From NCBI GenBank assembly GCA_964609905.1, contig CAZSUH010000002.1, positions 3,148-67,147 of the forward strand: a stretch of 64,000 bases of DNA. The letters run 5' to 3'. The translations under genes were made by a program, and so were the position numbers. The number at the start of each line of letters is the position of its first letter. Position 1 is the stretch's first letter. Below are positions 1 to 64,000 of this stretch, piece after piece. Under the pieces are notes generated by a model. It did no database searches. It worked only from the letters and a program-made list of their open reading frames with translations, and was not told where the DNA came from. Source of the stretch: an uncultured Verrucomicrobiota bacterium. Its GTDB lineage: Bacteria > Verrucomicrobiota > Kiritimatiellia > CAIKKV01.

Positions 1-90
1 CGCCAACCCCGAATGCCGTCTTGAGCCAAGCAGAAGGGTGGAGTAGGATAGGGGCTTGTTGGCATCAGGCGGTTTATCGCGGGAGGCGAC

Positions 91-1518
91 ATGGGCGGTT
101 TCTTCGGCGTGGTTTCCAGGAAAGCGTGCGCGGGCGATCTGTTCTACGGCACGGACTACCATTCCCATCTCGGGACGATGCGGGGCGGCATGGCGACAGT
201 GGCGGAATCGGGATTTTCGCGCTTTATCCACGACATCACGAATACGCAGTTCCGGTCCAAGTTCGAGAATGACGTCACCCACCTGGCGGGGAACATGGGC
301 ATCGGCGTGATCAGCGACTACGAGGACCAGCCCCTCCTGATCACCTCCCATCTCGGAACCTACGCCATCGCGACCGTGGGCAAGATCAACAACACGGCCG
401 CCTTGATGAGGCGCGCGTTTCACCATCACGCGGCCCACATCAGCAACCTGACGCTCGGCGAAATCAATCCCACCGAACTGGTGGCCACCCTGATCAACCA
501 GGAGAACACGTTCACGGCCGGCATCCGGTCCGCGCAGGCGCTGATCGAGGGGTCCTGTTCGTTGCTCGTCCTGACCCCGACGGCGCTCTATGCCGCCCGC
601 GACCGCTACGGGCGCACGCCGATCACGGTGGGTCGGCGGGCGGGCCGCTCCAATCCTGGCTGGGCGGTGAGCATGGAGAGTTGCGCCCTGCCCAACCTCG
701 ACTTCCAGGCTGACCGCGATCTGGGCCCCGGCGAGGTGGTGCGCCTGAGCCAGGACGGAGTTGAGCAACTGGTCAAGCCGGGGAAAAAAAGTCGCATTTG
801 CGCCTTCCTGTGGGTGTATTACGGCTATCCGGCCTCGACGTACGAGGGCGTGAACGTGGAGGTGGCGCGCAACCGTTGCGGCATGATGCTGGCCCGGCAG
901 GACCGGGCGGACGGCGTGGGCGCCATCGGCGACATCGTCTGCGGCATTCCGGATTCCGGGGTGGGGCATGCGCTGGGATACGCGATGGAAAGCGGCATCC
1001 CGTACCGCCGGCCGTTCGTGAAATACACCCCCACCTGGCCGCGCAGCTTCATGCCCCAGGATCAGACCATGCGGGCGCTCATCGCCCGCATGAAGTTGAT
1101 CCCGATCGAGGAACTGATCCGCGGCAACCGCCTGCTCTTCTGCGAGGACTCGATCGTGCGCGGCACCCAGTTGCGCGACACGCTCAAGCGCCTGCGCGAG
1201 GCGGGCGCCCGGCAGGTGCACATGCGGCCCGCCTGTCCGCCGCTGGCCTTTCAGTGCAAATTCCTCAACTTCTCCCGCTCCAAGTCGGAACAGGATCTGG
1301 CCGTGCGCCGGACCGTGGAGGAGCTCGAAGGCAGGCCGGATGCGCATCTGGACGACTACACCTGTCCCGGCTCCGGGCGGTATTGCGCCATGATCGAACG
1401 CATCCGCAAGAATCTGAAGCTCGATTCCCTCAAGTATCAGAAACTGGACGACCTGATCGCCGCCATCGGCAAGCCGGCGGATCAGGTCTGCACCTATTGC
1501 TGGAGCGGACGCGAGTAA
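91..1518 (+). CDS. Amidophosphoribosyltransferase-like protein (class-II glutamine amidotransferase domain + PRTase domain). Gly replaces the Ntn catalytic Cys at position 2.
   Basis: N-terminus MGGFFGVVS aligns to PurF MCGIVGI, but Cys1 is replaced by Gly. PRTase motif LLFCEDSIVRGTQ. C-terminal Cys cluster CPGSGRYC...CTYCWSG is like the Fe-S PurF of Bacillus type. Complete 475-aa ORF. Confidence 0.55.
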   Translation: MGGFFGVVSRKACAGDLFYGTDYHSHLGTMRGGMATVAESGFSRFIHDITNTQFRSKFENDVTHLAGNMGIGVISDYEDQPLLITSHLGTYAIATVGKINNTAALMRRAFHHHAAHISNLTLGEINPTELVATLINQENTFTAGIRSAQALIEGSCSLLVLTPTALYAARDRYGRTPITVGRRAGRSNPGWAVSMESCALPNLDFQADRDLGPGEVVRLSQDGVEQLVKPGKKSRICAFLWVYYGYPASTYEGVNVEVARNRCGMMLARQDRADGVGAIGDIVCGIPDSGVGHALGYAMESGIPYRRPFVKYTPTWPRSFMPQDQTMRALIARMKLIPIEELIRGNRLLFCEDSIVRGTQLRDTLKRLREAGARQVHMRPACPPLAFQCKFLNFSRSKSEQDLAVRRTVEELEGRPDAHLDDYTCPGSGRYCAMIERIRKNLKLDSLKYQKLDDLIAAIGKPADQVCTYCWSGRE

Positions 1519-1520
1519 TC

Positions 1521-2405
1521 ATGGCCCGATGCTCCTCCCCAATCCGGTCGCTTCCGGGCGCGCTGGTGGAGTTGCCGGCGCGCGGCCGGCGGCTGGACGG
1601 CTTCTGGCGGCATGACGCGGCGCGCCGCAGGCGGCTGTTCGTGCTGGTCCACGGGATGGGCGGTCATTTTTACCGGTCGGCCCTGAAAAAGGAGCTGATG
1701 GCCCGGCTTGGGGAGGCGGACTGCGACGTGCTCAGTTTCAACAACCGCGGCAGCGGGGAAGGCGTGAATACGGAGCGGTTTTCCGATTGCCTCGCCGATC
1801 TCGACGCCGCGCTCGCGTTCGGACGGCGGGCGGGATACCGGCGGTTTGTGCTGGGCGGCCACAGCACGGGCTGCCAGAAGATTGCCTATTTCCAGCTCCG
1901 GCGCCGGGATCCGGCGGTGGAGGCGCTGATCCACCTGGCGCCCGGCGACGACCAGGCCATCTTGCGCCGCGACCTGGGCGCGGCCGGGATGGCGCGGATG
2001 ACCGCCCGGGCCCGGCGGCGCGTGCGGGCGGGGCAGGGCGATGAGCCGGTGTCGGAGGGCGACGGGTTGCCGGAGTTCTGCCGGGCCTTTTCCGCGCGGC
2101 GTTTCCTGAGCATCGCGGATCCGGACCGGGTGGAGGCGCGGCTTTTCCATTACGAGGGCGACTTGCGGCTGTTTTCCCGGTTGCGCCTCCCCATGCTCGT
2201 GCTGTTCGGCTCTCGCGAGGAGTTCGCATGCCTGCCCCTGCCCGCGATGCGCGACCGGTTGCACGCGGCCACCCGGTCCGGGCGGTTCGAATTCGCGATC
2301 ATTCGCGGCGCGGATCACGGTTTTCATGGGCATGAGCGCGCGGCGGCCGATGCGGTCATCGGCTTTTTGCGCGGCCCAGGAAACGGAAGAGGGACTGGAA
2401 CGTGA
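1521..2405 (+). CDS. Alpha/beta-fold hydrolase
   Basis: GHSTG nucleophile elbow (GXSXG) and HGMGGH oxyanion region. The ATG at 1521 lies in-frame inside the long overlapping 798..2405 ORF, immediately after the upstream stop. Confidence 0.55.
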   Translation: MARCSSPIRSLPGALVELPARGRRLDGFWRHDAARRRRLFVLVHGMGGHFYRSALKKELMARLGEADCDVLSFNNRGSGEGVNTERFSDCLADLDAALAFGRRAGYRRFVLGGHSTGCQKIAYFQLRRRDPAVEALIHLAPGDDQAILRRDLGAAGMARMTARARRRVRAGQGDEPVSEGDGLPEFCRAFSARRFLSIADPDRVEARLFHYEGDLRLFSRLRLPMLVLFGSREEFACLPLPAMRDRLHAATRSGRFEFAIIRGADHGFHGHERAAADAVIGFLRGPGNGRGTGT

Positions 2406-3475
2406 AGGCGTTGCTGCAACCGGCGATCGGAGTTCCGGCCCTGGGCATGGCCTTGGCCGGGGCGCTCCTCTTCCTGGTGCTGGTCAACAAGCGGCTGCTG
2501 ATCATCCGGTCCAGCCGGCTCAAGATGCCGGCGCTGGGCCTGGTGTTCGCGGCGCTGACGCTGGGCGGCGCCACGCTGGCCCTGGCGCTGCCCCTGGCGT
2601 GGCGGATCGTTCTGCCGCTGGCGGTGTTTGGCGGGGTGATGCTGGGCGAATGGCGGCGGCTGCGGATCCGGCGGACCTGCGCGGGCTCGCCGCCCGTGGA
2701 TACGATCGTGCACGACGTGCCGCTGCTGAAGCCGCTCACCACGACGGACCTGGTGTGCCATCGGTACGCGATCGAACTGCCGGCCTGGCGGGGCCCGGCC
2801 TTCCGCATCGTGCAATTGACCGATTTTCATGTGCATCCCGATTTTGACGAGGGCTATTATCGGAACGCGCTGAACATGGCCGAGACGCTGGAACCGGACC
2901 TTGTGTTTTTCACGGGCGACTATGTGACCCGGACCGAGTCGATCCCGATCCTGGAACGGATACTCCGCCCCATCGGAAAGGCGGGCAATTTTGCCGTGCT
3001 GGGCAACCACGATCACTGGACCGATCCGGCCCGCATTTGCGGGGCGCTTGAAAGGGCGGGGCTCCGGCTGCTGGTGAACGCGGTGGTGGAAACGGAACGG
3101 GAGGGGTGCCTTCTCAGGCTGATCGGCTGCGACTACGGGGGATATGCCAAGATCCGGATTCCGCCGTTTCCGCGGGAACCGGGGGTGAACCTGGTGTTAT
3201 GCCACACTCCGGACGCGGTTTACACGCTGGCCCGGGCGGGCGCTCATGCCGTGTTTGCGGGGCATAACCATGCCGGACAGGCGCGGATTCCCGGGCTGGG
3301 GCCGGTCATTGTGCCCTCGCGGTTCGGCCGGCTGTTCGACCACGGCCATTTCGTGGTGGAGGGCGCGCATCTGTTCGTGAGCAGCGGCATCGGGGCGGCC
3401 ACCCCGCCGCTCCGTGTTTATTGTCAACCCGACATCTTCGCGGTGGATGTGCGGGGCTCCGCTCTTTCTGCTTGA
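2402..3475 (+). CDS. Membrane-anchored calcineurin-like metallophosphoesterase
   Basis: Two N-terminal TM helices, then the phosphoesterase motifs DFHVHPD, GDYV and GNHDH. GTGA overlap with the upstream gene. Confidence 0.6.
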   Translation: MKALLQPAIGVPALGMALAGALLFLVLVNKRLLIIRSSRLKMPALGLVFAALTLGGATLALALPLAWRIVLPLAVFGGVMLGEWRRLRIRRTCAGSPPVDTIVHDVPLLKPLTTTDLVCHRYAIELPAWRGPAFRIVQLTDFHVHPDFDEGYYRNALNMAETLEPDLVFFTGDYVTRTESIPILERILRPIGKAGNFAVLGNHDHWTDPARICGALERAGLRLLVNAVVETEREGCLLRLIGCDYGGYAKIRIPPFPREPGVNLVLCHTPDAVYTLARAGAHAVFAGHNHAGQARIPGLGPVIVPSRFGRLFDHGHFVVEGAHLFVSSGIGAATPPLRVYCQPDIFAVDVRGSALSA

Positions 3476-3556
3476 TTCCCAGGCCCGATTCCGCGATACT
3501 ATCTTCCTTAACCCGTGGCCGGAAAGAACCCGCTGCGGGGAAACAAGGAGATGACC

Positions 3557-3742
3557 ATGAAAGTTGCGATTGACTTGGATGCGTGCGTCGGCTGCGGCCT
3601 TTGTGAAGGCGACTGCCCCGAGGTGTTCGAAATGGATGGCGACAAGGCGAAGTGCAAGATGACCGACGTGCCCGCGGCACTCGAGAAGTCCTGCTCGGAC
3701 GCGGCCGCCAACTGCCCGCAGGAAGCGATCAAGCTTTCTTAG
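3557..3742 (+). CDS. Small single-cluster 4Fe-4S ferredoxin
   Basis: CVGCGLCEGDCP cluster motif plus a distal Cys. AAGGAG RBS 6 nt upstream of the ATG at 3557. Alternative starts in the same frame are the ATG at 3551 or the GTG at 3515. Confidence 0.6.
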   Translation: MKVAIDLDACVGCGLCEGDCPEVFEMDGDKAKCKMTDVPAALEKSCSDAAANCPQEAIKLS

Positions 3743-3755
3743 GAGGACCCGGATC

Positions 3756-4196
3756 ATGGCGATTTTTGAATGCAGCGTCTGCGGTCACATCGAGTTCAAC
3801 CAGGCGCCGGAGAAGTGCCTCGTTTGCCGGGCGATGAAGTCGTTCAAGGAAAACGCCGCCGCGATCAAGAAGACGGGCCAGACGCCGGGCGGCGAAGCGG
3901 ATGCGAAGCATCTGCCGGCCATTGCCGTGGAAGCGGATTCCTTCTTTGCGGACCACGCGGATTCCGTCCTGGTGAAAGCGACAATCGGCGAGATGGAGCA
4001 TCCGATGAAGGCGGAGCACTATATCCGCTGGCTGGATTTCTACGTGGACCAGTCCTTCATCTCCCGTGTCTGGCTATCGCCGGCGTTGAACCGTCCCGCG
4101 GCGGCGCTGAGCGTGCGGGCGAAATCCGGCACGATCACGGTCTGCCAGAATTGCAACATTCACGGCACGTGGATGAGCGAGAAATCATTTGGCTGA
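3756..4196 (+). CDS. Superoxide reductase (desulfoferrodoxin/neelaredoxin family) with an N-terminal rubredoxin-like CxxC..CxxC zinc ribbon
   Basis: CSVCGH...CLVC at the N-terminus. SOR centre-II motifs EHPMKAEHYIRWLDF and CQNCNIHGTW, which match HPME..HYIEWI and CNLHGLW of known SORs. Confidence 0.7.
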   Translation: MAIFECSVCGHIEFNQAPEKCLVCRAMKSFKENAAAIKKTGQTPGGEADAKHLPAIAVEADSFFADHADSVLVKATIGEMEHPMKAEHYIRWLDFYVDQSFISRVWLSPALNRPAAALSVRAKSGTITVCQNCNIHGTWMSEKSFG

Positions 4197-4224
4197 AAAG
4201 CCGGACGAGAAAACCGATTGAGGC

Positions 4225-4259
4225 AACGGAGGAGTCCTTTGGGGTTCCTCCGTTTTTTA
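4225..4259 (+). terminator. Rho-independent terminator after the SOR gene, partly bidirectional
   Basis: 8-9 bp GC-rich stem aacggagga / tcctccgtt with a 12-nt loop, followed by a T-run (TTTTTTAT). It sits between convergent genes. Confidence 0.55.
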
Positions 4260-4265
4260 TGCCGG

Positions 4266-4733
4266 TCAGCCGGCAATCAGGTTGACCAGGAAGGCCATGG
4301 CCACGCCGAGCAGGAGCCCGACAAACACCTCGGTGCGGGTGTGGCCGAGCAGTTCCACGAGTTTGTGCTCGGAAAAGTGGTGCTCCTTGAACAGTTCCTC
4401 GACCATGTCGTTGAGCAGCCGGGCTTGGAGCCCCGCCGCCCGCCGCACGGTGGAGGCGTCGAACATGACGATGAGCGCCATGATGAAGGTGCTCATGAAC
4501 ACCTGCGAGTCGTAGCCCGCATTGATGCCCACCGAGGTGGCCAGCGCGCACACCGTGGCGGAGTGGGCGCTCGGCATGCCGCCCAGGCTGGAGAGATACC
4601 GGAAATCGATCCGTTTGGTGGCCCGGTAGTTGATGGCCACTTTGATCACCTGGGCGGTGAGCCAGGCCAGGAAAGGCGACCAAAAAGATGGGTTTTTGAA
4701 AAAATCGGAAGCCGAGGGAAAGATAGTCATCAT
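4266..4733 (-). CDS. Divergent PAP2-like membrane protein (DUF212 / YuiD acid-phosphatase-related family)
   Basis: Polytopic 156-aa protein with motifs GGMPSAHSA and MFDASTVRR. The start was chosen at MMTIFP, which is in-frame in the 4266..4934 ORF. Confidence 0.5.
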   Translation of the reverse strand: MMTIFPSASDFFKNPSFWSPFLAWLTAQVIKVAINYRATKRIDFRYLSSLGGMPSAHSATVCALATSVGINAGYDSQVFMSTFIMALIVMFDASTVRRAAGLQARLLNDMVEELFKEHHFSEHKLVELLGHTRTEVFVGLLLGVAMAFLVNLIAG

Positions 4734-4764
4734 GAGGTCAGTATGAAGGGGGAGGCGATCTCCG

Positions 4765-5667
4765 TCAAGCGGACGATTGACGATGCCCGAGCGCGAGCAG
4801 GCTAAGCGGCAGCAGCCCCGCGCAGACGAACAACCGGGCTCCGTTGAGGGGAACCGGGGGAACGGCCAGGCGCGCCAGATTCCAGAACAGCGCCAGCCCC
4901 GCGAACCAGACAAGGGCCAGGTTGGGCCCGGCATCGCCCGAGCGGGCCAATTGCAGGCCCGGCAAGCGTTCTCGTTTCAGGGGAAACAGAAGGGCGGCGC
5001 CCAGGAAACCCAGTTGATCGACGAGGCTGTGGGCCGTCCAGGCCAGCGCGGCAATCCAGCCCGTCGTGGCGTCCGCGGCCAGGCCGATGGCGACGCCCGC
5101 GGCGGCGGCCAGGAGCAGACTGTGACTCCAGGCGCGGTGCCAGGGAATGAACTCGATCTTGATCCGTCCATCCGGCAGGGGCACGAACGCCAGCATGGGG
5201 CCGTCGAGAATCGCCACGGACACGCGGGCTTCATAACCGATCGCGAGGCGTGCCGGGGTCGGCGCCGTGGCTTCGCCGGGTTCCGTTTCGGCCAGCGGCC
5301 TGCCGCCGGTGGTCTGAACGGGGCCGAGCGCGGCATGCACCGCGCCGTCGGGGGCGAACCGGACCGCGTAGGCCTGCCAGGCGTCCGCGCCAAGGCGGAT
5401 GGTATGCAGGCGAAGGCGGACGGTCTTGCGCGTGCGATGCGCGTGCGCAATGCCGCAGGCGATCCCGTCGGCGACCATCTGCATATCGGGGGCCAGCGGA
5501 TCGGGGACGATGTCCATCTCATGGCGGGAAAAGAATTTGACGGCCTTGAAATCGATCGTATCGGGGAGCAGACCGAACACGCCGCCGGCCAGCATGGGCA
5601 GGGGATTGCCCGCCGCGGCCTCCCGCACGGCCTCGGGGAAGCAGGACGCCACGGCGAGCCCGGTCAT
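4765..5667 (-). CDS. Membrane-bound metal-dependent hydrolase-like protein (DUF457/YdjM-like, extended)
   Basis: Hydrophobic protein with the His-rich motifs HRAWSHSLL and HAHRT. The start was chosen at MTGLAVAS. This is a weak family call. Confidence 0.35.
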   Translation of the reverse strand: MTGLAVASCFPEAVREAAAGNPLPMLAGGVFGLLPDTIDFKAVKFFSRHEMDIVPDPLAPDMQMVADGIACGIAHAHRTRKTVRLRLHTIRLGADAWQAYAVRFAPDGAVHAALGPVQTTGGRPLAETEPGEATAPTPARLAIGYEARVSVAILDGPMLAFVPLPDGRIKIEFIPWHRAWSHSLLLAAAAGVAIGLAADATTGWIAALAWTAHSLVDQLGFLGAALLFPLKRERLPGLQLARSGDAGPNLALVWFAGLALFWNLARLAVPPVPLNGARLFVCAGLLPLSLLALGHRQSSA

Positions 5668-5689
5668 GAAATGGGTGAAGCCTTTTATG

Positions 5690-6979
5690 TCAGTGCCTTG
5701 TGAGTTGCCAGGCGATGGGCAGAAGCACCACGCCCAGGGCGTTGAGGCGGCGGGAGTGAAACAGCAGGGGGATGGCACCGATGCCGGTTGCGGTTGCCGC
5801 CACCCCCAGCCCGAGCCAACCCGTGGTTCCGCCCACCAGCGCCAGGAGCAGCGCCAGCGCGCCGATCGAAACGCGGCGAACCCGTTCCGGCGGGATCAGG
5901 CGGGGCAGGATGGCGGCCAGAGGCGGCAGGCAGAGAAACGCCAGCGACGCGCCGAGCGCCACCGCGGCGGCCAGGAGCGGAAAGAGCGCCGGTTCGTCCG
6001 CCGGGCAGATCGTCTGCACCTGCCAGGCGGCTCCGCCCCGGATCAGGCCGGCGCCGGGCACGGCAAAGAGGAGGAAGGAGCCGGCGTAATAAACCATGCG
6101 GGAGGCGCCCTGCGCCACCAGGAAGGCGCGGTCATCCGACTGGGCGGCCGCCTGACCGGCCAGCAGCGAGCCGAGTCCGCCCGTGACGGCGGGGATCAGG
6201 GCCGCGAATCCGCCGCCGGCTGTTCCCGTCAGGGTTCCCTCCACCCAGGCGCGCAGGCTGAGCCCCCGGGGCGGGGGGGTTGCCGCGGGCGATTCGGGCC
6301 GGCCGAGGCAGGCCTGGATCAGGGCGGGAATGGCAAACAGGCCGATCAGGGCGGGCGCGAGCGATTGGGCCGCGCGCGCGGGCGGAAAGGGCGAATGGAG
6401 CATGAGCAGGAATCCGAGCGCGCCGGAGAGCGACAGTGTGGCGAGTCCCGCCAGCCACGACGAGGCGCTGTCCCCGAAACGGGACCAGCCGGCGGGACCC
6501 CGCACGCCGCCTTTGGGCCATTCCGAGAGCGGCAGGTAGAGGATGAGCGCCCAGAGAATCCAATGGAAGTGGGGGCGCAGCACGGCGAGCAACAGGGGCA
6601 GCAAGCGGGAGAGGAAAGGCAGGGCCATGAGGAGGAGCAGGGCGCCGCCGAGTCCGCCGGCTGCGGTATAGAGCGCGGCGGTCCGGCCCTGCCCTCGGCG
6701 GTAGGCGGACGCGCCGGGGGGCATCATCAGGGCGGTGCTTTCGTCGGGCACGGCCAGGAAAATGGCGGGGAGGATGCCGGATACGGCCCACGCGGCGACG
6801 GCGGCGGCGGCCAGGGCGGCCACGCGATCGGGGGAAACCGTCTCCGGCGGGAGCGCCTGGACGGCCAGGAACAGAACCGCCAGCAGGTTGTAAACGTGAA
6901 AGCCCGGCAGGCAACCGAGGATCACGGCGGCCGCGATTCCGGCCAGAATCCACGCGAGGAGGGAAACGGCGTCGCTCAC
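5690..6979 (-). CDS. Polytopic integral membrane protein (~12 TM), transporter-like, family uncertain
   Basis: 429-aa ORF that is almost entirely hydrophobic and Gly/Ala/Leu-rich. Repeated GGxGxLL segments are reminiscent of TctA/DUF112-type permeases. 4-bp overlap with the upstream gene. Confidence 0.4.
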   Translation of the reverse strand: MSDAVSLLAWILAGIAAAVILGCLPGFHVYNLLAVLFLAVQALPPETVSPDRVAALAAAAVAAWAVSGILPAIFLAVPDESTALMMPPGASAYRRGQGRTAALYTAAGGLGGALLLLMALPFLSRLLPLLLAVLRPHFHWILWALILYLPLSEWPKGGVRGPAGWSRFGDSASSWLAGLATLSLSGALGFLLMLHSPFPPARAAQSLAPALIGLFAIPALIQACLGRPESPAATPPPRGLSLRAWVEGTLTGTAGGGFAALIPAVTGGLGSLLAGQAAAQSDDRAFLVAQGASRMVYYAGSFLLFAVPGAGLIRGGAAWQVQTICPADEPALFPLLAAAVALGASLAFLCLPPLAAILPRLIPPERVRRVSIGALALLLALVGGTTGWLGLGVAATATGIGAIPLLFHSRRLNALGVVLLPIAWQLTRH

Positions 6980-7482
6980 GGGGGGGGCCGGGGTTGAAGG
7001 TGGTTCGGAGCGCGCAGGAGGAGGGACGGCGGCTGGCCGGCGCGGAGGGAGAGCTGGCCTTCGGCCCGAAACCAGGCGCCGGTGGCGGGCCGGGCGGTGT
7101 CGTCACGGGCCAGCAGGGCGGCGGCGGTTTCGTCGAAGGCCGAGACCCGGAGGCGTGCGGCGCCGTCGCCCAGCGTGAGGCCGAACCATTGTTTCCCGGC
7201 GCGGGATCGGCCGGAACGGGGGGCGGTGGCGACGGCGCCCTCGACCCGGACCCGGGCGAAATTCATGGACGGCTGGATGGCGTCGAGTTCGATCAAGGGG
7301 ATCTCGTGGCGGCGGGCCGCGAGCGCGAGGAGGATCAGCCCGCCGACCGCCACGGCGATGGCGAGCAGGCGCAGGAGCCGCACGCTGGCCTGGCGTTCGG
7401 TGGGACAATCGCAATAGGGGCAGGTGTCGAGAGGGCCGATGAATCGGTCGCAGGCCGGGCAATATCCCGGGCGGGTGGGCAT
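6976..7482 (-). CDS. Zinc-ribbon membrane protein with a C-terminal OB-fold-like domain
   Basis: N-terminal CPACDRF...CPYCDC double zinc ribbon, one TM helix, and a C-terminal soluble domain. Sits 3 nt downstream of the CNNM gene on the same strand. Confidence 0.4.
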   Translation of the reverse strand: MPTRPGYCPACDRFIGPLDTCPYCDCPTERQASVRLLRLLAIAVAVGGLILLALAARRHEIPLIELDAIQPSMNFARVRVEGAVATAPRSGRSRAGKQWFGLTLGDGAARLRVSAFDETAAALLARDDTARPATGAWFRAEGQLSLRAGQPPSLLLRAPNHLQPRPPP

Positions 7483-7485
7483 GGC

Positions 7486-8454
7486 CTACAAACTCCCCAC
7501 GATCAGCCGGAGAATGTCCTCGGCCGTCAGCAAGCCGACCACGTCTCCCTTGGCGTCGGTGACGAGGCACAGCGATTGGCGGGTGCGACGCATGAGGGGG
7601 AAGAGTTCCGTCAGGGGGGTGTTGTGCTTGACGAACTGGAGGGGTTTCATGTAGCGGGTCAGGGGGACGGCGCTATCCGGGGGTTCCACCCGGAGAATAT
7701 CGAACAGGTTTACGAGGCCCACATATTCTTTTTTTTCCTCGGCGTAAACGGGCAGGTTGGAGTAGCCGCAGGCGCGGGCTTTCTGGAAGAATTCCGCCAC
7801 GGTGGCCTGGCTGGAGATGACGGTCATTTTGGCCGCAGGGGTCATGCAGACGGAAGGAATAGTATCGGACAGGTCGGCCACCCGCAGGATCATGATCCGC
7901 TGCTTGGGGGTGAGCAGTCCGCTGTCCGTGCTTTCCTGGGTCAGCACGAGCAGGTCGTCGCGGGTCATGACCGGCGCGCGGGCGACCTGGCCGTCCGGAT
8001 CGCGGATGATCCAGTCGGTGAGCAGGGTGATGGCGCGGATCAGGGGGTTCATGAGACGCGCCAGTGCTTCCAGCGTCCCGATGAAGGGGCGGGTGCGGGC
8101 GATGGGATGGGCGCGAAACCAGGCCTTGGGGATGTATTCGCAGCCGATCAGGATGCCAAGGGTCATCAGGGAACCGGAAAGGAATTCGGCGCCATGGGGC
8201 AGCAGTTGGTCGGCAAAACTGGCCGCGAGAATGGAGCCCATGATCATGCAGATGTTGGTGCCGATCAGGGTGGCCCCGAAGAGGCGGCCGGGGTTGTCCA
8301 GAAAGGCCTGAATCCGCAAGGCCCAGGGTTCCTCCTCCTCCACGTGCGGCCGGAGTTTCAGGCGGTTGATGGAGATGATGCCGGTTTCGATACCTTCGAA
8401 GAAGGCGTTGCCGATCAGGCAGAGCAGGATGAGCAGGGGATACAAGGACAGCAT
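7486..8454 (-). CDS. CNNM-family transporter paralogue (DUF21 transmembrane domain + CBS pair) lacking the CorC_HlyC C-terminal domain
   Basis: DUF21 helices (MLSLYPLLILLCLIGNAFFEGIETGIISINRLKLR) followed by CBS motifs. The start at MLSLYP is preceded by GGAGG. Confidence 0.6.
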   Translation of the reverse strand: MLSLYPLLILLCLIGNAFFEGIETGIISINRLKLRPHVEEEEPWALRIQAFLDNPGRLFGATLIGTNICMIMGSILAASFADQLLPHGAEFLSGSLMTLGILIGCEYIPKAWFRAHPIARTRPFIGTLEALARLMNPLIRAITLLTDWIIRDPDGQVARAPVMTRDDLLVLTQESTDSGLLTPKQRIMILRVADLSDTIPSVCMTPAAKMTVISSQATVAEFFQKARACGYSNLPVYAEEKKEYVGLVNLFDILRVEPPDSAVPLTRYMKPLQFVKHNTPLTELFPLMRRTRQSLCLVTDAKGDVVGLLTAEDILRLIVGSL

Positions 8455-8456
8455 GT

Positions 8457-9680
8457 CTATTCCTCCTCCCCTTTTTCCAGGATCACCGAGCGGATCCGAT
8501 GACGTTTGACTTCGCCCACGGTGACCTTGCATCCCTGGGCGATGATGACCTCCCCGGTCCGGGGCAGATGTTCCGCCTTCTCCGTCACCCATCCCGAGAT
8601 GCGGTCGGCGCCGTCGGAGGTCAGTTCCAGGTCCAGTTCGTCATTGATGTCCTCGAGGCTGGTCGAGCCGTCCACGAGCCAGCGAGAAGCGCCAAGGGAC
8701 TTGATGGCGGCGGGGGCGCCGGGCTCGGCGCCCATGTCGGGGAGGATTTCCTCGAGGATGTCGTCCCGGGTGATCAGGCCGGCGGTGCCGCCGTATTCGT
8801 CGATGACCACGGCGAGCGGGATGCGCTCGTGCTGGAACAGGGTCAGCAGATTATCGAGGGGCATGGTGTCGGGCACGTAGAAATGGGGGCGGAGCGATTC
8901 CTTGAGATTGGGCGTTTCGACGAGGAGGTATTGGGGGGTGTCGATGAACCCGTCGATGTGATCGAGCGAACCGCGGTAAGCGGCCACGTAACGGGCGCCC
9001 GTCTTGCGGAGGGTGGCGGCCCAGGTGGCGGGGTCATCCTCGAGATCGAGACCGGCGATATCGACCCGGGGGGTCATGACATCGCGCGCCTGGATTTTTT
9101 CGAGGCGGATGATGCCGTCGATCATGGCGCTTTCCTCGGTGTTCAGCACCCCCTCCTGCTCGCCCACGTCGACCAGCGTGCGCAGATGATCGGCCGACAT
9201 GGGATTATGCCGTTTTTCGAAATACTTTTCGAACGAGCGGGTGACGCGATTGAGCAGCCAGCGGAACGGGGTGGTGGCGACCAGGAAGAACCGGATGAAC
9301 GGGATCAACCGGATGGACAGCGGCTCGGCGTGCCGGATGGCTACCCGTTTGGGCACGACATCCCCGAAGATGATGATGAGCACGGTCATGACCGGGATGG
9401 CGATGGCTTCGCCATGTCCCGGGAAGAAGCGATCCGCCACCACATAGCCGAGGTTGGCGGCCGCGATGTTGACAAACGTGTTGCCGATGAGAATGGTCGA
9501 GAGCGGCCGCGTGGGCCGGGCAAGGAGACTTTCAATCTCGCGCGCGGCCTTCGGTCGGCGGCGGGCGATGCGATGAATCAGAATGGGATTCAGGGAAAAA
9601 AGAGCGGTCTCCGTGGCCGAGAACAGGGCCGAGGCCGAGAAGAGGACCAGCAGGGTGGCGAATTGGATGAAAAGCAGCAT
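8457..9680 (-). CDS. CNNM / HlyC / CorC family Mg2+/Co2+ transporter (DUF21 + CBS pair + CorC_HlyC)
   Basis: DUF21 N-terminus (ALFSATETALFSLN), a CBS pair, and the C-terminal transporter-associated domain (GEVIIAQGCKVTVGEVKRHRI). The start is at MLLFIQF. Confidence 0.65.
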   Translation of the reverse strand: MLLFIQFATLLVLFSASALFSATETALFSLNPILIHRIARRRPKAAREIESLLARPTRPLSTILIGNTFVNIAAANLGYVVADRFFPGHGEAIAIPVMTVLIIIFGDVVPKRVAIRHAEPLSIRLIPFIRFFLVATTPFRWLLNRVTRSFEKYFEKRHNPMSADHLRTLVDVGEQEGVLNTEESAMIDGIIRLEKIQARDVMTPRVDIAGLDLEDDPATWAATLRKTGARYVAAYRGSLDHIDGFIDTPQYLLVETPNLKESLRPHFYVPDTMPLDNLLTLFQHERIPLAVVIDEYGGTAGLITRDDILEEILPDMGAEPGAPAAIKSLGASRWLVDGSTSLEDINDELDLELTSDGADRISGWVTEKAEHLPRTGEVIIAQGCKVTVGEVKRHRIRSVILEKGEEE

Positions 9681-9712
9681 ATTGCATTCCCCGCGGCGCC
9701 GGAAGGCGCGGC

Positions 9713-10483
9713 TTAAGGGGCGACACCCTCCGCTTGGGGTTTGACCACGGAATCGATGCGAAACGCGGTGCGAAGTCCGGTCGACAGCGTGGTGACGTCC
9801 AGGTCCTTCACCATCCAGTCGCCGCCGATTTTTTTGATGCTTTTGACGGCGAGCCGGGTGATGGGCGCGCCCGTGGCATCGCAGCCCTCGGCCCGCAGCA
9901 GCATCCGTTGACGGCGGTCGATCCAGAGCCGGGCATGCGCGTAGGGGGTGGGCTCTCCGGCGGGGGCGGGCACGAGCAGGACGAGGCAGTCGCGGTCGAG
10001 CGCTTTCTCCGTGCCGGTCACGCGTCCACCGCGCCACCAGAGGAAGGAGAGGCTCAGGTCGGACCAGGTCAGGTCCGTGCCCTGCAAGGGGAGGCGGGTG
10101 TCGGGGAGGGGGGCGGGGACGAGGGGGTAGCCCCGGGCATAATGCCAGGAACCGGCGCCGTCCGGGGTCCGGAGGAGTGTCATTTGTTCCAACTCCTCTC
10201 CGAACGCGTCCATAATCGTGAAGCGAGCCTGGGCGGGGGTGGCGCCGTAGTCGAGGCGCAACTGGACCTGGCAGCGGCGGGCAGGGCGGCCGTCACGGGG
10301 ATCGGCCCTGAACTCGCCGGCCATCTGGAGCGGCTCGCGGGGCAGCTGCGCCACCACCTGCTCGAGCGTGGCGTCGGCGCCGGAATCGGGGGATAATGGG
10401 GGCGGTTCGGAACCCTCGCCCTCGGCCCAGGCGGAACCGGCCGCCGCTAGAAGCGCCGTCAGGATGATCGAGGCTTGCCACAT
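9713..10483 (-). CDS. Secreted protein of unknown function (signal peptide; possibly a LolA-like / outer-membrane-lipoprotein-sorting fold)
   Basis: N-terminal signal peptide MWQASIILTALLAAAGSAWA. No recognisable catalytic motif. First gene of the long minus-strand operon. Confidence 0.4.
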   Translation of the reverse strand: MWQASIILTALLAAAGSAWAEGEGSEPPPLSPDSGADATLEQVVAQLPREPLQMAGEFRADPRDGRPARRCQVQLRLDYGATPAQARFTIMDAFGEELEQMTLLRTPDGAGSWHYARGYPLVPAPLPDTRLPLQGTDLTWSDLSLSFLWWRGGRVTGTEKALDRDCLVLLVPAPAGEPTPYAHARLWIDRRQRMLLRAEGCDATGAPITRLAVKSIKKIGGDWMVKDLDVTTLSTGLRTAFRIDSVVKPQAEGVAP

Positions 10484-10508
10484 ATCGAATCGATCCTATC
10501 GGAAAGAG

Positions 10509-10537
10509 TTGAAAGATGCAATAATTTCCTCATAATG
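10509..10537 (+). promoter_or_regulatory. Sigma70-like promoter (TTGAAA-17-ATAATG) upstream of the MBL hydrolase gene
   Basis: The -35 TTGAAA at 10509 and -10 ATAATG at 10532 end 8 nt before the ATG at 10546, with no SD, so the mRNA may be leaderless or have a very short leader. The region is divergent from the minus-strand operon. Confidence 0.4.
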
Positions 10538-10545
10538 GCGATCTT

Positions 10546-11316
10546 ATGAAAATAGTCTTTCTCGGAACCGGTACGTCCGTTGGTGTTCCCGCGATCGGGT
10601 GTTCGTGCGCGGTCTGTCGTTCGGACAATCCCAAGAACAGGCGCCGCCGATCCAGTTTATACGTGGAGGCGGCGGGCCGATTCATTCAAATCGACACCCC
10701 GCCGGATTTCCGGGACCAGGCGCTGGCCTACGGCGTCCTTCGGGTTGACGCCGTCCTGTTTACCCATGCCCATGCCGATCATGTGTTCGGGTTCGACGAT
10801 CTGCGCCGGTTCAACACGCTGCAGGGCGGCGTGATCCCGGTTTACGGCTCGGCCGCAACCATGGACGAAGTGCGCCGGATTTTCGACTATGCCTTCAAAC
10901 CCGCGCCTGCGGGCTTGTACCGGCCCCAGGTGACCCTGCATCCGGTGGACCAACCCTTTGCCCTGGGCGGGGTGACCGTGACGCCGGCGCCGGTCTGGCA
11001 TGGGGGCATCGCCACCCACGGCTACCGGCTCGATGCCGGGGGCCGGTCGCTGGGGTATGTGCCGGACTGCCTGTCCATGACGCCGGAGACCGCGGCGGTG
11101 TTTTCGGGCGTGGATGTGATGGTGCTGGACGCCTTGCGGCACACGCCGCATTTTTCGCATTCGCATCTTGCCACGAGCCTCTCGTTGTTGGCCAAAATCG
11201 GGGCCAAACGATCCTTTTTGACCCACATGTGCCACGATATCGAGCATGACGCGGTGCAGGCGAAATTGCCGCCGGGCGTGGAATTGGCCTGGGATGGCTT
11301 GCGGCTTACGGTGTGA
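10546..11316 (+). CDS. MBL-fold metallo-hydrolase (PhnP / GPMB-like phosphodiesterase family)
   Basis: HAHADH metal-binding motif and the typical LGTGTSVGVP N-terminus. Confidence 0.65.
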   Translation: MKIVFLGTGTSVGVPAIGCSCAVCRSDNPKNRRRRSSLYVEAAGRFIQIDTPPDFRDQALAYGVLRVDAVLFTHAHADHVFGFDDLRRFNTLQGGVIPVYGSAATMDEVRRIFDYAFKPAPAGLYRPQVTLHPVDQPFALGGVTVTPAPVWHGGIATHGYRLDAGGRSLGYVPDCLSMTPETAAVFSGVDVMVLDALRHTPHFSHSHLATSLSLLAKIGAKRSFLTHMCHDIEHDAVQAKLPPGVELAWDGLRLTV

Positions 11317-11338
11317 GCACGGAAACGGGAGACGCGGA

Positions 11339-11629
11339 ATGCCGGGCTGGTTGAAAGCAACGGACGGGGGCGTGGCGCTGACGCTGCGGATCGTGCCGCG
11401 CGCGTCGCGCGATGCGGTGGCCGGCGCGATGGGGGAGGCGTTGAAAATCCGGCTCCGGGCGCCGCCGGTCGACGGAAAGGCGAACGCGGCGCTCCGGGCG
11501 TTTCTGGCCGACACCCTCGACGTGCCGGAACGGGCGGTCACGATTCTCTCGGGGGAAACGGGCCGGCTGAAACGGGTGCGGGTGGAGGGCGTCGGCGAGG
11601 CGTCGGCGCTCGCCCGATTGTCACCCTAA
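11339..11629 (+). CDS. DUF167 (YggU) family protein
   Basis: Matches the YggU consensus: LRIRLRAPPVDGKANAALRAFLADTL...VTILSGETGRLKRVRV. Confidence 0.55.
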   Translation: MPGWLKATDGGVALTLRIVPRASRDAVAGAMGEALKIRLRAPPVDGKANAALRAFLADTLDVPERAVTILSGETGRLKRVRVEGVGEASALARLSP

Positions 11630-12411
11630 AACAGAAACAGACGCCGGGCATTGGCGGTGGTCAGGGCGGCCATCCGGTCGGGCGGAACGCCCCGGAGCCG
11701 GGCCAGGCCTTCCACGACGTGCGTGACGTAGGCCGGCTCGTTGGGCGATCCGCGATGCGGCACGGGCGCGAGAAAGGGCGTGTCCGTTTCCGCCAGCAAC
11801 CGGTCGTCCGGCGTCCATGCCGCCACCGCGCGGACATTGTCCCCTTTGGGGAAGGTCAGGATGCCGCTGAAACTGAGGTGGAAACCGCAGGCGAGCATGC
11901 GGCGGGCGAACCCCTCCCCGGCGGCAAAACAGTGAATGACACCGATCCGGTCCGGTTCGCCGGACCAGCGCGCCGCGTGCGACTCGAGGAGCGGGGCCAG
12001 CACGCCCTCGGCGTCCCGGCAATGGACCACGACGGGCAGGCGGCGGGCGGCGGCCCGATCGAGCATGCCGTTCAGCAGCCGTTCCTGGGCGGCCGCGGTT
12101 TCGGGCGCATAGTGGAAATCCAACCCGATCTCGCCGAGCGCAACCACGCCCGGAGAGGCCAGTTGGAGGTCAAGTTCCGCGACATTCAGATCGGTTCGCG
12201 TGGCGCAGTCCCGGTCGAACCCGACGGCGGCCCGGACTTGGGGATGGCGCCGCGCGCATTCAAGGGCGAGGCGGTTGCCCTCCGGATTGCCGCCCACCGC
12301 GAGCACGCGGATGACGCCGGCGTCGGCGGCGCGCCGCAGGGCGGCGTCGATCGCGGCGGCGCCGCCCTGGATGCCGTCCAGGTGGGCGTGGGTGTCCACG
12401 TAGTCGGTCAT
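11626..12411 (-). CDS. tatD: TatD-family metal-dependent deoxyribonuclease
   Basis: HAHLD N-terminus, GEIGLDFHY and AETDTPFLAPVPHRG motifs. Confidence 0.75.
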   Translation of the reverse strand: MTDYVDTHAHLDGIQGGAAAIDAALRRAADAGVIRVLAVGGNPEGNRLALECARRHPQVRAAVGFDRDCATRTDLNVAELDLQLASPGVVALGEIGLDFHYAPETAAAQERLLNGMLDRAAARRLPVVVHCRDAEGVLAPLLESHAARWSGEPDRIGVIHCFAAGEGFARRMLACGFHLSFSGILTFPKGDNVRAVAAWTPDDRLLAETDTPFLAPVPHRGSPNEPAYVTHVVEGLARLRGVPPDRMAALTTANARRLFLF

Positions 12412-13493
12412 GGCCGCGTGCCGGCCCGACCGGACTCGATCAACAGCGCGGCCAGGTGGTCGGCGGCCTGGGGGGTGGCGGCTTGAAGAGCCGCCTGGCG
12501 CATGCGGGCCAGTTCGGTTTGATCGGCCAGGAGTTGTTTCAGCCGATCGGCGAGGCCGGACGAGGAGAGGGAGGATTGGAGGCGGGTGATGGCGGCGCCG
12601 GCTTTTTCCATGGCGAGGGCGTTATAGCGCTGATGATCGCCCGCCAGGGGGTAGGGGATATAGATGGCGGGCACGCCGAAGCTGGCGAGTTCGGCGCAAC
12701 TGGCGGCTCCGGCGCGGGAGATGGCGACGGTGGCGGCGGCATACGCAGCGCCCATGTCCTGGAGGAACCCGAACACCACGGCCGGGACGCCAGCCTCGCG
12801 GTACGCGGCGCGAAGGTCGTTTTCCTGCTGGCCTCCGGCCAGGTGGATCACGCGCAGGCGCCGGCCGGCGCGATGGAGACGGATCAGCGCGTCGCACGAC
12901 AGCTCGTTCACGGAGACCGAGGATTGACTGCCGCCCATCACGAGGACGACGGGTGCGGAGCCCGGCGGCAACCCGGGCAGGGGCGCGGCGGGCGTCATGT
13001 CGCGCAGGGGGAAGCCGACATAGCGGGTGGTGCGGCCGGGGAGGCGGGCGGCGGTTTCGGCGAAGCCCAGCGCGACGGTGGCGCGGAACAGGCGGGAGAG
13101 CAGCGTGATGGCCTGGCCGGGGAGGGCATTGGCCTCGTGCAGGACGACGGGAATGCCGAGGAGGCGCGCGGCGGCCACGGGAAGCAGGGAGGCCCGGCTG
13201 CCCATGGCGAGCAGGGCCGCGGGCCGCTCGCGCCGAAGCTGGCGCAGGCATTGATAGCCGGAGCGGAGGATGCGGAAGGGGAGGCGGAGCAGGGCGGACA
13301 GGGATGCGGGTTTCCGCCAATCCGTTTCAATCGTGACGACGGGGCCGCTCCAGTGATTGAGCGCTTTTTGTTCGATAGCCTTGCCGGCGAGCCAGAGGTG
13401 AACCTCGTGGCCGGAAGCGAGGAGAGCGCGGGCCGTGGCCATGCCTGGAAAGACATGGCCGCCGGTGCCTCCGCAGGCGATGACATAGCGCAT
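12408..13493 (-). CDS. murG: Undecaprenyldiphospho-muramoylpentapeptide beta-N-acetylglucosaminyltransferase
   Basis: GGTGGHVFPG signature and a GT28 C-terminal domain. 4-bp overlap with tatD. Confidence 0.8.
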   Translation of the reverse strand: MRYVIACGGTGGHVFPGMATARALLASGHEVHLWLAGKAIEQKALNHWSGPVVTIETDWRKPASLSALLRLPFRILRSGYQCLRQLRRERPAALLAMGSRASLLPVAAARLLGIPVVLHEANALPGQAITLLSRLFRATVALGFAETAARLPGRTTRYVGFPLRDMTPAAPLPGLPPGSAPVVLVMGGSQSSVSVNELSCDALIRLHRAGRRLRVIHLAGGQQENDLRAAYREAGVPAVVFGFLQDMGAAYAAATVAISRAGAASCAELASFGVPAIYIPYPLAGDHQRYNALAMEKAGAAITRLQSSLSSSGLADRLKQLLADQTELARMRQAALQAATPQAADHLAALLIESGRAGTRP

Positions 13494-13584
13494 GACGGAT
13501 TTCCAATCGTGAATGACGATTTAAAAAACAAGTCGTTATCAATTTTCACAGGCCGGAACAAGAAAAAGATTTTCAGCGAGGACT

Positions 13585-13614
13585 TGACATTTTTACGGGG
13601 TCGAGCGTAGATTA
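13585..13614 (+). promoter_or_regulatory. Sigma70-like promoter (TTGACA-18-TAGATT) for gdhA in the murG/gdhA divergent region
   Basis: Lies in a 166-bp AT-rich intergenic stretch and is followed by the AGGAGG RBS at 13651. Confidence 0.4.
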
Positions 13615-13659
13615 GAGGCGTTTTACACGTGATCAAGGTTCGTGAGGACAAGGAGGCTG

Positions 13660-14928
13660 ATGATGGCTGATAAATTGACCGCATTCGATATCGCCAAGGA
13701 TCTCTTCTACCGGTATGCGCGCCTGCTGGACCTGGACAAACAGTACCCCGGCGAAAGCCTCCCGGAACGGCTGATTATCCCGGATCGCTCCATCGAATTC
13801 CGGCTCACCCTGAAACTCGACAACGGCAGCACCCACGCCTGCAACGGGTATCGCGTCCAGTTCAACGACGATCGCGGCCCCTACAAGGGCGGCATCCGTT
13901 TCCATCCCGTGGTCGATCTCGAGGAGGTGAAGGCGCTGGCGTTCTGGATGTATCTCAAAACCGCGGTGGTGGACATCCCGTTCGGCGGCGCCAAGGGCGG
14001 CGTGGCGATCGACTACCAGGCGCTTACGCCCTCCGAGAAGGAGCGCCTGACCAAGAAATACGCCATCATCCTGAAGGACGATATCGGCGCCGAACGCGAT
14101 ATTCCGGCTCCGGACGTCAACACCGGGGAGCGCGAGATGGGCTGGATCATGGACGTCTGGCGCATTATTCACGGCCGCTACGAGCGCGGCGTGGTGACCG
14201 GCAAGCCGGTTGCCATCGGCGGTTCGCAGGGCCGCCGGTCCGCCACCGGGCGGGGGGTCGTTTTCTGCATCGCGGAGGCCGCGCGGGACCTGAAACTGGA
14301 TCTCAAGCGCGCCACGGCCGCCATCCAGGGATTCGGCAACGTGGGCAGCAACACGGCCCGTTTCCTGCACGAACTGGGGGTTACCGTCACGGCCGTGTCC
14401 GACGTCTACAGCGCGATCCGAAACCCCAAGGGCATCGACATCCCCGCGCTCATCGCCCATGCTGAGAAGGCGAATCGGATCGAGGGTTTCCCGGGGGCGG
14501 AGCCGATGGACCGCGACCACCTGTTTTCCGAAAAGGTCGATATCCTGGTGCCGGCCGCGCTCGAGAATGCCATCACCGCCGACAACGCCGGCGGCATTCA
14601 GGCGAAACTGGTGGCCGAGGGCGCCAACGGCCCCCTGACGCCGGAGGCGATCGACATCCTGGCCTCCAAGGGCGTGACGATCATTCCCGACATCCTGTGC
14701 AACGCCGGCGGCGTCACGGTCAGCTATTTCGAGTGGGTGCAAAACCGGCAGGAGTTTTACTGGACCGCCGAAAAGGTGGACGGGGAGTTGAAAGCGGTCA
14801 TGGTCCGGGCCTACCGGGCCGTGGCGGACGAGGCCGCGCGCAACACCTGTTCCCTGCGCGAGGCGGCGTACCGCATCGCCATCAAGCGCGTGGCCGACGC
14901 GGCGTTCAAGCGAGGCACGCAGCAATAG
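13660..14928 (+). CDS. gdhA: NAD(P)-specific glutamate dehydrogenase
   Basis: Glu/Leu/Phe/Val dehydrogenase signatures: GGIRFHP, GGAKGG, GFGNVG. Confidence 0.85.
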   Translation: MMADKLTAFDIAKDLFYRYARLLDLDKQYPGESLPERLIIPDRSIEFRLTLKLDNGSTHACNGYRVQFNDDRGPYKGGIRFHPVVDLEEVKALAFWMYLKTAVVDIPFGGAKGGVAIDYQALTPSEKERLTKKYAIILKDDIGAERDIPAPDVNTGEREMGWIMDVWRIIHGRYERGVVTGKPVAIGGSQGRRSATGRGVVFCIAEAARDLKLDLKRATAAIQGFGNVGSNTARFLHELGVTVTAVSDVYSAIRNPKGIDIPALIAHAEKANRIEGFPGAEPMDRDHLFSEKVDILVPAALENAITADNAGGIQAKLVAEGANGPLTPEAIDILASKGVTIIPDILCNAGGVTVSYFEWVQNRQEFYWTAEKVDGELKAVMVRAYRAVADEAARNTCSLREAAYRIAIKRVADAAFKRGTQQ

Positions 14929-14945
14929 GCCACGCATCCGGCCGG

Positions 14946-14972
14946 CGGGATCGCATGATCCGGGCCTGTTTT
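14946..14972 (+). terminator. Putative rho-independent terminator after gdhA
   Basis: Imperfect hairpin cgggatcgcatgatccgg followed by TGTTTTAAT. Lies between convergent genes. Confidence 0.35.
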
Positions 14973-16896
14973 AATCGCGCGCGTCGAGAAGCCACACCGC
15001 CATCTCGCCGGGCCGGCGGTTGCCCCAGACCGCGTAAGGCACGGCTTGGATGGTCGCGCGGCGGAGCGGGGTGGGACTCGCCGCGTAGAGACGGTTTGCC
15101 CACGACTTGACGGCGCGGCGCCGCGCCTGACCCTTGATCACCGCCACGCCGCCCAGCAGGCCGGGTTTGAAGGCGGCGCGCAGGTTGGCCGAACGGGGCA
15201 GGATCAGATCGTTCAACGCGCGCCCGTTGTCCGCCTCTTCCAGGCAGTAGACGATCGGCCCGCGCTGGAGCGCCACGCGGCCGGCGTCCTGGCGGACACG
15301 GGGATGGGCCTCGATCCGTTCCACGGGCATGGGCAGCACGAGTTCGATCCGATCGCCGGCCTGCCAGCGCCGGACGAGGCGGGCATAGCCCCTGGCGACG
15401 ACCGGGCGCACGTTGCGGCCGTTGACCTTGAGCGTGGCGCCGCGGCTCCAGCCGGGGATGCGGAGCGCGACGGTGAAGTGGACCGGTTGCGCGGGCGTCA
15501 CGGCGATGCGGATGCGGCCGTCCCACGGATAATCGGTTTTCTGCCGCAGTTCCACGCGGCAGCCGTCCACCTCCAGCTCGCCGGAACCCTGCACGTACAG
15601 GTTCACCCGCGCTTCTCCCTTGCCCTGCGAGTAGACGTACCCGCCGAGGGAGGCCAGCAGCCGCGCGATGTTCGGAGGGCAGCAGGCGCAGCCGAACCAG
15701 TCGCTGCGGCGATAATGGGCATCCGCCGGCCGGATCCCGCCATGCGGATCCACGCCGGGATGAGCCGCCAGCGGATTGGCATAGAAAAACTGTTTGCCGT
15801 CCAGCGAGATGCCGCTGATCACGCTGTTGTAAAGCGCCCGTTCCAGGACATCGGCATAGCGGCCATCCGGCTCCAGGTGGAGCATCCGGTGCGCCCAGAA
15901 GACCAGCGCGATATTGGCGCAGGTCTCGTCATACGCGTTTTCGTTGGGCAGATCGTAGTCGAAGGTGAAGCCTTCGTTGCGGCTGGTCGGTCCGAGTCCG
16001 CCGGTCACGTGCATCCGCTTCGCGGTCACGTTCTCCCACAGCCGCTTCAGCGCCGCCAGGAGCGTACGGTCGCCGGTCTCGGCGGCCACGTCGGCCATGC
16101 CGGAGTAGATATACATGGCGCGGACGGCGTGGCCCACCACTTCGGACTGCTCGCGCAGCGGCTTGTGCGCCTGCGTATAACTGTATTTCCCGAACCAGGG
16201 TTTGCCGGGTTCCTCGCCGCGGGCGGCGGCCTCCGCATCGTAGTAAAAAGGCTGACGCCCCCGCTCGTTGACGAAGAAGGTCGCGAGATCGAGGTAGCGC
16301 TTGTTGCGCGTGGCGCGGAAGAGCTTGACCAGCGCCAGTTCCACCTCCGGGTGACCGCAGTAGCCGCGTTTTTGCCCCTTCCCGGGGCCGAAGACGCGGC
16401 CGATGTAATCCGCATAGCGGCACATGACATCCAGGAAGGCCCGCTTGCCGGTGGCCTGGGCGTAAGCCACGGCCGCTTCCATCAGGTGGCCGGCACAGTA
16501 CAGTTCGTGGCAGTCGCGCAAGTTGGTCCACCGTTTGTCGGGTTCCACGAGCAAAAAGTGGGAGTTCAGATACCCGTCCCGACCCTGGGCCGCCTTCATG
16601 CGCTCGATCACGGCATCGACCTTCCGCTCCAGCGTTTGGTCCGGATGCGACGCCAGGCTGTAGGCCGCCGCTTCGATCCACTTGGCGACGTCCGAGTCCC
16701 AGAAGATATGCGGCTCGTTCGGCTGGCCCTTTTTCCAGGTCCAGGCGTCGATCCGGCCGGTCTGCTTGCATTGCCGGTACTCGATCGGCAGCGTGGCGCG
16801 ACGATTGGTTTCCATGCGGGGTGCCCAGAAGGCGTCCGACAATTGCACGCGGGTGAAGGGAACTGCTTTCAACTTGCGCAGACTGGCCGGCTTCAT
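14971..16896 (-). CDS. Glycoside hydrolase family 127 (DUF1680; beta-L-arabinofuranosidase HypBA1-like)
   Basis: Hallmark Cys-rich Zn/catalytic motif DWFGCACCPPNIARLL, ~640-aa length, no signal peptide. The start is at MKPASL. Confidence 0.7.
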   Translation of the reverse strand: MKPASLRKLKAVPFTRVQLSDAFWAPRMETNRRATLPIEYRQCKQTGRIDAWTWKKGQPNEPHIFWDSDVAKWIEAAAYSLASHPDQTLERKVDAVIERMKAAQGRDGYLNSHFLLVEPDKRWTNLRDCHELYCAGHLMEAAVAYAQATGKRAFLDVMCRYADYIGRVFGPGKGQKRGYCGHPEVELALVKLFRATRNKRYLDLATFFVNERGRQPFYYDAEAAARGEEPGKPWFGKYSYTQAHKPLREQSEVVGHAVRAMYIYSGMADVAAETGDRTLLAALKRLWENVTAKRMHVTGGLGPTSRNEGFTFDYDLPNENAYDETCANIALVFWAHRMLHLEPDGRYADVLERALYNSVISGISLDGKQFFYANPLAAHPGVDPHGGIRPADAHYRRSDWFGCACCPPNIARLLASLGGYVYSQGKGEARVNLYVQGSGELEVDGCRVELRQKTDYPWDGRIRIAVTPAQPVHFTVALRIPGWSRGATLKVNGRNVRPVVARGYARLVRRWQAGDRIELVLPMPVERIEAHPRVRQDAGRVALQRGPIVYCLEEADNGRALNDLILPRSANLRAAFKPGLLGGVAVIKGQARRRAVKSWANRLYAASPTPLRRATIQAVPYAVWGNRRPGEMAVWLLDARD

Positions 16897-16968
16897 GCAG
16901 GTTGCTCCCGTTATTATTTGGACAATCCTGAAAAAGCATGAAAGTATCCTAAAAAAAGGGGGGACGCA

Positions 16969-18039
16969 ATGAACGAATTCGAACGATTGGGGTTGGGTCT
17001 TGGCGGATTGCCTCTGCTCCACAATGCGCGCACGCGGTCGGTGTGCCCGGAGAATCCGACCGGCCAGAAAGGGCGCGGCGGCATGGCGGCGCCCGATCCG
17101 GAGAAATATCCCTTCAGTCCGGCGGCGAGTGACCTGGGGCAGGGCTGGAAGGTCAGTCCTTTCCACAAGGTGAAATCGGGCGAAACGCGGACCCTGATGG
17201 ACGCGGAGGGCCCGGGCGTGATTCAGCATATCTGGCTGGTCGCCGATCCGGCCAAGGGGCGCTCGCACATCCTCCGCTTCTATTGGGACGGCGAAGCGAC
17301 GCCGTCGATCGAAGTGCCGGTATCGGATTTCTTTGCCGTGGGGCATAACAAGTTTGCCCCCGTCAATTCACTGGCCGTCGTCGTCAATCCGGCCACGGCC
17401 TTCAACTGCTACTGGCCGATGCCGTTCCGGAAAAAGGCACGGATCACCTTCACGAACGAGGACCCGGACGATCTCGGCCTGCTGACCTATCAGATCACCT
17501 ACGCGGAAACCGAGGTGCCCGAGAACGCCGGCTATTTTCATGCGCAATGGAGGAGGGCGGTGACGGAACGCGCCAATCCCGACTACACGATCGTGGACGG
17601 CATTGCGGGCAGGGGAAAATATGTGGGGACGTTCCTGGCGTGGACCCAGCTATCCGCCGGCTGGTTCGGGGAAGGGGAGATCAAGTTCTTCATCGACGGC
17701 GACGGCCCGTTTCCGACCATTTGCGGGACGGGCACGGAGGATTACCTGTGCGGGAGTTACGGATTTCCGCAAAACTACAGCACGGCCTACGTCGGGAACG
17801 TGTTGAAGGCCGTGAGCGAGGACGGTCCGCCCAAATGGAGCCTCTATCGCTGGCACATCATGGACCCCATTTGTTTTGCCGCGGATCTGCGGGTGACCAT
17901 CCAGGCGCTGGGGTGGTGGCCGAACGGAAAATATCAGCCGTTGGCCGACGACATCGCCTCCGTGGCGTACTGGTATCAGAGCGAACCGCACCGGCCGTTC
18001 CCGGAGTTCCCATGCCTGGCCGAACGGTGGCCGCGATAA
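16969..18039 (+). CDS. DUF2961 / GH172 family protein (alpha-D-arabinofuranosidase / difructose-anhydride hydrolase family)
   Basis: ~356-aa DUF2961-like protein, cytoplasmic. Divergent from the GH127 gene across a 72-bp intergenic region. Confidence 0.55.
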   Translation: MNEFERLGLGLGGLPLLHNARTRSVCPENPTGQKGRGGMAAPDPEKYPFSPAASDLGQGWKVSPFHKVKSGETRTLMDAEGPGVIQHIWLVADPAKGRSHILRFYWDGEATPSIEVPVSDFFAVGHNKFAPVNSLAVVVNPATAFNCYWPMPFRKKARITFTNEDPDDLGLLTYQITYAETEVPENAGYFHAQWRRAVTERANPDYTIVDGIAGRGKYVGTFLAWTQLSAGWFGEGEIKFFIDGDGPFPTICGTGTEDYLCGSYGFPQNYSTAYVGNVLKAVSEDGPPKWSLYRWHIMDPICFAADLRVTIQALGWWPNGKYQPLADDIASVAYWYQSEPHRPFPEFPCLAERWPR

Positions 18040-18134
18040 CGCCACGCGCTATCGAGCCGGCCTCCGGCGATTCCCGGGATTGACTTTTGGGCCGTTTCCG
18101 CGCATCTTGCATCCGGTAACGGAAGGATCAGGAC

Positions 18135-18878
18135 ATGGCTGGACAACGGTTGAAATTGGGCGTCAACATCGATCACGTGGCGACGCTTCGGCAGGCGCGC
18201 GGCACGGTGTACCCGGCCGTGACCGAGGCTGCGGCGATTTGTGAAAAGGCGGGTTGCGACGGGATCACCGTGCACCTGCGCGAGGACCGCCGGCATATCC
18301 AGGACGCGGATGTGCGCGCCCTGCGCCGGCAACTCCACGTGCCGCTTAATCTCGAAATGGCCAACGCGGCACCCATTGTCAAAATCGCGCTGGCCGTGCG
18401 ACCCGACGAAGTCTGCCTGGTGCCCGAAAAGCGGCAGGAACTGACCACCGAGGGCGGTCTCGATGTGGCCGGCGCCCGCAAGCCGTTGAAGGCGACGGTT
18501 CGGGCCCTTTCCGGAGCAGGCATCACCGTGAGCATGTTCGTGGATCCGGATCCCGATCAACTGGAGGCCTCGGCCGAGATCGGGGCGCCGTGCGTGGAAC
18601 TCCATACGGGCACGTATGGAGACACCCGGGGCGCGGCGGCGGCCCGCGAGCTGAATCGACTCATCCGCGGGGCGGAGATCGCGCACCGGCTGGGGTTGCA
18701 GGTGAATGCCGGGCACGGCATCAATCTGGCCAACATGCCGGGCATTCTTCGAATTCCGCACCTGGACACCCTCAACATCGGCCACAGCATCGTGGCGCGG
18801 GCCGTGTTTGTGGGCTTGCACCATGCCGTCCGGGAGATGCGCCGCGCCATGGCCCCTTATCGGGGGGGGCGGGGATAG
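18135..18878 (+). CDS. pdxJ: Pyridoxine 5'-phosphate synthase
   Basis: LGVNIDHVATLRQARG and VHLREDRRHI motifs. Confidence 0.85.
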   Translation: MAGQRLKLGVNIDHVATLRQARGTVYPAVTEAAAICEKAGCDGITVHLREDRRHIQDADVRALRRQLHVPLNLEMANAAPIVKIALAVRPDEVCLVPEKRQELTTEGGLDVAGARKPLKATVRALSGAGITVSMFVDPDPDQLEASAEIGAPCVELHTGTYGDTRGAAAARELNRLIRGAEIAHRLGLQVNAGHGINLANMPGILRIPHLDTLNIGHSIVARAVFVGLHHAVREMRRAMAPYRGGRG

Positions 18879-18880
18879 CC

Positions 18881-19279
18881 ATGGACGTGATCGGCATCGG
18901 CATTGACCTGGTGGATGTGGCCCGCTTCAAGGAATCGCTGGACCGCTGGGACACCCGGTTCATCGACCGGATATTTCTGGAGGGCGAAAAGAGCTATTGC
19001 GAGGCCACGGCCCAGCCGTGGATGCACTATGCCGCCCGGTTCGCGGTCAAGGAAGCCGTGGCCAAGGCGTTTGCCACGGGCATCGGCCCCGGCTTGAGCT
19101 GGCTGGACATCGAAGTGTTGCGCGACTCCGGTTCGGGCGCGCCCTCCATCCGCTTGAGCGAAAAGGGGCGGACACTGGCGGACAGCCGCGGCGTGAAGCG
19201 GGTTTTGATCAGCATCTCGCACACGGGCCAGCAGGCGATCGCGCAAGCGATCCTGACGGGCCCGTGCGGGAAGGAGTGA
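18881..19279 (+). CDS. acpS: Holo-[acyl-carrier-protein] synthase
   Basis: GIDLVDVARF N-terminus and FAVKEAVAKA motif. Classical pdxJ-acpS linkage. Confidence 0.8.
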   Translation: MDVIGIGIDLVDVARFKESLDRWDTRFIDRIFLEGEKSYCEATAQPWMHYAARFAVKEAVAKAFATGIGPGLSWLDIEVLRDSGSGAPSIRLSEKGRTLADSRGVKRVLISISHTGQQAIAQAILTGPCGKE

Positions 19280-19283
19280 CGGC

Positions 19284-20849
19284 ATGAAAACGGTAACCGC
19301 CGCGCAGATGCGCGAGATCGACGCCAAGATGACCGCGGACTTTGGCATGACCGGCGAGTTGGTGATGGACCGCGCGGGATTTGGCGTGGCCCGGGCCGTG
19401 CAAAACCTGGCCGATCGCGCGGGTTTCACGGATCCGCTGGTCCAGATCTTTGCCGGCCGGGGCAACAACGGAGGCGATGCGTTCGTGGCGGCCCGCTACC
19501 TGGCCGAGGAGGATTTCGAGGTGGAGGTGTGGCTGGCCGGCACCGTGCGCGACCTGGAGGGGGACGCGTTGCGCGCGCACGGGCTGTTGAAGGCCGCCAA
19601 GGTCAATTGCACGGAACTGCCCACGCGGGCGGATTGGGACCGGTTGCTGGACGAATTGCCCGGGGGCGACATCCTGGTGGACGGCCTGCTGGGCACGGGA
19701 ATCACGGGCCCGGCGCGCGGCCCGGCGGCGGGCGCGATCCGCTACATCAACGCCAACGCGAGCCGCGGCTTTGTGGTGGCCATCGACATCCCCTCCGGCA
19801 TGAATGCGGACACGGGCGCGACCCCGGGCGACGTGGTGTGCGCGGATGAGACGGTGACGATCGGGCTGCCCAAGAAGGGGCTCCTCGTGCCGAGGGCCAT
19901 CGAGTATGTGGGCGCGGTGGAGGTGGCGGACATCGGCATCCCCTGGGAACTGGCGGGCCCCCTGCCGGCGGGGCGCGAACTGATCACGGCCGTGGATTTG
20001 CGCTCATTCCTTCCGAGGCGGATGCGGATGACCCACAAGGGCACCTATGGGCATGCCCTGATCCTGGCCGGGTCGATGGACTATCCCGGCGCGGCGCGGC
20101 TGGCCTTGGGCGGGGCCTTGCGGTCCGGCGCGGGCCTGGTGACGGCCTATGTGCCGGAGGGACTGTGGGAGGCGACGACGAGTTTTTTCCCCGAGGGGAT
20201 CGTGCGAAAGGGACCGATGACCGACACGGGCTCGCTGTCCGCGCGCGTGTGGGAAACGATCCGGCCGCGGCTGCGGGAGTTTTCGGCGGTGCTGATCGGC
20301 CCCGGCATGACGACGCATCCGGACACCCTGGCGCTGGTGAAGCTGGCGCTGGCGGAATGTCCGGCGCCCCTGGTTTTGGACGCCGATGCGCTGAATGTGC
20401 TGGCCGGGCAGGCGGCCCTGATCGCCAAGGCGAAGGGGCCGGTGGTGCTGACGCCCCATCCGGGCGAGATGGCGCGGTTGCTGGGCTGCACGACGGCGGT
20501 GGTGCAGGAGGAACGCGACGGGATCCTGGCGAAAGCCGTTGAAAAGAGCGGCGCCACCGTGGCCCTCAAAGGCGCGGGCACGCTGGTGGGTGCGCCGGGG
20601 CGCGGCGCCCACATGAATTTGAGCGGCAACCCCGGCATGGCCACGGGCGGCACGGGCGACGTGCTGGCCGGACTGCTGACGAGCCTGCTGGCGCAGGGCA
20701 TCGAGCCGTTCGACGCCGCCCGCGCGGCGGTCTATTTGCACGGCCATGCGGGCGATAGCGTGGTGTTGAGAGGCTCGCAGCATACGTTGATGGCCTCCGA
20801 CCTGATCGGGGAACTGACCGGGGTGTTCCGGGAACTGATGTTGCGGTAA
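19284..20849 (+). CDS. nnr: Bifunctional NAD(P)H-hydrate epimerase / ADP-dependent dehydratase (YjeF N + C domains)
   Basis: GNNGGDAFVAARYL in the N-domain, and PGMATGGTGDVLAG in the C-domain. Confidence 0.8.
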   Translation: MKTVTAAQMREIDAKMTADFGMTGELVMDRAGFGVARAVQNLADRAGFTDPLVQIFAGRGNNGGDAFVAARYLAEEDFEVEVWLAGTVRDLEGDALRAHGLLKAAKVNCTELPTRADWDRLLDELPGGDILVDGLLGTGITGPARGPAAGAIRYINANASRGFVVAIDIPSGMNADTGATPGDVVCADETVTIGLPKKGLLVPRAIEYVGAVEVADIGIPWELAGPLPAGRELITAVDLRSFLPRRMRMTHKGTYGHALILAGSMDYPGAARLALGGALRSGAGLVTAYVPEGLWEATTSFFPEGIVRKGPMTDTGSLSARVWETIRPRLREFSAVLIGPGMTTHPDTLALVKLALAECPAPLVLDADALNVLAGQAALIAKAKGPVVLTPHPGEMARLLGCTTAVVQEERDGILAKAVEKSGATVALKGAGTLVGAPGRGAHMNLSGNPGMATGGTGDVLAGLLTSLLAQGIEPFDAARAAVYLHGHAGDSVVLRGSQHTLMASDLIGELTGVFRELMLR

Positions 20850-20866
20850 GCGGGTTGGGAATCGGG

Positions 20867-21706
20867 ATGAGCGAGAGCAAAACGAAAATAGCGGGCCGGC
20901 CAAAACCGGATGCCGCCACGGCGGACGTGAACGACCTGCTGGCCATCATGGCCCGGTTGCGGGGACCGAACGGCTGTCCGTGGGACGCCGAGCAGACCCT
21001 GGAGACGCTCAAAACCTTCCTCATCGAAGAGTGTTACGAGGTGGTGGACGCCATCGATTCGGGCGACGCGGGCGCGCACCTCGAGGAGTTGGGCGATCTC
21101 CTGCTCCAGGTCGTGTTCCAGGCGCAACTCCGGGCCGAGCGGGGGGAGTTCCGGTTCCAGGACGTGGCGGATGTCATTCGCGACAAGCTGGTGCGCCGCC
21201 ATCCCCACGTGTTCGGCGAGGCGAAGGCCGCCAATTCCGGCGAGGTGATCAAGCATTGGGAGGCGATCAAGGCCGGTGAAAAGAAAAAAAACGCCGGGAA
21301 ATCGCAATCGGTACTGGCCGGCGTGCCCCGCAGCCTGCCGGCGCTTCACCGGGCGCAACAGGTGCAGGGCCGCGCCGCGCGGGTGGGGTTTGACTGGTCC
21401 GCGGTCGAGGATGTGGTGAAGAAGGTCGAGGAGGAACTGGCCGAGGTGAAGGAAGCCATGGCCTCCGGAGAAGCCGACCGCGTGGGCGACGAGATCGGGG
21501 ATCTTTTGTTCGCCGTCGTCAATTTGAGCCGTTTCCAGAAACTGCCGGCCGAGGAATTACTGGGCCGCGCCATCCGCAAATTTATCCGGCGGTTCGAGGC
21601 GGTGGAGGCGGGCGCCCGCGCGGCTGGAAAAAAACCCGCGGAGATGAGCTTGGCCGAGTTGGATGGATTATGGGAGGGGGCCAAGCGGCGGGAGCGCGGC
21701 GGCTGA
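20867..21706 (+). CDS. mazG: Nucleoside triphosphate pyrophosphohydrolase MazG
   Basis: Tandem MazG EE..E..D motifs (LIEECYEVVDAI, EIGDLLF). Alternative start at 20855. Confidence 0.75.
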   Translation: MSESKTKIAGRPKPDAATADVNDLLAIMARLRGPNGCPWDAEQTLETLKTFLIEECYEVVDAIDSGDAGAHLEELGDLLLQVVFQAQLRAERGEFRFQDVADVIRDKLVRRHPHVFGEAKAANSGEVIKHWEAIKAGEKKKNAGKSQSVLAGVPRSLPALHRAQQVQGRAARVGFDWSAVEDVVKKVEEELAEVKEAMASGEADRVGDEIGDLLFAVVNLSRFQKLPAEELLGRAIRKFIRRFEAVEAGARAAGKKPAEMSLAELDGLWEGAKRRERGG

Positions 21707-21733
21707 CGCCGCCGAACCGGGGGCGCGGTCTCG

Positions 21734-22855
21734 TTAGCGCGTGGGACGGCTGATCCAGGGCAGCAGACGGGCCATGGCGTTCTTGACCTCGTCCAGCCCC
21801 GCATGAGTGACCGCGGAAACAGGCAGCGCATCCGGAAAATCGCGCCGTAAGTCCGCCAACAGGGGTTGCACGTCGGGCCGGTCGGTTTTGTTGAGCAGCA
21901 TGAGACCGGGCACCCGGTCGGCTCCGATTTCCGCCAGCGTGTCGCGCACGACCTGCACGTGTTCGTGCGCGTAGGGATGGTTCGACTCGACCACGTGGAG
22001 CAGCAGGTCGGATTCGGCCAACTCCTCGAGCGTGGAGCGGAACGACGCGACCAATCCGTGGGGAAGGGAGCGGATGAACCCGACGGTGTCGGTGAGCAGC
22101 ACGTTGCGGCCGTCGGGGAGGTGGACCTGCCGGGTCTTGGTGTCGAGGGTGGCGAAGAGGCGGTCGTCCACGTACGCGCCGGCTTGGGCGGCGAGGGCGT
22201 TGAGCAGGGTGGATTTGCCGGCGTTGGTGTAGCCCACGAGGCTGACGACGGGAAAGGCGCGGTGGGCGCGGGTCAGGCGGCGGCGTTTCTGAATGAGCGC
22301 GAGCTTGTCCTCCAACTCCCGGATGCGGCGGCGCATGGCCACGTTGCGGATTTCCAGGGGGCTTTCGCCGGGGCCGCGCATCCCCGTGCCGCCGCCGAAC
22401 CGCGCCTGTTTCCTGGAAACCGGCAACCGGGAGAGCAGGTAACGCAACTGGGCCAGTTCCACCTGGATCTGCGATTCGGAGGAGCGGGCGCGGCGGGCGA
22501 AGATCTGGAGAATGAGCTCGGTGCGGTCGATGACCTTGAGGCCGAGGCCAAGATCCAGGTTGTTGACCTGCATGGCGGTCAGTTCGTTGTCGAAGATGAT
22601 GAGATCGGCGTTGGTCTGGCGGCAGGCGAGCTGGATTTCGGGGAGCTTGCCCTCGCCGATGTAAAATTGGGGCGTCGGCCGGTCCCGCTTTTGCGTGATG
22701 ACGCCGACGGCGACCAGGCCGGCGGTGTCCGCCAGCCGTTCCAGTTCGCCGATGGAGTCCTGGGCTTCGTCGCGGGTTTGGCGGCCGTGGATGACCTGGA
22801 CGAGGAGCGCTTTTTCAGGCTGCGCCGCGGCGGTGGGATGAAGTTTCCGGGGCAT
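21734..22855 (-). CDS. hflX: GTPase HflX
   Basis: HflX N-domain followed by G-domain motifs GYTNAGKST, DTVGF and NKTD. Confidence 0.8.
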   Translation of the reverse strand: MPRKLHPTAAAQPEKALLVQVIHGRQTRDEAQDSIGELERLADTAGLVAVGVITQKRDRPTPQFYIGEGKLPEIQLACRQTNADLIIFDNELTAMQVNNLDLGLGLKVIDRTELILQIFARRARSSESQIQVELAQLRYLLSRLPVSRKQARFGGGTGMRGPGESPLEIRNVAMRRRIRELEDKLALIQKRRRLTRAHRAFPVVSLVGYTNAGKSTLLNALAAQAGAYVDDRLFATLDTKTRQVHLPDGRNVLLTDTVGFIRSLPHGLVASFRSTLEELAESDLLLHVVESNHPYAHEHVQVVRDTLAEIGADRVPGLMLLNKTDRPDVQPLLADLRRDFPDALPVSAVTHAGLDEVKNAMARLLPWISRPTR

Positions 22856-22910
22856 GGTTTGAACTCTACCGCAAAACCGGCGGAAATGGAAATGCAATCG
22901 CGTTCACGCG

Positions 22911-23210
22911 TTACACCCCGAAGATATGGCGCAGGCGCTGGAGATGGGGCGTGGGGCGCGGCTCCAGGTAGAAGACCGGCTCCGGGGCCAGGTGGTGGAT
23001 GCATTCACGGCGGATGTCGCGGCGGGACTTGACGGAGGCCTGCTTTTTCCATAACAGGAACAACTCAAGGAGCTGGGCGTCCCCGATCGCGGGGCAGCCC
23101 CGTTTTCGGCGCCACATCGCCCGGGGGTTCGAGTAGCCCCAGCACCGGTCGCCGATGTTCAGCGGGCAGGCGTGGCATTTGCGGACGGGCTTGTGGGAGG
23201 AAAGGGGCAT
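22911..23210 (-). CDS. Small Cys-rich protein (possible zinc-finger / Fe-S; weakly DUF1289-like), translationally coupled to cutA
   Basis: CHAC...CWGY...RGC cysteine pattern. ATGA overlap with the cutA stop. The start choice is uncertain. Confidence 0.3.
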   Translation of the reverse strand: MPLSSHKPVRKCHACPLNIGDRCWGYSNPRAMWRRKRGCPAIGDAQLLELFLLWKKQASVKSRRDIRRECIHHLAPEPVFYLEPRPTPHLQRLRHIFGV

Positions 23211-23569
23211 CAGGAACGGGGCGGGGCGGAGGGGGGCGGCCCGGCCGGCGCGGTTTCCGCGTCGATCCATTTCAGGTAGGCGGGATCGCCGTCCAGAATG
23301 GGCGTGACGATGATTTCGGGAGTCTCGTACGGATGCACGGCGCGGATCGTCGCGATCACGGCGTCGCATTTGGACGCGGACGTCTTGATCTGAAGCCGGG
23401 TCTCCTCGACCTGCTGGATGTCGCCTTTCCACCAGAAGGCGCTGTGGATGGCGGAGGACTGGACACAGGCGGCCAGCCGGGGTTCCAGAAGCCCGGCGAT
23501 GATGCGGTCGACGGCCTCCTCGTTATCTACCGTGGTGGTGACGATCACGTATCGGGGTTCGTTCGCCAT
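23210..23569 (-). CDS. cutA: Divalent-cation tolerance protein CutA
   Basis: CutA1 fold signature, including HPYETPEI. Confidence 0.75.
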   Translation of the reverse strand: MANEPRYVIVTTTVDNEEAVDRIIAGLLEPRLAACVQSSAIHSAFWWKGDIQQVEETRLQIKTSASKCDAVIATIRAVHPYETPEIIVTPILDGDPAYLKWIDAETAPAGPPPSAPPRS

Positions 23570-23877
23570 GGGACACTCCTTGCCTGTATGCGGTAGATTG
23601 GACCGGCGATGACGCGGAATCAAGGATTTTAGGGTGGAAAAATGCCGGGGGATACGGATTTTTCGCTAAATAGTTATAGCAAACCCCATTTAAAAATCGT
23701 TAAATACCACCATGCCGATTACATGGGACGAGGTCAGGCATCGGGCCATCCGCTTTCCCGGGGACGGGGCGCGCGCGGTAACGACGGCGATAGAAAAGCG
23801 ACAACAAGGGGTCGCACGGTACCACCGGAAACTGACGCTTCCGGTGTCCAGTGAACCCGAGCGTTGGCTGAATAATC

Positions 23878-24777
23878 ATGCACATACTGAATATTGGATC
23901 GGTCAATATTGACCACGTATACGAGGTTGACCATTTGGTGCGTCCTGGCGAGACGATCGCCAGCACACGGGTCGACATCTTTGCGGGCGGCAAGGGGTTC
24001 AACCAGTCCATTGCGCTCGCCCGGGCTGGCGCTCCGACCCGGCACGTTGGGACAGTCGGTCGAGACGCGGCCTGGCTGATCGAGAAATTGCAGCGCGAAG
24101 GCATCGACATCGCGCAGATCAAGGTGACCGACATGCCGACGGGCCATGCCATCATCCAGGTGACCCCGACGGGTGAGAACGCGATTGTGCTTCATGGCGG
24201 AGCCAATGGCGCGGTGGCCGCGGAGGATGTGGCGCGGGCCGTGGCGTCCTGCTCCCGGGGAGACTTTCTGCTGGTTCAGAACGAGACCAGCGCGGTGGCG
24301 GACGCCATCCGGGAAGGGAAGCGCAGGGGGATGAAGGTGGTGTTCAATCCGGCGCCGATGTCCCCGGCGGTCCGCGACTACCCGTTGCAGGACGTGGATC
24401 TCTTCATTCTCAACGAGACCGAGATCGAAGATCTGACCGGCCGGAGTACGCCAGAGCGTGTGCGCGTCGACATGCTGGCTTCTTTTCCTCATGCCGCCAC
24501 AGTCCTGACTTTGGGACGGGAGGGCGCGGTATTCATGGACGCCGCCGGGATTCTGCGTCAACCGGGTTTTGCCGTGGAGGCCATCGATACGACCGCGGCG
24601 GGGGATACGTTCATCGGATACTTCCTCGCTGAATTCATGCGGACCGGCGAGCCGGTCAAGGCCTTGGCGCTAGGCTGCCGGGCCGCTGCCATTTCCGTGA
24701 CGCGGCGCGGCGCTTCAGATTCGATTCCATGGTTGCATGAGGTTCTTGGGAATGGCGGCCGCGTCTCTCAAGACTAA
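23878..24777 (+). CDS. rbsK: Ribokinase (PfkB family)
   Basis: GGKGFNQS ribokinase signature-1 and AAGDTFIGYF signature-2. Confidence 0.75.
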   Translation: MHILNIGSVNIDHVYEVDHLVRPGETIASTRVDIFAGGKGFNQSIALARAGAPTRHVGTVGRDAAWLIEKLQREGIDIAQIKVTDMPTGHAIIQVTPTGENAIVLHGGANGAVAAEDVARAVASCSRGDFLLVQNETSAVADAIREGKRRGMKVVFNPAPMSPAVRDYPLQDVDLFILNETEIEDLTGRSTPERVRVDMLASFPHAATVLTLGREGAVFMDAAGILRQPGFAVEAIDTTAAGDTFIGYFLAEFMRTGEPVKALALGCRAAAISVTRRGASDSIPWLHEVLGNGGRVSQD

Positions 24778-24835
24778 TTGATGCCAGAATGGCAAAGGGT
24801 ACTGCCGCGGAAACCGGGATGATGGAAGCGGCGGC

Positions 24836-25999
24836 CTACCCGTTCGGGGTGTCGGGCCCGAGCGTGGCCAACACGATCGCGGCGGCGCGATCTTCGGCGC
24901 CGGGTCCGCCCAGCCGGCTGATCACCTCGTCCAGGCCGTTCAGCATGGATGCCCGTTCGGGCGTAGGCGCGAGCAGGGGCTGAAGGGCCGCCGAAAGGGA
25001 TTCGGCCGACAGGGCATGCTGAACCAGTTCCGGGCACAGCTCGCGGCCCGCGATCAGGTTGACCATGCCAATGTGGGGCACCCGGACCAGGAGTTTGGCG
25101 AGGGCATACGAAACCGCGGCGATGCGATAGACGACCACCATGGGGCAGCGCATGAGCGCTGTTTCCACCGTGGCCGTGCCCGACGCCACGGCGGCGGCGG
25201 TCGCCTGTTTGAGGACTTCCCGGGTTTGCCCGCCGACCACGGATAGCCGCGCGGGGCGCGGGCCGGCATGGTGCGCGAGCCGTTCCCGCATGGCGGCGGC
25301 GTCGGTTTCCGTGGGCGTGGCAATGAGGCAGGAGAGGTCGGGAAAGGAGCGATTGAGCAGGCGGGCGGCGGCGAGTTGGACGGGAAGGAGGCGGTCGATT
25401 TCTCCCCGCCGGCTGCCGGGCAGAAGGGCCAACCGGGGCGCACCCTCGGGCCAGGGCAGGGGGGCGGGCGGGGCGGTCCGGATGGCCTGGGCCACGGCGA
25501 CCAGCGGATGACCGACAAAATCGATGGCAATTCCGGAGCCGGCCAACTGATCCTTTTCGAACGGAAAGAGGGTCAGTAGCCGGTCCACGGAGCGGGCCAT
25601 GAGGGGAATGCGGCCGCGGTGCCAGGCCCAGACCTGGGGACAGACGTAGTAGATGACCGGAATGCCGAGCCGGCGGGCGCACGCCGCGAAGCGGATATTG
25701 AAGCCGGGATAGTCCACCAGGATCACGGCGGCCGGCCGCCGGACTTTCGCGACCGCCTCCAGGCGATGGAAGACCCGGATGAAAAAGGGGAGGCGCGTGA
25801 TGACCTCGGTGAAGCCGACAACCGCCATGTCCGCGCTGTCCTGGAGGATCTCCATGCCCTCGGCGCGGAGCGCGTCCCCGCCGATCCCGAAAAAGCGAAG
25901 AGCGGGATCGCGGCGTTTCAGGGCCTGCACCAGGCCGGCGGCGAGCATGTCGCCCGACACCTCCCCGGCGATGACCATGAGTTCGCGTCCGGCCATCAA
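24836..25999 (-). CDS. lpxB: Lipid-A-disaccharide synthase
   Basis: GT19 family. Motif: MVIAGEVSGDMLAAGLVQALK...PGSRRGEI. Confidence 0.8.
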   Translation of the reverse strand: MMAGRELMVIAGEVSGDMLAAGLVQALKRRDPALRFFGIGGDALRAEGMEILQDSADMAVVGFTEVITRLPFFIRVFHRLEAVAKVRRPAAVILVDYPGFNIRFAACARRLGIPVIYYVCPQVWAWHRGRIPLMARSVDRLLTLFPFEKDQLAGSGIAIDFVGHPLVAVAQAIRTAPPAPLPWPEGAPRLALLPGSRRGEIDRLLPVQLAAARLLNRSFPDLSCLIATPTETDAAAMRERLAHHAGPRPARLSVVGGQTREVLKQATAAAVASGTATVETALMRCPMVVVYRIAAVSYALAKLLVRVPHIGMVNLIAGRELCPELVQHALSAESLSAALQPLLAPTPERASMLNGLDEVISRLGGPGAEDRAAAIVLATLGPDTPNG

Positions 26000-26943
26000 G
26001 AGCCTCCGGCGCGGATATGGCGGCAGATATCGATGGCCAGGTGGAGCGCCTCGGAGGCGCGGCGTCCGTCCACCACCGGCTCCTGGCGGTTACGCACGCA
26101 GGCGATGAAGGAGGCGAGTTCGCGCTCGAGCGCGTCGCTCTTTTCGATGGGCACCTCGGTGGGCACGATCCGGTTCTCCTCCTTGCGGATCAGGCGGGCA
26201 CTCTGGTTCTGGTAATCGAGCGAGAGATAGGTGTCTGGCTGGAAGACGCGGATTTTGCGCATCTTGTCCAGGCTTACCCGGGAGGCGGTGACATTGGCCA
26301 CGCAGCCGTTTTCGAACAGGAGCCGGACGTTGGCGATATCCTCGCTGGGGCTGAGGACGGGCACGCCGCAGGCGTGCAGTTCTTTGAGCGGGGAGCGGAC
26401 CAGATGGAGGATGACCTCCAAATCGTGGATCATGAGATCGAGTACCACGCTGACCTCCGTGCCGCGCGGGGCGAGGCCGGGGCGGGGAGGCGGGAAAGGG
26501 GCCAGGCGGGTGGCTTCGATAAAGCGGGGGCTCGTGAGCGCCTGCTCCAGGAAGGACATGACGGGATTGAACCGCTCCACATGGCCGACCTGGAGGATAA
26601 GGCTGCGCCGGGCGGCGGCGGCCACCAGGGCCTCGGCCTCCTCCATGGTGGAGGCGATGGGTTTTTCCACGAGCAAATGAAGGCCGCGTTCGAGCAGGGG
26701 CAGCGCTGTTTCGGCGTGCCGGTCGGTGGGCACGACGATGCTGGCCGCGTCGACCTGCGCAGCGAGCGCGGCGGGGGAATCGAACACGCGCGTGCCGTAG
26801 CGGGCCGCGATTTCCCGGGCCCGGGCGGGATCGGCGTCGCACACGCCGACGAGGGTGGCGCCGGGGCAGGAGGCGAACACTTTGGCGTGCCACTGGCCGA
26901 GGCTGCCGACCCCGATGACGCCCACTTTAACCGAATCGTTCAT
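25996..26943 (-). CDS. Gfo/Idh/MocA-family NAD-dependent oxidoreductase (GnnA-like candidate) embedded in the lpx cluster
   Basis: Rossmann fold VKVGVIGVGSLGQWH and an EKP motif. 4-bp overlaps on both sides, with lpxI upstream and lpxB downstream. Confidence 0.6.
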   Translation of the reverse strand: MNDSVKVGVIGVGSLGQWHAKVFASCPGATLVGVCDADPARAREIAARYGTRVFDSPAALAAQVDAASIVVPTDRHAETALPLLERGLHLLVEKPIASTMEEAEALVAAAARRSLILQVGHVERFNPVMSFLEQALTSPRFIEATRLAPFPPPRPGLAPRGTEVSVVLDLMIHDLEVILHLVRSPLKELHACGVPVLSPSEDIANVRLLFENGCVANVTASRVSLDKMRKIRVFQPDTYLSLDYQNQSARLIRKEENRIVPTEVPIEKSDALERELASFIACVRNRQEPVVDGRRASEALHLAIDICRHIRAGGS

Positions 26944-27781
26944 GACCGGAATCCACCGCTGCGAGGCTGATCGACCACTCATCCGCGGCGCGGATCAGCC
27001 TGTCGCGCTCCAGCAGGATGGTCCGGCCGGCTTCCACGGCCAGCACGGATGCTTTGACCTTGCGCAGCCCTTCGAGCGTGCGCATGCCGATGACGGGAAT
27101 ATCGAAACGGACATCGTGGCCGAGTTTGGCGACCTTGACCACGACGATGCCCGGGCCGCCCAGTTCGCCGGCACGGCGGATGGCGGCGTCCGTGCCCTCG
27201 AACGCCTCGACCGCCAGCACGACGCCATCCTTGAGTACCACGGTCTGGCCGATATCGAGTCCGCTGGTGTGTTTGGCCACCTTGAGTCCGAGCGCGATAT
27301 CCCGGGCCTCCGTCTCCGACGGCGAGCGGCGGGTCAGGTTTCCGGGCGCGGGCATGGCGCTTTGCATGAACATCCAGGCGGGGAGCAGGTCGATGCCGGC
27401 GGCGCGCAGTTCCTCCGCGATGGCGCCGAAGATCGTCTCCGCGTTTTTCACGGGCAGCCGGCGGAGGAGGGCCAGGGCCCGGGCGTCGAAGCGGAGCGAG
27501 AAGAGGCTGGTCGGGGTGATCAGGCCGGCCATGACGGCGTGGGGGATGCCCAGGGGCGCGAGGGCGGCGAGCAGTTTGTCGAGGCTGCCGAGGCGCAGCC
27601 AGGTGACCGCGTCGGCCCACTTTTCGAGCTTGCGGTCGGTCTCGCCCTTGAAAGCGATGACGTGGAGGCGCTTGACCCCTTGCTGCCGGGCGGAACAGGC
27701 CAGTTCCAGGGGATACGCGCCTTTGCCCGCGATCAGGATGATGGCGTCGGGTGTGGCGGGGAGTGGCTTTTGCTCATTCAT
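26927..27781 (-). CDS. lpxI: UDP-2,3-diacylglucosamine hydrolase LpxI (DUF1009)
   Basis: DUF1009 architecture, ~280 aa. The position immediately upstream of lpxB matches the canonical lpxI locus. Confidence 0.6.
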   Translation of the reverse strand: MNEQKPLPATPDAIILIAGKGAYPLELACSARQQGVKRLHVIAFKGETDRKLEKWADAVTWLRLGSLDKLLAALAPLGIPHAVMAGLITPTSLFSLRFDARALALLRRLPVKNAETIFGAIAEELRAAGIDLLPAWMFMQSAMPAPGNLTRRSPSETEARDIALGLKVAKHTSGLDIGQTVVLKDGVVLAVEAFEGTDAAIRRAGELGGPGIVVVKVAKLGHDVRFDIPVIGMRTLEGLRKVKASVLAVEAGRTILLERDRLIRAADEWSISLAAVDSGHERFG

Positions 27782-27903
27782 CTTGGCCGGGGATTATAGG
27801 AAGAAACAGGTTGGGAAGCGAACCAATTCAGGAATTTTCTTGTCTGTGTTTAAAAAATCATATTAAATAACAGTGACGCGTTTTTTGGTACGGGGGCGAC
27901 TGT

Positions 27904-30900
27904 ATGAAATTCACTTTTTCGCTGTTATTCCTTTGCGGACTGTTCGGCTTCATGTCGGGCCGGGATTGCGATGCGGAAAACGTCGTGGCTTGGGGCAATA
28001 ACCTGTACGGCCAGACGAACGTGCCGGCCGGTTTGGGCGATGTGCGAGCGGTCTCGGCAGGCGGGTATCACAGCCTGGCGCTGCGGACGGACGGGACGGT
28101 CTCGGCATGGGGCTATAATGTGGTTGGGCAGACAAATGTGCCGTCCGGGTTATGCAACGTGGTGGCGCTGGGGGCGGGGTATGCGCACAACCTGGCGTTG
28201 CGGGGGGACGGGACGGTGGTGGCGTGGGGCCTAAACTCGTACGGGCAAACGAACGTTCCGGCCGGATTAAGCAACGTGGTGGCGGTGGCGGGGGGGGGAT
28301 GGCACAGCCTGGCGTTGCGGGCTGACGGGTCGGTGGTGGCCTGGGGATACAACGAGTATGGGCAGACAAATGTGCCGGCAGGATTGAGCGGCGTGACGGC
28401 GATCGCGGCGGGAACCTATCATAACCTGGCGTTGCGGGCGGACGGGACGGTCGTCGCCTGGGGGTGGAACGCGCGCGGACAAACGAATGTGCCTGTTTCA
28501 GTGAGCAACGTGGTGGCGGCGGCAGCGGGCGTGGAGCACAGCCTGGCGTTGAAGGCGGATGGGACGGTGGCGGGCTGGGGATACAACGGGTATGGGCAAC
28601 GGTCTATTCCGGCTGGTTTAAGCGACGTGACCGAGGTGGCGGGCGGCGATTATCACAGCCTGGCCTTGCGGGCGGACGGGTCCGTGGTGGTGTGGGGGTA
28701 TAACAGCTCCGGCCAGACGAATGTGCCGGCGGGGCTGAGCAACGTGGCCGCGATCGATGCGGGGGATTATCACAATCTGGCGGCCGTGGAAGTCGGCGCG
28801 CCGGTGGCCTTTCCGATGGTCAGGCAGACCGTCATAGGCGGTGGTAAATGCCTGTTTTTAAGAGCGGTGGCGGCGGGCGCCCGTCCGATGCAGTTTCAAT
28901 GGGAGCGCGATGGTGAGCCGGTCGGCGGACAGACGAACGCCGTTCTGGCCGTCCGGGACTCCCTGCCCGGCGAGAAAGAGTACCGGTGCGTGATCTCGAA
29001 TGCGTGGGGCGCGGTCACGAGCGACACGGTGCGGGTGACGGTGGGGAACCTGGCGGCCTGGGGGTGGAACGAATACGGCCAGACCGCCTTGCCGCAGGAG
29101 GTCACCAACGCGGTGGCGGTGGCGGCGGGTGGTTTCCACGGCCTGGCGTTGCGGTCGGATGGAACCCTGGCGGGTTGGGGCTTGAACGGGTATGGGCAGG
29201 CGGCGGCGCCGGCGGGGCTGAGCAACGTGACGGGTGTGGCGGCGGGGTATACGCATAGTCTGGCCTTACGGACCGATGGGACCGTGATGGCCTGGGGGGA
29301 AAACGATGTCGGGCAGACGAATGTGCCGGTGGGACTGAGCAACGTGACGGCGGTGGCGGCGGGGGGACGGCATTGTCTGGCGGTGCGGGCGGATGGGACA
29401 CTGACCGCCTGGGGGGCCGACGACTGTGGCCAGGCGGTTCCGCCGGCGAACTTGAGCAGTGTCGTGGCGGCGGCGGCGGGGGAACGGCATAGCCTGGCGT
29501 TGCGCGCGAACGGAACGGTGACCGTCTGGGGCGACAACACCTATGGGCAGAAAAATGTGCCGGCGGGTCTGCGCCAGGCGGCGGCCGTGGCGGCGGGGGC
29601 GTATCACTGTCTTGCGGTTCGGGTGGATGGAACGGTGATGGCCTGGGGGCGGAACACGGAAGGCCAGACGACCGTGCCGGCGGGCTTGACCAATGTGGTG
29701 GCGGTGGGCGCGGGGTGGGGGCACAGCGTGGCGGTGCGCGCGGACGGCACCGTGACGAATTGGGGCTTGAGCGGCCGGGGGCAGGGTGATATTCCCCCGG
29801 GGCTGAGCAATGTGACGGCGATCGCGGGGGGCGATTACCACACGCTGGCGTTGCTGGGGTCGGGCGCTCCTGTCGCGCTCCCGCTGGTCGGGCAGCTTTC
29901 GGTGGCGGCGGGGCAGATGCTGTATGTGCGAGCGGAGGCCGCGGGCGCGCGGCCGATGCACTATCAGTGGGAGCGTGATGGAAACGCCGTCGCCGGCCAG
30001 ACGGGGGCCGTGCTGTCCGTGCGGGACGTCGTGCCCGGAATCAAGGAGTACCGCTGCGTGATCGCCAACGCCCGCGGCGTGACCACCAGCGGCGTGGCGC
30101 GGGTCAGCGTGGCCAATGTCGCATTATGGGGCGGGCAGTATCTCAGCCAGCTCAACCTGCCGCCGGGCTTGAACAACGCGGTGGCTGCGGCGGGCGGGGG
30201 CAGTCATGGCCTGGCGTTGCGGGCGGACGGCACGGTGGCGGCGTGGGGCGAGAACGATTACGGGCAAACGGCGGTCCCGGCGGGGTTGAGCAATGCGGTG
30301 GCCATCGCGGCGGGAGTGCGGCACAGCTTGGCGCTGCAGGCCGACGGCGCGGTGCGCGCATGGGGCGCGAACGATTCCGGTCAGACGAATGTGCCGGCGG
30401 ATTTAAGAGGGGTGACGGCGGTGGCGGCGGGTGGCAACCACAGCCTGGCGCTGGAAGCGGACGGCACGGTGACGGCGTGGGGGGAAAACGAGGCCGGTCA
30501 AACGGCGGTCCCGGCGGAGGTGAGCAATGGGGTGGCTATCGCGGCGGGGTTGGACCATAGCCTGGCGTTGCGGGCCGACGGCACGGTGGTGGCGTGGGGC
30601 GCGAACGAGGCCGGGCAATCGGATGTGCCGGTGGGTTTGACCAATGCGGTGGCGGTGGCGGCGGGCGGCAGTCATAGCCTGGCCTTGCGGGCGGACGGGA
30701 CGATCGTGTCGTGGGGGTCGAACGATCTGGGCCAGCGCAATCTACCGGCGGGGCTGAGCAACGGGGTAACGGTGGCGGCGGGTTACCGGCACAGCCTGGC
30801 GCTGCGCGCGGACGGCACGGTGGCCATGGCGGGCTGGAACGAATATGGACAGCAGGAGGCGCCGCCGGGGTTGAGCAACGTGGCGGCCGTGGCGGCGGGT

Positions 30901-33900
30901 TGGAGCCAGAGTCTGGGTGTGTGTGGCGTCGGCGCGCCGGTGGCGCTGCCGATGGTGGAACAGGCCGTGGTGGTCGCGGGAGACGGCCTGTTTCTCCAGG
31001 CCGGGGTGCTGGGCGCCTGGCCGCTGGCCTATCGCTGGGAGCGGAACGGCGAGCCCCTGGAGGCGCCGCCGGGGGCGGTGCTGAGGGTGTGGGGCACGGT
31101 TCCGGGAGTCGGGGAATATCGTTGCGTGATTTCCAACGCTTATGGCGTGACCACGAGCGGCGTGGTGCGCGTGACGGTGGATCCGTTGCGGATGCGAACC
31201 CATCCGCTCCGGGGGACGCCGTATCTCGGGCAAACCTGGGCGTTTGCCGCGGACGCCTACGGCGTGCCGCCGATTCGGTACCAGTGGATGAAAAACGGGA
31301 TCCCGATTGTAGGGGAAACAGGAACGACGTTAGCCGTGACGGACTGCGGCTTCGGCGATTCCGGCGAGTATCGCCTGATCGCGTCGAACGCCCTGGCGGT
31401 GGCGACGTCGGATGTCGCGCGCCTGACGGTGGTGAACGTGGCCGCCTGGGGCGATAACGGATGGGGGCAAACGGCGATTCCGGGGAATTTGACCAATGCG
31501 GCGTCGGTGGCGGCGGGCGAGAATCACAGTCTGGCGTTGCGGGCGGACGGGACGGTGGCGGCCTGGGGTTGGAACGGATACGGGCAGACGGCCGTGCCGG
31601 CGGGGCTGATCAACATGACGGCCGTCGCGGCCGGCGCCTGCCACAGCCTGGCGTTGCGGGCGGACGGGACGGTGGCGGCCTGGGGTTGGAACGAATACGG
31701 GCAGGCGGCCGTGCCGACGGGGCTGAGCAACGTGACGGCCGTCGCGGCCGGAGCCAATCACTGCCTGGCGCTGGCGGCGGACGGCCGGGTGTCGGCGTGG
31801 GGGGATAACGATTACGGGCAAACGAACCTGCCGGCGGGCTTGAGCAACGTGACGGCCATCGCGGCGGGGGATATTTTCAACCTGGCACTGGGGGCGGACG
31901 GCCGGGTGTGGGCGTGGGGCAATAACGACGATGGGCAGACGAACCTGCCGGCAGGCTTGAGCAACGTGACAGCCATCGCGGCGGGCGTGGCGCATGGCCT
32001 GGCGTTGCGGGCGGATGGGACCGTGGCGGCCTGGGGTTGGAACGAGTATGGGCAGGCGAACGTGCCGGCCGGACTGAGCAACGTGACGGCCGTGGCGGCG
32101 GGATCGACGCACAGCCTGGCGGTGCGGGCGGACGGCTCCGTGATGGTGTGGGGGCATAACGGCGCCGGCCAGACGAACGCGCCGGCGGACTTGCGCCATG
32201 TCGTGGCGGCGGCGGCGGGCGGCCAGCATGCGCTGGCGTTGCTGGGAACGGACGCGCCGGCGCCGGCGCCGATGGTGGAGCGGACGGTGGTGGTGGCGGG
32301 CGGCGGCCTTTTTTTGAGGGCGGGCGTGCTGGGCGCCTGGCCGATGGCTTATCGATGGGAACGGGACGGCATTCCCGCGGCCGGTCAAACGGGGGCGGTG
32401 CTGGCGGTGAATAATGCGGAAATGGGGACATGGAATTACCGCTGCGCGGTTTCGAACGCGTGGGGCGCGACCACGAGCGGCGTGGTGCGCGTGACGGTGG
32501 AACCGTTGCGGGTGAGCCTGCATCCCCGGGGAGGCATCCGCTATCTAGGGCAGAGCTGGTCGTTCACCGGGGCGGCTTACGGCGTTGAGCCGATCGGGTA
32601 CCAGTGGTTCAAAGACGGCGTGGCGATGGCCGGCGAAACCGGAACCACGTTTTCCGTGGCGGCCTGCGGGTTGGCGGATTCCGGCGATTATGGCATGGTG
32701 GCCTCGAACGCATTGGGAAGCGTGACGTCCGCCCTGGCGCGGTTGGCGGTCGTGAATGTGGCGGCGTGGGGGTATGACGGGCAGGGCCAGACGGACGTGC
32801 CTTCGGATTTAAGCAATGCGGTGGCCGTTTCCGCGGGCTATGTGTTCAGCCTGGCGTTGCGCGAGAACGGCCGGGTGGCCGTCTGGGGGGCCGGCGGGAT
32901 GGGCCAGTGGGATGTGCCCGCGGGATTGACCAACGCGGTGGCCGTGGCGGCGGGGTACGATCATGCCTTGGCGCTGCGGGCGGACGGGACGGTGGCGGGA
33001 TGGGGCGACAACACTTCGGGTCAGGCGACGCCGCCGGAGGGGTTGAACAACGTGACGGCGGTGGCGGGTGGCGTCGACCACAGCCTGGCATTGCGGGCGG
33101 ACGGGACGGTGGCGGCCTGGGGCGACAACGGGCAGGGCCAAACGGCTGTGCCGGGCGATGCAAGCAATGTGACGGCCATCGCGGCCGGGGATCGGCATAA
33201 CCTGGCGCTGCGTGCGGACGGGACGGTGGCGGCGTGGGGCAATAATTATTTCGGGCAGACGGATGTGCCGGCGGGGTTGAGCAATGTGGCGGCGGTGGCG
33301 GCGGGCGGCTCGTTCAGTCTGGCGCTGCGGGAAGACGGATCACTCGTGGCCTGGGGCTACAACTACTACGGGCAGACGAATGTGCCCCCGGATCTGCTCG
33401 ACACGGCGGCGGCGTCGGCGGGTGGAAGCCACTGCCTGGCCCTGCGGCAAAGCGGAACGGTTGAAGCGTGGGGGAATGACGGGAGCGGAGAGACGGATGT
33501 GCCGGCGGATTTGAGGCACGTGACGGCGGTGGCGGCGGGCGGCGCCCACAGCCTGGCCGTTCAGTGGACAGGCGCGCCCCGGCCGGCTCCGATGGTGGGC
33601 GAGGCCGCAACCGCGCCGGGTCGTCTGCTGTTTTTAAGAGCCGGCGCCTTGGGCGGCCGACCGATGGCGTTCCGGTGGGAGTGCGACGGCGTCCCCGTAA
33701 TCGGATCGGCTGGTCCTGTCCTGAAAGTCGAGGAAACGACCCCCGGGGCGCGGGAATACCGCTGCGTGATCTCGAATGCCTGGGGCGTGGCCACCAGCGC
33801 CGTGGTGCGGGTGACGGTGGGCAATCTCGTGGCCTGGGGAAACGGGGAAGAGGGGCAGACGGATGTTCCTTTCGACACGAATATCGCGGCGGTGGCCGCG

Positions 33901-36900
33901 GGCGCCTACCACAGCCTGGCGCTGCGGATGGATGGATCGGTCGCGGCCTGGGGTTGGAATGGATATGGGCAGACGGATATTCCGGCCGGGCTTAGCAACG
34001 TCACGGCACTCGCAGCGGGAGAAAACCACAGTCTGGCGCTGCGCGCGGATGGGACGGTGCTGGCCTGGGGCGGCAATGGAAGCGGTCAAACGAACGTGCC
34101 GGCGGGCCTGGTTGACGTTCAGGATGTGGCGGCGGGCGGCGCCCATTCTCTCGCCTTGCGGGCGGACGGGACCGTGGCGGCCTGGGGTGGGAATGAATAT
34201 GGGCAGACCGATATTCCAACCGGCCTCAGCAACGTCACGGCGATCGCGGCGGGAGAAAACCACAATCTGGCGCTGCGGGCGGATGGAACGGTGGCGGCCT
34301 GGGGGAATGGCGGGCAGGGGCAGACCAATGTGCCGGTTGAACTCGGCAACGCGGTGGCGGTGGCGGCGGGCGGGTATCACAGCCTGGCGCTGCGTGCGGA
34401 CGGGACGGTGCTGGCCTGGGGATCGAACAACGAAGGCCAGACGAATGTGCCGGCGGGGCTGAGCAACGCGGTGGCGGTGGCGGCGGGCGAGAAGCACAGC
34501 CTGGCATTTCTGGCGGACGGGACGGTGATGGGCTGGGGCGATAACGGGAGCGGCCAGTCCGCGCCCCCGTCGGGCTTGAGCCACGTGACGGCGGTGGCGG
34601 CGGGCGGAAGCCACAGCCTGGCGGTTTTGTGGGGCGCGGCGCCGGCGCCGGCGCCGATGGTGGACCGGGTGGAAACGGCGGCCGGCCGGCCGTTCTATCT
34701 CCGGACGCGCGCGTTGGGCGGTTGGCCGATGCGGTATCAATGGGAGGTGAACGGCGCGGCCATCGACGGGCAGACAAACGCCGTGCTGACGGCGCGGGAA
34801 ACGAGCCCCGGCCTGCGGGAATACCGGTGCGTGATTTCGAATGCCTGGGGCGCAACCACGAGCCGCGTGGTGTCCGTGAACGCGGCTTGTGTCGCGGCCT
34901 GGGGGCAGAACGAATTCGGCCAGGCCGACGTGCCGCGGGGGTTGTCGGACGTGATGGCGATGTCCGCGGGGGGCTATCACAGTCTGGCGCTCAGGAGGGA
35001 CGGAACGGCGAAAGCCTGGGGCCTGAATGGGAACGGTCAAGCCCATGTGCCGCCGGGCTTGAGCAACCTGACCGCGATCGCGGCGGGCGGGTATCATAAT
35101 CTGGCGTTGCGGGAAGACGGGACGCCGGTCAGTTGGGGTAACGCGTCCTATGGCCTGACGAATATTCCCGCGGGGTTAACCCAGGCGGTGGCCGTGGCCG
35201 CGGGGAATGTCCACAATCTGGCGCTGCTTGCGAATGGCACGGCTGCGGCCTGGGGCTATGGCGGGAATGGGCAGACGAATGTGCCGGCGGGGTTGAGCAA
35301 TGTGACCGCGATTGCGGCCGGCGGCTACCATAATCTGGCGCTGCGGGTGGACGGCTCCGTCGTGGCGTGGGGGTGGAACGAGTATGGGCAGACGAACGTC
35401 CCGGCGGGGTTGAGCAACGTGACGGCGGTGGCCGCCGGCCTGAACCACAGCCTGGCGGTGTTGGCGGACGGAACCCTGGTGGCGTGGGGACGCAACGAAA
35501 TGGGCCAGGGGGATATCCCGGCCGGTCTGAGCAATGCGGTCGAAGCGGCGGGCGGGGATTACCACAGCGTGGCGTTGCGGGCGGATGGAACCCTGGCGGC
35601 CTGGGGGCATAACAGCGACGGGCAAGCGGTCGTGCCGGAGGGATTGAGCAATGGGATGCGCGTGGCGGCCGGGTATTATCACAATCTGGCGGCGCTGGGA
35701 TCCGGCCCGCCCGCGGTGGCGCCGATGGTTCGACAGGCGGAGTTGATCGCCGGCCAGACGGTGTGTTTGCGGGTTGCGGCATCCGGCGGCCGCCCGATTC
35801 GATATCAATGGGAGCGAAACGGCGAGCGCTTGGACGGGCAAACCGGCGCCATGCTGGCGGTGACGGCGCAGGCTCTCGGAGACTGGGAATACCGGTGCGT
35901 GATTTCGAATGCCCTGGGCGTGATCACCAGCGGAGTGGTGCGCGTGGCGGTGAAGCCCCCGCGGGTGTCGATTGACCGGACGACCCTGAATGTGCCCGAA
36001 GGCGGGACCGCGCAATTCGGCGTCAAATTGAGCGCCCAGCCGACCGGGGAGACCGTGGTGGCGGTGGCGCGGGTGTCGGGCGACGCGGATATCGCGGTCA
36101 GCGCGGGAGCGTCGCTCACGTTCACGCCGGGTAATTGGGACGCGTATCAGGCCGTGACCCTGGCCGCGGCCGAGGACGACGGGGATCAGGCGAACGGCGC
36201 GGCGACGATCCGGTGCGGCGGCGTGGACGTGATCCCCGCGGAACTCGCGGCCATCGAGGCGGATGACGACGTCTTGCTGACGGTGAACTCGCCGTATGGC
36301 GTCGTGAGCAGGAATCCGGACCAACCGTATTATGAAACGGGATCCGTGGTGACGCTCACGGCATCGCCACGCGCGTCCTATGTCTTTGTCGGGTGGAGCG
36401 GCGGCGCGAGCGGGGCCGCCAATCCGGCGGCCGTGACGATGGACGGCGACAAGACGGTGACGGCGAACTACGGGCCCGTCAAACCCGTCGTGTTGCCGCC
36501 GCGGACGATCGCCGCGAAATCCTTCACGGCCCGTTGGAGATGGGTGGAAGGCGGGGCGCCGGAGGGGCAGTTAAGCGTCGCCACGGATGCCGCGTTCACC
36601 AAGCCGGTCGCGGGATACCAGAACCGGTACGTGGCGAACGTTTCGGAATGGCTTGTCACGGGGTTGCGTTCCGGGATCACCTATTGGTATCGGGTGCGGC
36701 GCGTATTGCCGGGGGGCGAGTTGAGCGGCTGGTCGACCGCCATGAAAGTGCGGACCGGGAAAGGGCTGCCGGCTTTCAAGAACCTGCTGAACGACGGCCC
36801 GGCGGCCCGGGGCGTGAAGCAGCAGTTTGCGGTGGCCAACCTGGCGGCCGGCCGCGGCGTGTTGACGGTGAAATCCTCCAATCTGAACGGGGTCAAGCCG

Positions 36901-37599
36901 GTGTTGTCGGGCGGCGTGTTGACCCTGCAACAGCTCTGGAAGGCGCCGGTCAAGTCGGCGAAGCTGACGTTCACGCTGACGCATGCGGCCACCGGCTACA
37001 AGGCCTCCTATCAGGCCACCCTGAGCCGGGCCGGGGGGAGCGTGGCGATTATCGGAAAATCGGCCCTCACCAATGCCGGGACCCGCGCGGCCCAGGAACT
37101 CACGTTGGAAAACCGGACGGGCGGAAGGGTGTATGGGCTCAGGGTCCGGGCGCTGGGGTTGGACCGGGCGGCGTGGCTGATCAACCGAACCGGGCTGGAC
37201 CCGGTCAGCAAGGCGGCGATATTGGAGATCCCCTGCGTATGGCCGGCGAGTTCGCAGATGGTGGTGCGGTTGATTTACAACATTGCCTATAAGAAGCAGG
37301 CTAAGACGCGGCCGGTGACGTATGGCGCGTGGGCGATTCTGACGCCGGTGGGCGGGGCGGGCCCGGTTCACCGGGAGCTGGCGGTGGGGCAGCGGGAGTG
37401 GTATGACGGACTGTGGCTGCTCGGGTTGCCGGCCAACCGCAACCGGCGCTACACGGTCTACCACTCGGATGATAACGGGGCCACCTGGACGCCGGATGCG
37501 CCGGCGATCCGCGCGACGGCCAATTATCTGATGTGGCTGGATATGGACGAGGCGGCGCCGGAGGGGCGTCTCTACCGGGTGTTGGATACGGGGCTGTGA
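27904..37599 (+). CDS. Giant secreted multi-propeller protein (3231 aa)
   Basis: Single uninterrupted ORF. Signal peptide: MKFTFSLLFLCGLFGFMSG. About 49 tandem ~40-aa RCC1-type repeats (COG5184-like), consensus AAG..HSLALRADGTV.AWG.N.YGQT.VP.GLSNV. They are organised as seven 7-bladed propellers, each followed by an Ig-like domain with motif YQWERDG...EYRCVISNA.G..TS.VVRVTV; two of the seven modules carry a second, tandem Ig. After the repeats come an Ig/cadherin-like domain, an InlB-B-repeat-like domain (LTVNSPYGVVSRNPDQ...VFVGWSGG), an FN3-like domain, and a ~290-aa C-terminal domain of unknown function. The module period is ~1070 bp. Confidence 0.8.
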   Translation: MKFTFSLLFLCGLFGFMSGRDCDAENVVAWGNNLYGQTNVPAGLGDVRAVSAGGYHSLALRTDGTVSAWGYNVVGQTNVPSGLCNVVALGAGYAHNLALRGDGTVVAWGLNSYGQTNVPAGLSNVVAVAGGGWHSLALRADGSVVAWGYNEYGQTNVPAGLSGVTAIAAGTYHNLALRADGTVVAWGWNARGQTNVPVSVSNVVAAAAGVEHSLALKADGTVAGWGYNGYGQRSIPAGLSDVTEVAGGDYHSLALRADGSVVVWGYNSSGQTNVPAGLSNVAAIDAGDYHNLAAVEVGAPVAFPMVRQTVIGGGKCLFLRAVAAGARPMQFQWERDGEPVGGQTNAVLAVRDSLPGEKEYRCVISNAWGAVTSDTVRVTVGNLAAWGWNEYGQTALPQEVTNAVAVAAGGFHGLALRSDGTLAGWGLNGYGQAAAPAGLSNVTGVAAGYTHSLALRTDGTVMAWGENDVGQTNVPVGLSNVTAVAAGGRHCLAVRADGTLTAWGADDCGQAVPPANLSSVVAAAAGERHSLALRANGTVTVWGDNTYGQKNVPAGLRQAAAVAAGAYHCLAVRVDGTVMAWGRNTEGQTTVPAGLTNVVAVGAGWGHSVAVRADGTVTNWGLSGRGQGDIPPGLSNVTAIAGGDYHTLALLGSGAPVALPLVGQLSVAAGQMLYVRAEAAGARPMHYQWERDGNAVAGQTGAVLSVRDVVPGIKEYRCVIANARGVTTSGVARVSVANVALWGGQYLSQLNLPPGLNNAVAAAGGGSHGLALRADGTVAAWGENDYGQTAVPAGLSNAVAIAAGVRHSLALQADGAVRAWGANDSGQTNVPADLRGVTAVAAGGNHSLALEADGTVTAWGENEAGQTAVPAEVSNGVAIAAGLDHSLALRADGTVVAWGANEAGQSDVPVGLTNAVAVAAGGSHSLALRADGTIVSWGSNDLGQRNLPAGLSNGVTVAAGYRHSLALRADGTVAMAGWNEYGQQEAPPGLSNVAAVAAGWSQSLGVCGVGAPVALPMVEQAVVVAGDGLFLQAGVLGAWPLAYRWERNGEPLEAPPGAVLRVWGTVPGVGEYRCVISNAYGVTTSGVVRVTVDPLRMRTHPLRGTPYLGQTWAFAADAYGVPPIRYQWMKNGIPIVGETGTTLAVTDCGFGDSGEYRLIASNALAVATSDVARLTVVNVAAWGDNGWGQTAIPGNLTNAASVAAGENHSLALRADGTVAAWGWNGYGQTAVPAGLINMTAVAAGACHSLALRADGTVAAWGWNEYGQAAVPTGLSNVTAVAAGANHCLALAADGRVSAWGDNDYGQTNLPAGLSNVTAIAAGDIFNLALGADGRVWAWGNNDDGQTNLPAGLSNVTAIAAGVAHGLALRADGTVAAWGWNEYGQANVPAGLSNVTAVAAGSTHSLAVRADGSVMVWGHNGAGQTNAPADLRHVVAAAAGGQHALALLGTDAPAPAPMVERTVVVAGGGLFLRAGVLGAWPMAYRWERDGIPAAGQTGAVLAVNNAEMGTWNYRCAVSNAWGATTSGVVRVTVEPLRVSLHPRGGIRYLGQSWSFTGAAYGVEPIGYQWFKDGVAMAGETGTTFSVAACGLADSGDYGMVASNALGSVTSALARLAVVNVAAWGYDGQGQTDVPSDLSNAVAVSAGYVFSLALRENGRVAVWGAGGMGQWDVPAGLTNAVAVAAGYDHALALRADGTVAGWGDNTSGQATPPEGLNNVTAVAGGVDHSLALRADGTVAAWGDNGQGQTAVPGDASNVTAIAAGDRHNLALRADGTVAAWGNNYFGQTDVPAGLSNVAAVAAGGSFSLALREDGSLVAWGYNYYGQTNVPPDLLDTAAASAGGSHCLALRQSGTVEAWGNDGSGETDVPADLRHVTAVAAGGAHSLAVQWTGAPRPAPMVGEAATAPGRLLFLRAGALGGRPMAFRWECDGVPVIGSAGPVLKVEETTPGAREYRCVISNAWGVATSAVVRVTVGNLVAWGNGEEGQTDVPFDTNIAAVAAGAYHSLALRMDGSVAAWGWNGYGQTDIPAGLSNVTALAAGENHSLALRADGTVLAWGGNGSGQTNVPAGLVDVQDVAAGGAHSLALRADGTVAAWGGNEYGQTDIPTGLSNVTAIAAGENHNLALRADGTVAAWGNGGQGQTNVPVELGNAVAVAAGGYHSLALRADGTVLAWGSNNEGQTNVPAGLSNAVAVAAGEKHSLAFLADGTVMGWGDNGSGQSAPPSGLSHVTAVAAGGSHSLAVLWGAAPAPAPMVDRVETAAGRPFYLRTRALGGWPMRYQWEVNGAAIDGQTNAVLTARETSPGLREYRCVISNAWGATTSRVVSVNAACVAAWGQNEFGQADVPRGLSDVMAMSAGGYHSLALRRDGTAKAWGLNGNGQAHVPPGLSNLTAIAAGGYHNLALREDGTPVSWGNASYGLTNIPAGLTQAVAVAAGNVHNLALLANGTAAAWGYGGNGQTNVPAGLSNVTAIAAGGYHNLALRVDGSVVAWGWNEYGQTNVPAGLSNVTAVAAGLNHSLAVLADGTLVAWGRNEMGQGDIPAGLSNAVEAAGGDYHSVALRADGTLAAWGHNSDGQAVVPEGLSNGMRVAAGYYHNLAALGSGPPAVAPMVRQAELIAGQTVCLRVAASGGRPIRYQWERNGERLDGQTGAMLAVTAQALGDWEYRCVISNALGVITSGVVRVAVKPPRVSIDRTTLNVPEGGTAQFGVKLSAQPTGETVVAVARVSGDADIAVSAGASLTFTPGNWDAYQAVTLAAAEDDGDQANGAATIRCGGVDVIPAELAAIEADDDVLLTVNSPYGVVSRNPDQPYYETGSVVTLTASPRASYVFVGWSGGASGAANPAAVTMDGDKTVTANYGPVKPVVLPPRTIAAKSFTARWRWVEGGAPEGQLSVATDAAFTKPVAGYQNRYVANVSEWLVTGLRSGITYWYRVRRVLPGGELSGWSTAMKVRTGKGLPAFKNLLNDGPAARGVKQQFAVANLAAGRGVLTVKSSNLNGVKPVLSGGVLTLQQLWKAPVKSAKLTFTLTHAATGYKASYQATLSRAGGSVAIIGKSALTNAGTRAAQELTLENRTGGRVYGLRVRALGLDRAAWLINRTGLDPVSKAAILEIPCVWPASSQMVVRLIYNIAYKKQAKTRPVTYGAWAILTPVGGAGPVHRELAVGQREWYDGLWLLGLPANRNRRYTVYHSDDNGATWTPDAPAIRATANYLMWLDMDEAAPEGRLYRVLDTGL
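27970..35800 (+). repeat. In-frame tandem coding repeat array (120-bp RCC1 blade units grouped in ~1.07-kb super-repeats), containing near-identical DNA copies
   Basis: Example: ctggcgttgcgggcggacgggacggtggcggcctggggttggaacg occurs at ~31531 and ~31651. A second motif, gacgaacctgccggc.ggcttgagcaacgtgac.gccatcgcggcggg, occurs at ~31823 and ~31943. Ig-domain starts recur at ~28890, 29960, 31030, 32350, 33670, 34735 and 35805. Confidence 0.75.
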
Positions 37600-37633
37600 G
37601 GGCGGGGCGTCCGGCGGGAATGCCCGGAATGCT

Positions 37634-37662
37634 TGACAAAACGGGGGATTGCGGGTAGTTTT
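37634..37662 (+). promoter_or_regulatory. Sigma70-like promoter (TTGACA-17-TAGTTT) for the ispD operon
   Basis: Consensus -35, 17-bp spacer, then RBS AGAGAGG at 37672 and ATG at 37687. Confidence 0.45.
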
Positions 37663-37686
37663 AAGTTTCAAAGAGAGGATGTTCCC

Positions 37687-38364
37687 ATGAATTTCGGCGT
37701 TGTGGTGGCGGCCGGCAAGAGCGAGCGCATGGGCGCCGGCATCGACAAGGCCTTTTTGAATCTCGGCACCAAACCGGTTCTGGCTTTTTCCCTGCTGGCA
37801 TTCGAAAATTGCCCGGACATCGAGGGTGTCATTCTGGTGGTTCGCAAGGACCGAATGGACGCGGCGCGGGGGCTGGTTCAGATTTTCGGCTGCTCGAAAG
37901 TTCAGCGCATCGTGGCGGGCGGCGCCACGCGCCAGGAATCGGTGATCAACGGCCTGGCGGAACTTCCGGAGGGCGTGGCCCAGGTGGCCGTGCATGACGG
38001 GGCCCGGCCCTGCGTGCGGCCTGAACTGATTTCTGAAACCTTGAAAAGCGCCAAGCGGTACGGTTCAGGTGTCGCGGCCATCAAGATCACCGACACCTTG
38101 AAAGAGGTTCAGCACGGCTTTGTGGTCAGCAAAACGGTGGACCGTCAGAAACTCTGGGCGGTGCAGACGCCGCAGTCCTTCAAAACCGCCCTGTTGCAGG
38201 AGGCGTTCCGGGCGCTGAAGGCCGGGAAGTTGCAGGTGACGGACGAAGCGTCGGCCGTGGAACTGCTGGGCCAACCGGTACACCTGGTTCCCTCGTACCG
38301 GGCCAATCTGAAAATCACCACCACGGAAGATCTGGTTGTTGCCGAAGCGCTGTTGAAGACGTGA
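37687..38364 (+). CDS. ispD: 2-C-methyl-D-erythritol 4-phosphate cytidylyltransferase
   Basis: GVVVAAGKSERMG N-terminus and VHDGARP motif. Monofunctional, with no fused IspF. Confidence 0.8.
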   Translation: MNFGVVVAAGKSERMGAGIDKAFLNLGTKPVLAFSLLAFENCPDIEGVILVVRKDRMDAARGLVQIFGCSKVQRIVAGGATRQESVINGLAELPEGVAQVAVHDGARPCVRPELISETLKSAKRYGSGVAAIKITDTLKEVQHGFVVSKTVDRQKLWAVQTPQSFKTALLQEAFRALKAGKLQVTDEASAVELLGQPVHLVPSYRANLKITTTEDLVVAEALLKT

Positions 38365-38396
38365 GTGAAGGGCGGGGATGGGGAGCGAGGCATTCG

Positions 38397-39134
38397 ATGG
38401 GCGAAGGCACCAAGTACGCGATTCTCGGCGACATCCACGGCAACCTGGAGGCGCTGGAGGCGGTGTTGGCCCACGCCGCGTCGCAGGGCGTGTCCCAGTA
38501 TGCCTGCGTAGGGGATATTGTGGGCTATAATGCCTCCCCGGGCGCCTGCCTGGACCGCATCGTCGACTTGAAGTGCGTCTGCGTGCAGGGCAACCACGAT
38601 TATTTCAGCTCCCATGACGACAGCCTCAAGGGGTTCCATCCCCTCGCCGCGAGCGTGATCGAGTGGACCCGGCACGTGCTGACGGCCGCGCAGAAGGACA
38701 CGCTGCGCAAGCTGCGGCAAAAGCGCATGGCGGATGGGTTCATGCTGGTGCACAGCACGCTGGACGCCCCGGAAAAATGGGGGTATGTGTTCGACGAGCT
38801 GCAGGCCGAGGCGCATTTCGCCTACCAGACGACGGCGCTTTGTTTTCACGGGCACACGCATGTGCCGGTGGTCTTCCAGAAAAACGCGGATCGCACGATC
38901 CGCCTGCCGCCGGAGCGCATCGCGCCGGCGTTCGGGCACAAGCTGTTCATCAACGTCGGCAGCGTGGGCCAGCCCCGCGACCTGGATCCCCGCGCCTGTT
39001 ACGTCACCTGCGAGGTCGAAACGAAGACGGTGGAGTTCCACCGGGTGAGCTACGATGTGGCCGCCGCGCAAAAGCGCATTCTCGATGCCGGCCTGCCGGA
39101 GCGCCTGGCCTTGCGCCTGGCGCTGGGGAAATAA
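38397..39134 (+). CDS. Metallophosphoesterase (YfcE/MJ0936-like phosphodiesterase family)
   Basis: Motifs GDIHGN, GDIVGY, GNHD and GHTHVP. An alternative GTG start at 38361 would overlap the ispD stop (GTGA). Confidence 0.6.
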   Translation: MGEGTKYAILGDIHGNLEALEAVLAHAASQGVSQYACVGDIVGYNASPGACLDRIVDLKCVCVQGNHDYFSSHDDSLKGFHPLAASVIEWTRHVLTAAQKDTLRKLRQKRMADGFMLVHSTLDAPEKWGYVFDELQAEAHFAYQTTALCFHGHTHVPVVFQKNADRTIRLPPERIAPAFGHKLFINVGSVGQPRDLDPRACYVTCEVETKTVEFHRVSYDVAAAQKRILDAGLPERLALRLALGK

Positions 39135-39137
39135 GCG

Positions 39138-40079
39138 GTGGGCGCCTTTCGCCATCTGTTCGGACCGGTGCTTTCCAGGCGGCTGGGCCTGTCGCTCGGC
39201 ATCGACCTGGCGCCCGCGAAGACCTGTTCCTACGATTGCGTGTTCTGCCAGATCGGCCGGACGCCGGCGACCACGATCGAGCGGGCGCGTTATGTGCCCG
39301 AGTCGGACGTGCTGGCGGAATTCGACGCCTGGCTGGCGTCCGGCGGCCGCGCCGATCACCTGACGTTGGCGGGCGCGGGCGAGCCGACCCTGCATGCCGG
39401 TTTTGGCGAGGTGCTGGAGGGGCTTCGGGCGCGCAGCGCCATTCCCACCGTGCTGATGAGCAATGGATCGTTGTTTTTCATGCCCGACGTGCGGGCCGCC
39501 GCCGCGCGCGCCTCGATCGTCAAGGTTTCCTTGAGCGGATGGGACGAAGCGTCGTGGCGCCGCGTCAACCGGCCGCATGCCGCGTTGCGGTTCGAGCGGG
39601 TGCTGGAGGGGTTGCGGGCGTTCGCCTCCGGCTATGCGGGCGCGTTGTGGGTGGAGGTGTTCCTGGTGCGGGGTGTCAACGACGCGCCGGACCAGGCGGC
39701 CCGGATCGCGGCGTTGGTCAATCCGCTGCATCCCGCCCGCGTGCATCTGAACACGGTGGCACGCCCTCCGGCTGACGCTGACGCCCGAGCGGTGGACGGG
39801 GCGTCGATGCGCGCCCTGGCGGGCCTGTTCCAGCCGGCCGCGGAAACGCCGGAGGCGCCGACGCTCCGCGCGGGGCCGGCGGAGGGCGCCTCGGGCGGGT
39901 TGCTGGAGACAGTGGTCCGCCATCCCGCCACGCTGGAACAACTGGCCCTGTCCCTGAATCGGGATGTCGATGGGCTGGCGGCGGAGTTGCGGGAGCTGGA
40001 GCGGGCGGGACGGGTGGAACGGTGCGAGGCGGGCGGCGCCGTGTTTTACCGGGGGGCGGTCAATCCATCCGCGGGTTGA
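39138..40079 (+). CDS. Radical SAM domain protein, function unknown
   Basis: CSYDCVFCQ (CX3CX2C) near the N-terminus and a glycine-rich SAM motif AGAGEPTLH. GTG start 4 nt after the upstream stop. Confidence 0.6.
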   Translation: MGAFRHLFGPVLSRRLGLSLGIDLAPAKTCSYDCVFCQIGRTPATTIERARYVPESDVLAEFDAWLASGGRADHLTLAGAGEPTLHAGFGEVLEGLRARSAIPTVLMSNGSLFFMPDVRAAAARASIVKVSLSGWDEASWRRVNRPHAALRFERVLEGLRAFASGYAGALWVEVFLVRGVNDAPDQAARIAALVNPLHPARVHLNTVARPPADADARAVDGASMRALAGLFQPAAETPEAPTLRAGPAEGASGGLLETVVRHPATLEQLALSLNRDVDGLAAELRELERAGRVERCEAGGAVFYRGAVNPSAG

Positions 40080-41241
40080 TATGGCCGGTGGCGGGATCGA
40101 CCAGTTTTTCCATGTAGCGTTCGATTTCCGTGTCGTACTCGGCGTCGATATCCATTTTCGCGAACTGGCGCTGGACGCCGCGCAGGCCCCGCATACTGCC
40201 GGAGGCTTCGCGGGCGGAGCGGAAACGCTGCCGGGGATTCGGGTGAAGCATTTTTCTGAGGATGGACAGGAGCAGGTCGTTCTCCACCACGTACGGCGGG
40301 AGCCAGGTTTCGATCCGGGCGGGTAGCGCGAGTTTGGCCGCGAGCAGATCCTCGTCCCGGGATAGCGCGGGATCGATCGGGATCCGGCCGCCGAGCAGTT
40401 CCACGGCCAACAGGCCGAGGCTGTACATGTCCGACTGGGGCAGGCCGGGTTCGAGGCGGTGGATTTCCGGGGCCATGTAGAGGGGGCTTCCGAGCTGGAT
40501 GCTGACGCATTCCCCGATCCGGGCGGCGCGGCCGAAATCGACGCTGCGAATGCCGCCGTTGCGGTCCACCATGATGTTGGAAGGCTTGATGTCGCCGTGC
40601 AGGAACCCGGCTTCATGCAGTTCCTCGAGTCCGGCCAGCACCTCCCTCAGGATATGGACCGCGATGCCCGGCGTGAGCAGAATCCGGTCGCCCTGGAGGC
40701 GGAAGATGACGTTCATGAAGTGCTGCCATTCCTCGTCCGAGCTCTGGCCGCGGGCGATCGCGATGTGGCCGGCGCTGAGGAAATACTGGAGATTGATGCC
40801 GTCCACGGCGTTCATCTGGACGAAGCCGATTCCGTCGCATTCGTCGTACAGGTCGCAGGCGATGAGGTTGTCGTGGTGGGTCGGCTGCAGGAGCGAGATC
40901 TGGGCGGCGATGCGCTCCATGTCGGTCCAGTAGCGTTCGGCGCTGGAGTAGATGGAGGGGTCGAAGAACTTCAACGCGTGGCGGGTGCGGCAGCCGCGGG
41001 CGCCCTGTCGGACGGCGAGGAAGACGATGCCCTGGCGCCCTTTGCCGAGTGCCTGGATGAAATGGTAGGCCACCGGATGTCGCAGCACGCCCTCCCGGAC
41101 GATGGTCGCGTAGGCGCCGATCAGATTCAGGCGTTCGGCATCCGGGGAAACCCGCGGATCCGATTCCTCCAGAATCGTGGCGGGCGGAAGTTCAGTGAAT
41201 CGGCTGGTGGCGCCGGGATTGGGAACTGGTTCTGTGGTCAT
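40060..41241 (-). CDS. Hanks-type serine/threonine protein kinase
   Basis: HGDIKPSNIMV catalytic loop, DFG, SPLYMAPE and ALKFF (VAIK-like) motifs. Its 3' end overlaps the convergent radical SAM gene by ~20 bp. Confidence 0.75.
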   Translation of the reverse strand: MTTEPVPNPGATSRFTELPPATILEESDPRVSPDAERLNLIGAYATIVREGVLRHPVAYHFIQALGKGRQGIVFLAVRQGARGCRTRHALKFFDPSIYSSAERYWTDMERIAAQISLLQPTHHDNLIACDLYDECDGIGFVQMNAVDGINLQYFLSAGHIAIARGQSSDEEWQHFMNVIFRLQGDRILLTPGIAVHILREVLAGLEELHEAGFLHGDIKPSNIMVDRNGGIRSVDFGRAARIGECVSIQLGSPLYMAPEIHRLEPGLPQSDMYSLGLLAVELLGGRIPIDPALSRDEDLLAAKLALPARIETWLPPYVVENDLLLSILRKMLHPNPRQRFRSAREASGSMRGLRGVQRQFAKMDIDAEYDTEIERYMEKLVDPATGHINPRMD

Positions 41242-41355
41242 ACGATTCCGGACGGCGCCAGGGTGGGAAAGTGCGCCAATTCAGACTATCCTATGGCTAT
41301 TTCCGGCGGAATGCAATAGTATTGCGTTTTTATCGGGACGAGACACGGAGTACGC

Positions 41356-44300
41356 ATGATCGGCTTTCTGAAAAAACTGTTTGGAACGAAAAGCCAGCGC
41401 GACCTCAAACTGATGCGCCCGCTGGTGGCGCGGATCAACGAAATCGAGGCGGGCTACCAGCGCCTCACCGAGGCGGAGCTGGTCGGCAAAACCGCCGAAT
41501 TCCGGGCGCGCCTGGCGGCGGGCGAGTCGCTGGACGGTCTGTTGCCCGAAGCCTTCGCCACGGTCAAGAACGCGTGCCGGCGCCTGACGGGCCGGGAGTT
41601 CGAGGTGTGCGGTCACAAGCGCGTGTGGGATATGGTGCCGTTCGATACCCAGCTCATGGGCGGCATCGGCCTGCACCAGGGGAAGATCGCCGAGATGGCC
41701 ACGGGCGAGGGCAAGACCCTGGTGGCCACGCTGCCGCTCTACCTGAACGCGCTCACGGGCAAGCCCGTGCACCTGGTCACCGTGAACGATTACCTGGCCA
41801 AGCGCGACTCGGAGTGGATGGGCAGCGTATTCAAATTCCTGGGCCTGACCTGCGGTTGCATCCAGAACACGATGTCCCCGGCGGAGCGCCGCTCGGAATA
41901 CGCGAAGGACATCACCTACGGGACCAACAGCGAGTTCGGCTTCGATTATCTGCGCGACAACGGCATGGCGTTCCGCCCGGAGGACCAGGTGCAGCGGGGC
42001 CACTATTTCGCCATCGTGGACGAGGTGGACAGCATCCTGATCGACGAGGCCCGCACTCCGCTCATCATTTCCGGCCCGTCGCCGGAATCGACGCACCAGT
42101 ACGACAAGCTTAAACCCCGGGTCGAACGGCTGGTCCGGCAGCAGGCGGAAATTTGCGGCCGCCTCATGCAGGAGGTCCGGGATCTGCTTCCCCTGGTCGC
42201 GCCCGGCGCGGCCGAGGCGGGAGAAAAGGGGGGAAACGGGAAGACGGGCAAGACGCCCGAACTGACTCCGGACGAGGCTGTCGAGCGGGTCCGCTTCAAC
42301 CTCTACAAGGTCTTTCACGGCATGCCCAAGCACAAGCAGTTCCTGCATCTGCTTGAAATCCCGGCCATTCGCACGCTCCACGAAAAGGTGGAGAACGCGA
42401 TGCTGACGGACATGAACAAGGAAGTGGCGCGCGCGCTCACGGAGGAGCTGTTCTTCTCGATGGACGAGCGGGGGCATGACGCCAGCCTGACCGAGAAGGG
42501 CTGCAAGGAGCTGAACCCCGCCGACCCCGACGCCTACGTGCTGCCCGACATCGTGGCCTCGATGTCCGAGATCGACGGCAACGCGGCGCTCGACCTGCCG
42601 GCCAAAACCGAGGCCAAGCAGAAGGTGCAGCAGGTGTTCGCCGAGCGCAGCGAGCGGATTCAGAACGTGGACCAGCTCATCCGGGCGTTCTGTCTGTACG
42701 AAAAGGACGTTCACTACGTGGTGATGAACAACCAGGTGCTGATCGTGGACGAGTTCACGGGACGCATCCTGCCGGGCCGCCGGTGGAGCGACGGCCTGCA
42801 CCAGGCGGTGGAGGCCAAGGAAGGCGTCAAGATCGAGCAGGAGACGCAGACGCTGGCCACGATCACGATCCAGAACTATTTCCGCATGTACGAGAAGCTG
42901 GCCGGCATGACCGGCACGGCGGAGACCGAGGCGGACGAGTTTTTCCAGATTTACAAACTCGACGTCCTGGTGGTTCCCACGAACCGGCCGGTCCGGCGGG
43001 TGGACAACAACGACCGGGTGTACAAGACCAAGCGCGAGAAATACAAGGCCATCATCGACGAAATCGTGGCCTGCCACCAGCGGGGCCAGCCGGTGCTGGT
43101 GGGCACGATCTCGGTCGAAACCTCCGAGTTGCTCGGCCGCATGCTGCGCAGCGCGGGCGTGCTGAACGTCAATGTGCTCAACGCCAAATACCACGAGCGG
43201 GAAGCCCAGATCGTGGCGGACGCGGGCCAGAAGGGCGCCATCACGATCGCCACGAACATGGCCGGCCGAGGCACGGACATCAAGCTGGGCGAGGGCGTGG
43301 TGCCGTTCGACCGCTCGATCATCACCTCGCCGCTGGCCCTGTCCGACAAGATGCCGGACGGCGTGTCGCTCCGCAAGTTCCTGGAGGAGCATCCCGCCGG
43401 CCTGCACGTGATAGGCACCGAGCGCCACGAATCGCGCCGGATCGACCGCCAGTTGCGCGGCCGCTGCGCCCGGCAGGGCGATCCCGGCTCCTCGCGCTTC
43501 TACACGTCGCTCGAAGATGACCTGATGCGGCTGTTCTGCCCCGACCGGGTGGCGCGCCTGTTGACGCGCTGGGGGCTGGAGGAGGGGCAAGAGCTGGAAA
43601 GCTCCATCCTGACCCGCTCCATCGAAAACGCGCAGCGCCGGGTGGAGCAGCATAACTTCAGCATCCGCAAACGGACGCTCCAATACGACGACGTGATGAA
43701 CAAGCAGCGGAACATCGTTTACAAGCTGCGCGGCGACATTGTCCGGTCGGCCGAAGTGACGGAGCAGTTGTTCGACATGATCGAGGATACGGTCCTGGCC
43801 CGGGCCGAGGAGATGCTGCTGGACGGCAATCCGGAAACCATCCGGTCCTTCCTGGAATGGTTCCAGATGACGTTCCCGGTTCCGCTGCCGCGCGAGGAGA
43901 TCAAGACGGACAAGGCGTTTATCGAGCCGTTCTGCGAGGGCCTCATGGCGCGCATCCGGGAAGCCTACCAGGTCAAGGCGGCCGCCGCCGATCCGCGCAC
44001 GGTGGGGATGTTCGAGCGGTTCATCATGCTGCGCGCCATCGACATGAACTGGCAGGATTATCTGCGGAGCATGGACCAGTTGCGCGAAGGCATCGGGCTG
44101 CGGGCCTACGGGCAGCGCGATCCGCTGATCGAATACAAGAAAGAGGCGTTCGAGATGTTCGGCGTGCTGATGGCGAACATCCGCCAGGAAGTGGCCGCCA
44201 ACCTGTTCCGGCTGGCGCCGATGGCCGTGCCGATGGCGCCCCGCGCGACCCGCGTCGTGCACGAGAGCGTGCAGACCCTTGGCGCCGCGAGCGGCGGCGA

Positions 44301-44487
44301 GTCGGCTTCCGAGCCAAGGCGGCGCGGCGCGCCGCCGCCTCTCCCCGCCAAACCGCGCGATGCCGTGGATCGCGCCCTGGAGTCGGCCGCTACCGTGCAG
44401 CGCTCGGGGCCCAAGGCGGGGCGCAACGACCCCTGTCCCTGCGGGAGCGGGAAGAAGTACAAGCGCTGCTGCGGAGTGGGACAATGA
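41356..44487 (+). CDS. secA: Preprotein translocase ATPase SecA
   Basis: 1043 aa with the DEAD-like motor and a C-terminal Zn-binding CPCGSGKKYKRCCG. Confidence 0.9.
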   Translation: MIGFLKKLFGTKSQRDLKLMRPLVARINEIEAGYQRLTEAELVGKTAEFRARLAAGESLDGLLPEAFATVKNACRRLTGREFEVCGHKRVWDMVPFDTQLMGGIGLHQGKIAEMATGEGKTLVATLPLYLNALTGKPVHLVTVNDYLAKRDSEWMGSVFKFLGLTCGCIQNTMSPAERRSEYAKDITYGTNSEFGFDYLRDNGMAFRPEDQVQRGHYFAIVDEVDSILIDEARTPLIISGPSPESTHQYDKLKPRVERLVRQQAEICGRLMQEVRDLLPLVAPGAAEAGEKGGNGKTGKTPELTPDEAVERVRFNLYKVFHGMPKHKQFLHLLEIPAIRTLHEKVENAMLTDMNKEVARALTEELFFSMDERGHDASLTEKGCKELNPADPDAYVLPDIVASMSEIDGNAALDLPAKTEAKQKVQQVFAERSERIQNVDQLIRAFCLYEKDVHYVVMNNQVLIVDEFTGRILPGRRWSDGLHQAVEAKEGVKIEQETQTLATITIQNYFRMYEKLAGMTGTAETEADEFFQIYKLDVLVVPTNRPVRRVDNNDRVYKTKREKYKAIIDEIVACHQRGQPVLVGTISVETSELLGRMLRSAGVLNVNVLNAKYHEREAQIVADAGQKGAITIATNMAGRGTDIKLGEGVVPFDRSIITSPLALSDKMPDGVSLRKFLEEHPAGLHVIGTERHESRRIDRQLRGRCARQGDPGSSRFYTSLEDDLMRLFCPDRVARLLTRWGLEEGQELESSILTRSIENAQRRVEQHNFSIRKRTLQYDDVMNKQRNIVYKLRGDIVRSAEVTEQLFDMIEDTVLARAEEMLLDGNPETIRSFLEWFQMTFPVPLPREEIKTDKAFIEPFCEGLMARIREAYQVKAAAADPRTVGMFERFIMLRAIDMNWQDYLRSMDQLREGIGLRAYGQRDPLIEYKKEAFEMFGVLMANIRQEVAANLFRLAPMAVPMAPRATRVVHESVQTLGAASGGESASEPRRRGAPPPLPAKPRDAVDRALESAATVQRSGPKAGRNDPCPCGSGKKYKRCCGVGQ

Positions 44488-46166
44488 CGGATGCCGGCCA
44501 GAAGGCCTTTCGCCGGATTTTATGCCTGGCGGCCGCCGTCGCGACCGGCGTCCTGACGGCCGCCGGATTTGCCCCCTGGGAGAGCGTGACGGCCTCGTGG
44601 GGGTGCCTGGTTCCCCTGCTGTTGGTCTGCCGGTTTCGGCCGCCGCGCGAGTCGTTCGGCTGGGGATTTCTCGCCGGTTCCATCACATGGCTCACGGGCT
44701 TGCATTGGCTGACCGCTTTGTCCCATACCGCCGGCTTGCATCCGGCGCTGACAACCGCGGGCTGGGTGCTTGTTTCCCTGTACTGCGCGTTGTATACGGG
44801 GGCCTTTGCCTGGACGGTCTCGCGCTGGCTGGCCTGGACCGGCACCGGCCGGCTGATCCGGAACTGCGCCTCGGTGCTGGTCATCCCCGTGTTCTGGGTG
44901 GGGCTGGAATACCTGCGCGCGGTGTTGTTCACGGGCTTTCTCTGGAATCCCCTTGGCGTCGCGCAGGCGCAGAATCCGGCCATTGCGCAGGCCGCGGAGT
45001 GGGGCGGTGTTTTTCTGGTTTCGGGCGTGATCGTGCTGTTCAACACCTCGGTGGCCTTCACGCTGGGGCGTTACCTGGACAGGGAGGCCTGGCGCCGCTA
45101 CCGGCCGCACGCCGAACTGTTCATGGGGCTGACCGTGATGGCGGTCTGCACGGTATGGGGCCGGGCCCGGTTTCAACAGGTTGGCGCCCTGGGCGGCCAC
45201 GTGCTGGTCGGCCTTGTGCAGCCGGCGGTGGACCAGGCCGTCAAGTGGGACGCGGCCTTCGCCAACGAGGTGCAGAACCGGCTGGAGACGCTGACATTTG
45301 ACGCGCGCGACACGGCATTGGCCTTGGCGGGCCGCCGGCCCGACCTCACCATCTGGCCCGAAACGTGCACGCCCGGCGATCTGAGAGAAGACGCGGAGTT
45401 GCAGGCCCGTGTGACCCGGCTGGCGGAAACGTGCGGACCGTTGCTGGCGGGCACGCTGTGGGAAGACGAGAACGGCGCGCTGTTCAACCGGTCGATTTTG
45501 ATCGGCACGAACGGCGCCCAGGATCGTTTTTATGACAAGCAGCATCGGGTGCCGTTCGGGGAATTTATTCCGTTCGACAAGCCGTTTCCCGCGTTGCAAC
45601 GCCTCTCTCCCCTCGGGATCAGCCTGTCGCCGGGCCGCGAGGCGACGGTGTTCGATCTGCCGGAGCGGAACGCCCGGTTTTCGGTGACGATCTGTTTCGA
45701 GGATATCTTTCCGGACCTGTCGCGGGAGTTTGTGCGGCGCGGCGCGCGGCTGCTGATCAACCAGTCGAACGACGCCTGGTTCGACGGCACGGCCCAACAC
45801 CGGCAGCATCTGAACATGGGCGTCATGCGGTGCATCGAGAACCGGGTGCCGGGCGTGCGGGTGTCCAATTCCGGCATTTCGGCCTGCATCGAGGCGAACG
45901 GACGCATCTATCGCACGGGGTTGAGCCGCTCCTCGGACGAAGGCTGGTTGGGCGCAACCGGCCCGTTGCCGGACGAAACGCAGGCGTCCGACGTGTCGCT
46001 GCTGGATTGTCCCCCGCCGTCCATGGCGTTGACGGCGTACACGCGGCATGGCGACTGGCTGCTGGCGATTCCCTGCGCCTGGGCCGTGCTGGTTTGGGCC
46101 GCGGCGGCCCTGTGGATGGACCGGCGCCGCAACGCCGTTCCGGCGAGCGGAGCGCGGAACGATTAA
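44484..46166 (+). CDS. lnt: Apolipoprotein N-acyltransferase
   Basis: N-terminal TM helices plus a C-N hydrolase (nitrilase-fold) domain with the E...K...C triad region (TICFEDIF ... SNSGISA). ATGA overlap with the secA stop. Confidence 0.75.
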   Translation: MTDAGQKAFRRILCLAAAVATGVLTAAGFAPWESVTASWGCLVPLLLVCRFRPPRESFGWGFLAGSITWLTGLHWLTALSHTAGLHPALTTAGWVLVSLYCALYTGAFAWTVSRWLAWTGTGRLIRNCASVLVIPVFWVGLEYLRAVLFTGFLWNPLGVAQAQNPAIAQAAEWGGVFLVSGVIVLFNTSVAFTLGRYLDREAWRRYRPHAELFMGLTVMAVCTVWGRARFQQVGALGGHVLVGLVQPAVDQAVKWDAAFANEVQNRLETLTFDARDTALALAGRRPDLTIWPETCTPGDLREDAELQARVTRLAETCGPLLAGTLWEDENGALFNRSILIGTNGAQDRFYDKQHRVPFGEFIPFDKPFPALQRLSPLGISLSPGREATVFDLPERNARFSVTICFEDIFPDLSREFVRRGARLLINQSNDAWFDGTAQHRQHLNMGVMRCIENRVPGVRVSNSGISACIEANGRIYRTGLSRSSDEGWLGATGPLPDETQASDVSLLDCPPPSMALTAYTRHGDWLLAIPCAWAVLVWAAAALWMDRRRNAVPASGARND

Positions 46167-46180
46167 TCGGGAGAACACGC

Positions 46181-47330
46181 ATGAATGAGGATGTCCTGGC
46201 AAGGCTGGACGCGATTCGCGGCCGGCTCGCGGAAATGAGAGGTTATCTTTGACGTCGACGGACGCCGCACCCGGGTAACCGAACTGGAGCGCCGCACCTC
46301 GGCGCCCGATTTCTGGAACGATCCCAACAAGGCCCGCGAGTTGCTGGATCAGGTGACCCGCGAGCGGGACATCCTGAATCCCTTCGACGCGCTCGTCAAG
46401 CGCGCCGAAGACGCCGCCGTGCTCCTCGAGATGGCCGGCGCGGAAAACGACCCCGACATGGCCCGGCTGGCCGCGGAGGAAGCCGAGTCCGATCTCGCGC
46501 CGCTCGAAAAGGCCGTGATCGCCATGGAGCTCAAATCCATGCTGAGCGGTCCCCTGGATCGGAACAACGCATTCCTGACGCTGCACGCGGGCGCGGGCGG
46601 CACGGAGGCCTGCGACTGGGCCGCCATGCTGATGCGCATGATCCGGCGGTATTGCGAAAACAAGGGATTCAAGGTCGATCTGCTGGACTTTCAGGACGGC
46701 GACGAAGCCGGCTTGAAAAGCGCGTCACTCCAGGTGAGCGGACCCTATGCCTACGGCTATCTCCGATCCGAGCGAGGCGTGCACCGGCTGGTGCGCATCA
46801 GCCCGTTCGATTCCAACAAGCGGCGCCACACGTCGTTCGCCTCGTTGGATGTGACCGCGGAGATCGACGACTCGATCGAGATCGAGGTCCTGGACGCCGA
46901 CATACGGGTCGATACGTTCCGCTCCAGCGGCGCGGGCGGGCAGCACGTCAACAAGACGGATTCGGCGATCCGGCTCACGCACCTGGCCACGGGGTTCGTG
47001 GTGTCGTGCCAGACCCAGCGGTCGCAGCACCAGAATCGCGCGCAGGCCATGAAGATGCTCAAGTCGAAGCTCTACGAACTGGAACTGGACAAGCAGCGGC
47101 GGGAGATGGACCGGTTTTACGGGGACAAGGGCGACATCTCCTGGGGCAACCAGATCCGCTCCTACGTCCTGCAGCCCTATACGCAGGTGAAAGACGAGCG
47201 CACCGAGCTGAAAACGTCCAATGTGCAGGCGGTGCTGGACGGCGATTTGGACGAGTTTGTGGAAGCGTATCTGAAAAAACAGCGATTGGCCGGATCGCCC
47301 ACACCGGGAGAAGACACGCATGTCACTTAG
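46181..47330 (+). CDS. prfB: Peptide chain release factor 2 with a programmed +1 ribosomal frameshift (frame 0 46181..46249, then +1 frame 46251..47330)
   Basis: ORF1 (MNEDVLARLDAIRGRLAEMRGYL) ends at the canonical CTT TGA C shift site at 46247..46253. The site is preceded by an SD-like AGAGG. The +1 frame continues as DVDGRRTRVTELE... into a protein with the SPF and GGQ motifs. Confidence 0.85.
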
Positions 47331-48207
47331 AAGCATGACGGGCTACGGGCATGGGGAGGCCGCAAGCTCCGGCATTCGGGTGGAGGTGGACCTGAGTTCC
47401 GTGAACCGGAAGCAGTTCGATTTGCGGCTCAACCTGCCCCGCGCGCTGACGCCGCTGGAGTCGTGGTTCACCGAGATCGTGCACGAATCCGTCTCGCGCG
47501 GGCAGTGCACCGGTTCGGTGAACGTGGCGGTGTCGGAACACAAGCGACAGCAGGGCGCGAAGGTCGATCACCACCTGGCCCGCGCGTTTGTCCGGGAAAT
47601 TCGGTGCGTCGCGAAGGAGCTGGAACTGCCCGACGATTTGGGCGCGAGCCTGTTGCCGCAACTGCCCGAGGTACTCCAATACCACTATGTGGAGGAGGAT
47701 GTGGACCTGATCCGGCCCGTGTGCGAGAAGGCGCTGCGCCAGGCCCTGGCCGCGATGGTGGCGATGCGGGAACGGGAGGGGAGAGCGATGGCCCGGGATC
47801 TGTCGGGCCGCCTGAAAGTGGCGGGCGCGCGGGTCCGGCGGATCGCCCGGTTGGCGCCCTCCGTGGGGCCGCGTTACCGGCGCGACGTGCTGGACCGCTT
47901 GAAGCGGGCGGGCCTTCCGGTCCGGGCGGACGATCCGTCCATCCTGAAGGAGATCGCGCTGATGGCGGAGCGGGCGGATATCAGCGAGGAGATCACACGG
48001 TTGGATAGCCACCTTCAGCAGACGGGAAAACTGCTGCTCCAATCCCGCGAGCCGGTGGGGCGCTCGCTGGATTTCCTGGCCCAGGAGATGTTCCGGGAGA
48101 TCAACACGATCGGGTCCAAGGCCAACGATCTGGAAATCTCCCGGCAGGTGATCCGGTTCAAGACGGAACTGGAGCGGTTCCGCGAGCAGGTGCAGAATGT
48201 CGAATAA
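47320..48207 (+). CDS. yicC: YicC-family stress-induced protein / endoribonuclease
   Basis: MTGYG N-terminus and a C-terminal DUF1732 region. Classical yicC-gmk linkage. Confidence 0.75.
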   Translation: MSLRSMTGYGHGEAASSGIRVEVDLSSVNRKQFDLRLNLPRALTPLESWFTEIVHESVSRGQCTGSVNVAVSEHKRQQGAKVDHHLARAFVREIRCVAKELELPDDLGASLLPQLPEVLQYHYVEEDVDLIRPVCEKALRQALAAMVAMREREGRAMARDLSGRLKVAGARVRRIARLAPSVGPRYRRDVLDRLKRAGLPVRADDPSILKEIALMAERADISEEITRLDSHLQQTGKLLLQSREPVGRSLDFLAQEMFREINTIGSKANDLEISRQVIRFKTELERFREQVQNVE

Positions 48208-48853
48208 AGGCGGCCATTCCACGCCCGATCTTTTCGATGCGGTTCCCGCGTTGAAGCGGCCCTTGCTGATCGTGATGTCGGCGCCCTCGGGCGCGGGCAA
48301 GACCACCTTGTGCAAGGCGTGGCTGGCGACGTGCGAAGGGCTGGCGTATTCCGTGTCCTGCACGACCCGCCTGCCGCGGCCGGGCGAGGTCGAGGGGGAA
48401 AGCTACCACTTCCTTTCCGAGTCGGAATTCGAGCGGCGCGTGGCCGCGGGGGATTTTCTCGAACACGCCAGGGTGCATGGAAACCGGTACGGCACGCTGA
48501 AGGAAACGGCGCTGAAGGCGATGCGGGGCGGCCTGGACATCGTGATGGCGATCGACGTGCAGGGAGGCGCGGCGTTGCGAAAGCAGGCGCTGGCGTCCGA
48601 ATCGGATCCCCTGATCCGCCAGGGATTCACGGATATTTTCGTGGTGCCTCCGTCCTTCGCGGTGTTGCGCGAACGGCTGACGGGGCGGGGGACGGACGCG
48701 CCGGAGACGATTGCCGTGCGGTTGAAGAATGCGGCGGATGAAATGGCGCGCTGGACGGAATACCGGCATGTGGTGGTGAATGACGACCTGCGGGATGCGG
48801 TCCGGCGCCTGGAAGCCATTCGTCAGGCGGAACATTGCCGGTTTCGGGCGTGA
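48197..48853 (+). CDS. gmk: Guanylate kinase
   Basis: P-loop SAPSGAGKTT, and the TTR and YHF motifs. Confidence 0.85.
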   Translation: MSNKGGHSTPDLFDAVPALKRPLLIVMSAPSGAGKTTLCKAWLATCEGLAYSVSCTTRLPRPGEVEGESYHFLSESEFERRVAAGDFLEHARVHGNRYGTLKETALKAMRGGLDIVMAIDVQGGAALRKQALASESDPLIRQGFTDIFVVPPSFAVLRERLTGRGTDAPETIAVRLKNAADEMARWTEYRHVVVNDDLRDAVRRLEAIRQAEHCRFRA

Positions 48854-48890
48854 CGCGGATGCACGTGGATGACGAACGCGGCCGGGTCGG

Positions 48891-50345
48891 CTACGCTTCC
48901 TTTTTGCTGAAATCCAGCAGGTGGCCGAGGACGCGCAAGCCGGCGCGCCAATAGAACCGGACGTCCGCGAACGAGCGGATGGATGCGAGTTTCCGCCACA
49001 CGAAGCGGGGCGTGAGGAACGACTTGTAGATGTCGCGCGTCAGGGCCATGACGGTGTCGTCCGGCATCGGCGTTTTCATGATGGGTTCGCGCATGTCGTA
49101 GCGGTCCCAATCCTCGGTTTTCAGCCAGCCGTTCGCCTGGCACTCGTTGAACAGGGGTGTGCCCGGATAGGGAATGACCACCGTGGCCTGAAGGGTGTCG
49201 ATGTAGCCCTTGTCGAACAGGGAACGGGTCAGGGCGATGGTTTGTCGGGCCTGGGCTTCGCTCTCCCAGGGGTAGCCGACCATGCAGGTGACGTGCGGCT
49301 GGAGCCCGGCTTTTTTAGCCAGTCGCATGGAATTTTCGATGTCGTTCGCTTTTCCGCATTTTCGGATGCGCGCCAGGGTTTCGGGGCTGGCGGACTCCAG
49401 GCCGAACAGCAGGAACCGGAAATTCGCGCGGGCCATCAGGTCATAGTGCTCCTGGTTCAGCACGCCGGGAATCATGTTGCAGCCCAGCACGACTTTTTTG
49501 TGATAGCCCCGCTCGACGATCCGTTCGCAAAAGCGGCGCAGCCAATGGCCGGCGGGGAAGCAGCCGGAATCGTCGAACACCTCCTTCACCCCGTACCGGT
49601 CGATCAGCAGGCCGATCTCGTCGGCCAGCCGCTCGGGTGTCTGGCAGCGCCAGCGGTTGTAGAGGGTGGTCCAGGAGCAGAAGGCGCACTTGCCCCACCA
49701 GCAGTCGCGGCCGACCATCGTGTAGGTTCCCGGCGTGAAGCGGAAGTTGCCGTTTTTATTGGCGTAGAGCCGCCAGCGGGTCAGGTCGCGATCGATGAAG
49801 GGGAGGTCGTTCAGGTCCTGGTCCAGCACGAACGGGCCGGTGGATCGAACCTGCGCGCCATCGCGGAGCCAGACGCCGGGCGGCAGCGGCGCGCCGGATT
49901 CGAGGTGGCGGGCGAGATCCTGGAGCAGGAAGTCGTAGTTGCCGCCGGTGAGGATGAAATCCACGGGGCAGGCGGCCATGGTCTCCGCCGGGAGCGCGGT
50001 GGGATGGTCGCCGCACAGGACGATGCGGGCGCGGCCGCCAAGGGATTTGAGGCGGCGGACGGTTTCCCAGTAGCGTTTGATGATGGGGGTTTTGGCTTCG
50101 ATCAGGAGCACGTCGGGGTCGAACGACTGGAACTCCTGTTCGAACCGCTCGGGCGACCAGGCTTCGGCGATGCCGTCGGCCCAGCGGACGTCATGGCCGT
50201 TTCGCGCGGCGAGCGAGGCGGCATAGGCGGGCACCATGGGATAGACATAGGTGGGCTTGTTGAACCACTGAAACTGGCGGTTCTGGGACAGCAGCGGCAC
50301 GCCCTTGGGGGAGGGGATCGGAGGATAGCCGACCATGATTTTCAT
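48891..50345 (-). CDS. B12-binding-domain radical SAM enzyme (class B rSAM, HpnJ/BchE-like architecture)
   Basis: N-terminal cobalamin-binding-like domain, CWWGKCAFC (CX3CX2C), 484 aa. Last gene of a three-gene operon with 4-bp overlaps. Confidence 0.7.
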   Translation of the reverse strand: MKIMVGYPPIPSPKGVPLLSQNRQFQWFNKPTYVYPMVPAYAASLAARNGHDVRWADGIAEAWSPERFEQEFQSFDPDVLLIEAKTPIIKRYWETVRRLKSLGGRARIVLCGDHPTALPAETMAACPVDFILTGGNYDFLLQDLARHLESGAPLPPGVWLRDGAQVRSTGPFVLDQDLNDLPFIDRDLTRWRLYANKNGNFRFTPGTYTMVGRDCWWGKCAFCSWTTLYNRWRCQTPERLADEIGLLIDRYGVKEVFDDSGCFPAGHWLRRFCERIVERGYHKKVVLGCNMIPGVLNQEHYDLMARANFRFLLFGLESASPETLARIRKCGKANDIENSMRLAKKAGLQPHVTCMVGYPWESEAQARQTIALTRSLFDKGYIDTLQATVVIPYPGTPLFNECQANGWLKTEDWDRYDMREPIMKTPMPDDTVMALTRDIYKSFLTPRFVWRKLASIRSFADVRFYWRAGLRVLGHLLDFSKKEA

Positions 50346-52153
50346 GTGTTGCTCCCGCGGGAGTTGCCGGGTTCGGAGGGGTGGTCGAAGCGTTGCACCG
50401 CGCGCGGGGTTCCGCCGAGAAAATAGCCTTGGAGAAAACGCGAGCCATACACGAGATGAGTGGCCATGATGCCCAGCCAGACCGTGATCCAGGTGAGCGG
50501 TCGGCGGTCAAAGGCGCCGAGAAACGTGACCAGCAGGTAGGCGGCCGTGGCGCCCAGGTAGGCCCGAAGGAGCCAGGCGTGGAATGGCGCGACAAGGGCG
50601 CCGCCAACCAGGCCGAGGAGGAACAGGGAGGGAAGCCAATAGGCCAGGCGATGCGAGTTTTCGGGGAAACGCCGCGCAAAGAGGCCGCGGTGCAGTCCAT
50701 AGCGGCCCACCTGGCGCAGGTGGGGGAGAAACAGGCCGCGGCGATGATGGTAAACCAGCGCGCGCGGCTCGTAGAGAATCCGGCCGCCGTTCCGATGCAC
50801 CAGGTCCAGGCAGAGCAAGGTGTCTTCGCCGGGCCAGTAATCGGTGCGGAAGCCCCCGGCCTGGCGCAGGGCCGCGGCGGAAACGAACAGGTTGCAACTG
50901 GGGAAATCGTCCACCGCCCGCACGCGATCCGGGGTATACCGGTGGCGGGCGCCCCCGGAGACGAGGGGGTTGGCGTAAACCTGGCCGCTTCTCTGAGCGG
51001 GAGGGGGATCGTCGGGTGGGGTCACGGCCGGTCCGCCCACGCCGACCACGCCCGGAATGGAAAAATAGCCGACCGCCCTCTGCAGCCAGTCGGGGACGGG
51101 GTAGGCGTCGTCGTCAAGAAAGGCGACGATGTCCCCGCGCGCGTCCCGGATCCCGATATTGCGTTTTTCCGCGGGTCGGAGGCGGCCGGTGGGAATTTCC
51201 CGGATTCGTTCCGGCCAGGGATGGCCGGCGGCGGCGTCCGGCAGGAGAAGCACTTCGTAATGGGGGTAGGTTTGGGCCGCGATGCTCGCGAGGGCCTGGC
51301 GGAGGAAAGCGGTTTCCGAAGGATAGGCGATCACGATGCTCACGAGCGGCGGGGGGGCGGGAATGCGGATGTCGGGGATGGAGTGGTAATATTTCAGGAT
51401 GTGGAGCCGGTAAAACACGGCCAGCGTGTCATTGAGCACCGAGCGGATGGCCTGCAAAGGCACACCGCCCCAGGCGCCGTGGAAATCGACCCGCACGGGC
51501 GTCTCGGCGACGCGGAAGCCGCGGGCGATCGCGAGGGCCAGCACTTCCAGGTCGAACGCGAACGCCTTGACCAGCATGCGGGGGAACGCCCAGTCGAGAC
51601 ACTTGCGGCGATACAGTTTGAGGCCGGTCTGGGTGTCGTGCACGGGCAGGTTGAAGGCGAATTTGATGAAGACATAATAAACGAAACTGATAAACCGGCG
51701 CAACGGGGGGTAATGCAGATTCGAATCGCGATGCAGTTTCGAGCCGATGACGATGTCCGCGCCGGATGTTTCCAATTTCGAGAAAAAAGAGGGAATCTGT
51801 TCGGGCGGCAGATCGAGATCGGCGTCAAGCAGGACGATGAACGCCCCGGTGGATTTTTCGAATCCGGCGCGGAGGGCGCCCCCTTTTCCGGCGTTTTGCT
51901 TCAATAGGACCGGCACGACCTCCGGCAGGCCGGCGGCGGCTTCGCGGATGCGGGCCGCGGTGTCGTCCGTGCTACCGTCGTCGATGACCACGATCTCAAA
52001 AGACGCGCGGCCGTTGAACACCCCGTGGACGCGGCGGATGTTGGTGGCGATCACATCCTGGAGATTGTGGGCCGGCATGAGTATGGAAATCGGCCCCTCG
52101 GTCCGGGTGAGGCGGCGGATGGCATCCCAATGCTGGAACTCGGCGTCGGTCAT
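50342..52153 (-). CDS. Bifunctional membrane glycosyltransferase with two GT2 domains (polyprenyl-phosphate-sugar-synthase-like + second GT-A domain) and C-terminal TM helices
   Basis: Domain 1: VVIDDGSTDDT...LDADLDL. Domain 2: SIVIAYPSE...FLDDDAYPVPDWL (DXD). Hydrophobic C-terminus. The start is at MTDAEFQ. Confidence 0.65.
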   Translation of the reverse strand: MTDAEFQHWDAIRRLTRTEGPISILMPAHNLQDVIATNIRRVHGVFNGRASFEIVVIDDGSTDDTAARIREAAAGLPEVVPVLLKQNAGKGGALRAGFEKSTGAFIVLLDADLDLPPEQIPSFFSKLETSGADIVIGSKLHRDSNLHYPPLRRFISFVYYVFIKFAFNLPVHDTQTGLKLYRRKCLDWAFPRMLVKAFAFDLEVLALAIARGFRVAETPVRVDFHGAWGGVPLQAIRSVLNDTLAVFYRLHILKYYHSIPDIRIPAPPPLVSIVIAYPSETAFLRQALASIAAQTYPHYEVLLLPDAAAGHPWPERIREIPTGRLRPAEKRNIGIRDARGDIVAFLDDDAYPVPDWLQRAVGYFSIPGVVGVGGPAVTPPDDPPPAQRSGQVYANPLVSGGARHRYTPDRVRAVDDFPSCNLFVSAAALRQAGGFRTDYWPGEDTLLCLDLVHRNGGRILYEPRALVYHHRRGLFLPHLRQVGRYGLHRGLFARRFPENSHRLAYWLPSLFLLGLVGGALVAPFHAWLLRAYLGATAAYLLVTFLGAFDRRPLTWITVWLGIMATHLVYGSRFLQGYFLGGTPRAVQRFDHPSEPGNSRGSNT

Positions 52154-52356
52154 GGAGCGGGCGCAGCCTTCGGGGGTTGGCGCGCCGGGGACTCCGCCTC
52201 TTCCATCAGCATCACGGGGATGCCGTCTCGGACGGGATAGCGCAGCCCGCATGCGGCATTGATGCAGCACAGGAACGCCCCCTCCGGCGCCACCGGTTGG
52301 CGGCATTTCGGACAGCAGAGCAGGCGGATCAGTTCTTCCGGAACGTTTTCTTTCAT
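52150..52356 (-). CDS. Trm112-like zinc-ribbon protein (DUF343 / YcaR family)
   Basis: LLCCPKCRQP...CGLRYPVRDGIPVML matches the Trm112/YcaR pattern. ATGA overlap with the GT2 gene. Confidence 0.5.
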   Translation of the reverse strand: MKENVPEELIRLLCCPKCRQPVAPEGAFLCCINAACGLRYPVRDGIPVMLMEEAESPARQPPKAAPAP

Positions 52357-53315
52357 GAACACCAAGCCTTCAGCACGATCCAGGATTCATTTTGTCACGT
52401 TTGAGAGTTGGAAACAACCGAAAAAGGGAATATAACCGGAGCGATGACCCAGCGAGTCCTGATGATTTTCGTGGATGGATTCGGAATCGGCCCCGCGGAT
52501 CCGGCGGTCAATCCCTTTTGCGGCGGCACAGCACCGGTCCTGGAGCGCTGGCTCGGGGAATCCTGCGTTCCGATGGATGTGACGATGGGCGTGCCCGGGT
52601 TGCCGCAGAGCGCGACGGGACAGACGGCGCTGCTGACGGGGGCCAACGCGGCGGCGGCGGTGAATGGGCATGTGCCGGGTTTCCCCGGGCCCGACCTGCG
52701 GGCGATCATCGAGGCGCATAACATCTACGATCGTCTGCAGTCCCGCGGTTACCGGGCCGCGAGCGCCAATGCCTACTTCCTGGAGTCGATGCCCGAGCGG
52801 TGGGTGCGACGCCGTCCGTCCGTCACCACGGTGGCGGCGTTGAAGGCGTTCGGCACGGTGCGGGACGGCGCGGCCCTGCGGGCCGGCCAGGCCGTGTTTC
52901 ACGATTTAACGCGGGCCTCGCTGGTGGAGCGGGGGTATGAGGGGCCGGTGGTCGAGCCGGAGGAGGCGGCGCGGCATCTTTGGACGATTGCCCGGGGCCA
53001 CGATTTCACGCTGTTCGAGTTTTTCGAGTCCGACCAGGCGGGACATCGGGGCACGATCGCGCAAGCGCGGACGGTGGCGCGCAAACTGGACCGGTTTTGC
53101 GGGGAGCTGGAAAGGGGGCTTGAACGGGAACGGGAGCTGCTGATCCTGACCAGCGATCACGGGAACATGGAGGACATGTCCCACGGGATGCACACGGGAA
53201 CGCCGGTTCCCTTTGTGGCCATCGGCGCGGGGAGCAGCCGGCTGTTGAAGGCCGTCCACGCCATCACGGACGTCACGCCCGCGGTTCTGGATCTGTTTCC
53301 CGATCGGGCTCGAAA

Positions 53316-54671
<1,356 letters not shown>

Positions 54672-54823
54672 GGCGGTGCTCCTGGTGTCGGGTTTTCGTT
54701 GAGGGAGACAAGCATATTCGCGTCGTCCCGAAAGCTCAAGGCGGAAACCCGGGCGCTCAACGTCCGGCCCTGAATACCTGAGGACGGCGGAAAAACTTGA
54801 CGGGGAAGCGGAAAATCCGATAC

Positions 54824-54838
54824 ATAGAATCATTCTAT
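54824..54838. promoter_or_regulatory. Perfect 7-1-7 palindrome ATAGAAT-C-ATTCTAT overlapping a putative -10 region, 30 bp upstream of the ilvE-like gene
   Basis: Read directly from the sequence. A candidate -35 TTGACG lies at 54797. Confidence 0.35.
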
Positions 54839-54867
54839 TCGCCAACCGATTGCACGGGGAAAGACGC

Positions 54868-55737
54868 ATGAAGATTTACATGAGCGGCCGCCTGGTGCCG
54901 GAAAACCAGGCCAAGGTGTCGGTGTTCGATCACGGGCTGCTGTACGGGGACGGTATCTTTGAGGGCATCCGTTCCTACAACGGGCGGGTGTTCATGCTGG
55001 AGGAGCACGTGGCTCGCCTGTACCGCTCGGCCAAGGCGATCGCGCTTGAAATCCCGATGACGCAGAAGGAGATGGCCGACGCCGTGGTCAAGACCTGCAA
55101 GGCCAACACGTGCATGAACGGCTACATCCGCCTCGTGGTGACGCGCGGCGTGGGCACGCTGGGGCTGAATCCCTTCACCTGCAAGAAGCCTGAGGTGATC
55201 ATCATCGCGGCCGGCATCCAGTTGTATCCGGCGGACCTGTACAAGCAGGGGCTGAAGATCGTGACCGTGGGAACGATCCGGAATCACACGGAATCCGTCA
55301 ATCCCATGATTAAAAGCCTGAATTACCTCAATAATATTCTGGGTAAGATCGAGGCCATCAACGCGGGTGTTCCGGAAGCGATCATGCTCAACCACGCCGG
55401 TTACGTGGCGGAGGCCACGGGCGATAACATTTTCGCGGTATACGGAAAGAAGCTGCTCACGCCGCCCGCTTCGTCCGGCGCGCTGGTGGGCGTCACCCGG
55501 AATGTGGTGATGACGATCGCCCGCGAGCGGGGCTATACGGTTGAGGAGCCCATGATGACCCGGTACGACCTGTATAACGCCGACGAGGTGTTCCTGACCG
55601 GCACGGCCGCCGAGATCATAGGCGTCGGCGAAATCGACCGCCGCGTCATTGGCCGCGGGAAACCCGGGCCAGTGACGCACGAGCTCGGCGAAACCTATCA
55701 CAAGTTCGCCTGCGAGGCGGGCACCCCCATCCAGTAG
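54868..55737 (+). CDS. ilvE: Branched-chain-amino-acid aminotransferase (class IV PLP enzyme)
   Basis: MKIYMSGRLVPENQAKVSVFDHGLLYGDGIFEGIR N-terminus, typical of IlvE and class IV D-amino acid aminotransferases. Confidence 0.7.
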   Translation: MKIYMSGRLVPENQAKVSVFDHGLLYGDGIFEGIRSYNGRVFMLEEHVARLYRSAKAIALEIPMTQKEMADAVVKTCKANTCMNGYIRLVVTRGVGTLGLNPFTCKKPEVIIIAAGIQLYPADLYKQGLKIVTVGTIRNHTESVNPMIKSLNYLNNILGKIEAINAGVPEAIMLNHAGYVAEATGDNIFAVYGKKLLTPPASSGALVGVTRNVVMTIARERGYTVEEPMMTRYDLYNADEVFLTGTAAEIIGVGEIDRRVIGRGKPGPVTHELGETYHKFACEAGTPIQ

Positions 55738-55768
55738 GGCGCCCCTCCCGGGCGGCCGGAGTCCGTTC

Positions 55769-56281
55769 ATGCGGTGCGACTATTGCGGCGAGCCGGATGC
55801 GACCGTGCATGTGACCCAGCTTTCGGAGGGCGAGGTCAAGAATCTGCACCTGTGCGCCACGTGTGCCGCCAAGAACGGCATCCACGTGGACGAGCCGGTT
55901 TCCCTGGCCGACCTGCTGCTGAAGGCGGCTCATGGCACGGACGTCGCGGAGGCCGGCGGCGCGGCCGACACGCGCTGTCCCTCCTGCCACATGCGGCTCA
56001 GCGACTTCCGGAAAACTTCCCGCCTGGGCTGTCCCGCCTGTTACGAGGCGTTCGCGGACGAGTTGGCTGGCATTCTGATGGGGCTGCACAAGAGCCAAGC
56101 CCATGTCGGCAAGGCGCCCGCGGCGGTCTTGGCGATCCGGAGCCGGCAGGCCCAGGACGAGCGGTTGGTCGCCCGGCTTCAGGAGGCAATCGCGGCTGAG
56201 CGATTCGAAGAGGCGGCGCGGGTGCGCGATGAACTCCGGATTCTCCGCGCCGAGCCGCCGGAAGCGGCAGGCGGCTCGTGA
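55769..56281 (+). CDS. mcsA: McsA-like zinc-finger/UVR-domain protein (arginine kinase activator)
   Basis: CDYCGE...CATC and CPSCH...CPACY zinc fingers, plus a C-terminal UVR-like motif (RFEEAARVRDELRIL). Confidence 0.6.
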   Translation: MRCDYCGEPDATVHVTQLSEGEVKNLHLCATCAAKNGIHVDEPVSLADLLLKAAHGTDVAEAGGAADTRCPSCHMRLSDFRKTSRLGCPACYEAFADELAGILMGLHKSQAHVGKAPAAVLAIRSRQAQDERLVARLQEAIAAERFEEAARVRDELRILRAEPPEAAGGS

Positions 56282-57336
56282 ACCGGGTTCCACATCCGCG
56301 GGAGCTTCCCGCCTGGCTGAGGGGCACGGACGCCCAGGGCATTGTGATGAGCGCCCGAATCCGGCTCGCCCGGAACGTGGCGGAGTCCGCTTTTCCGGGC
56401 TGGGCGGGCGACGAGGAAGGAATCCGGCTGTGCCGCCGGGTGCTGCCCCTGATTGAACGCGTGCCCCTGCTGGCGGGCGGTGTCGTGTGGCGTCTGGAGG
56501 AGTTGGAGACGCAGGACCGCCAATGGCTGCGGGAGCGCCACCTGATCAGCACCGAACTGGCGGGCAAGGGCGCCGGCAGCGCCGTACTGGTGTCGGCGGA
56601 CGAAACGCTGGCGGTGATGATCAACGAGGAGGACCATCTGCGCATTCAGGGGATGGCTTCCGGCCGGGATCTGCGGGCGCTGTGGCAGATCGTGGATGCC
56701 CTGGACACGGCGATCGGGGAGCGGTTGGCGTATGCCGTCTCCCCGCGGTTGGGTTTTCTGACGGCTTGCCCCAGCAATGTGGGCACCGGCCTGCGCGCCA
56801 GCGTCATGCTGCACCTGCCCGGGTTGCGGATGACGGGGGATGCGGAGAAGGTGGTCAAGGGGTTGGGCCGTCTGCAACTGGCCGTGCGGGGCCTGTTGGG
56901 CGAGGGCACGGATGCGCTGGGCGGAATGTACCAGATCTCCAACCAGGCCACCCTGGGCGCGAGCGAAACGGCCCTGATCGACCGGTTGCTCGCCCTGGTT
57001 GAGGAGGTGGCCGGCCACGAAGCGAACGCCCGCCAGCGTCTTCTGGAAACCCGTCCCGTCCAGGTGCGGGATCACGTGGCGCGCGCGCTGGCCCTGTTAG
57101 CGCACGCCCGGGTCATGAGCTCCGAGGAGGCGCTGGACCTGCTGTCGGGCGTCCGCCTGGGGTTGGCCCTGGGCTGGTTGAAGGGGGTCGACACCCCGCT
57201 GTTGAACCGGCTGTTTTTGACGGTCCAGCCCGCCCATCTGCAGCAGGAGGCGGGGAAAGCGCTTTCCGCCGAGGAGCGGGACGAGTGGCGCGCCCAGCGC
57301 TTGCGCGACTGGGTGGCCGGGATCGAATGGGTTTGA
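56278..57336 (+). CDS. mcsB: Protein arginine kinase McsB (ATP:guanido phosphotransferase)
   Basis: CPSNVGTGLRASVM phosphagen-kinase signature. GTGA overlap with mcsA. Confidence 0.8.
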   Translation: MNRVPHPRELPAWLRGTDAQGIVMSARIRLARNVAESAFPGWAGDEEGIRLCRRVLPLIERVPLLAGGVVWRLEELETQDRQWLRERHLISTELAGKGAGSAVLVSADETLAVMINEEDHLRIQGMASGRDLRALWQIVDALDTAIGERLAYAVSPRLGFLTACPSNVGTGLRASVMLHLPGLRMTGDAEKVVKGLGRLQLAVRGLLGEGTDALGGMYQISNQATLGASETALIDRLLALVEEVAGHEANARQRLLETRPVQVRDHVARALALLAHARVMSSEEALDLLSGVRLGLALGWLKGVDTPLLNRLFLTVQPAHLQQEAGKALSAEERDEWRAQRLRDWVAGIEWV

Positions 57337-57387
57337 CCAAGGCCGGTTTTCATGAGATAATTTACCGCTTTGAGATAAAGGACCGGC

Positions 57388-59943
57388 ATGAACAATTTCA
57401 ACGAATACACGCCGCGCGCCCGCCAGGTCATCCAACTGGCCCGCCAGGAGGCGGAAAAGTTCAATCACACCTACGTGGGCACGGAACACCTGCTCCTGGG
57501 CCTGATCGCCCTGGGCGAGGGGGTGGCCGTGGACGTCTTAAAGCGGATGAATTTGTCGATCGAACGCGTGCGGATGGAAGTGGAAAAGCAGGTGGGCCAG
57601 GGGGGCGAAACCAAGACGGTGGGGCCGATCCCGTTCACGCCCCGCGCCAAGCGGGTATTGCAATTTGCCGCGTCGGAAGCCCGGGAACTGCACCACAACT
57701 ACATCGGCACGGAACATCTGCTGCTGGGCCTGTTGCGCGAGGAAGAGGGCGTGGCCGCCCAGGTGTTGCGCACCCTCGGCGTGGATATCGAATCCGTGCG
57801 CGCTGAAGTGATGCGGGTGCTGGACCCGAACTTCACGCCGCCCGAGCCGGGCGAAGCCGGGGACGAAGACGAGGCCGGCGAGGAGCCTCCCGAAAGCCGA
57901 AGCGCGCCGTCCGGCGCGCGGCCTGCTTCCGAAGGCGCTCCCGCCGCGCCCGGCGCGGCGGACAAGGCCAAAGTCAAAACGCCCGCGCTCAACACCTTCG
58001 GGCGCGACCTGACCGAACTGGCCCGGCAGGACAAGCTGGACCCCGTCATCGGGCGGACCCTGGAACTGGAGCGGGTCATCCAGATCCTGTGCCGCCGCAC
58101 CAAGAACAACCCCGTCCTGATCGGCGAGGCCGGCGTGGGCAAGACCGCGATCGTGGAGGGGCTGGCGCAGGCGATCGTGGAGGGCAACGTGCCCGAATCC
58201 ATGCGCAAAAAGAAGGTCATCACCCTCGACCTGGCGCTCATGATCGCGGGCACCAAGTACCGCGGCCAGTTCGAGGAGCGGATCAAGGCCATCATGGACG
58301 AGATCAAGCGGGCGGCCAACGTGATCCTGTTCGTGGACGAACTGCACACGATCGTGGGCGCGGGCTCCGCCGAGGGCGCCATGGACGCCTCCAACATCAT
58401 CAAGCCCGCCCTGGCCCGCGGCGAACTCCAGTGCGTGGGCGCCACCACCTTGGACGAATATCGCAAATACATCGAGAAGGACGCGGCCCTGGAACGCCGC
58501 TTCCAGACCGTCAAGGTCGAGGAGCCCAGCGTCGAGGAGGCAATCCGGATTCTTCAGGGAATCCGCCGCAAATACGAGGAACACCACCGCGTCAAGATCA
58601 CCGATGAAGCCCTGGAGTCCGCGGTCCGGCTCTCGGACCGTTACCTCAAGGGCCGGTACCTGCCCGACAAGGCCATCGACACGATCGACGAGGCGGGCGC
58701 CCGCGTGCGGATCCGCAACACGACCCGGTCGCCCGACTTGAAGAAACGGGAAGCGGCGATCGAGAAAATCCGCCTCAAGAAAGAGGCGGCGATCAAGGAG
58801 CAGCGCTTCGAGGAGGCGGCCCGGCTGCGGGACCGCGAGCGTCGCGACCGACAGGGGCTGGAGAACAAGATCGCGAAATGGCAAAAGGGCAACGCCCGCA
58901 AGAACCTGCGCGTGACGCCGGAAGACATCATGATGGTCATCTCCCGCTGGACCGGCATTCCGCTGGCCAAGATGGAGGGCCAGGAATTGGCCCGCCTGCT
59001 CGACATGGAGAAGGAACTCGAAAAAACGGTGATCGGCCAGAACGACGCCGTGCACACCATATCCAAGGCGTTGCGCCGTTCCCGGGCGGACCTCAAGGAT
59101 CCCCGACGCCCGATCGGTTCCTTCATCTTCCTGGGTCCCACGGGCGTCGGCAAGACCCTGTTGGCCAAGGCCCTGGCCGAGTTTATGTTCCAGGATCCGG
59201 AGGCCCTGATCCAACTCGATATGAGCGAGTTCATGGAAAAGTTCACCGTGTCGCGGCTGGTCGGATCGCCGCCCGGCTATGTGGGGTATGACGAGGGCGG
59301 TCAGTTGACCGAAAAAGTGCGCCGGCGTCCCTATTCGGTCGTGCTCTTCGACGAGTTCGAAAAAGCCCATCCCGATGTCATGCAGATTCTCCTGCAGATC
59401 CTGGAGGAGGGGCGGTTGACGGACAGCTTCGGGCGGAAGGTGGATTTCCGCAACACGATCGTGATCATGACCTCGAACCTGGGCGCCGACGCCAACAAGA
59501 CCGCGAGCGGCCTGGGCTTCCGCGACGCTTCCCCGGCGGGCGATTATCAGACCATGCGCGACACGATGATGGGCGAGGCCAAGAAGATGTTCAAACCCGA
59601 GTTCCTGAACCGGATCGACGAGGTGATCGTGTTCCGGCAGTTGACCCGGGCGGACGTGAGCCGGATTCTCGACCTGGAACTGGCCGGACTGGAGCAGCGG
59701 CTCAAGGCCCGCGAGGTCAGCCTGACGCTCAGCGCCGAGGCCCGGGACTTCCTCATCGACAAGGGGTTCGATCCCGCCATGGGCGCCCGGCCGTTGCGGC
59801 GGGCGGTGCAGAAATATATCGAGGATCCCCTGGCCGAGGATATTCTGCGCGGCCGGGTCAAACGCGGCGCCGTGGTGGAGGCGGTCCCGAGCCCGGAAGG
59901 GGCGCTGGCGTTTCCGATTCCGGAAACGGCGACCTCCCGCTAA
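57388..59943 (+). CDS. clpC: ATP-dependent Clp protease ATP-binding subunit ClpC
   Basis: Clp_N repeats, two AAA+ modules ([18 protein letters not shown]) and a UVR linker. Confidence 0.85.
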
Positions 59944-59948
59944 GCGCG

Positions 59949-61268
59949 ATGTTTGAAGCCCTTTCCAACTCGTTCCAGAAGGTATTCCGAAACCTGCGCG
60001 GGTACGGCTCGCTTTCGGAGGCCAACATCCGGGATGCGTTGCGCGAGGTGCGGATGGCGCTCCTGGAGGCGGACGTCCACTTCACGGTGGTCAAGCAGTT
60101 CGTTGAGAAAGTCCGCGAGCGCGTGCTGGGCCGGGAGGTGTTGCAGAGCGTCACGCCGGGCCAGCAGTTCGTCAAGTTCGTGCATGACGAGATGACCGCG
60201 TTGTTGGGCGGCGGCCAGGCCGAGTTGAACATGGCCGGCACGCCCGCCACGCTCATGCTGTGCGGGTTGCACGGCTCCGGCAAGACCACCACGGCGGGCA
60301 AGCTGGCCCGTTGGCTGAAAAAACGGGGCCGGGACGTTTTGCTGGTGGCGGGGGACCTGCGCCGGCCGGCGGCCGTGGACCAACTGGCCGTGCTGGCCGG
60401 TCAGGCCGGCGTGGCGCTCCTGCGGCCGATTCCCGGGGAAAGCCTCCCCCGGCTGGGCGCGCGCGCCCTGGAGGAAGCCCGGCGGGCCGGGCACAACATG
60501 GTGGTGTTCGACACCGGCGGCCGGTTTCAGATCGATACGGACCTGGTGGACGAACTGAAAGCCCTCAAGACCGCGGTCAAGCCGGGCAACGTGCTGCTCG
60601 TGGTGGATGCCGCCATCGGCCAGGAGTCCGTCAGCGTGGCCGACACGTTTCACAAAGCGCTGGGCCTGACGGGGCTGATCCTCACCAAGCTGGACGGCGA
60701 CGCCCGGGGCGGCGCCGCTCTGTCGATCCGGTCCGTGACCGGCTGTCCCGTGCTCTTTACCGGAACGGGCGAGCACCAGGATCAGTTGGACCCCTTTTAC
60801 CCGGAACGCATGGCCTCCCGCATCCTGGGCATGGGCGATGTGGTTTCCCTGGTCGAAAAAGTGCAGCAGACGGTGGACATCCAGGAGATTGCCGAGGCGG
60901 AGCGCAAGCTCAAAACCAATGATTTCACGCTGGACGATTTCCTTCACCAGTTCCGCCAGATGAAAAAAATGGGCCCCCTCGAGAAGATCCTGGAGTTGCT
61001 CCCCGGCGGGGCGGCCCTGGCGGGAAAGGCGGGCGCGGCGGACGAAATGGGCCGTTTTTCGAAGAAGGCGGAGGCCATCATCCAAAGCATGACGCCGCGG
61101 GAGCGGCGCCACCCGGAAATTCTCAACGGGAGCCGCCGGTTGAGGATTTCCAGGGGGAGCGGAACGACCGTCCAGGACGTCAACGACCTGATCCGGCAGT
61201 TCAAGCAGGCGAAGCTGATGGCAAAAAAAATCGGAATGATGCAAAAAAAGTTGCAACGCAGGCGTTGA
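59949..61268 (+). CDS. ffh: Signal recognition particle protein
   Basis: NG domain (GLHGSGKTTT) and a Met-rich M domain. Confidence 0.9.
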   Translation: MFEALSNSFQKVFRNLRGYGSLSEANIRDALREVRMALLEADVHFTVVKQFVEKVRERVLGREVLQSVTPGQQFVKFVHDEMTALLGGGQAELNMAGTPATLMLCGLHGSGKTTTAGKLARWLKKRGRDVLLVAGDLRRPAAVDQLAVLAGQAGVALLRPIPGESLPRLGARALEEARRAGHNMVVFDTGGRFQIDTDLVDELKALKTAVKPGNVLLVVDAAIGQESVSVADTFHKALGLTGLILTKLDGDARGGAALSIRSVTGCPVLFTGTGEHQDQLDPFYPERMASRILGMGDVVSLVEKVQQTVDIQEIAEAERKLKTNDFTLDDFLHQFRQMKKMGPLEKILELLPGGAALAGKAGAADEMGRFSKKAEAIIQSMTPRERRHPEILNGSRRLRISRGSGTTVQDVNDLIRQFKQAKLMAKKIGMMQKKLQRRR

Positions 61269-61303
61269 TATGCCATTATGTCACGCTTTGAGGAGAAAAA
61301 CGA

Positions 61304-61558
61304 ATGTCGGTAAAAATCAGATTGCGCAGAGTGGGCGCCAATAACGATGTGAGCTACCGGGTGGTGGCGACGGACAGCCGGTCGCCCCGCGACGGGCGGT
61401 TCATCGAAATCCTGGGTTGGTATGACCCCAAAAAAACCGGTGTGAATTTCCAGTTCAAACTGGACCGGGTCCAGCATTGGAAAGACCGGGGCGCGGCGGT
61501 CAGCGACACGGTGGCCAGTCTGCTCAAGAAAGTTCCCGCGGCGCCGGCGGCGTCGTAG
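61304..61558 (+). CDS. rpsP: 30S ribosomal protein S16
   Basis: N-terminus [24 protein letters not shown]. Confidence 0.9.
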
Positions 61559-61604
61559 GTTTTTCGGCGGTGGCGCGGCGCCCAGCCGCGCAAAGGCGGC
61601 GCCC

Positions 61605-62321
61605 ATGAGCGGCAGGCTGGAGATCGATGTCATCACGATTTTCCCCGGGATGCTGAACGGCTTTCTTGAGGAGAGCATGCTCAAGCGAGCGCAGGACCTG
61701 GGAGCCTGCCGGATGCGCGCGATCAATCTGCGCGATTTTGCGGAGGGCCGGCATCAGGTCACGGACGACCGGCCGTTCGGGGGTGGGCCGGGAATGGTGA
61801 TGAAGCCGGAGCCGCTGTTCGCGGCGGTGGAGTCGGTGCGGCGCCCCGAAAGCCGCGTGATCTTGATGTGCCCCCAGGGGCGGACGTTCACCCAGGGGGA
61901 TGCGGAGCGGTTGAGCCGGGAGTCGCACTTGGTGTTCCTGTGCGGACACTACGAAGGGATCGACGAACGGGTGCGGCAGGCGCTGGTGACGGACGAGTTG
62001 TCGATCGGGGACTATGTGCTGACCAACGGCGTGTTGCCGGCGGCGGTGGTGATCGACGCGACGGTGCGGTTGTTGCCGGGCGTGCTGGGCGCCGGGGAGC
62101 AGGCGACGAGGGAGGAATCCTTCAGCAGCGGGCTCCTGGAGTTCCCGCAATACACGCGCCCGCCCGAGTTCCGCGGGATGCGCGTGCCGGAGGTGCTGTT
62201 GTCGGGCAACCACCCGGAGATCGCGCGCTGGCGGCGGGAGCAGGCGGAACGCAGAACGATGTCGAGAAGGCCGGATTTGCTGAATAGAGGGAAAGACCAT
62301 GATCCAGAAAATGATCGATAA
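61605..62321 (+). CDS. trmD: tRNA (guanine37-N1)-methyltransferase
   Basis: [11 protein letters not shown]-terminus and DERV motif. No rimM between rpsP and trmD. Confidence 0.85.
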
Positions 62322-62655
62322 AATCAACCGCGAAAACACCCGTCAGGAACCGCTCGCGCCCTTTGCCGTGGGCGACTCGGTCAAGGTGCACGTCAAAATC
62401 AAGGAAGGCGATAAAGAGCGCCTCCAGGTGTTTGCCGGGACGGTGATTGCGATCAAACGCGGCGGCGTCCAGGGGTCGTTCACGGTCCGGCGCGTCACGC
62501 ACGGCGAAGGCGTGGAGAAGGTGTTCCCCATGAACTGCCCGAACGTGGCCAAGGTGGAAGTGGAAAGTTCCTCCCGCGTGCGTCGCGCCAAGCTGTATTT
62601 CCTGCGCGATCGGTCGGGCAAGAAAGCCCGTCTGGCCAAGACGAGCAAAGGCTGA
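62299..62655 (+). CDS. rplS: 50S ribosomal protein L19
   Basis: L19 signature [30 protein letters not shown]. 23-nt overlap with trmD. Confidence 0.9.
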
Positions 62656-62661
62656 TCCGGT

Positions 62662-63339
62662 TTGCTGCAATTCGAGCGTCAGGCGTGGGCACGGGGATTC
62701 CGGCGCGTGGCCGGCGTGGACGAGGCCGGCCGAGGTCCGCTGGCGGGGCCCGTGGTGGCGGCCGCGGTGATTTTCGACCCCGCTTTTCTTGAGGCCGAGG
62801 CGCGCGGGCTCCTCCGGGAACTGAAGGATTCCAAGGAACTCACCGAAGCCGGTCGGAACCGGTCCTACGATCTCCTCCGCGGCCTGCGCGAAGTCGAACT
62901 GTCGGTCGGGGCGGCCGATGTTTTCGAGATCGACCGAATCAACATTCTTCAGGCCACGTTTCTGGCCATGAGCCGGGCGGTTGGCGGATATGCTCATCCG
63001 CCCGATCACGTTCTGGTGGACGGCCCCCGCGCGCCGTCCATCCCGTATCCCTGCACTCCGATCATCGACGGAGACGCGCTCAGCCTCTCCGTGGCCGCGG
63101 CCAGCATTGTGGCGAAAGTGACGCGGGACCGGTTGATGCGGGAGTTGGACGTCCGTTTTCCCGGTTACGGCCTCGCCGGCCACAAAGGCTACGGCACGCC
63201 GTTTCACACCCAGGCGCTCCTGGAGCGCGGGCCGTCGCCCGCCCATCGCCGCTCGTTCCGGCCGGTGCAGGACGCCATCCGAATCCACGCGTGGTTGGCC
63301 CGGCAGAAGAACGATCCGGGTCAGGGCGCCACGAAGTAG
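62662..63339 (+). CDS. rnhB: Ribonuclease HII
   Basis: GVDEAGRGPLAGPVV motif. Confidence 0.85.
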   Translation: MLQFERQAWARGFRRVAGVDEAGRGPLAGPVVAAAVIFDPAFLEAEARGLLRELKDSKELTEAGRNRSYDLLRGLREVELSVGAADVFEIDRINILQATFLAMSRAVGGYAHPPDHVLVDGPRAPSIPYPCTPIIDGDALSLSVAAASIVAKVTRDRLMRELDVRFPGYGLAGHKGYGTPFHTQALLERGPSPAHRRSFRPVQDAIRIHAWLARQKNDPGQGATK

Positions 63340-63719
63340 CGCCGCTCCAGGGGGAACGCGTTTTCGATGTGACGGATGACGGGCGAGGCGCGCAGGGGCC
63401 GGCCGATGACCTCCACCACGTCGAAGCGGAACGCCGCGGGCGGTTCCCGCAGCCGGCGCATGTAGCGGAGGGCGGCGCGGCAGAGGGTGTGGCGTTTGCG
63501 GCGGTCCACGGCGCGGATCGGGCGGCCGAACTCCTCGGTGCGCCGGGTCTTGACCTCGACGAAGACCAGCGTGGCGTCATGCCGGGCGAGCAGGTCGATT
63601 TCGTCGCGGGCGTCGAGCCGGACCCGTTTGCCGAGGATCCGGAGACCCTGGCGTTGGAGATAGGCGGCGGCCTGGGCTTCGCCCCAGAGGCCGGTGAGCA
63701 GATGAAGGGGAGTGTTCAT
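63321..63719 (-). CDS. yraN: YraN-family (UPF0102) endonuclease
   Basis: Restriction-endonuclease-like fold with motif EIDLLAR...LVFVEVKTR. Start at MNTPLH. Confidence 0.6.
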   Translation of the reverse strand: MNTPLHLLTGLWGEAQAAAYLQRQGLRILGKRVRLDARDEIDLLARHDATLVFVEVKTRRTEEFGRPIRAVDRRKRHTLCRAALRYMRRLREPPAAFRFDVVEVIGRPLRASPVIRHIENAFPLERRYFVAP

Positions 63720-63804
63720 GGAACGATCCGTTTGAGGCGGGGATCGTTCCGGAATGTCTGCTGATACCATCGGCCAACGGGCCGGGAAAAGCAAGCCCGT
63801 TATG

Positions 63805-63993
63805 TCACACCTCGTCGGGGCGGCCGACGAGGGTGAGGAACTCCATGCGGGTGGCCGGGTCGTGATGGAAACTGCCGAGCACGGACGAGGTGGTCATCAT
63901 GGAGCGGTGTTTTTCCACTCCGCGCATCATCATGCAGAGGTGGCGGCAGGTCATGACCACGCCCACGCCCTCGGCGCCCACGGAATCCATCAC
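63805..63993 (-). CDS. 3' end of an unidentified gene extending beyond the window
   Basis: Open frame to the window edge. No motif recognised. Confidence 0.2.
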   Translation of the reverse strand: MMDSVGAEGVGVVMTCRHLCMMMRGVEKHRSMMTTSSVLGSFHHDPATRMEFLTLVGRPDEV

Positions 63994-64000
63994 GGCACGG

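Follow-up and report, generated by a model that had tools for sequence, protein, structure and literature searches.

A giant, putatively exported protein with seven BLIP-II-type propellers and a shared C-terminal cassette in an uncultured Kiritimatiellia bacterium

BLIP-II is a secreted seven-bladed propeller, built from three-stranded blades, that binds its target with picomolar to femtomolar affinity (PMC6121496). Its binding surface consists of apical beta-turns and interblade loops (bioRxiv 10.1101/2024.08.26.609822). Among highly repetitive propellers, the RCC1/BLIP-II type ranks third in group size and is mostly bacterial (PMC9218822). Very long proteins with many RCC1 propellers, without a transmembrane anchor and predicted to be extracellular, have been described in Oscillospiraceae (West-Roberts et al., bioRxiv 10.1101/2023.11.21.568195). 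Here we analyse a 9.7-kb gene from an uncultured bacterium of the Kiritimatiellia, located in a 64,000-nt stretch of contig CAZSUH010000002.1 (hereafter the window), whose product strings together seven such propellers.

Integrity and setting of the giant gene

The gene consists of a single, complete and uninterrupted frame of 3231 codons (27904..37599, + strand) of coding-type composition, its GC3 of 0.83 falling in the range of the window's real genes. The mature product would be a protein of ~325 kDa with a pI of ~5.7. The gene is flanked by lpxI (26927..27781, – strand) on one side and by ispD on the other, with no accessory genes adjoining it. Both the single intact gene and this position had been put forward in the original prediction, which was made from the sequence alone, and both stand. 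The bacterium is a diderm, given the presence of lpxI and lpxB. A metallophosphoesterase gene sits after ispD, and an exact look-up returned no record for either this gene or the giant protein. The 122-bp intergenic region 5′ of the giant gene is AT-rich (41.8% GC versus 68.8% inside the gene), in agreement with the AT-rich promoter region originally proposed, but a sigma-70 consensus scan revealed no site in 27782..27903, and sigma-70 and terminator scans yielded nothing exceeding shuffled expectation. The features of the gene are listed in Table 1.

Table 1. Features of the giant gene and its upstream region (window coordinates).
Feature	Coordinates	Strand	Basis or remark
Presumed promoter region, divergent intergenic region of lpxI (–) and the giant gene (+)	27782..27903	.	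AT-rich
Putative Sec-type signal peptide, aa 1–24, MKFTFSLLFLCGLFGFMSGRDCDA/E, no lipobox	27904..27975	+	Read by eye from translation
Propeller 1, aa 26–298, 7 × 39-aa BLIP-II/RCC1_2 blades	27979..28797	+	Pfam, PDB match; 46% identity to BLIP-II
Ig domain 1, I-set/Ig_2 type, aa 299–381	28798..29046	+	Pfam, PDB match
Propeller 2 (aa 382–654) and Ig 2 (aa 655–737)	29047..30114	+	Pfam, blade register
Propeller 3 (aa 738–1010), Ig 3a (aa 1011–1094) and Ig 3b (aa 1095–1177)	30115..31434	+	Pfam, blade register, 1320-nt spacing
Propeller 4 (aa 1178–1450), Ig 4a (aa 1451–1534) and Ig 4b (aa 1535–1617)	31435..32754	+	Pfam, blade register, DNA spacing
Propeller 5 (aa 1618–1890) and Ig 5 (aa 1891–1973)	32755..33822	+	Pfam, blade register
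Propeller 6 (aa 1974–2245; first blade 38 aa) and Ig 6 (aa 2246–2328)	33823..34887	+	Pfam, blade register
Propeller 7 (aa 2329–2601) and Ig 7 (aa 2602–2686)	34888..35961	+	Pfam, blade register
~100-aa "VPEGG...EDDGD...DDD" domain, aa 2687–2790	35962..36273	+	Repeated 1–6 times with InlB-B in paralogues
Divergent InlB B-repeat (Flg_new_2), aa 2791–2859	36274..36480	+	Pfam match aa 2792–2857, E 3e-13
FN3 domain, aa 2860–2951, start of conserved 372-aa cassette	36481..36756	+	Fold search
Last 280 aa of cassette, aa 2952–3231, three tandem Ig-like beta-sandwiches (predicted)	36757..37596	+	AlphaFold model

Since the window derives from a metagenome-type contig, and since the sole other contig found with an identical lpxI (a 2-kb Logan contig) stops just short of the giant gene, we considered whether the frame could be an assembly artefact or a decaying pseudogene that arose from collapsed or chimeric repeats. 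This is extremely unlikely. The repeat units are just 60–79% identical at the DNA level, the longest exact repeat within the gene measures 46 nt and no 55-mer recurs, which argues against repeat collapse, the kind of mis-assembly that the original prediction had named as a possible flaw. Moreover, the frame stays open over 9.7 kb with a high GC3, its scaffold residues are kept in all 49 blades, and the same architecture is present in an independent relative.

This relative (L017, on metagenome contig Ga0118677_10000130) starts with a signal peptide, continues with repeated units of a seven-blade RCC1_2 propeller plus Ig, and is ~50% identical to the giant protein over 1500 aa, its C-terminus running past the fetched locus. 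It differs from the giant protein in having two Ig domains behind every propeller covered by that locus, and in that some blades carry insertions. The L017 array gene is divergent to, and ~5.3 kb from, an lpxI-gfo-lpxB cluster, with two further ORFs separating it from lpxI, unlike the giant gene. While this cluster is kept in most of the 45 loci from relatives, an RCC1 array lies near it only in L017, and none of these 45 lpxI loci yielded an ispD match.

Propellers, Ig spacers and variable blade positions

In the giant protein, Pfam recognised RCC1_2 (PF13540) in 42 stretches, its 1211 bits far exceeding the gathering score of 22. WD40_RLD reached 1019 bits (cut-off 150), and Ig_2, Ig_3 and I-set matched as well; the canonical RCC1 repeat (PF00415) was absent from the Pfam families reported. 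The blades lie in strict register, with seven units between successive Ig domains and thus seven propellers of seven blades each, and all but one of the 49 are 39 aa long (the exception being 38 aa), corresponding to a period of 117 nt in the DNA. Together with the alignment to BLIP-II described below, these matches and this register support, at the sequence level, the originally predicted number and type of blades, and seven blades are predicted to close each propeller into a seven-bladed fold. The alternation of propellers with Ig domains was likewise recovered, although not as one Ig domain each: because propellers 3 and 4 both trail two, there are nine Ig domains rather than seven. Similarly, the proposed module period of 1070 bp approximates the 1065–1068 nt found at ordinary steps, but not the 1320 nt at the steps after modules 3 and 4. 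The propellers account for ~59% of the protein, with the nine Ig domains and a 545-aa tail making up the remainder.

When module 1 (propeller 1 and Ig 1, aa 25–385) was compared with the PDB, BLIP-II (1jtd_B) was by far the best match (E 4.4e-62), and all seven propellers proved 42–47% identical to BLIP-II over 259 aa. Chains of the eukaryotic proteins RCC1, UVR8 and HERC2 reached only E 1e-6 to 1e-14, the RCC1 matches being weak and partial. The original view of these repeats as a eukaryotic signalling module therefore finds no support, as the blades are of the short 39-aa bacterial BLIP-II type and such propellers are mostly bacterial (PMC9218822).

Alignment of the 49 blades revealed a near-invariant scaffold in which the entropy exceeded 2.5 bits only at positions 7, 9, 10, 29 and 30, so that the variation is confined to two turns, WG-x-N-x-x-GQ and AG-x-x-H. 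Aromatic residues make up 27% of these five positions, versus 8.7% across the whole protein. This restriction of blade variation to five loop positions is new here. According to our own mapping, which combines the alignment with what we take to be the hot-spot residues of BLIP-II (W53, W152 and W269), the five positions would include the BLIP-II binding hot spots and lie at the apical rim. As alignment of the repeats with BLIP-II is possible in several registers, these residues cannot be placed one to one, and the BLIP-II-equivalent positions are hypervariable in the giant protein.

Putative export signal and the shared C-terminal cassette

In support of the signal peptide foreseen in the original prediction, the N-terminus reads by eye as a putative Sec-type signal, with a basic n-region, a 14-residue hydrophobic core and small residues at –3/–1. 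The translation showed no lipobox there (LFLC runs on into more of the hydrophobic core), nor an LPXTG/PEP-CTERM-type C-terminal sorting motif with hydrophobic helix, the protein ending in ...RLYRVLDTGL without a hydrophobic segment. A Pfam scan of the tail (E up to 10) gave no match to the type IX sorting domains Por_Secre_tail (PF18962 / TIGR04183) or type B, and none of the NCBIfam sorting-domain models matched the full-length protein (E up to 0.01). No route across the outer membrane of this diderm bacterium was identified.

Behind the last Ig domain, the tail starts with a domain that lacked any Pfam hit or significant PDB sequence hit (referred to as the VPEGG domain) and that is repeated in the relatives L005, L015 and P0054. 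The InlB-B repeat and FN3 domain that had been anticipated near the C-terminus were recovered by Pfam and a fold search, respectively. As a fold search of the full 372-aa cassette returned FN3 matches only, the last 280 aa were modelled alone. What had been described as an uncharacterised C-terminal domain of ~290 aa indeed corresponds to the 280 residues after FN3, but these were modelled by AlphaFold as three Ig-like sandwiches, of which the third has lower model confidence and holds one Asp-box (SDDNGATW), and they are shared with other proteins.

More specifically, the cassette is 50–66% identical over its whole 372 aa to the extreme C-termini of 17 database proteins, and six Kiritimatiellia/PVC/Verrucomicrobiota MAGs carry it at a total of 14 loci, with at most four copies per genome. 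These relatives of the tail point to Kiritimatiellia (PVC group) as the probable taxon of the bacterium. In a profile search, the full cassette was matched by ~20 cluster representatives among 1.84 billion; the matches span positions 1–371 and end at the C-terminus of the protein, full-length matches always being extreme C-terminal. An exhaustive search with the cassette profile was dominated by FN3 arrays, and a profile of its non-FN3 part retrieved the tight family only. The passengers borne by the cassette comprise BACON/GLUG domains, LamG with one RCC1 propeller, a papain-type C1 peptidase with a lectin-like domain, BspA-type LRRs and a gingipain-type C25 peptidase, and further N-terminal types are Kelch and NHL. 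Signal peptides were visible by eye on the cassette proteins whose N-termini were inspected.

The cassette thus appears, from these sequence matches, to define an unnamed C-terminal family in a few Kiritimatiellia/PVC genomes, which is new here. The giant protein has the traits of this family, namely the C-terminus of FN3 plus three sandwiches, at least one preceding "VPEGG + InlB-B" unit (one copy here, and 1–6 in relatives) and a signal peptide. The earlier reading had missed that the tail is evidently not private to the giant gene, and is instead common to paralogous, putatively exported proteins of the lineage. The family has two subtypes, between which the extreme C-terminal residues are not conserved. 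Pfam/NCBIfam scans and models revealed no barrel, hydrophobic anchor or recognised sorting motif in the cassette, and no conserved partner gene surrounds the 14 paralogue loci.

By functional analogy only, this arrangement resembles the type IX secretion cargo of Bacteroidota, in which unrelated exported proteins likewise share one conserved C-terminal beta-sandwich module; the passengers behind the analogy are the C25 gingipain-like and C1 peptidases, the BspA-type LRRs, BACON and LamG. However, the cassette of the giant protein has no Por_Secre_tail match and extends to 372 aa over four domains, whereas the C-terminal domain of type IX cargo is ~80 aa, and the type IX secretion system is not known to occur in Kiritimatiellia. 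We tentatively raise the possibility, itself rather doubtful, that the cassette, perhaps together with the "VPEGG + InlB-B" unit, may serve an undescribed, lineage-specific surface-display pathway of Kiritimatiellia as its module for recognition or attachment. If so, it would carry a whole toolkit (peptidases, LRR, LamG, Kelch, NHL and BACON proteins, and the seven-propeller binder) to the cell surface, working like the C-terminal domain of type IX cargo without kinship to it.

Proposed function and comparison with known systems

On balance, these data point, with somewhat better than even plausibility, to the giant protein being a Sec-exported, non-enzymatic and multivalent binding protein with a lineage-specific stalk or anchor, serving as a surface adhesin or in ligand capture; in general terms, the original suggestion of an adhesin, scaffold or ligand-trapping protein still fits best. 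Each propeller would then be a binding head whose apical rim makes the contact, in the way BLIP-II engages beta-lactamase, and since the rims of the seven heads differ, different or multiple sites would be recognised. The Ig domains would space these heads along a rod with an estimated length of roughly 80–100 nm, and the shared cassette would be a common stalk that tethers or targets its varied passengers to the cell envelope. Such heads, rod and envelope stalk would together make up a surface adhesin or ligand-capture device, the ligand of which could be either protein or glycan.

The same heads could also belong to a released, soluble multi-headed inhibitor that neutralises foreign secreted hydrolases (beta-lactamases, peptidases or glycosidases) without any adhesion. 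In favour of this, each propeller has an enzyme inhibitor as its nearest characterised relative (at the 42–47% identity given above), there is no membrane anchor, and diversified rim positions would suit several different targets. Nevertheless, we deem this rather unlikely, because the BLIP-II hot spots are not placeable and their equivalents hypervariable, and because a tail shared with protease, LRR and LamG proteins is more suggestive of a device for localising them all than of a soluble inhibitor. For BLIP-II itself, no natural role is firmly established. Less probable still is a structural envelope component, S-layer-like or sheath-like, in which the repeats would build a lattice or fibre without a specific ligand.

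A eukaryote-directed effector, delivered into a host cell to modulate the Ran/GTPase cycle in the manner of Legionella LegG1/PieG, would be in line with the repeats falling within the RCC1 superfamily, and bacterial RCC1-repeat effectors are reported for Legionella (PMC7157520). We nonetheless consider this reading very improbable, given how far the eukaryotic RCC1 chains fall behind BLIP-II in the PDB comparison, and given the putative Sec signal peptide and Ig/FN3 spacers, which typify extracellular proteins. Furthermore, canonical RCC1 blades are roughly 51–68 aa long, in contrast to the 39-aa blades of the giant protein. The neighbourhood contains no genes for type IV or type III secretion, and none of the related MAGs and metagenome records is labelled with a host.

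Taken alone, the binding protein favoured here would be another large exported repeat protein of a sort common in PVC bacteria. It is, however, a very clean natural case of BLIP-II-type propellers amplified to a regular seven-head array, with a fixed scaffold and five variable, putative rim positions per blade, and because BLIP-II reaches femtomolar affinities, such an array bears on the evolution of binding scaffolds and on binder engineering. The cassette, in turn, singles out a small set of putatively exported proteins that belong together within an uncultured lineage of Kiritimatiellia, and offers a handle on how diderm Kiritimatiellia display or release large proteins.

The originally proposed lack of any characterised counterpart was not supported by comparison with known proteins. 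A secreted binder with a single propeller, BLIP-II, has been characterised (PMC6121496), giant extracellular proteins of the RCC1 type are on record from Oscillospiraceae (bioRxiv 10.1101/2023.11.21.568195), and a search with one module yields more than 7300 proteins at E<1e-20. With BLIP-II (Streptomyces exfoliatus; PDB 1JTD, 3QHY) the giant protein shares seven-bladed propellers, short blades of ~39–40 aa and secretion, its own export being predicted, but BLIP-II is a single 28-kDa propeller without Ig, FN3 or tail, whereas the giant protein has seven in a 325-kDa chain. The same BLIP-II-type propeller module also recurs in bacterial RCC1_2 (PF13540) proteins, or the "alpha-tubulin suppressor-like RCC1 family", of Verrucomicrobiota, Actinomycetota and others. 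Many of the best 120 matches in the one-module search likewise bear Ig-type Pfam domains, yet these 120 proteins are 377–632 aa long, leaving room for ~1 propeller, as opposed to seven in a regular array followed by a lineage-specific tail. The matches listed by the word-indexed homologue searches extend only up to ~930 aa, lengths that are uninformative on the rarity of multi-propeller chains. Finally, the Oscillospiraceae giants, by their authors' description, consist of a single RCC1 domain repeated end to end and stem from gut Clostridia, whereas the giant protein, which comes from the PVC group, is of smaller size, has Ig domains interspersed among its propellers and carries a conserved cassette at its C-terminus. 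It is therefore a variation on a known type of bacterial repeat protein, rather than a new kind of system.

Architecture and integrity of the propeller array

The giant gene was read as one uninterrupted open frame of 3231 codons with GC contents of 0.68, 0.56 and 0.83 at the three codon positions, like other real genes in the window, and the original prediction of a single, real 9.7-kb ORF with these boundaries was confirmed. The Pfam check that had been proposed matched RCC1_2 (1211 bits against a cut-off of 22, over 42 stretches), WD40_RLD (1019 bits), Ig_2, Ig_3 and I-set, as well as a divergent InlB B-repeat (Flg_new_2) at aa 2792-2857. Reading the protein in register yielded 49 blades of 39 aa each (one of 38 aa) in seven runs of exactly seven, with an Ig domain of ~83 aa following each run and two following runs 3 and 4 (nine in total). 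The corresponding DNA periods were 117 nt for the blade and 1065-1068 nt for the module (propeller plus Ig), or 1320 nt with a second Ig. The original prediction was largely correct: seven propellers, about 49 blades and an Ig after every propeller were recovered, and the small correction to the array concerns the number of Ig domains, raised by the second copies after runs 3 and 4.

Because the repeat units are 60-79% identical as DNA and the modules 52-62% identical as protein, with a longest exact repeat of 46 nt and no 55-mer recurring within the gene, the propeller array is very unlikely to be an assembly artefact. No exact or near-identical copy of the giant protein was on record upon look-up. 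The numerous antisense and out-of-frame ORFs nested inside the gene are by-products of its repeats (69% GC). GC skew amounts to 0.22-0.28 inside the gene (28000..36000 of the window), about twice that of the flanks. It probably stems from the composition of the repeats, which are rich in Gly, Ala and Trp (GGN and GCN codons), and is not likely to be a replication signal.

The C-terminal cassette and its passengers

The final 545 aa consist of a ~100-aa domain with the pattern VPEGG...LTFT..NW...EDDGD...DDD (referred to as 'VPEGG' domain), which yielded neither a Pfam match nor a significant PDB sequence match, followed by the InlB-B repeat, FN3 (both predicted behind the array) and 280 further residues. 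An uncharacterised C-terminal domain of ~290 aa had been proposed, but this tail is not private to the window protein: its last 372 aa (FN3 and three predicted Ig-like sandwiches, referred to as cassette) are 50-66% identical to the extreme C-termini of 17 other database proteins. In six MAGs labelled Kiritimatiellia, PVC or 'Verrucomicrobiota', 14 loci carry ORFs that terminate in the cassette (up to four copies per genome), and the full cassette occurs in ~20 of 1.84 billion cluster representatives, C-terminal every time. A profile search with its non-FN3 part gave no match beyond the tight cassette family, and neither a second copy within the window nor a recognised sorting motif in the cassette was found. 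As candidate classes for the window protein, type IX secretion cargo and LPXTG, PEP-CTERM or lipoprotein anchoring were rejected.

The N-terminal parts of the cassette proteins are mutually unrelated. Specifically, Pfam assigned BACON with GLUG; LamG with one RCC1 propeller and six units of 'VPEGG' plus InlB-B; papain C1 with a lectin-like domain; BspA-type LRR; and gingipain-type C25, while Kelch- and NHL-like repeats were read by eye from translations. Signal peptides were visible on all cassette proteins whose N-termini were inspected. At the 14 loci, the large exported proteins ending in the cassette form one paralogous family, with one ORF (L009) exceeding 3705 aa and another locus (L011) carrying two related genes in tandem. 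No conserved partner gene was found beside the paralogues at these loci.

Genomic neighbourhood and a second multi-propeller gene

The predicted position between lpxI and ispD was borne out, the flanking genes being housekeeping: lpxB, a GFO-type oxidoreductase and lpxI lie divergently on one side, and ispD, a metallophosphoesterase, a radical-SAM protein, a Ser/Thr kinase and secA on the other (see table). Of the AT-rich promoter region predicted upstream, the AT-richness of the 122-bp spacer stood (41.8% GC), but a consensus scan revealed no sigma-70 site in it. No terminator-like site was found 3′ of the giant gene. The ispD start is ambiguous (37633..37690), with TTG 37633 given by the ORF lister and an alternative ATG at 37688 after the SD-like AGAGAGGA; since this TTG sits in a TTGACA hexamer, ispD may have its own promoter directly after the stop of the giant gene.

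Features in the window and at the related metagenome locus L017
Feature	Coordinates	Strand	Remarks
475-aa ORF	91..1518	+	coding-type composition, GC3 0.86; no Pfam match at E<=1e-5
lpxI - GFO/IDH/MocA oxidoreductase - lpxB	24836..27781	-	
Giant gene	27904..37599	+	
Long antisense ORF	33634..35097	-	487 aa; artefact
Ser/Thr protein kinase, eukaryotic-type	40060..41241	-	between radical-SAM gene and secA
prfB (release factor 2)	46181..47330	+	classic programmed +1 frameshift
ATP:guanido phosphotransferase (McsB-like protein arginine kinase), directly 5′ of ClpC/ClpB-type AAA+ chaperone	56278..59943	+	
L017 multi-propeller gene	1..4698	-	contig Ga0118677_10000130; ~5.3 kb from lpxI-gfo-lpxB cluster

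Elsewhere in the window, the prfB leader spans 23 codons from its ATG to CTT TGA C (46247-46253, with an SD-like AGAGGT just before), after which the main PCRF/RF-1 ORF runs on in the +1 frame. Pairing of a McsB-like kinase with a Clp chaperone is best known in Gram-positive bacteria.

The order lpxI-gfo-lpxB is kept in most of 45 metagenome loci with a related lpxI (L016-L060), suggesting that the oxidoreductase takes part in making or modifying lipid A in this group; the cluster is mostly intact in relatives whose lpxI is 55-64% identical. Among these lpxI loci, only L017 has a divergent multi-propeller gene nearby. It encodes a signal peptide, no fewer than three complete units of one 7-blade RCC1_2 propeller and two Ig domains, and part of a fourth propeller, in a protein of at least 1566 aa (running off the fetched locus) that is ~50% identical to the window protein. 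The propeller-Ig architecture thus recurs independently.

Proposed function and known RCC1-type proteins

Alignment of the 49 blades revealed an almost fixed scaffold (W5, G6, N8, G11, Q12, P16, L19, G28, H31, L33, A34, G39), and entropy above 2.5 bits at five positions only (7, 9 and 10 in WG-x-N-x-x-GQ; 29 and 30 in AG-x-x-H), which are 27% aromatic versus 8.7% protein-wide. Counting along the chain of BLIP-II (the secreted beta-lactamase inhibitor protein II of Streptomyces exfoliatus) in the alignment, its hot-spot tryptophans W53, W152 and W269 presumably correspond to blade positions 10, 30 and 30 (offset 38). This mapping would agree with seven heads that share a single scaffold while each has an apical rim of its own. 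The seven propellers sit on long branches in a neighbour-joining tree and cluster separately from the propellers of relatives, which might reflect either old within-gene amplification or some concerted evolution.

Among solved structures, module 1 (propeller 1 and Ig 1) matched BLIP-II best (1jtd_B, E 4.4e-62), and all seven propellers are 42-47% identical to BLIP-II over 259 residues, whereas eukaryotic RCC1, UVR8 and HERC2 matched far more weakly (E 1e-6 to 1e-14). Because of this difference in match strength, the frame of reference is, as judged from sequence similarity, bacterial and not eukaryotic, and the earlier framing as a eukaryotic signalling module was abandoned.

The window protein has a signal peptide (judged by eye) and no recognisable catalytic domain, and we lean slightly towards regarding it as a multivalent surface binder or adhesin. 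It would be exported by Sec, its propellers would serve as binding heads making contact via their apical rims, and the Ig domains would space these along a flexible rod of 80-100 nm (a rough estimate from typical domain sizes), while the shared tail might be a stalk through which varied passengers are all tethered or targeted to the envelope. No path through the outer membrane of this diderm bacterium was identified. The idea of the cassette as the mark of a surface-display pathway not yet described is tentative and rather doubtful. The main rival, a released multi-headed inhibitor directed in the manner of BLIP-II against foreign hydrolases, seems unlikely, and an S-layer-like structural role, with generic fold matches as its sole basis, less likely still. 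A eukaryote-directed RCC1 effector, given the weak eukaryotic matches, is poorly supported and very improbable; an artefact, set against the divergent repeat units, is also poorly supported and the least probable of all.

RCC1/BLIP-II proteins are the third largest group of highly repetitive propellers, with mostly bacterial members (PMC9218822), and BLIP-II itself is a seven-bladed propeller of 28 kDa, unusual in the three strands of its blade and binding with pM to fM affinities (PMC6121496). The window protein has all sequence characteristics of the RCC1_2/BLIP-II superfamily; canonical RCC1 GEF identity was rejected. A single-module search returned >7300 proteins at E<1e-20; many of the best 120 also bear Ig-type Pfam domains, and those with a name belong to Verrucomicrobiota, Actinomycetota, Deinococcus and Clostridia. 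Moreover, 'RCC1-type giant genes' of Oscillospiraceae have been described as predicted extracellular, without membrane anchor and of unknown function (bioRxiv 10.1101/2023.11.21.568195). The module is thus common and its arrays already reported, making the window protein less exotic than proposed. The Oscillospiraceae genes are described as 'pure RCC1', which the window protein is not. What is particular to its lineage is the regular alternation of propellers with Ig domains, together with the Kiritimatiellia cassette.

Follow-up and report, generated by a model that had tools for sequence, protein, structure and literature searches.

The window, a 64,000-nucleotide stretch of DNA from an uncultured Verrucomicrobiota bacterium with a Kiritimatiellia-type (PVC) genome, holds a three-gene operon containing a widely conserved core: a membrane-anchored glycosyltransferase domain (GT2_C) and a radical SAM enzyme of a distinct, highly conserved and uncharacterised family. 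This core recurs across many bacterial phyla, in one archaeon and on a phage-like contig, and its probable role is to modify a lipid-linked sugar destined for the cell envelope. With a confidence slightly better than even, we read the operon as a compact module for a modified, membrane-anchored sugar of the cell envelope, in which the radical SAM enzyme would tailor a polyprenyl-phosphate-linked sugar. The view of the initial annotation that no characterised pathway accounts for these genes was borne out, as all NCBIfam matches fall far below their cut-offs, NCBI names family members only ‘radical SAM protein’, and our literature searches returned no characterised pathway matching the operon.

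The operon itself is real. An ORF search recovered three minus-strand genes of 68, 603 and 484 aa at the coordinates first annotated, encoding a zinc-ribbon protein (52150–52356, from ATG), a GT2-GT2 fusion (50342–52153) and a radical SAM protein with a B12 domain (48891–50345). The ORF finder offered an upstream TTG at 52365 as an alternative start for the zinc-ribbon gene; the GT2-GT2 frame is open up to 52306, and homologs and an independent gene call place its start at the ATG at 52153. The tight packing with 4-bp overlaps that had been claimed can be read directly in the sequence, with ATGA stop/start overlaps on the minus strand joining the zinc-ribbon and GT2-GT2 genes at 52150–52153 (ATG 52153–52151, TGA 52152–52150) and the GT2-GT2 and radical SAM genes at 50342–50345 (ATG 50345–50343, TGA 50344–50342). 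Moreover, a public contig carries a 100% identical copy of the 603-aa protein, and independent gene calling there gave the 68-aa and 603-aa genes followed by a radical SAM gene truncated at the contig end, with identical overlaps. The neighbours of the operon in the window are housekeeping genes, with flippase, GT-C and sugar-nucleotide genes absent nearby.

The middle protein fuses a polyprenyl-phosphate-glycosyltransferase-like GT2 domain to a second DXD-bearing GT-A domain and transmembrane helices, an initial proposal upheld by Pfam, NCBIfam, PDB, hydropathy, AF2 and Foldseek comparisons. Pfam detects two Glycos_transf_2 stretches, the best at residues 23–186 (PF00535), and Glyco_trans_2_3 (PF13632) at residues 342–539. 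Profiles and fold together with PF00535 define the first domain, GT2_N (aa 1–262; 51368–52153, minus strand), as a polyisoprenyl-phosphate-glycosyltransferase-like GT-A domain with an invariant DAD motif and an equally invariant DTQTGLK loop. ArnC, PpgS, DPMS and GtrB are its best NCBIfam and PDB sequence matches (E 2e-17 to 9e-14 in the PDB), and Foldseek superimposes it on ArnC, DPMS and GtrB with an rmsd of 2.7–3.5 Å over about 230 residues at 22–28% identity. A GT-A fold with a DXD motif and structural similarity that includes the interface region place it among GT2 enzymes of the ArnC/DPMS/GtrB type. Assignment to a named equivalog was ruled out by score (ArnC 73.1 against a cut-off of 529 bits, PpgS 67.7 against 370, AglJ 47.2 against 325).

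The second GT-A domain, GT2_C (aa 263–603; 50342–51367, minus strand), contains the motifs FLDDDA (DXD) and GEDT (GED) and ends in a membrane anchor of about three transmembrane helices (aa 503–578; 50420–50647, minus strand). These are seen as hydropathy peaks at residues 503–521 and 528–546 and as AF2 helices at 503–524, 526–546 and 552–578. The best NCBIfam match of GT2_C is MftF (TIGR03965); identity with MftF was rejected on a score of 149.7 bits against a cut-off of 280, a match confined to the GT2_C portion, and mft genes were not found nearby.

The third protein has the class-B-type architecture first assigned to it, in which an N-terminal B12-binding Rossmann domain precedes a radical SAM barrel. 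Pfam places B12-binding PF02310 at residues 40–131 (34.5 bits, cut-off 32.1) and PF04055 at 212–371 (62.2 bits). The Rossmann-like domain (about aa 1–170; 49836–50345, minus strand), delimited by PF02310, the AF2 model and alignment with HpnJ and BchE, shows alternating strands and helices in the model and a GDHxT motif. After its first strand lies an insertion (aa 8–36, including LLSQNRQFQWF; 50238–50324, minus strand) of almost invariant columns and low pLDDT, similar to one in HpnJ and missing from BchE in the alignment. The core barrel (aa 212–371; 49233–49712, minus strand), which fold matches also support, carries the three-Cys [4Fe-4S] motif C215-x4-C220-x2-C223 (RDCWWGKCAFC; 49677–49703, minus strand), invariant in 79 orthologs. 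Its CX4CX2C spacing is one residue longer than the canonical CX3CX2C found, in the same alignment, in HpnJ, BchE and homologous Lawsonia and Solidesulfovibrio proteins; a homolog on a viral contig has CX7CX2C. The family spans 225 related genome loci, the best 80 being 53–87% identical, and 124 of the 484 positions are at least 97% conserved among the 79 orthologs.

The AF2 model of this enzyme (pLDDT 85.4) matches MgmA, TsrM, OxsB, CysS and TokK in Foldseek at E 1e-13 to 1e-18, and its top solved-structure match is AprD4 (E 1e-18, TM 0.70–0.75, 16% identity), an enzyme that acts on a sugar. The nearest characterised profiles, HpnJ and BchE, belong to enzymes acting on membrane-associated substrates. 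Cobalamin use is uncertain, because the B12-binding score is borderline (34.5 against 32.1, compared with about 80 for paralogs in the same cassettes) and AprD4 is not known to use cobalamin. A search of the window for a cobalamin riboswitch was negative.

Across other genomes, GT2_C and the radical SAM gene are adjacent more often than chance would allow. Among 70 informative loci, meaning those with enough sequence upstream of the radical SAM gene, a GT2_C ortholog immediately precedes it in 49. The adjacent pairs are often joined by a 4-bp stop/start overlap (29 of 51) and in six more by a 1-bp overlap, giving 35 of 51 in total. A strong GT2_C match near the radical SAM gene is missing in 17 of the 70 loci, about a quarter, several of which carry FCPU426, Kiritimatiellae or Verrucomicrobia labels; the two genes thus need not be paired in cis. 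Paired loci are labelled Kiritimatiellia, Lentisphaerae, Verrucomicrobia (including Methylacidiphilum), Latescibacterota, Nitrospiria and Gemmatimonas, and further Elusimicrobiota, Chlamydiae, Saccharibacteria, Nitrospinota, Melioribacteraceae and Methanoperedens. The system is not confined to PVC bacteria.

Outside this lineage, the pair is found within glycan cassettes of other phyla. GT2_N and GT2_C form one fused protein at 34 of 65 loci. Many phyla instead encode them separately, and a flippase-like gene then lies next to the two or separates them; at one locus (L067) GT2_N, a 12-transmembrane flippase-like protein and GT2_C are joined in a single ORF. Recurrent neighbours include the 12-transmembrane flippase-like protein (20 loci), a DPM1-like GT2, further GT2 and GT4 enzymes, a class I methyltransferase, NAD epimerases or SDRs, an NTP-transferase and the GT-C families YfhO and PMT_2. 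Paralogs on Lawsonia and Solidesulfovibrio plasmids (27–28% identity) likewise lie in glycan clusters, and downstream of the viral-contig homolog, 47% identical, lie RmlD-like, DegT and two GT2 genes.

The zinc ribbon, initially counted as a component of the system, is instead a lineage-specific accessory gene outside it. It was found only in the window and seven related loci, few in number and Kiritimatiellia-type, where it always immediately precedes the GT2 fusion; the nearest relative (L001) lacks it. By its sequence, the protein appears to be of the bacterial YcaR/Trm112 type. It has four Cys (CPKC ... C-x5-C) and scores below the cut-offs of Pfam Trm112p (PF03966; 19 bits, gathering cut-off 22) and NCBIfam YcaR (19.1 bits, cut-off 126), and it aligns without gaps to E. 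coli YcaR over 60 residues (E 2e-7). Like YcaR/UPF0434 proteins it is about 60–70 aa long with CPxC and (Y/F)PxRDGIPV motifs; it differs from them in keeping four Cys and in its sub-threshold scores. E. coli ycaR similarly overlaps its downstream gene by 4 bp, but that gene is the sugar-activating kdsB and not a GT2 fusion. The ‘methyltransferase activator’ label first given to the protein is an extrapolation, because the function of bacterial YcaR-type orthologs is unknown (PMC5372719).

How the module might work can be outlined in four steps. Judging from homology and fold, GT2_N would act like ArnC, DPMS or GtrB, moving a sugar from a nucleotide sugar to polyprenyl phosphate at the cytoplasmic face. 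GT2_C, as a putatively non-processive GT-A enzyme held at the membrane by its roughly three helices, may then add a second sugar to the same or another membrane-anchored acceptor, following the logic of archaeal N-glycosylation by AglJ and then AglG. Translational coupling and family relationships suggest that the radical SAM enzyme would be produced in stoichiometric amounts with GT2_C and would abstract hydrogen from the lipid-linked sugar, thereby tailoring it; candidate reactions are C-methylation (which class-B enzymes catalyse most often), a carbocycle-forming rearrangement of the HpnJ/Cds kind, or a dehydration resembling that of AprD4. For both the GT2_C acceptor and the radical SAM substrate, these proposals draw on gene order only. 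Finally, going by other genomes, the 12-transmembrane flippase-like protein would export the product and GT-C enzymes (YfhO, PMT_2) would pass it to the final acceptor, with the YcaR-like zinc ribbon as an optional, lineage-specific partner. The initial wording, in which the two GT2 domains synthesize and then transfer a lipid-linked sugar, is unlikely as it stands, because both GT-A domains are of cytoplasmic type and would use nucleotide sugars, and transfer from polyprenyl-phosphate-sugar donors is normally performed by GT-C enzymes, genes for which lie near the cassette in other genomes.

An HpnI/HpnJ- or Cds-like route would have GT2_C attach a sugar to a bulk membrane lipid, and not to a polyprenyl-phosphate carrier, after which ring contraction by the radical SAM enzyme would give a cyclitol-type ether head group. 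In our judgement this is unlikely, but it deserves consideration. Among NCBIfam profiles, HpnJ and BchE rank highest with about 104 bits each, and no other class-B family exceeds 71 bits; HpnJ and the present family both have an insertion of about 20 aa following strand 1 and end in similar helical tails, and the genuine hpnIJK operon places a gene for a membrane GT2 directly upstream of hpnJ. Ring contraction by HpnJ and Cds is itself the accepted proposal (PMC13459092). The direct comparison with HpnI and HpnJ, named in advance as the way to overturn the initial annotation, nevertheless left it standing: the enzyme scores 104.7 bits against a TIGR03471 cut-off of 577.6 and is 24% identical to real HpnJ (BLASTP E 9e-22), the HpnI model does not hit the fusion, and neither GT2_N nor GT2_C is significantly similar to real HpnI (E above 0.2). 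Further against this route, an HpnK/YdjC-type deacetylase was found neither in the window nor among the recurrent neighbours, the fused GT2_N is of the polyprenyl-phosphate type, and the flippase-like and GT-C neighbours suggest a carrier-lipid pathway. Moreover, the family is present in Saccharibacteria and other CPR, which to our knowledge lack de novo lipid synthesis.

K4CP and PmHS2, two-domain GT2 polymerases, also match the fusion, and this similarity raises the improbable alternative that the fusion is a bifunctional co-polymerase making a disaccharide-repeat polysaccharide, with the polymer then modified by the radical SAM enzyme. In whole-protein Foldseek comparisons these two have the lowest E-values (1.8e-17 and 5e-15, respectively), covering both GT-A domains, and K4CP matches by sequence too. 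The corresponding TM-scores, however, are only 0.25–0.33 with an rmsd of 16–18 Å, indicating two generic GT-A domains and no common architecture. The likeness of GT2_N to ArnC (26–28% identity, rmsd about 3 Å in Foldseek), the separation of the domains in many phyla around a flippase-like gene, and the fact that conserved pairing with the radical SAM enzyme involves GT2_C alone all argue against a co-polymerase.

A shade less probable still is that the radical SAM enzyme modifies a lipid moiety, either the polyprenyl carrier or a lipid tail, by methylation, cyclisation or cross-linking (compare Tes, Grs, HpnP and HpnR), the adjacent GT2 reflecting a shared membrane location only. Several lipid-modifying radical SAM enzymes do have B12 domains (PMC13459092), and there are weak matches to a ladderane-cluster B12 radical SAM family (60 bits) and to HpnR (53.9 bits), yet these scores are weaker than those of HpnJ and BchE and far under their own cut-offs. 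The conserved, usually translationally coupled partner is a glycosyltransferase, no lipid-synthesis genes recur nearby, and the viral-contig homolog lies among sugar-nucleotide genes. That the operon is a bona fide copy of HpnI/HpnJ, BchE, mycofactocin MftF or arsenosugar biosynthesis is very improbable, since partial matches to HpnJ, BchE (TIGR02026; 103.7 bits), MftF and TIGR04283 (55.2 bits), and the JGI auto-annotation of some members as ‘anaerobic Mg-protoporphyrin IX monomethyl ester cyclase’, are refuted by curated cut-offs that are far higher (481.35 bits for BchE, 182 for TIGR04283), by pairwise identities of 24–26% to real HpnJ and BchE (26% for BchE) with no HpnI match, and by neighbours of the window operon among which hopanoid, bacteriochlorophyll and mycofactocin genes were not found.

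Returning to the tailoring of a carrier-linked sugar, the module resembles several known systems in part. Like HpnI-HpnJ-HpnK, which turns bacteriohopanetetrol glucosamine into a cyclitol ether, it has a membrane GT2 gene and, directly downstream, a gene for a B12-domain radical SAM protein of about 480 aa; HpnJ is one of its two best characterised profile matches, with the insertion and helical tail in common. Differences from it include the cysteine spacing, the extra polyprenyl-phosphate glycosyltransferase domain, the lack of an HpnK-like gene near the window operon, an HpnI unrelated to both GT2 domains, and the occurrence of the family in taxa and cassettes without a hopanoid context. 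AprD4, the radical SAM 1,2-diol dehydratase that serves apramycin biosynthesis, is built from two domains in the same arrangement and has a sugar substrate, but differs in sequence (NCBIfam model 24.9 bits against 500) and works in secondary metabolism on a soluble substrate.

Haloferax-type Agl pathways likewise employ a dolichyl- or polyprenyl-phosphate-hexose synthase (AglJ) and then a GT2 (AglG) extending the monophosphate-linked sugar, and the cassettes described here also hold a flippase-like protein, a methyltransferase and further glycosyltransferases. They are set apart by low profile scores (47.2 bits against 325 for AglJ, 45.8 against 440 for AglG), by the fact that no AglB-type oligosaccharyltransferase was seen, and by the radical SAM enzyme, of which we know no counterpart in the Agl pathway. 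In ArnC-ArnD-ArnT and GtrA/GtrB/GtrV, tailoring of a C55-P-sugar on the cytoplasmic side precedes its flipping and its transfer by a GT-C enzyme. Here, the tailoring would fall to a radical SAM protein in place of a deformylase or deacetylase, the glycosyltransferase carries an additional fused GT-A domain, ArnC reaches only 73.1 bits against 529, and the window operon is not adjoined by a GT-C or flippase gene. Even so, GT2_N matches ArnC, GtrB and DPMS in both sequence and fold, and the idea of carrier tailoring fits the flippase-like and GT-C neighbours of other genomes.

The three minus-strand open reading frames (ORFs) that the initial annotation had read as a tight operon were recovered by ORF calls at the same positions, encoding a zinc-ribbon protein of 68 aa (52150..52356), a GT2-GT2 fusion of 603 aa (50342..52153) and a radical SAM enzyme of 484 aa (48891..50345). 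Both junctions, read from the sequence, are ATGA overlaps (ATG 52153-52151 with TGA 52152-52150, and ATG 50345-50343 with TGA 50344-50342). The frame of the fusion is open upstream as far as 52306, and ATG 52153 is where independent gene prediction starts the protein on a public 3.7-kb contig, which by exact look-up encodes a 603-aa protein 100% identical to the window fusion. Gene calls on the same contig comprise a 68-aa protein, the 603-aa fusion and, truncated at the contig end, a radical SAM protein; for the radical SAM enzyme of the window, no exact match is on record. Housekeeping genes flank the operon on both sides, with secA (by sequence reading only), then lnt, prfB, yicC and gmk on one, and a GH1 beta-glucosidase, ilvE, mcsA, mcsB and clpC (clpC by sequence reading only) on the other. 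No Rfam families or tRNAs were found in the window and no sigma-70-like promoter upstream of the operon, and terminator-like sites were no more frequent than chance. Divergent from the operon and 51 bp away lies a gene for a metalloenzyme-superfamily protein (iPGM/phosphopentomutase-like; 52408..53352, plus strand; PF01676, 69.9 bits), which we exclude from the system because its synteny with the operon is confined to the three closest relatives, L001-L003 (L numbers denote loci in other genomes with radical SAM homologs).

Among the flanking genes, prfB (46182..47330, plus strand) carries a classical RF2 +1 programmed frameshift site at ~46237-46253 (AGAGGT TAT CTT TGA C), its downstream frame scoring 468.8 bits to TIGR00020. 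The mcsA-mcsB-clpC genes form a protein-arginine kinase module at 55769..59943 (plus strand) in this Kiritimatiellia-type genome, with McsB at 353.8 bits, slightly under its cut-off of 385, and McsA at 109.6 versus 210. Elsewhere in the window, a giant ORF of 3231 aa (27904..37599, plus strand) contains 41 RCC1_2 repeat stretches, Ig domains and an InlB B-repeat, in a region with a GC content of 0.69-0.70 and a GC skew of 0.22-0.28.

The first gene product does not reach the Trm112/YcaR cut-offs of Pfam or NCBIfam, yet aligns end to end and without gaps to Escherichia coli YcaR (E 2e-7), sharing the motifs CPxC and (Y/F)PxRDGIPV; the E. coli ycaR gene has a 4-bp overlap with kdsB. Using tblastn against the best 80 of 225 related loci, a Trm112-like gene was found elsewhere in only seven, and it is absent from the nearest relative, L001. 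The 603-aa protein consists of two GT-A domains. In both profile and sequence searches, residues 1-262 (GT2_N) match ArnC, PpgS, DPMS and GtrB, and in the AF2 model (pLDDT 87.7) they superpose on those glycosyltransferase structures at ~3 Å over ~230 residues. In residues 263-603 (GT2_C), the FLDDDA and GEDT motifs are invariant across 36 homologs and are followed by ~3 TM helices, as judged from hydropathy and the AF2 model; among profiles, MftF matches this domain best, with 149.7 bits where the cut-off is 280.

Pfam recognises two domains in the 484-aa protein, Radical_SAM and, at 34.5 bits (cut-off 32.1), B12-binding. A sequence search found no close solved structure, and its AF2 model (pLDDT 85.4) matches AprD4, MgmA, TsrM, OxsB, CysS and TokK with TM scores up to 0.70-0.75. 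Because the B12-binding score is borderline and cassette paralogs reach ~80 bits, the cobalamin dependence of the family is uncertain. Across 79 full-length orthologs, 124 of the 484 positions are conserved at ≥97%, and the cluster motif is RDCWWGKCxFC (CX4CX2C), where HpnJ, BchE and two plasmid paralogs in the same alignment have CX3CX2C. Only five Cys are conserved in these orthologs, two of them outside the cluster motif, so an auxiliary Fe-S cluster is not indicated. A near-invariant insertion of ~20 residues (LLSQNRQFQWF) follows strand 1; a comparable insertion occurs in HpnJ and a Lawsonia paralog but not in BchE, which may point towards an HpnJ-like relationship, as a lead rather than proof.

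A protein search with this enzyme yielded thousands of matches, the best 120 at 59-94% identity, and a scan of one genome per species gave 225 related loci, the best 80 at 53-87% identity. Labels among those 80 include Kiritimatiellia, Lentisphaerae, Victivallales, Verrucomicrobia (including a Methylacidiphilum), Latescibacterota, FCPU426, Nitrospiria, Gemmatimonas, Elusimicrobiota, Chlamydiae, Saccharibacteria/Patescibacteria, Nitrospinota, Melioribacteraceae, delta- and 'lambda'-proteobacteria, and the archaeon Methanoperedens. Members are named plainly 'radical SAM protein' by NCBI, and JGI auto-annotations are equally generic. Uncharacterised radical SAM families are many; this one is also very conserved and widely distributed. 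More distant paralogs (27-28% identity) lie within glycan clusters on Lawsonia and Solidesulfovibrio plasmids. The cluster on Lawsonia intracellularis plasmid 1 (L083; NC_008012.1 8292-25437) encodes two radical SAM proteins, five class I methyltransferases, SIS, HAD-IIIA, DUF2304 and DUF2142 proteins, and three GT2s, the first radical SAM protein being 33% identical to HpnJ and 28% to the window enzyme. On a viral contig (L089; IMG/VR UViG_3300020045_005338), a 47%-identical family member with the motif CX7CX2C (6001..7419, plus strand) lies downstream of numerous small ORFs and of genes encoding AAA_24 and AAA_25 proteins, and is followed by genes for a cell-wall hydrolase, an RmlD-like reductase, a DegT aminotransferase and two GT2s. 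These GT2s show generic similarity only and were rejected as GT2_N or GT2_C orthologs, and the region may be a phage glycan-modification module.

Conservation of the gene neighbourhood was assessed by tblastn of the window proteins against the best 80 loci, with counts restricted to loci with enough flank. A GT2_C ortholog lies on the same strand ≤700 bp upstream of the radical SAM gene in 49 of 70 informative loci, and GT2_N was found in 40 of 65, fused to GT2_C in 34 of these. The stop codon of GT2_C and the start codon of the radical SAM gene overlap in 35 of 51 pairs, 29 of them by 4 bp and six by 1 bp. Seventeen informative loci, several of them labelled FCPU426, Kiritimatiellae or Verrucomicrobia, lack a strong match to GT2_C in the vicinity of the radical SAM gene. 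An apparent GT2_C-radical SAM fusion in locus L044 was rejected, as a TAG stop separates the two genes. In locus L012, a 35%-identical radical SAM paralog (5964..7454, plus strand) separates the GT2 fusion from the orthologous radical SAM gene, a tandem duplication inside the module.

Outside the PVC group, ORF clustering, gene maps and family scans revealed a recurring cassette with the order GT2_N, 12-TM protein, GT2_C, radical SAM enzyme, membrane GT2, class I methyltransferase and GT4s, often with an inserted NAD epimerase, SDR or NTP-transferase. The multi-pass membrane protein, with ~12 TM helices, is conserved in 20 loci (among them L071, 3024..4367; L078, 2676..3968; L058, 4778..6169; L065, 4851..6077) and has no Pfam or NCBIfam match; nor do large membrane proteins in Saccharibacteria and Methanoperedens loci (L076, 4904-7552; L065, 3111-4841). 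In an Elusimicrobiota single-cell genome (L067), GT2_N, a 12-TM flippase-like region and GT2_C form one 1103-aa ORF (4630..7941, plus strand) directly 5' of the radical SAM gene. The same locus holds two more B12 radical SAM paralogs (2869-4443 and 14431-15825). On two metagenomic contigs, the GT-C families YfhO and PMT/PMT_2 and a Polysacc_synt flippase occur near the radical SAM gene.

Gene structure, domain and fold assignments, the distinctness of the family and its conserved coupling to GT2_C are established by these results; the initial annotation's observation therefore stands, and its reading as a candidate novel glycolipid or glycan-modification system is partly supported. We infer a carrier lipid as acceptor, the order of steps and a sugar as the radical SAM substrate. 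The two GT2 domains, whose anatomy fits this role, would build a polyprenyl-phosphate-linked mono- or disaccharide, the radical SAM enzyme, produced along with GT2_C, would tailor the membrane-anchored sugar, and export and final transfer would fall to proteins encoded elsewhere in the genome. C-methylation is the commonest outcome of class-B radical SAM chemistry. Rearrangement would be favoured by the HpnJ-like relatedness; dehydration plus reduction would fit the closest structural match, AprD4, together with the SDR genes often found nearby. That the family performs a non-methylating rearrangement of a polyprenyl-phosphate-linked hexose, creating a new envelope sugar in PVC bacteria, Elusimicrobiota, CPR, other phyla and some archaea, is a tentative proposal that we regard as rather unlikely in this full form; possible outcomes include HpnJ/Cds-like ring contraction to a carbocyclic sugar, or a C-branched or deoxy sugar on the carrier lipid. 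Among the less likely rivals, an HpnI/HpnJ-like conversion of a lipid head group would also draw on the HpnJ-like relatedness, against which HpnI has no significant similarity to GT2_N or GT2_C. Two GT-A domains in one chain could likewise suggest a K4CP-like co-polymerase; the first of them matches the ArnC and DPMS type, and it is GT2_C by itself that is the conserved partner of the radical SAM enzyme. Lipid-tail chemistry by the radical SAM enzyme, as in other lipid-modifying members of the superfamily, would have to accommodate a recurrent setting of glycosyltransferases.

Were sugar tailoring on the carrier lipid correct, radical chemistry would act on carrier-lipid-bound sugars in many lineages, including the poorly understood Kiritimatiellia, Lentisphaerae, Verrucomicrobia, Elusimicrobiota, CPR and Methanoperedens, and a bacterial Trm112/YcaR-type protein would for the first time be placed in a functional context. 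If the reaction were a rearrangement, carrier-lipid glycan assembly would gain what is, to our knowledge, its first radical SAM step; our literature search found no description of a radical SAM tailoring step in Und-P or Dol-P glycan pathways. With a quarter of the protein near-invariant across phyla, an unusual CX4CX2C spacing in its cluster motif and GT2_C as constant partner, the family is a well-defined enzymology target, and the 100%-identical public sequence of a member and compact three-gene operons can be drawn on for heterologous expression.

The operon matches none of the named systems with which it was compared. No NCBIfam model reached its cut-off for the operon proteins: the radical SAM enzyme scored 104.7 bits against HpnJ (cut-off 577.6), 103.7 against BchE (cut-off 481.35) and ≤71 against the remaining class-B families, and the HpnI model did not match the GT2 fusion. 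These curated cut-offs rule out bona fide HpnI/HpnJ, BchE and MftF. HpnI/HpnJ and BchE identity is ruled out again by comparison with a real hpnI-hpnJ-hpnK operon (Mycetohabitans megaplasmid) and a real bchE, whose products HpnJ and BchE share 24% and 26% identity, respectively, with the window enzyme. Full-text literature searches found no published description of the family, and a review from 2026 on radical SAM enzymes that modify lipids lists only Tes, Mss, Gms, GrsA/B, Gmm, Cds, HpnH/J/P/R, Jaw5 and the ladderane enzymes. Its pairing of a glycosyltransferase with a tailoring enzyme of the B12-type radical SAM class is of a kind already familiar from other systems.
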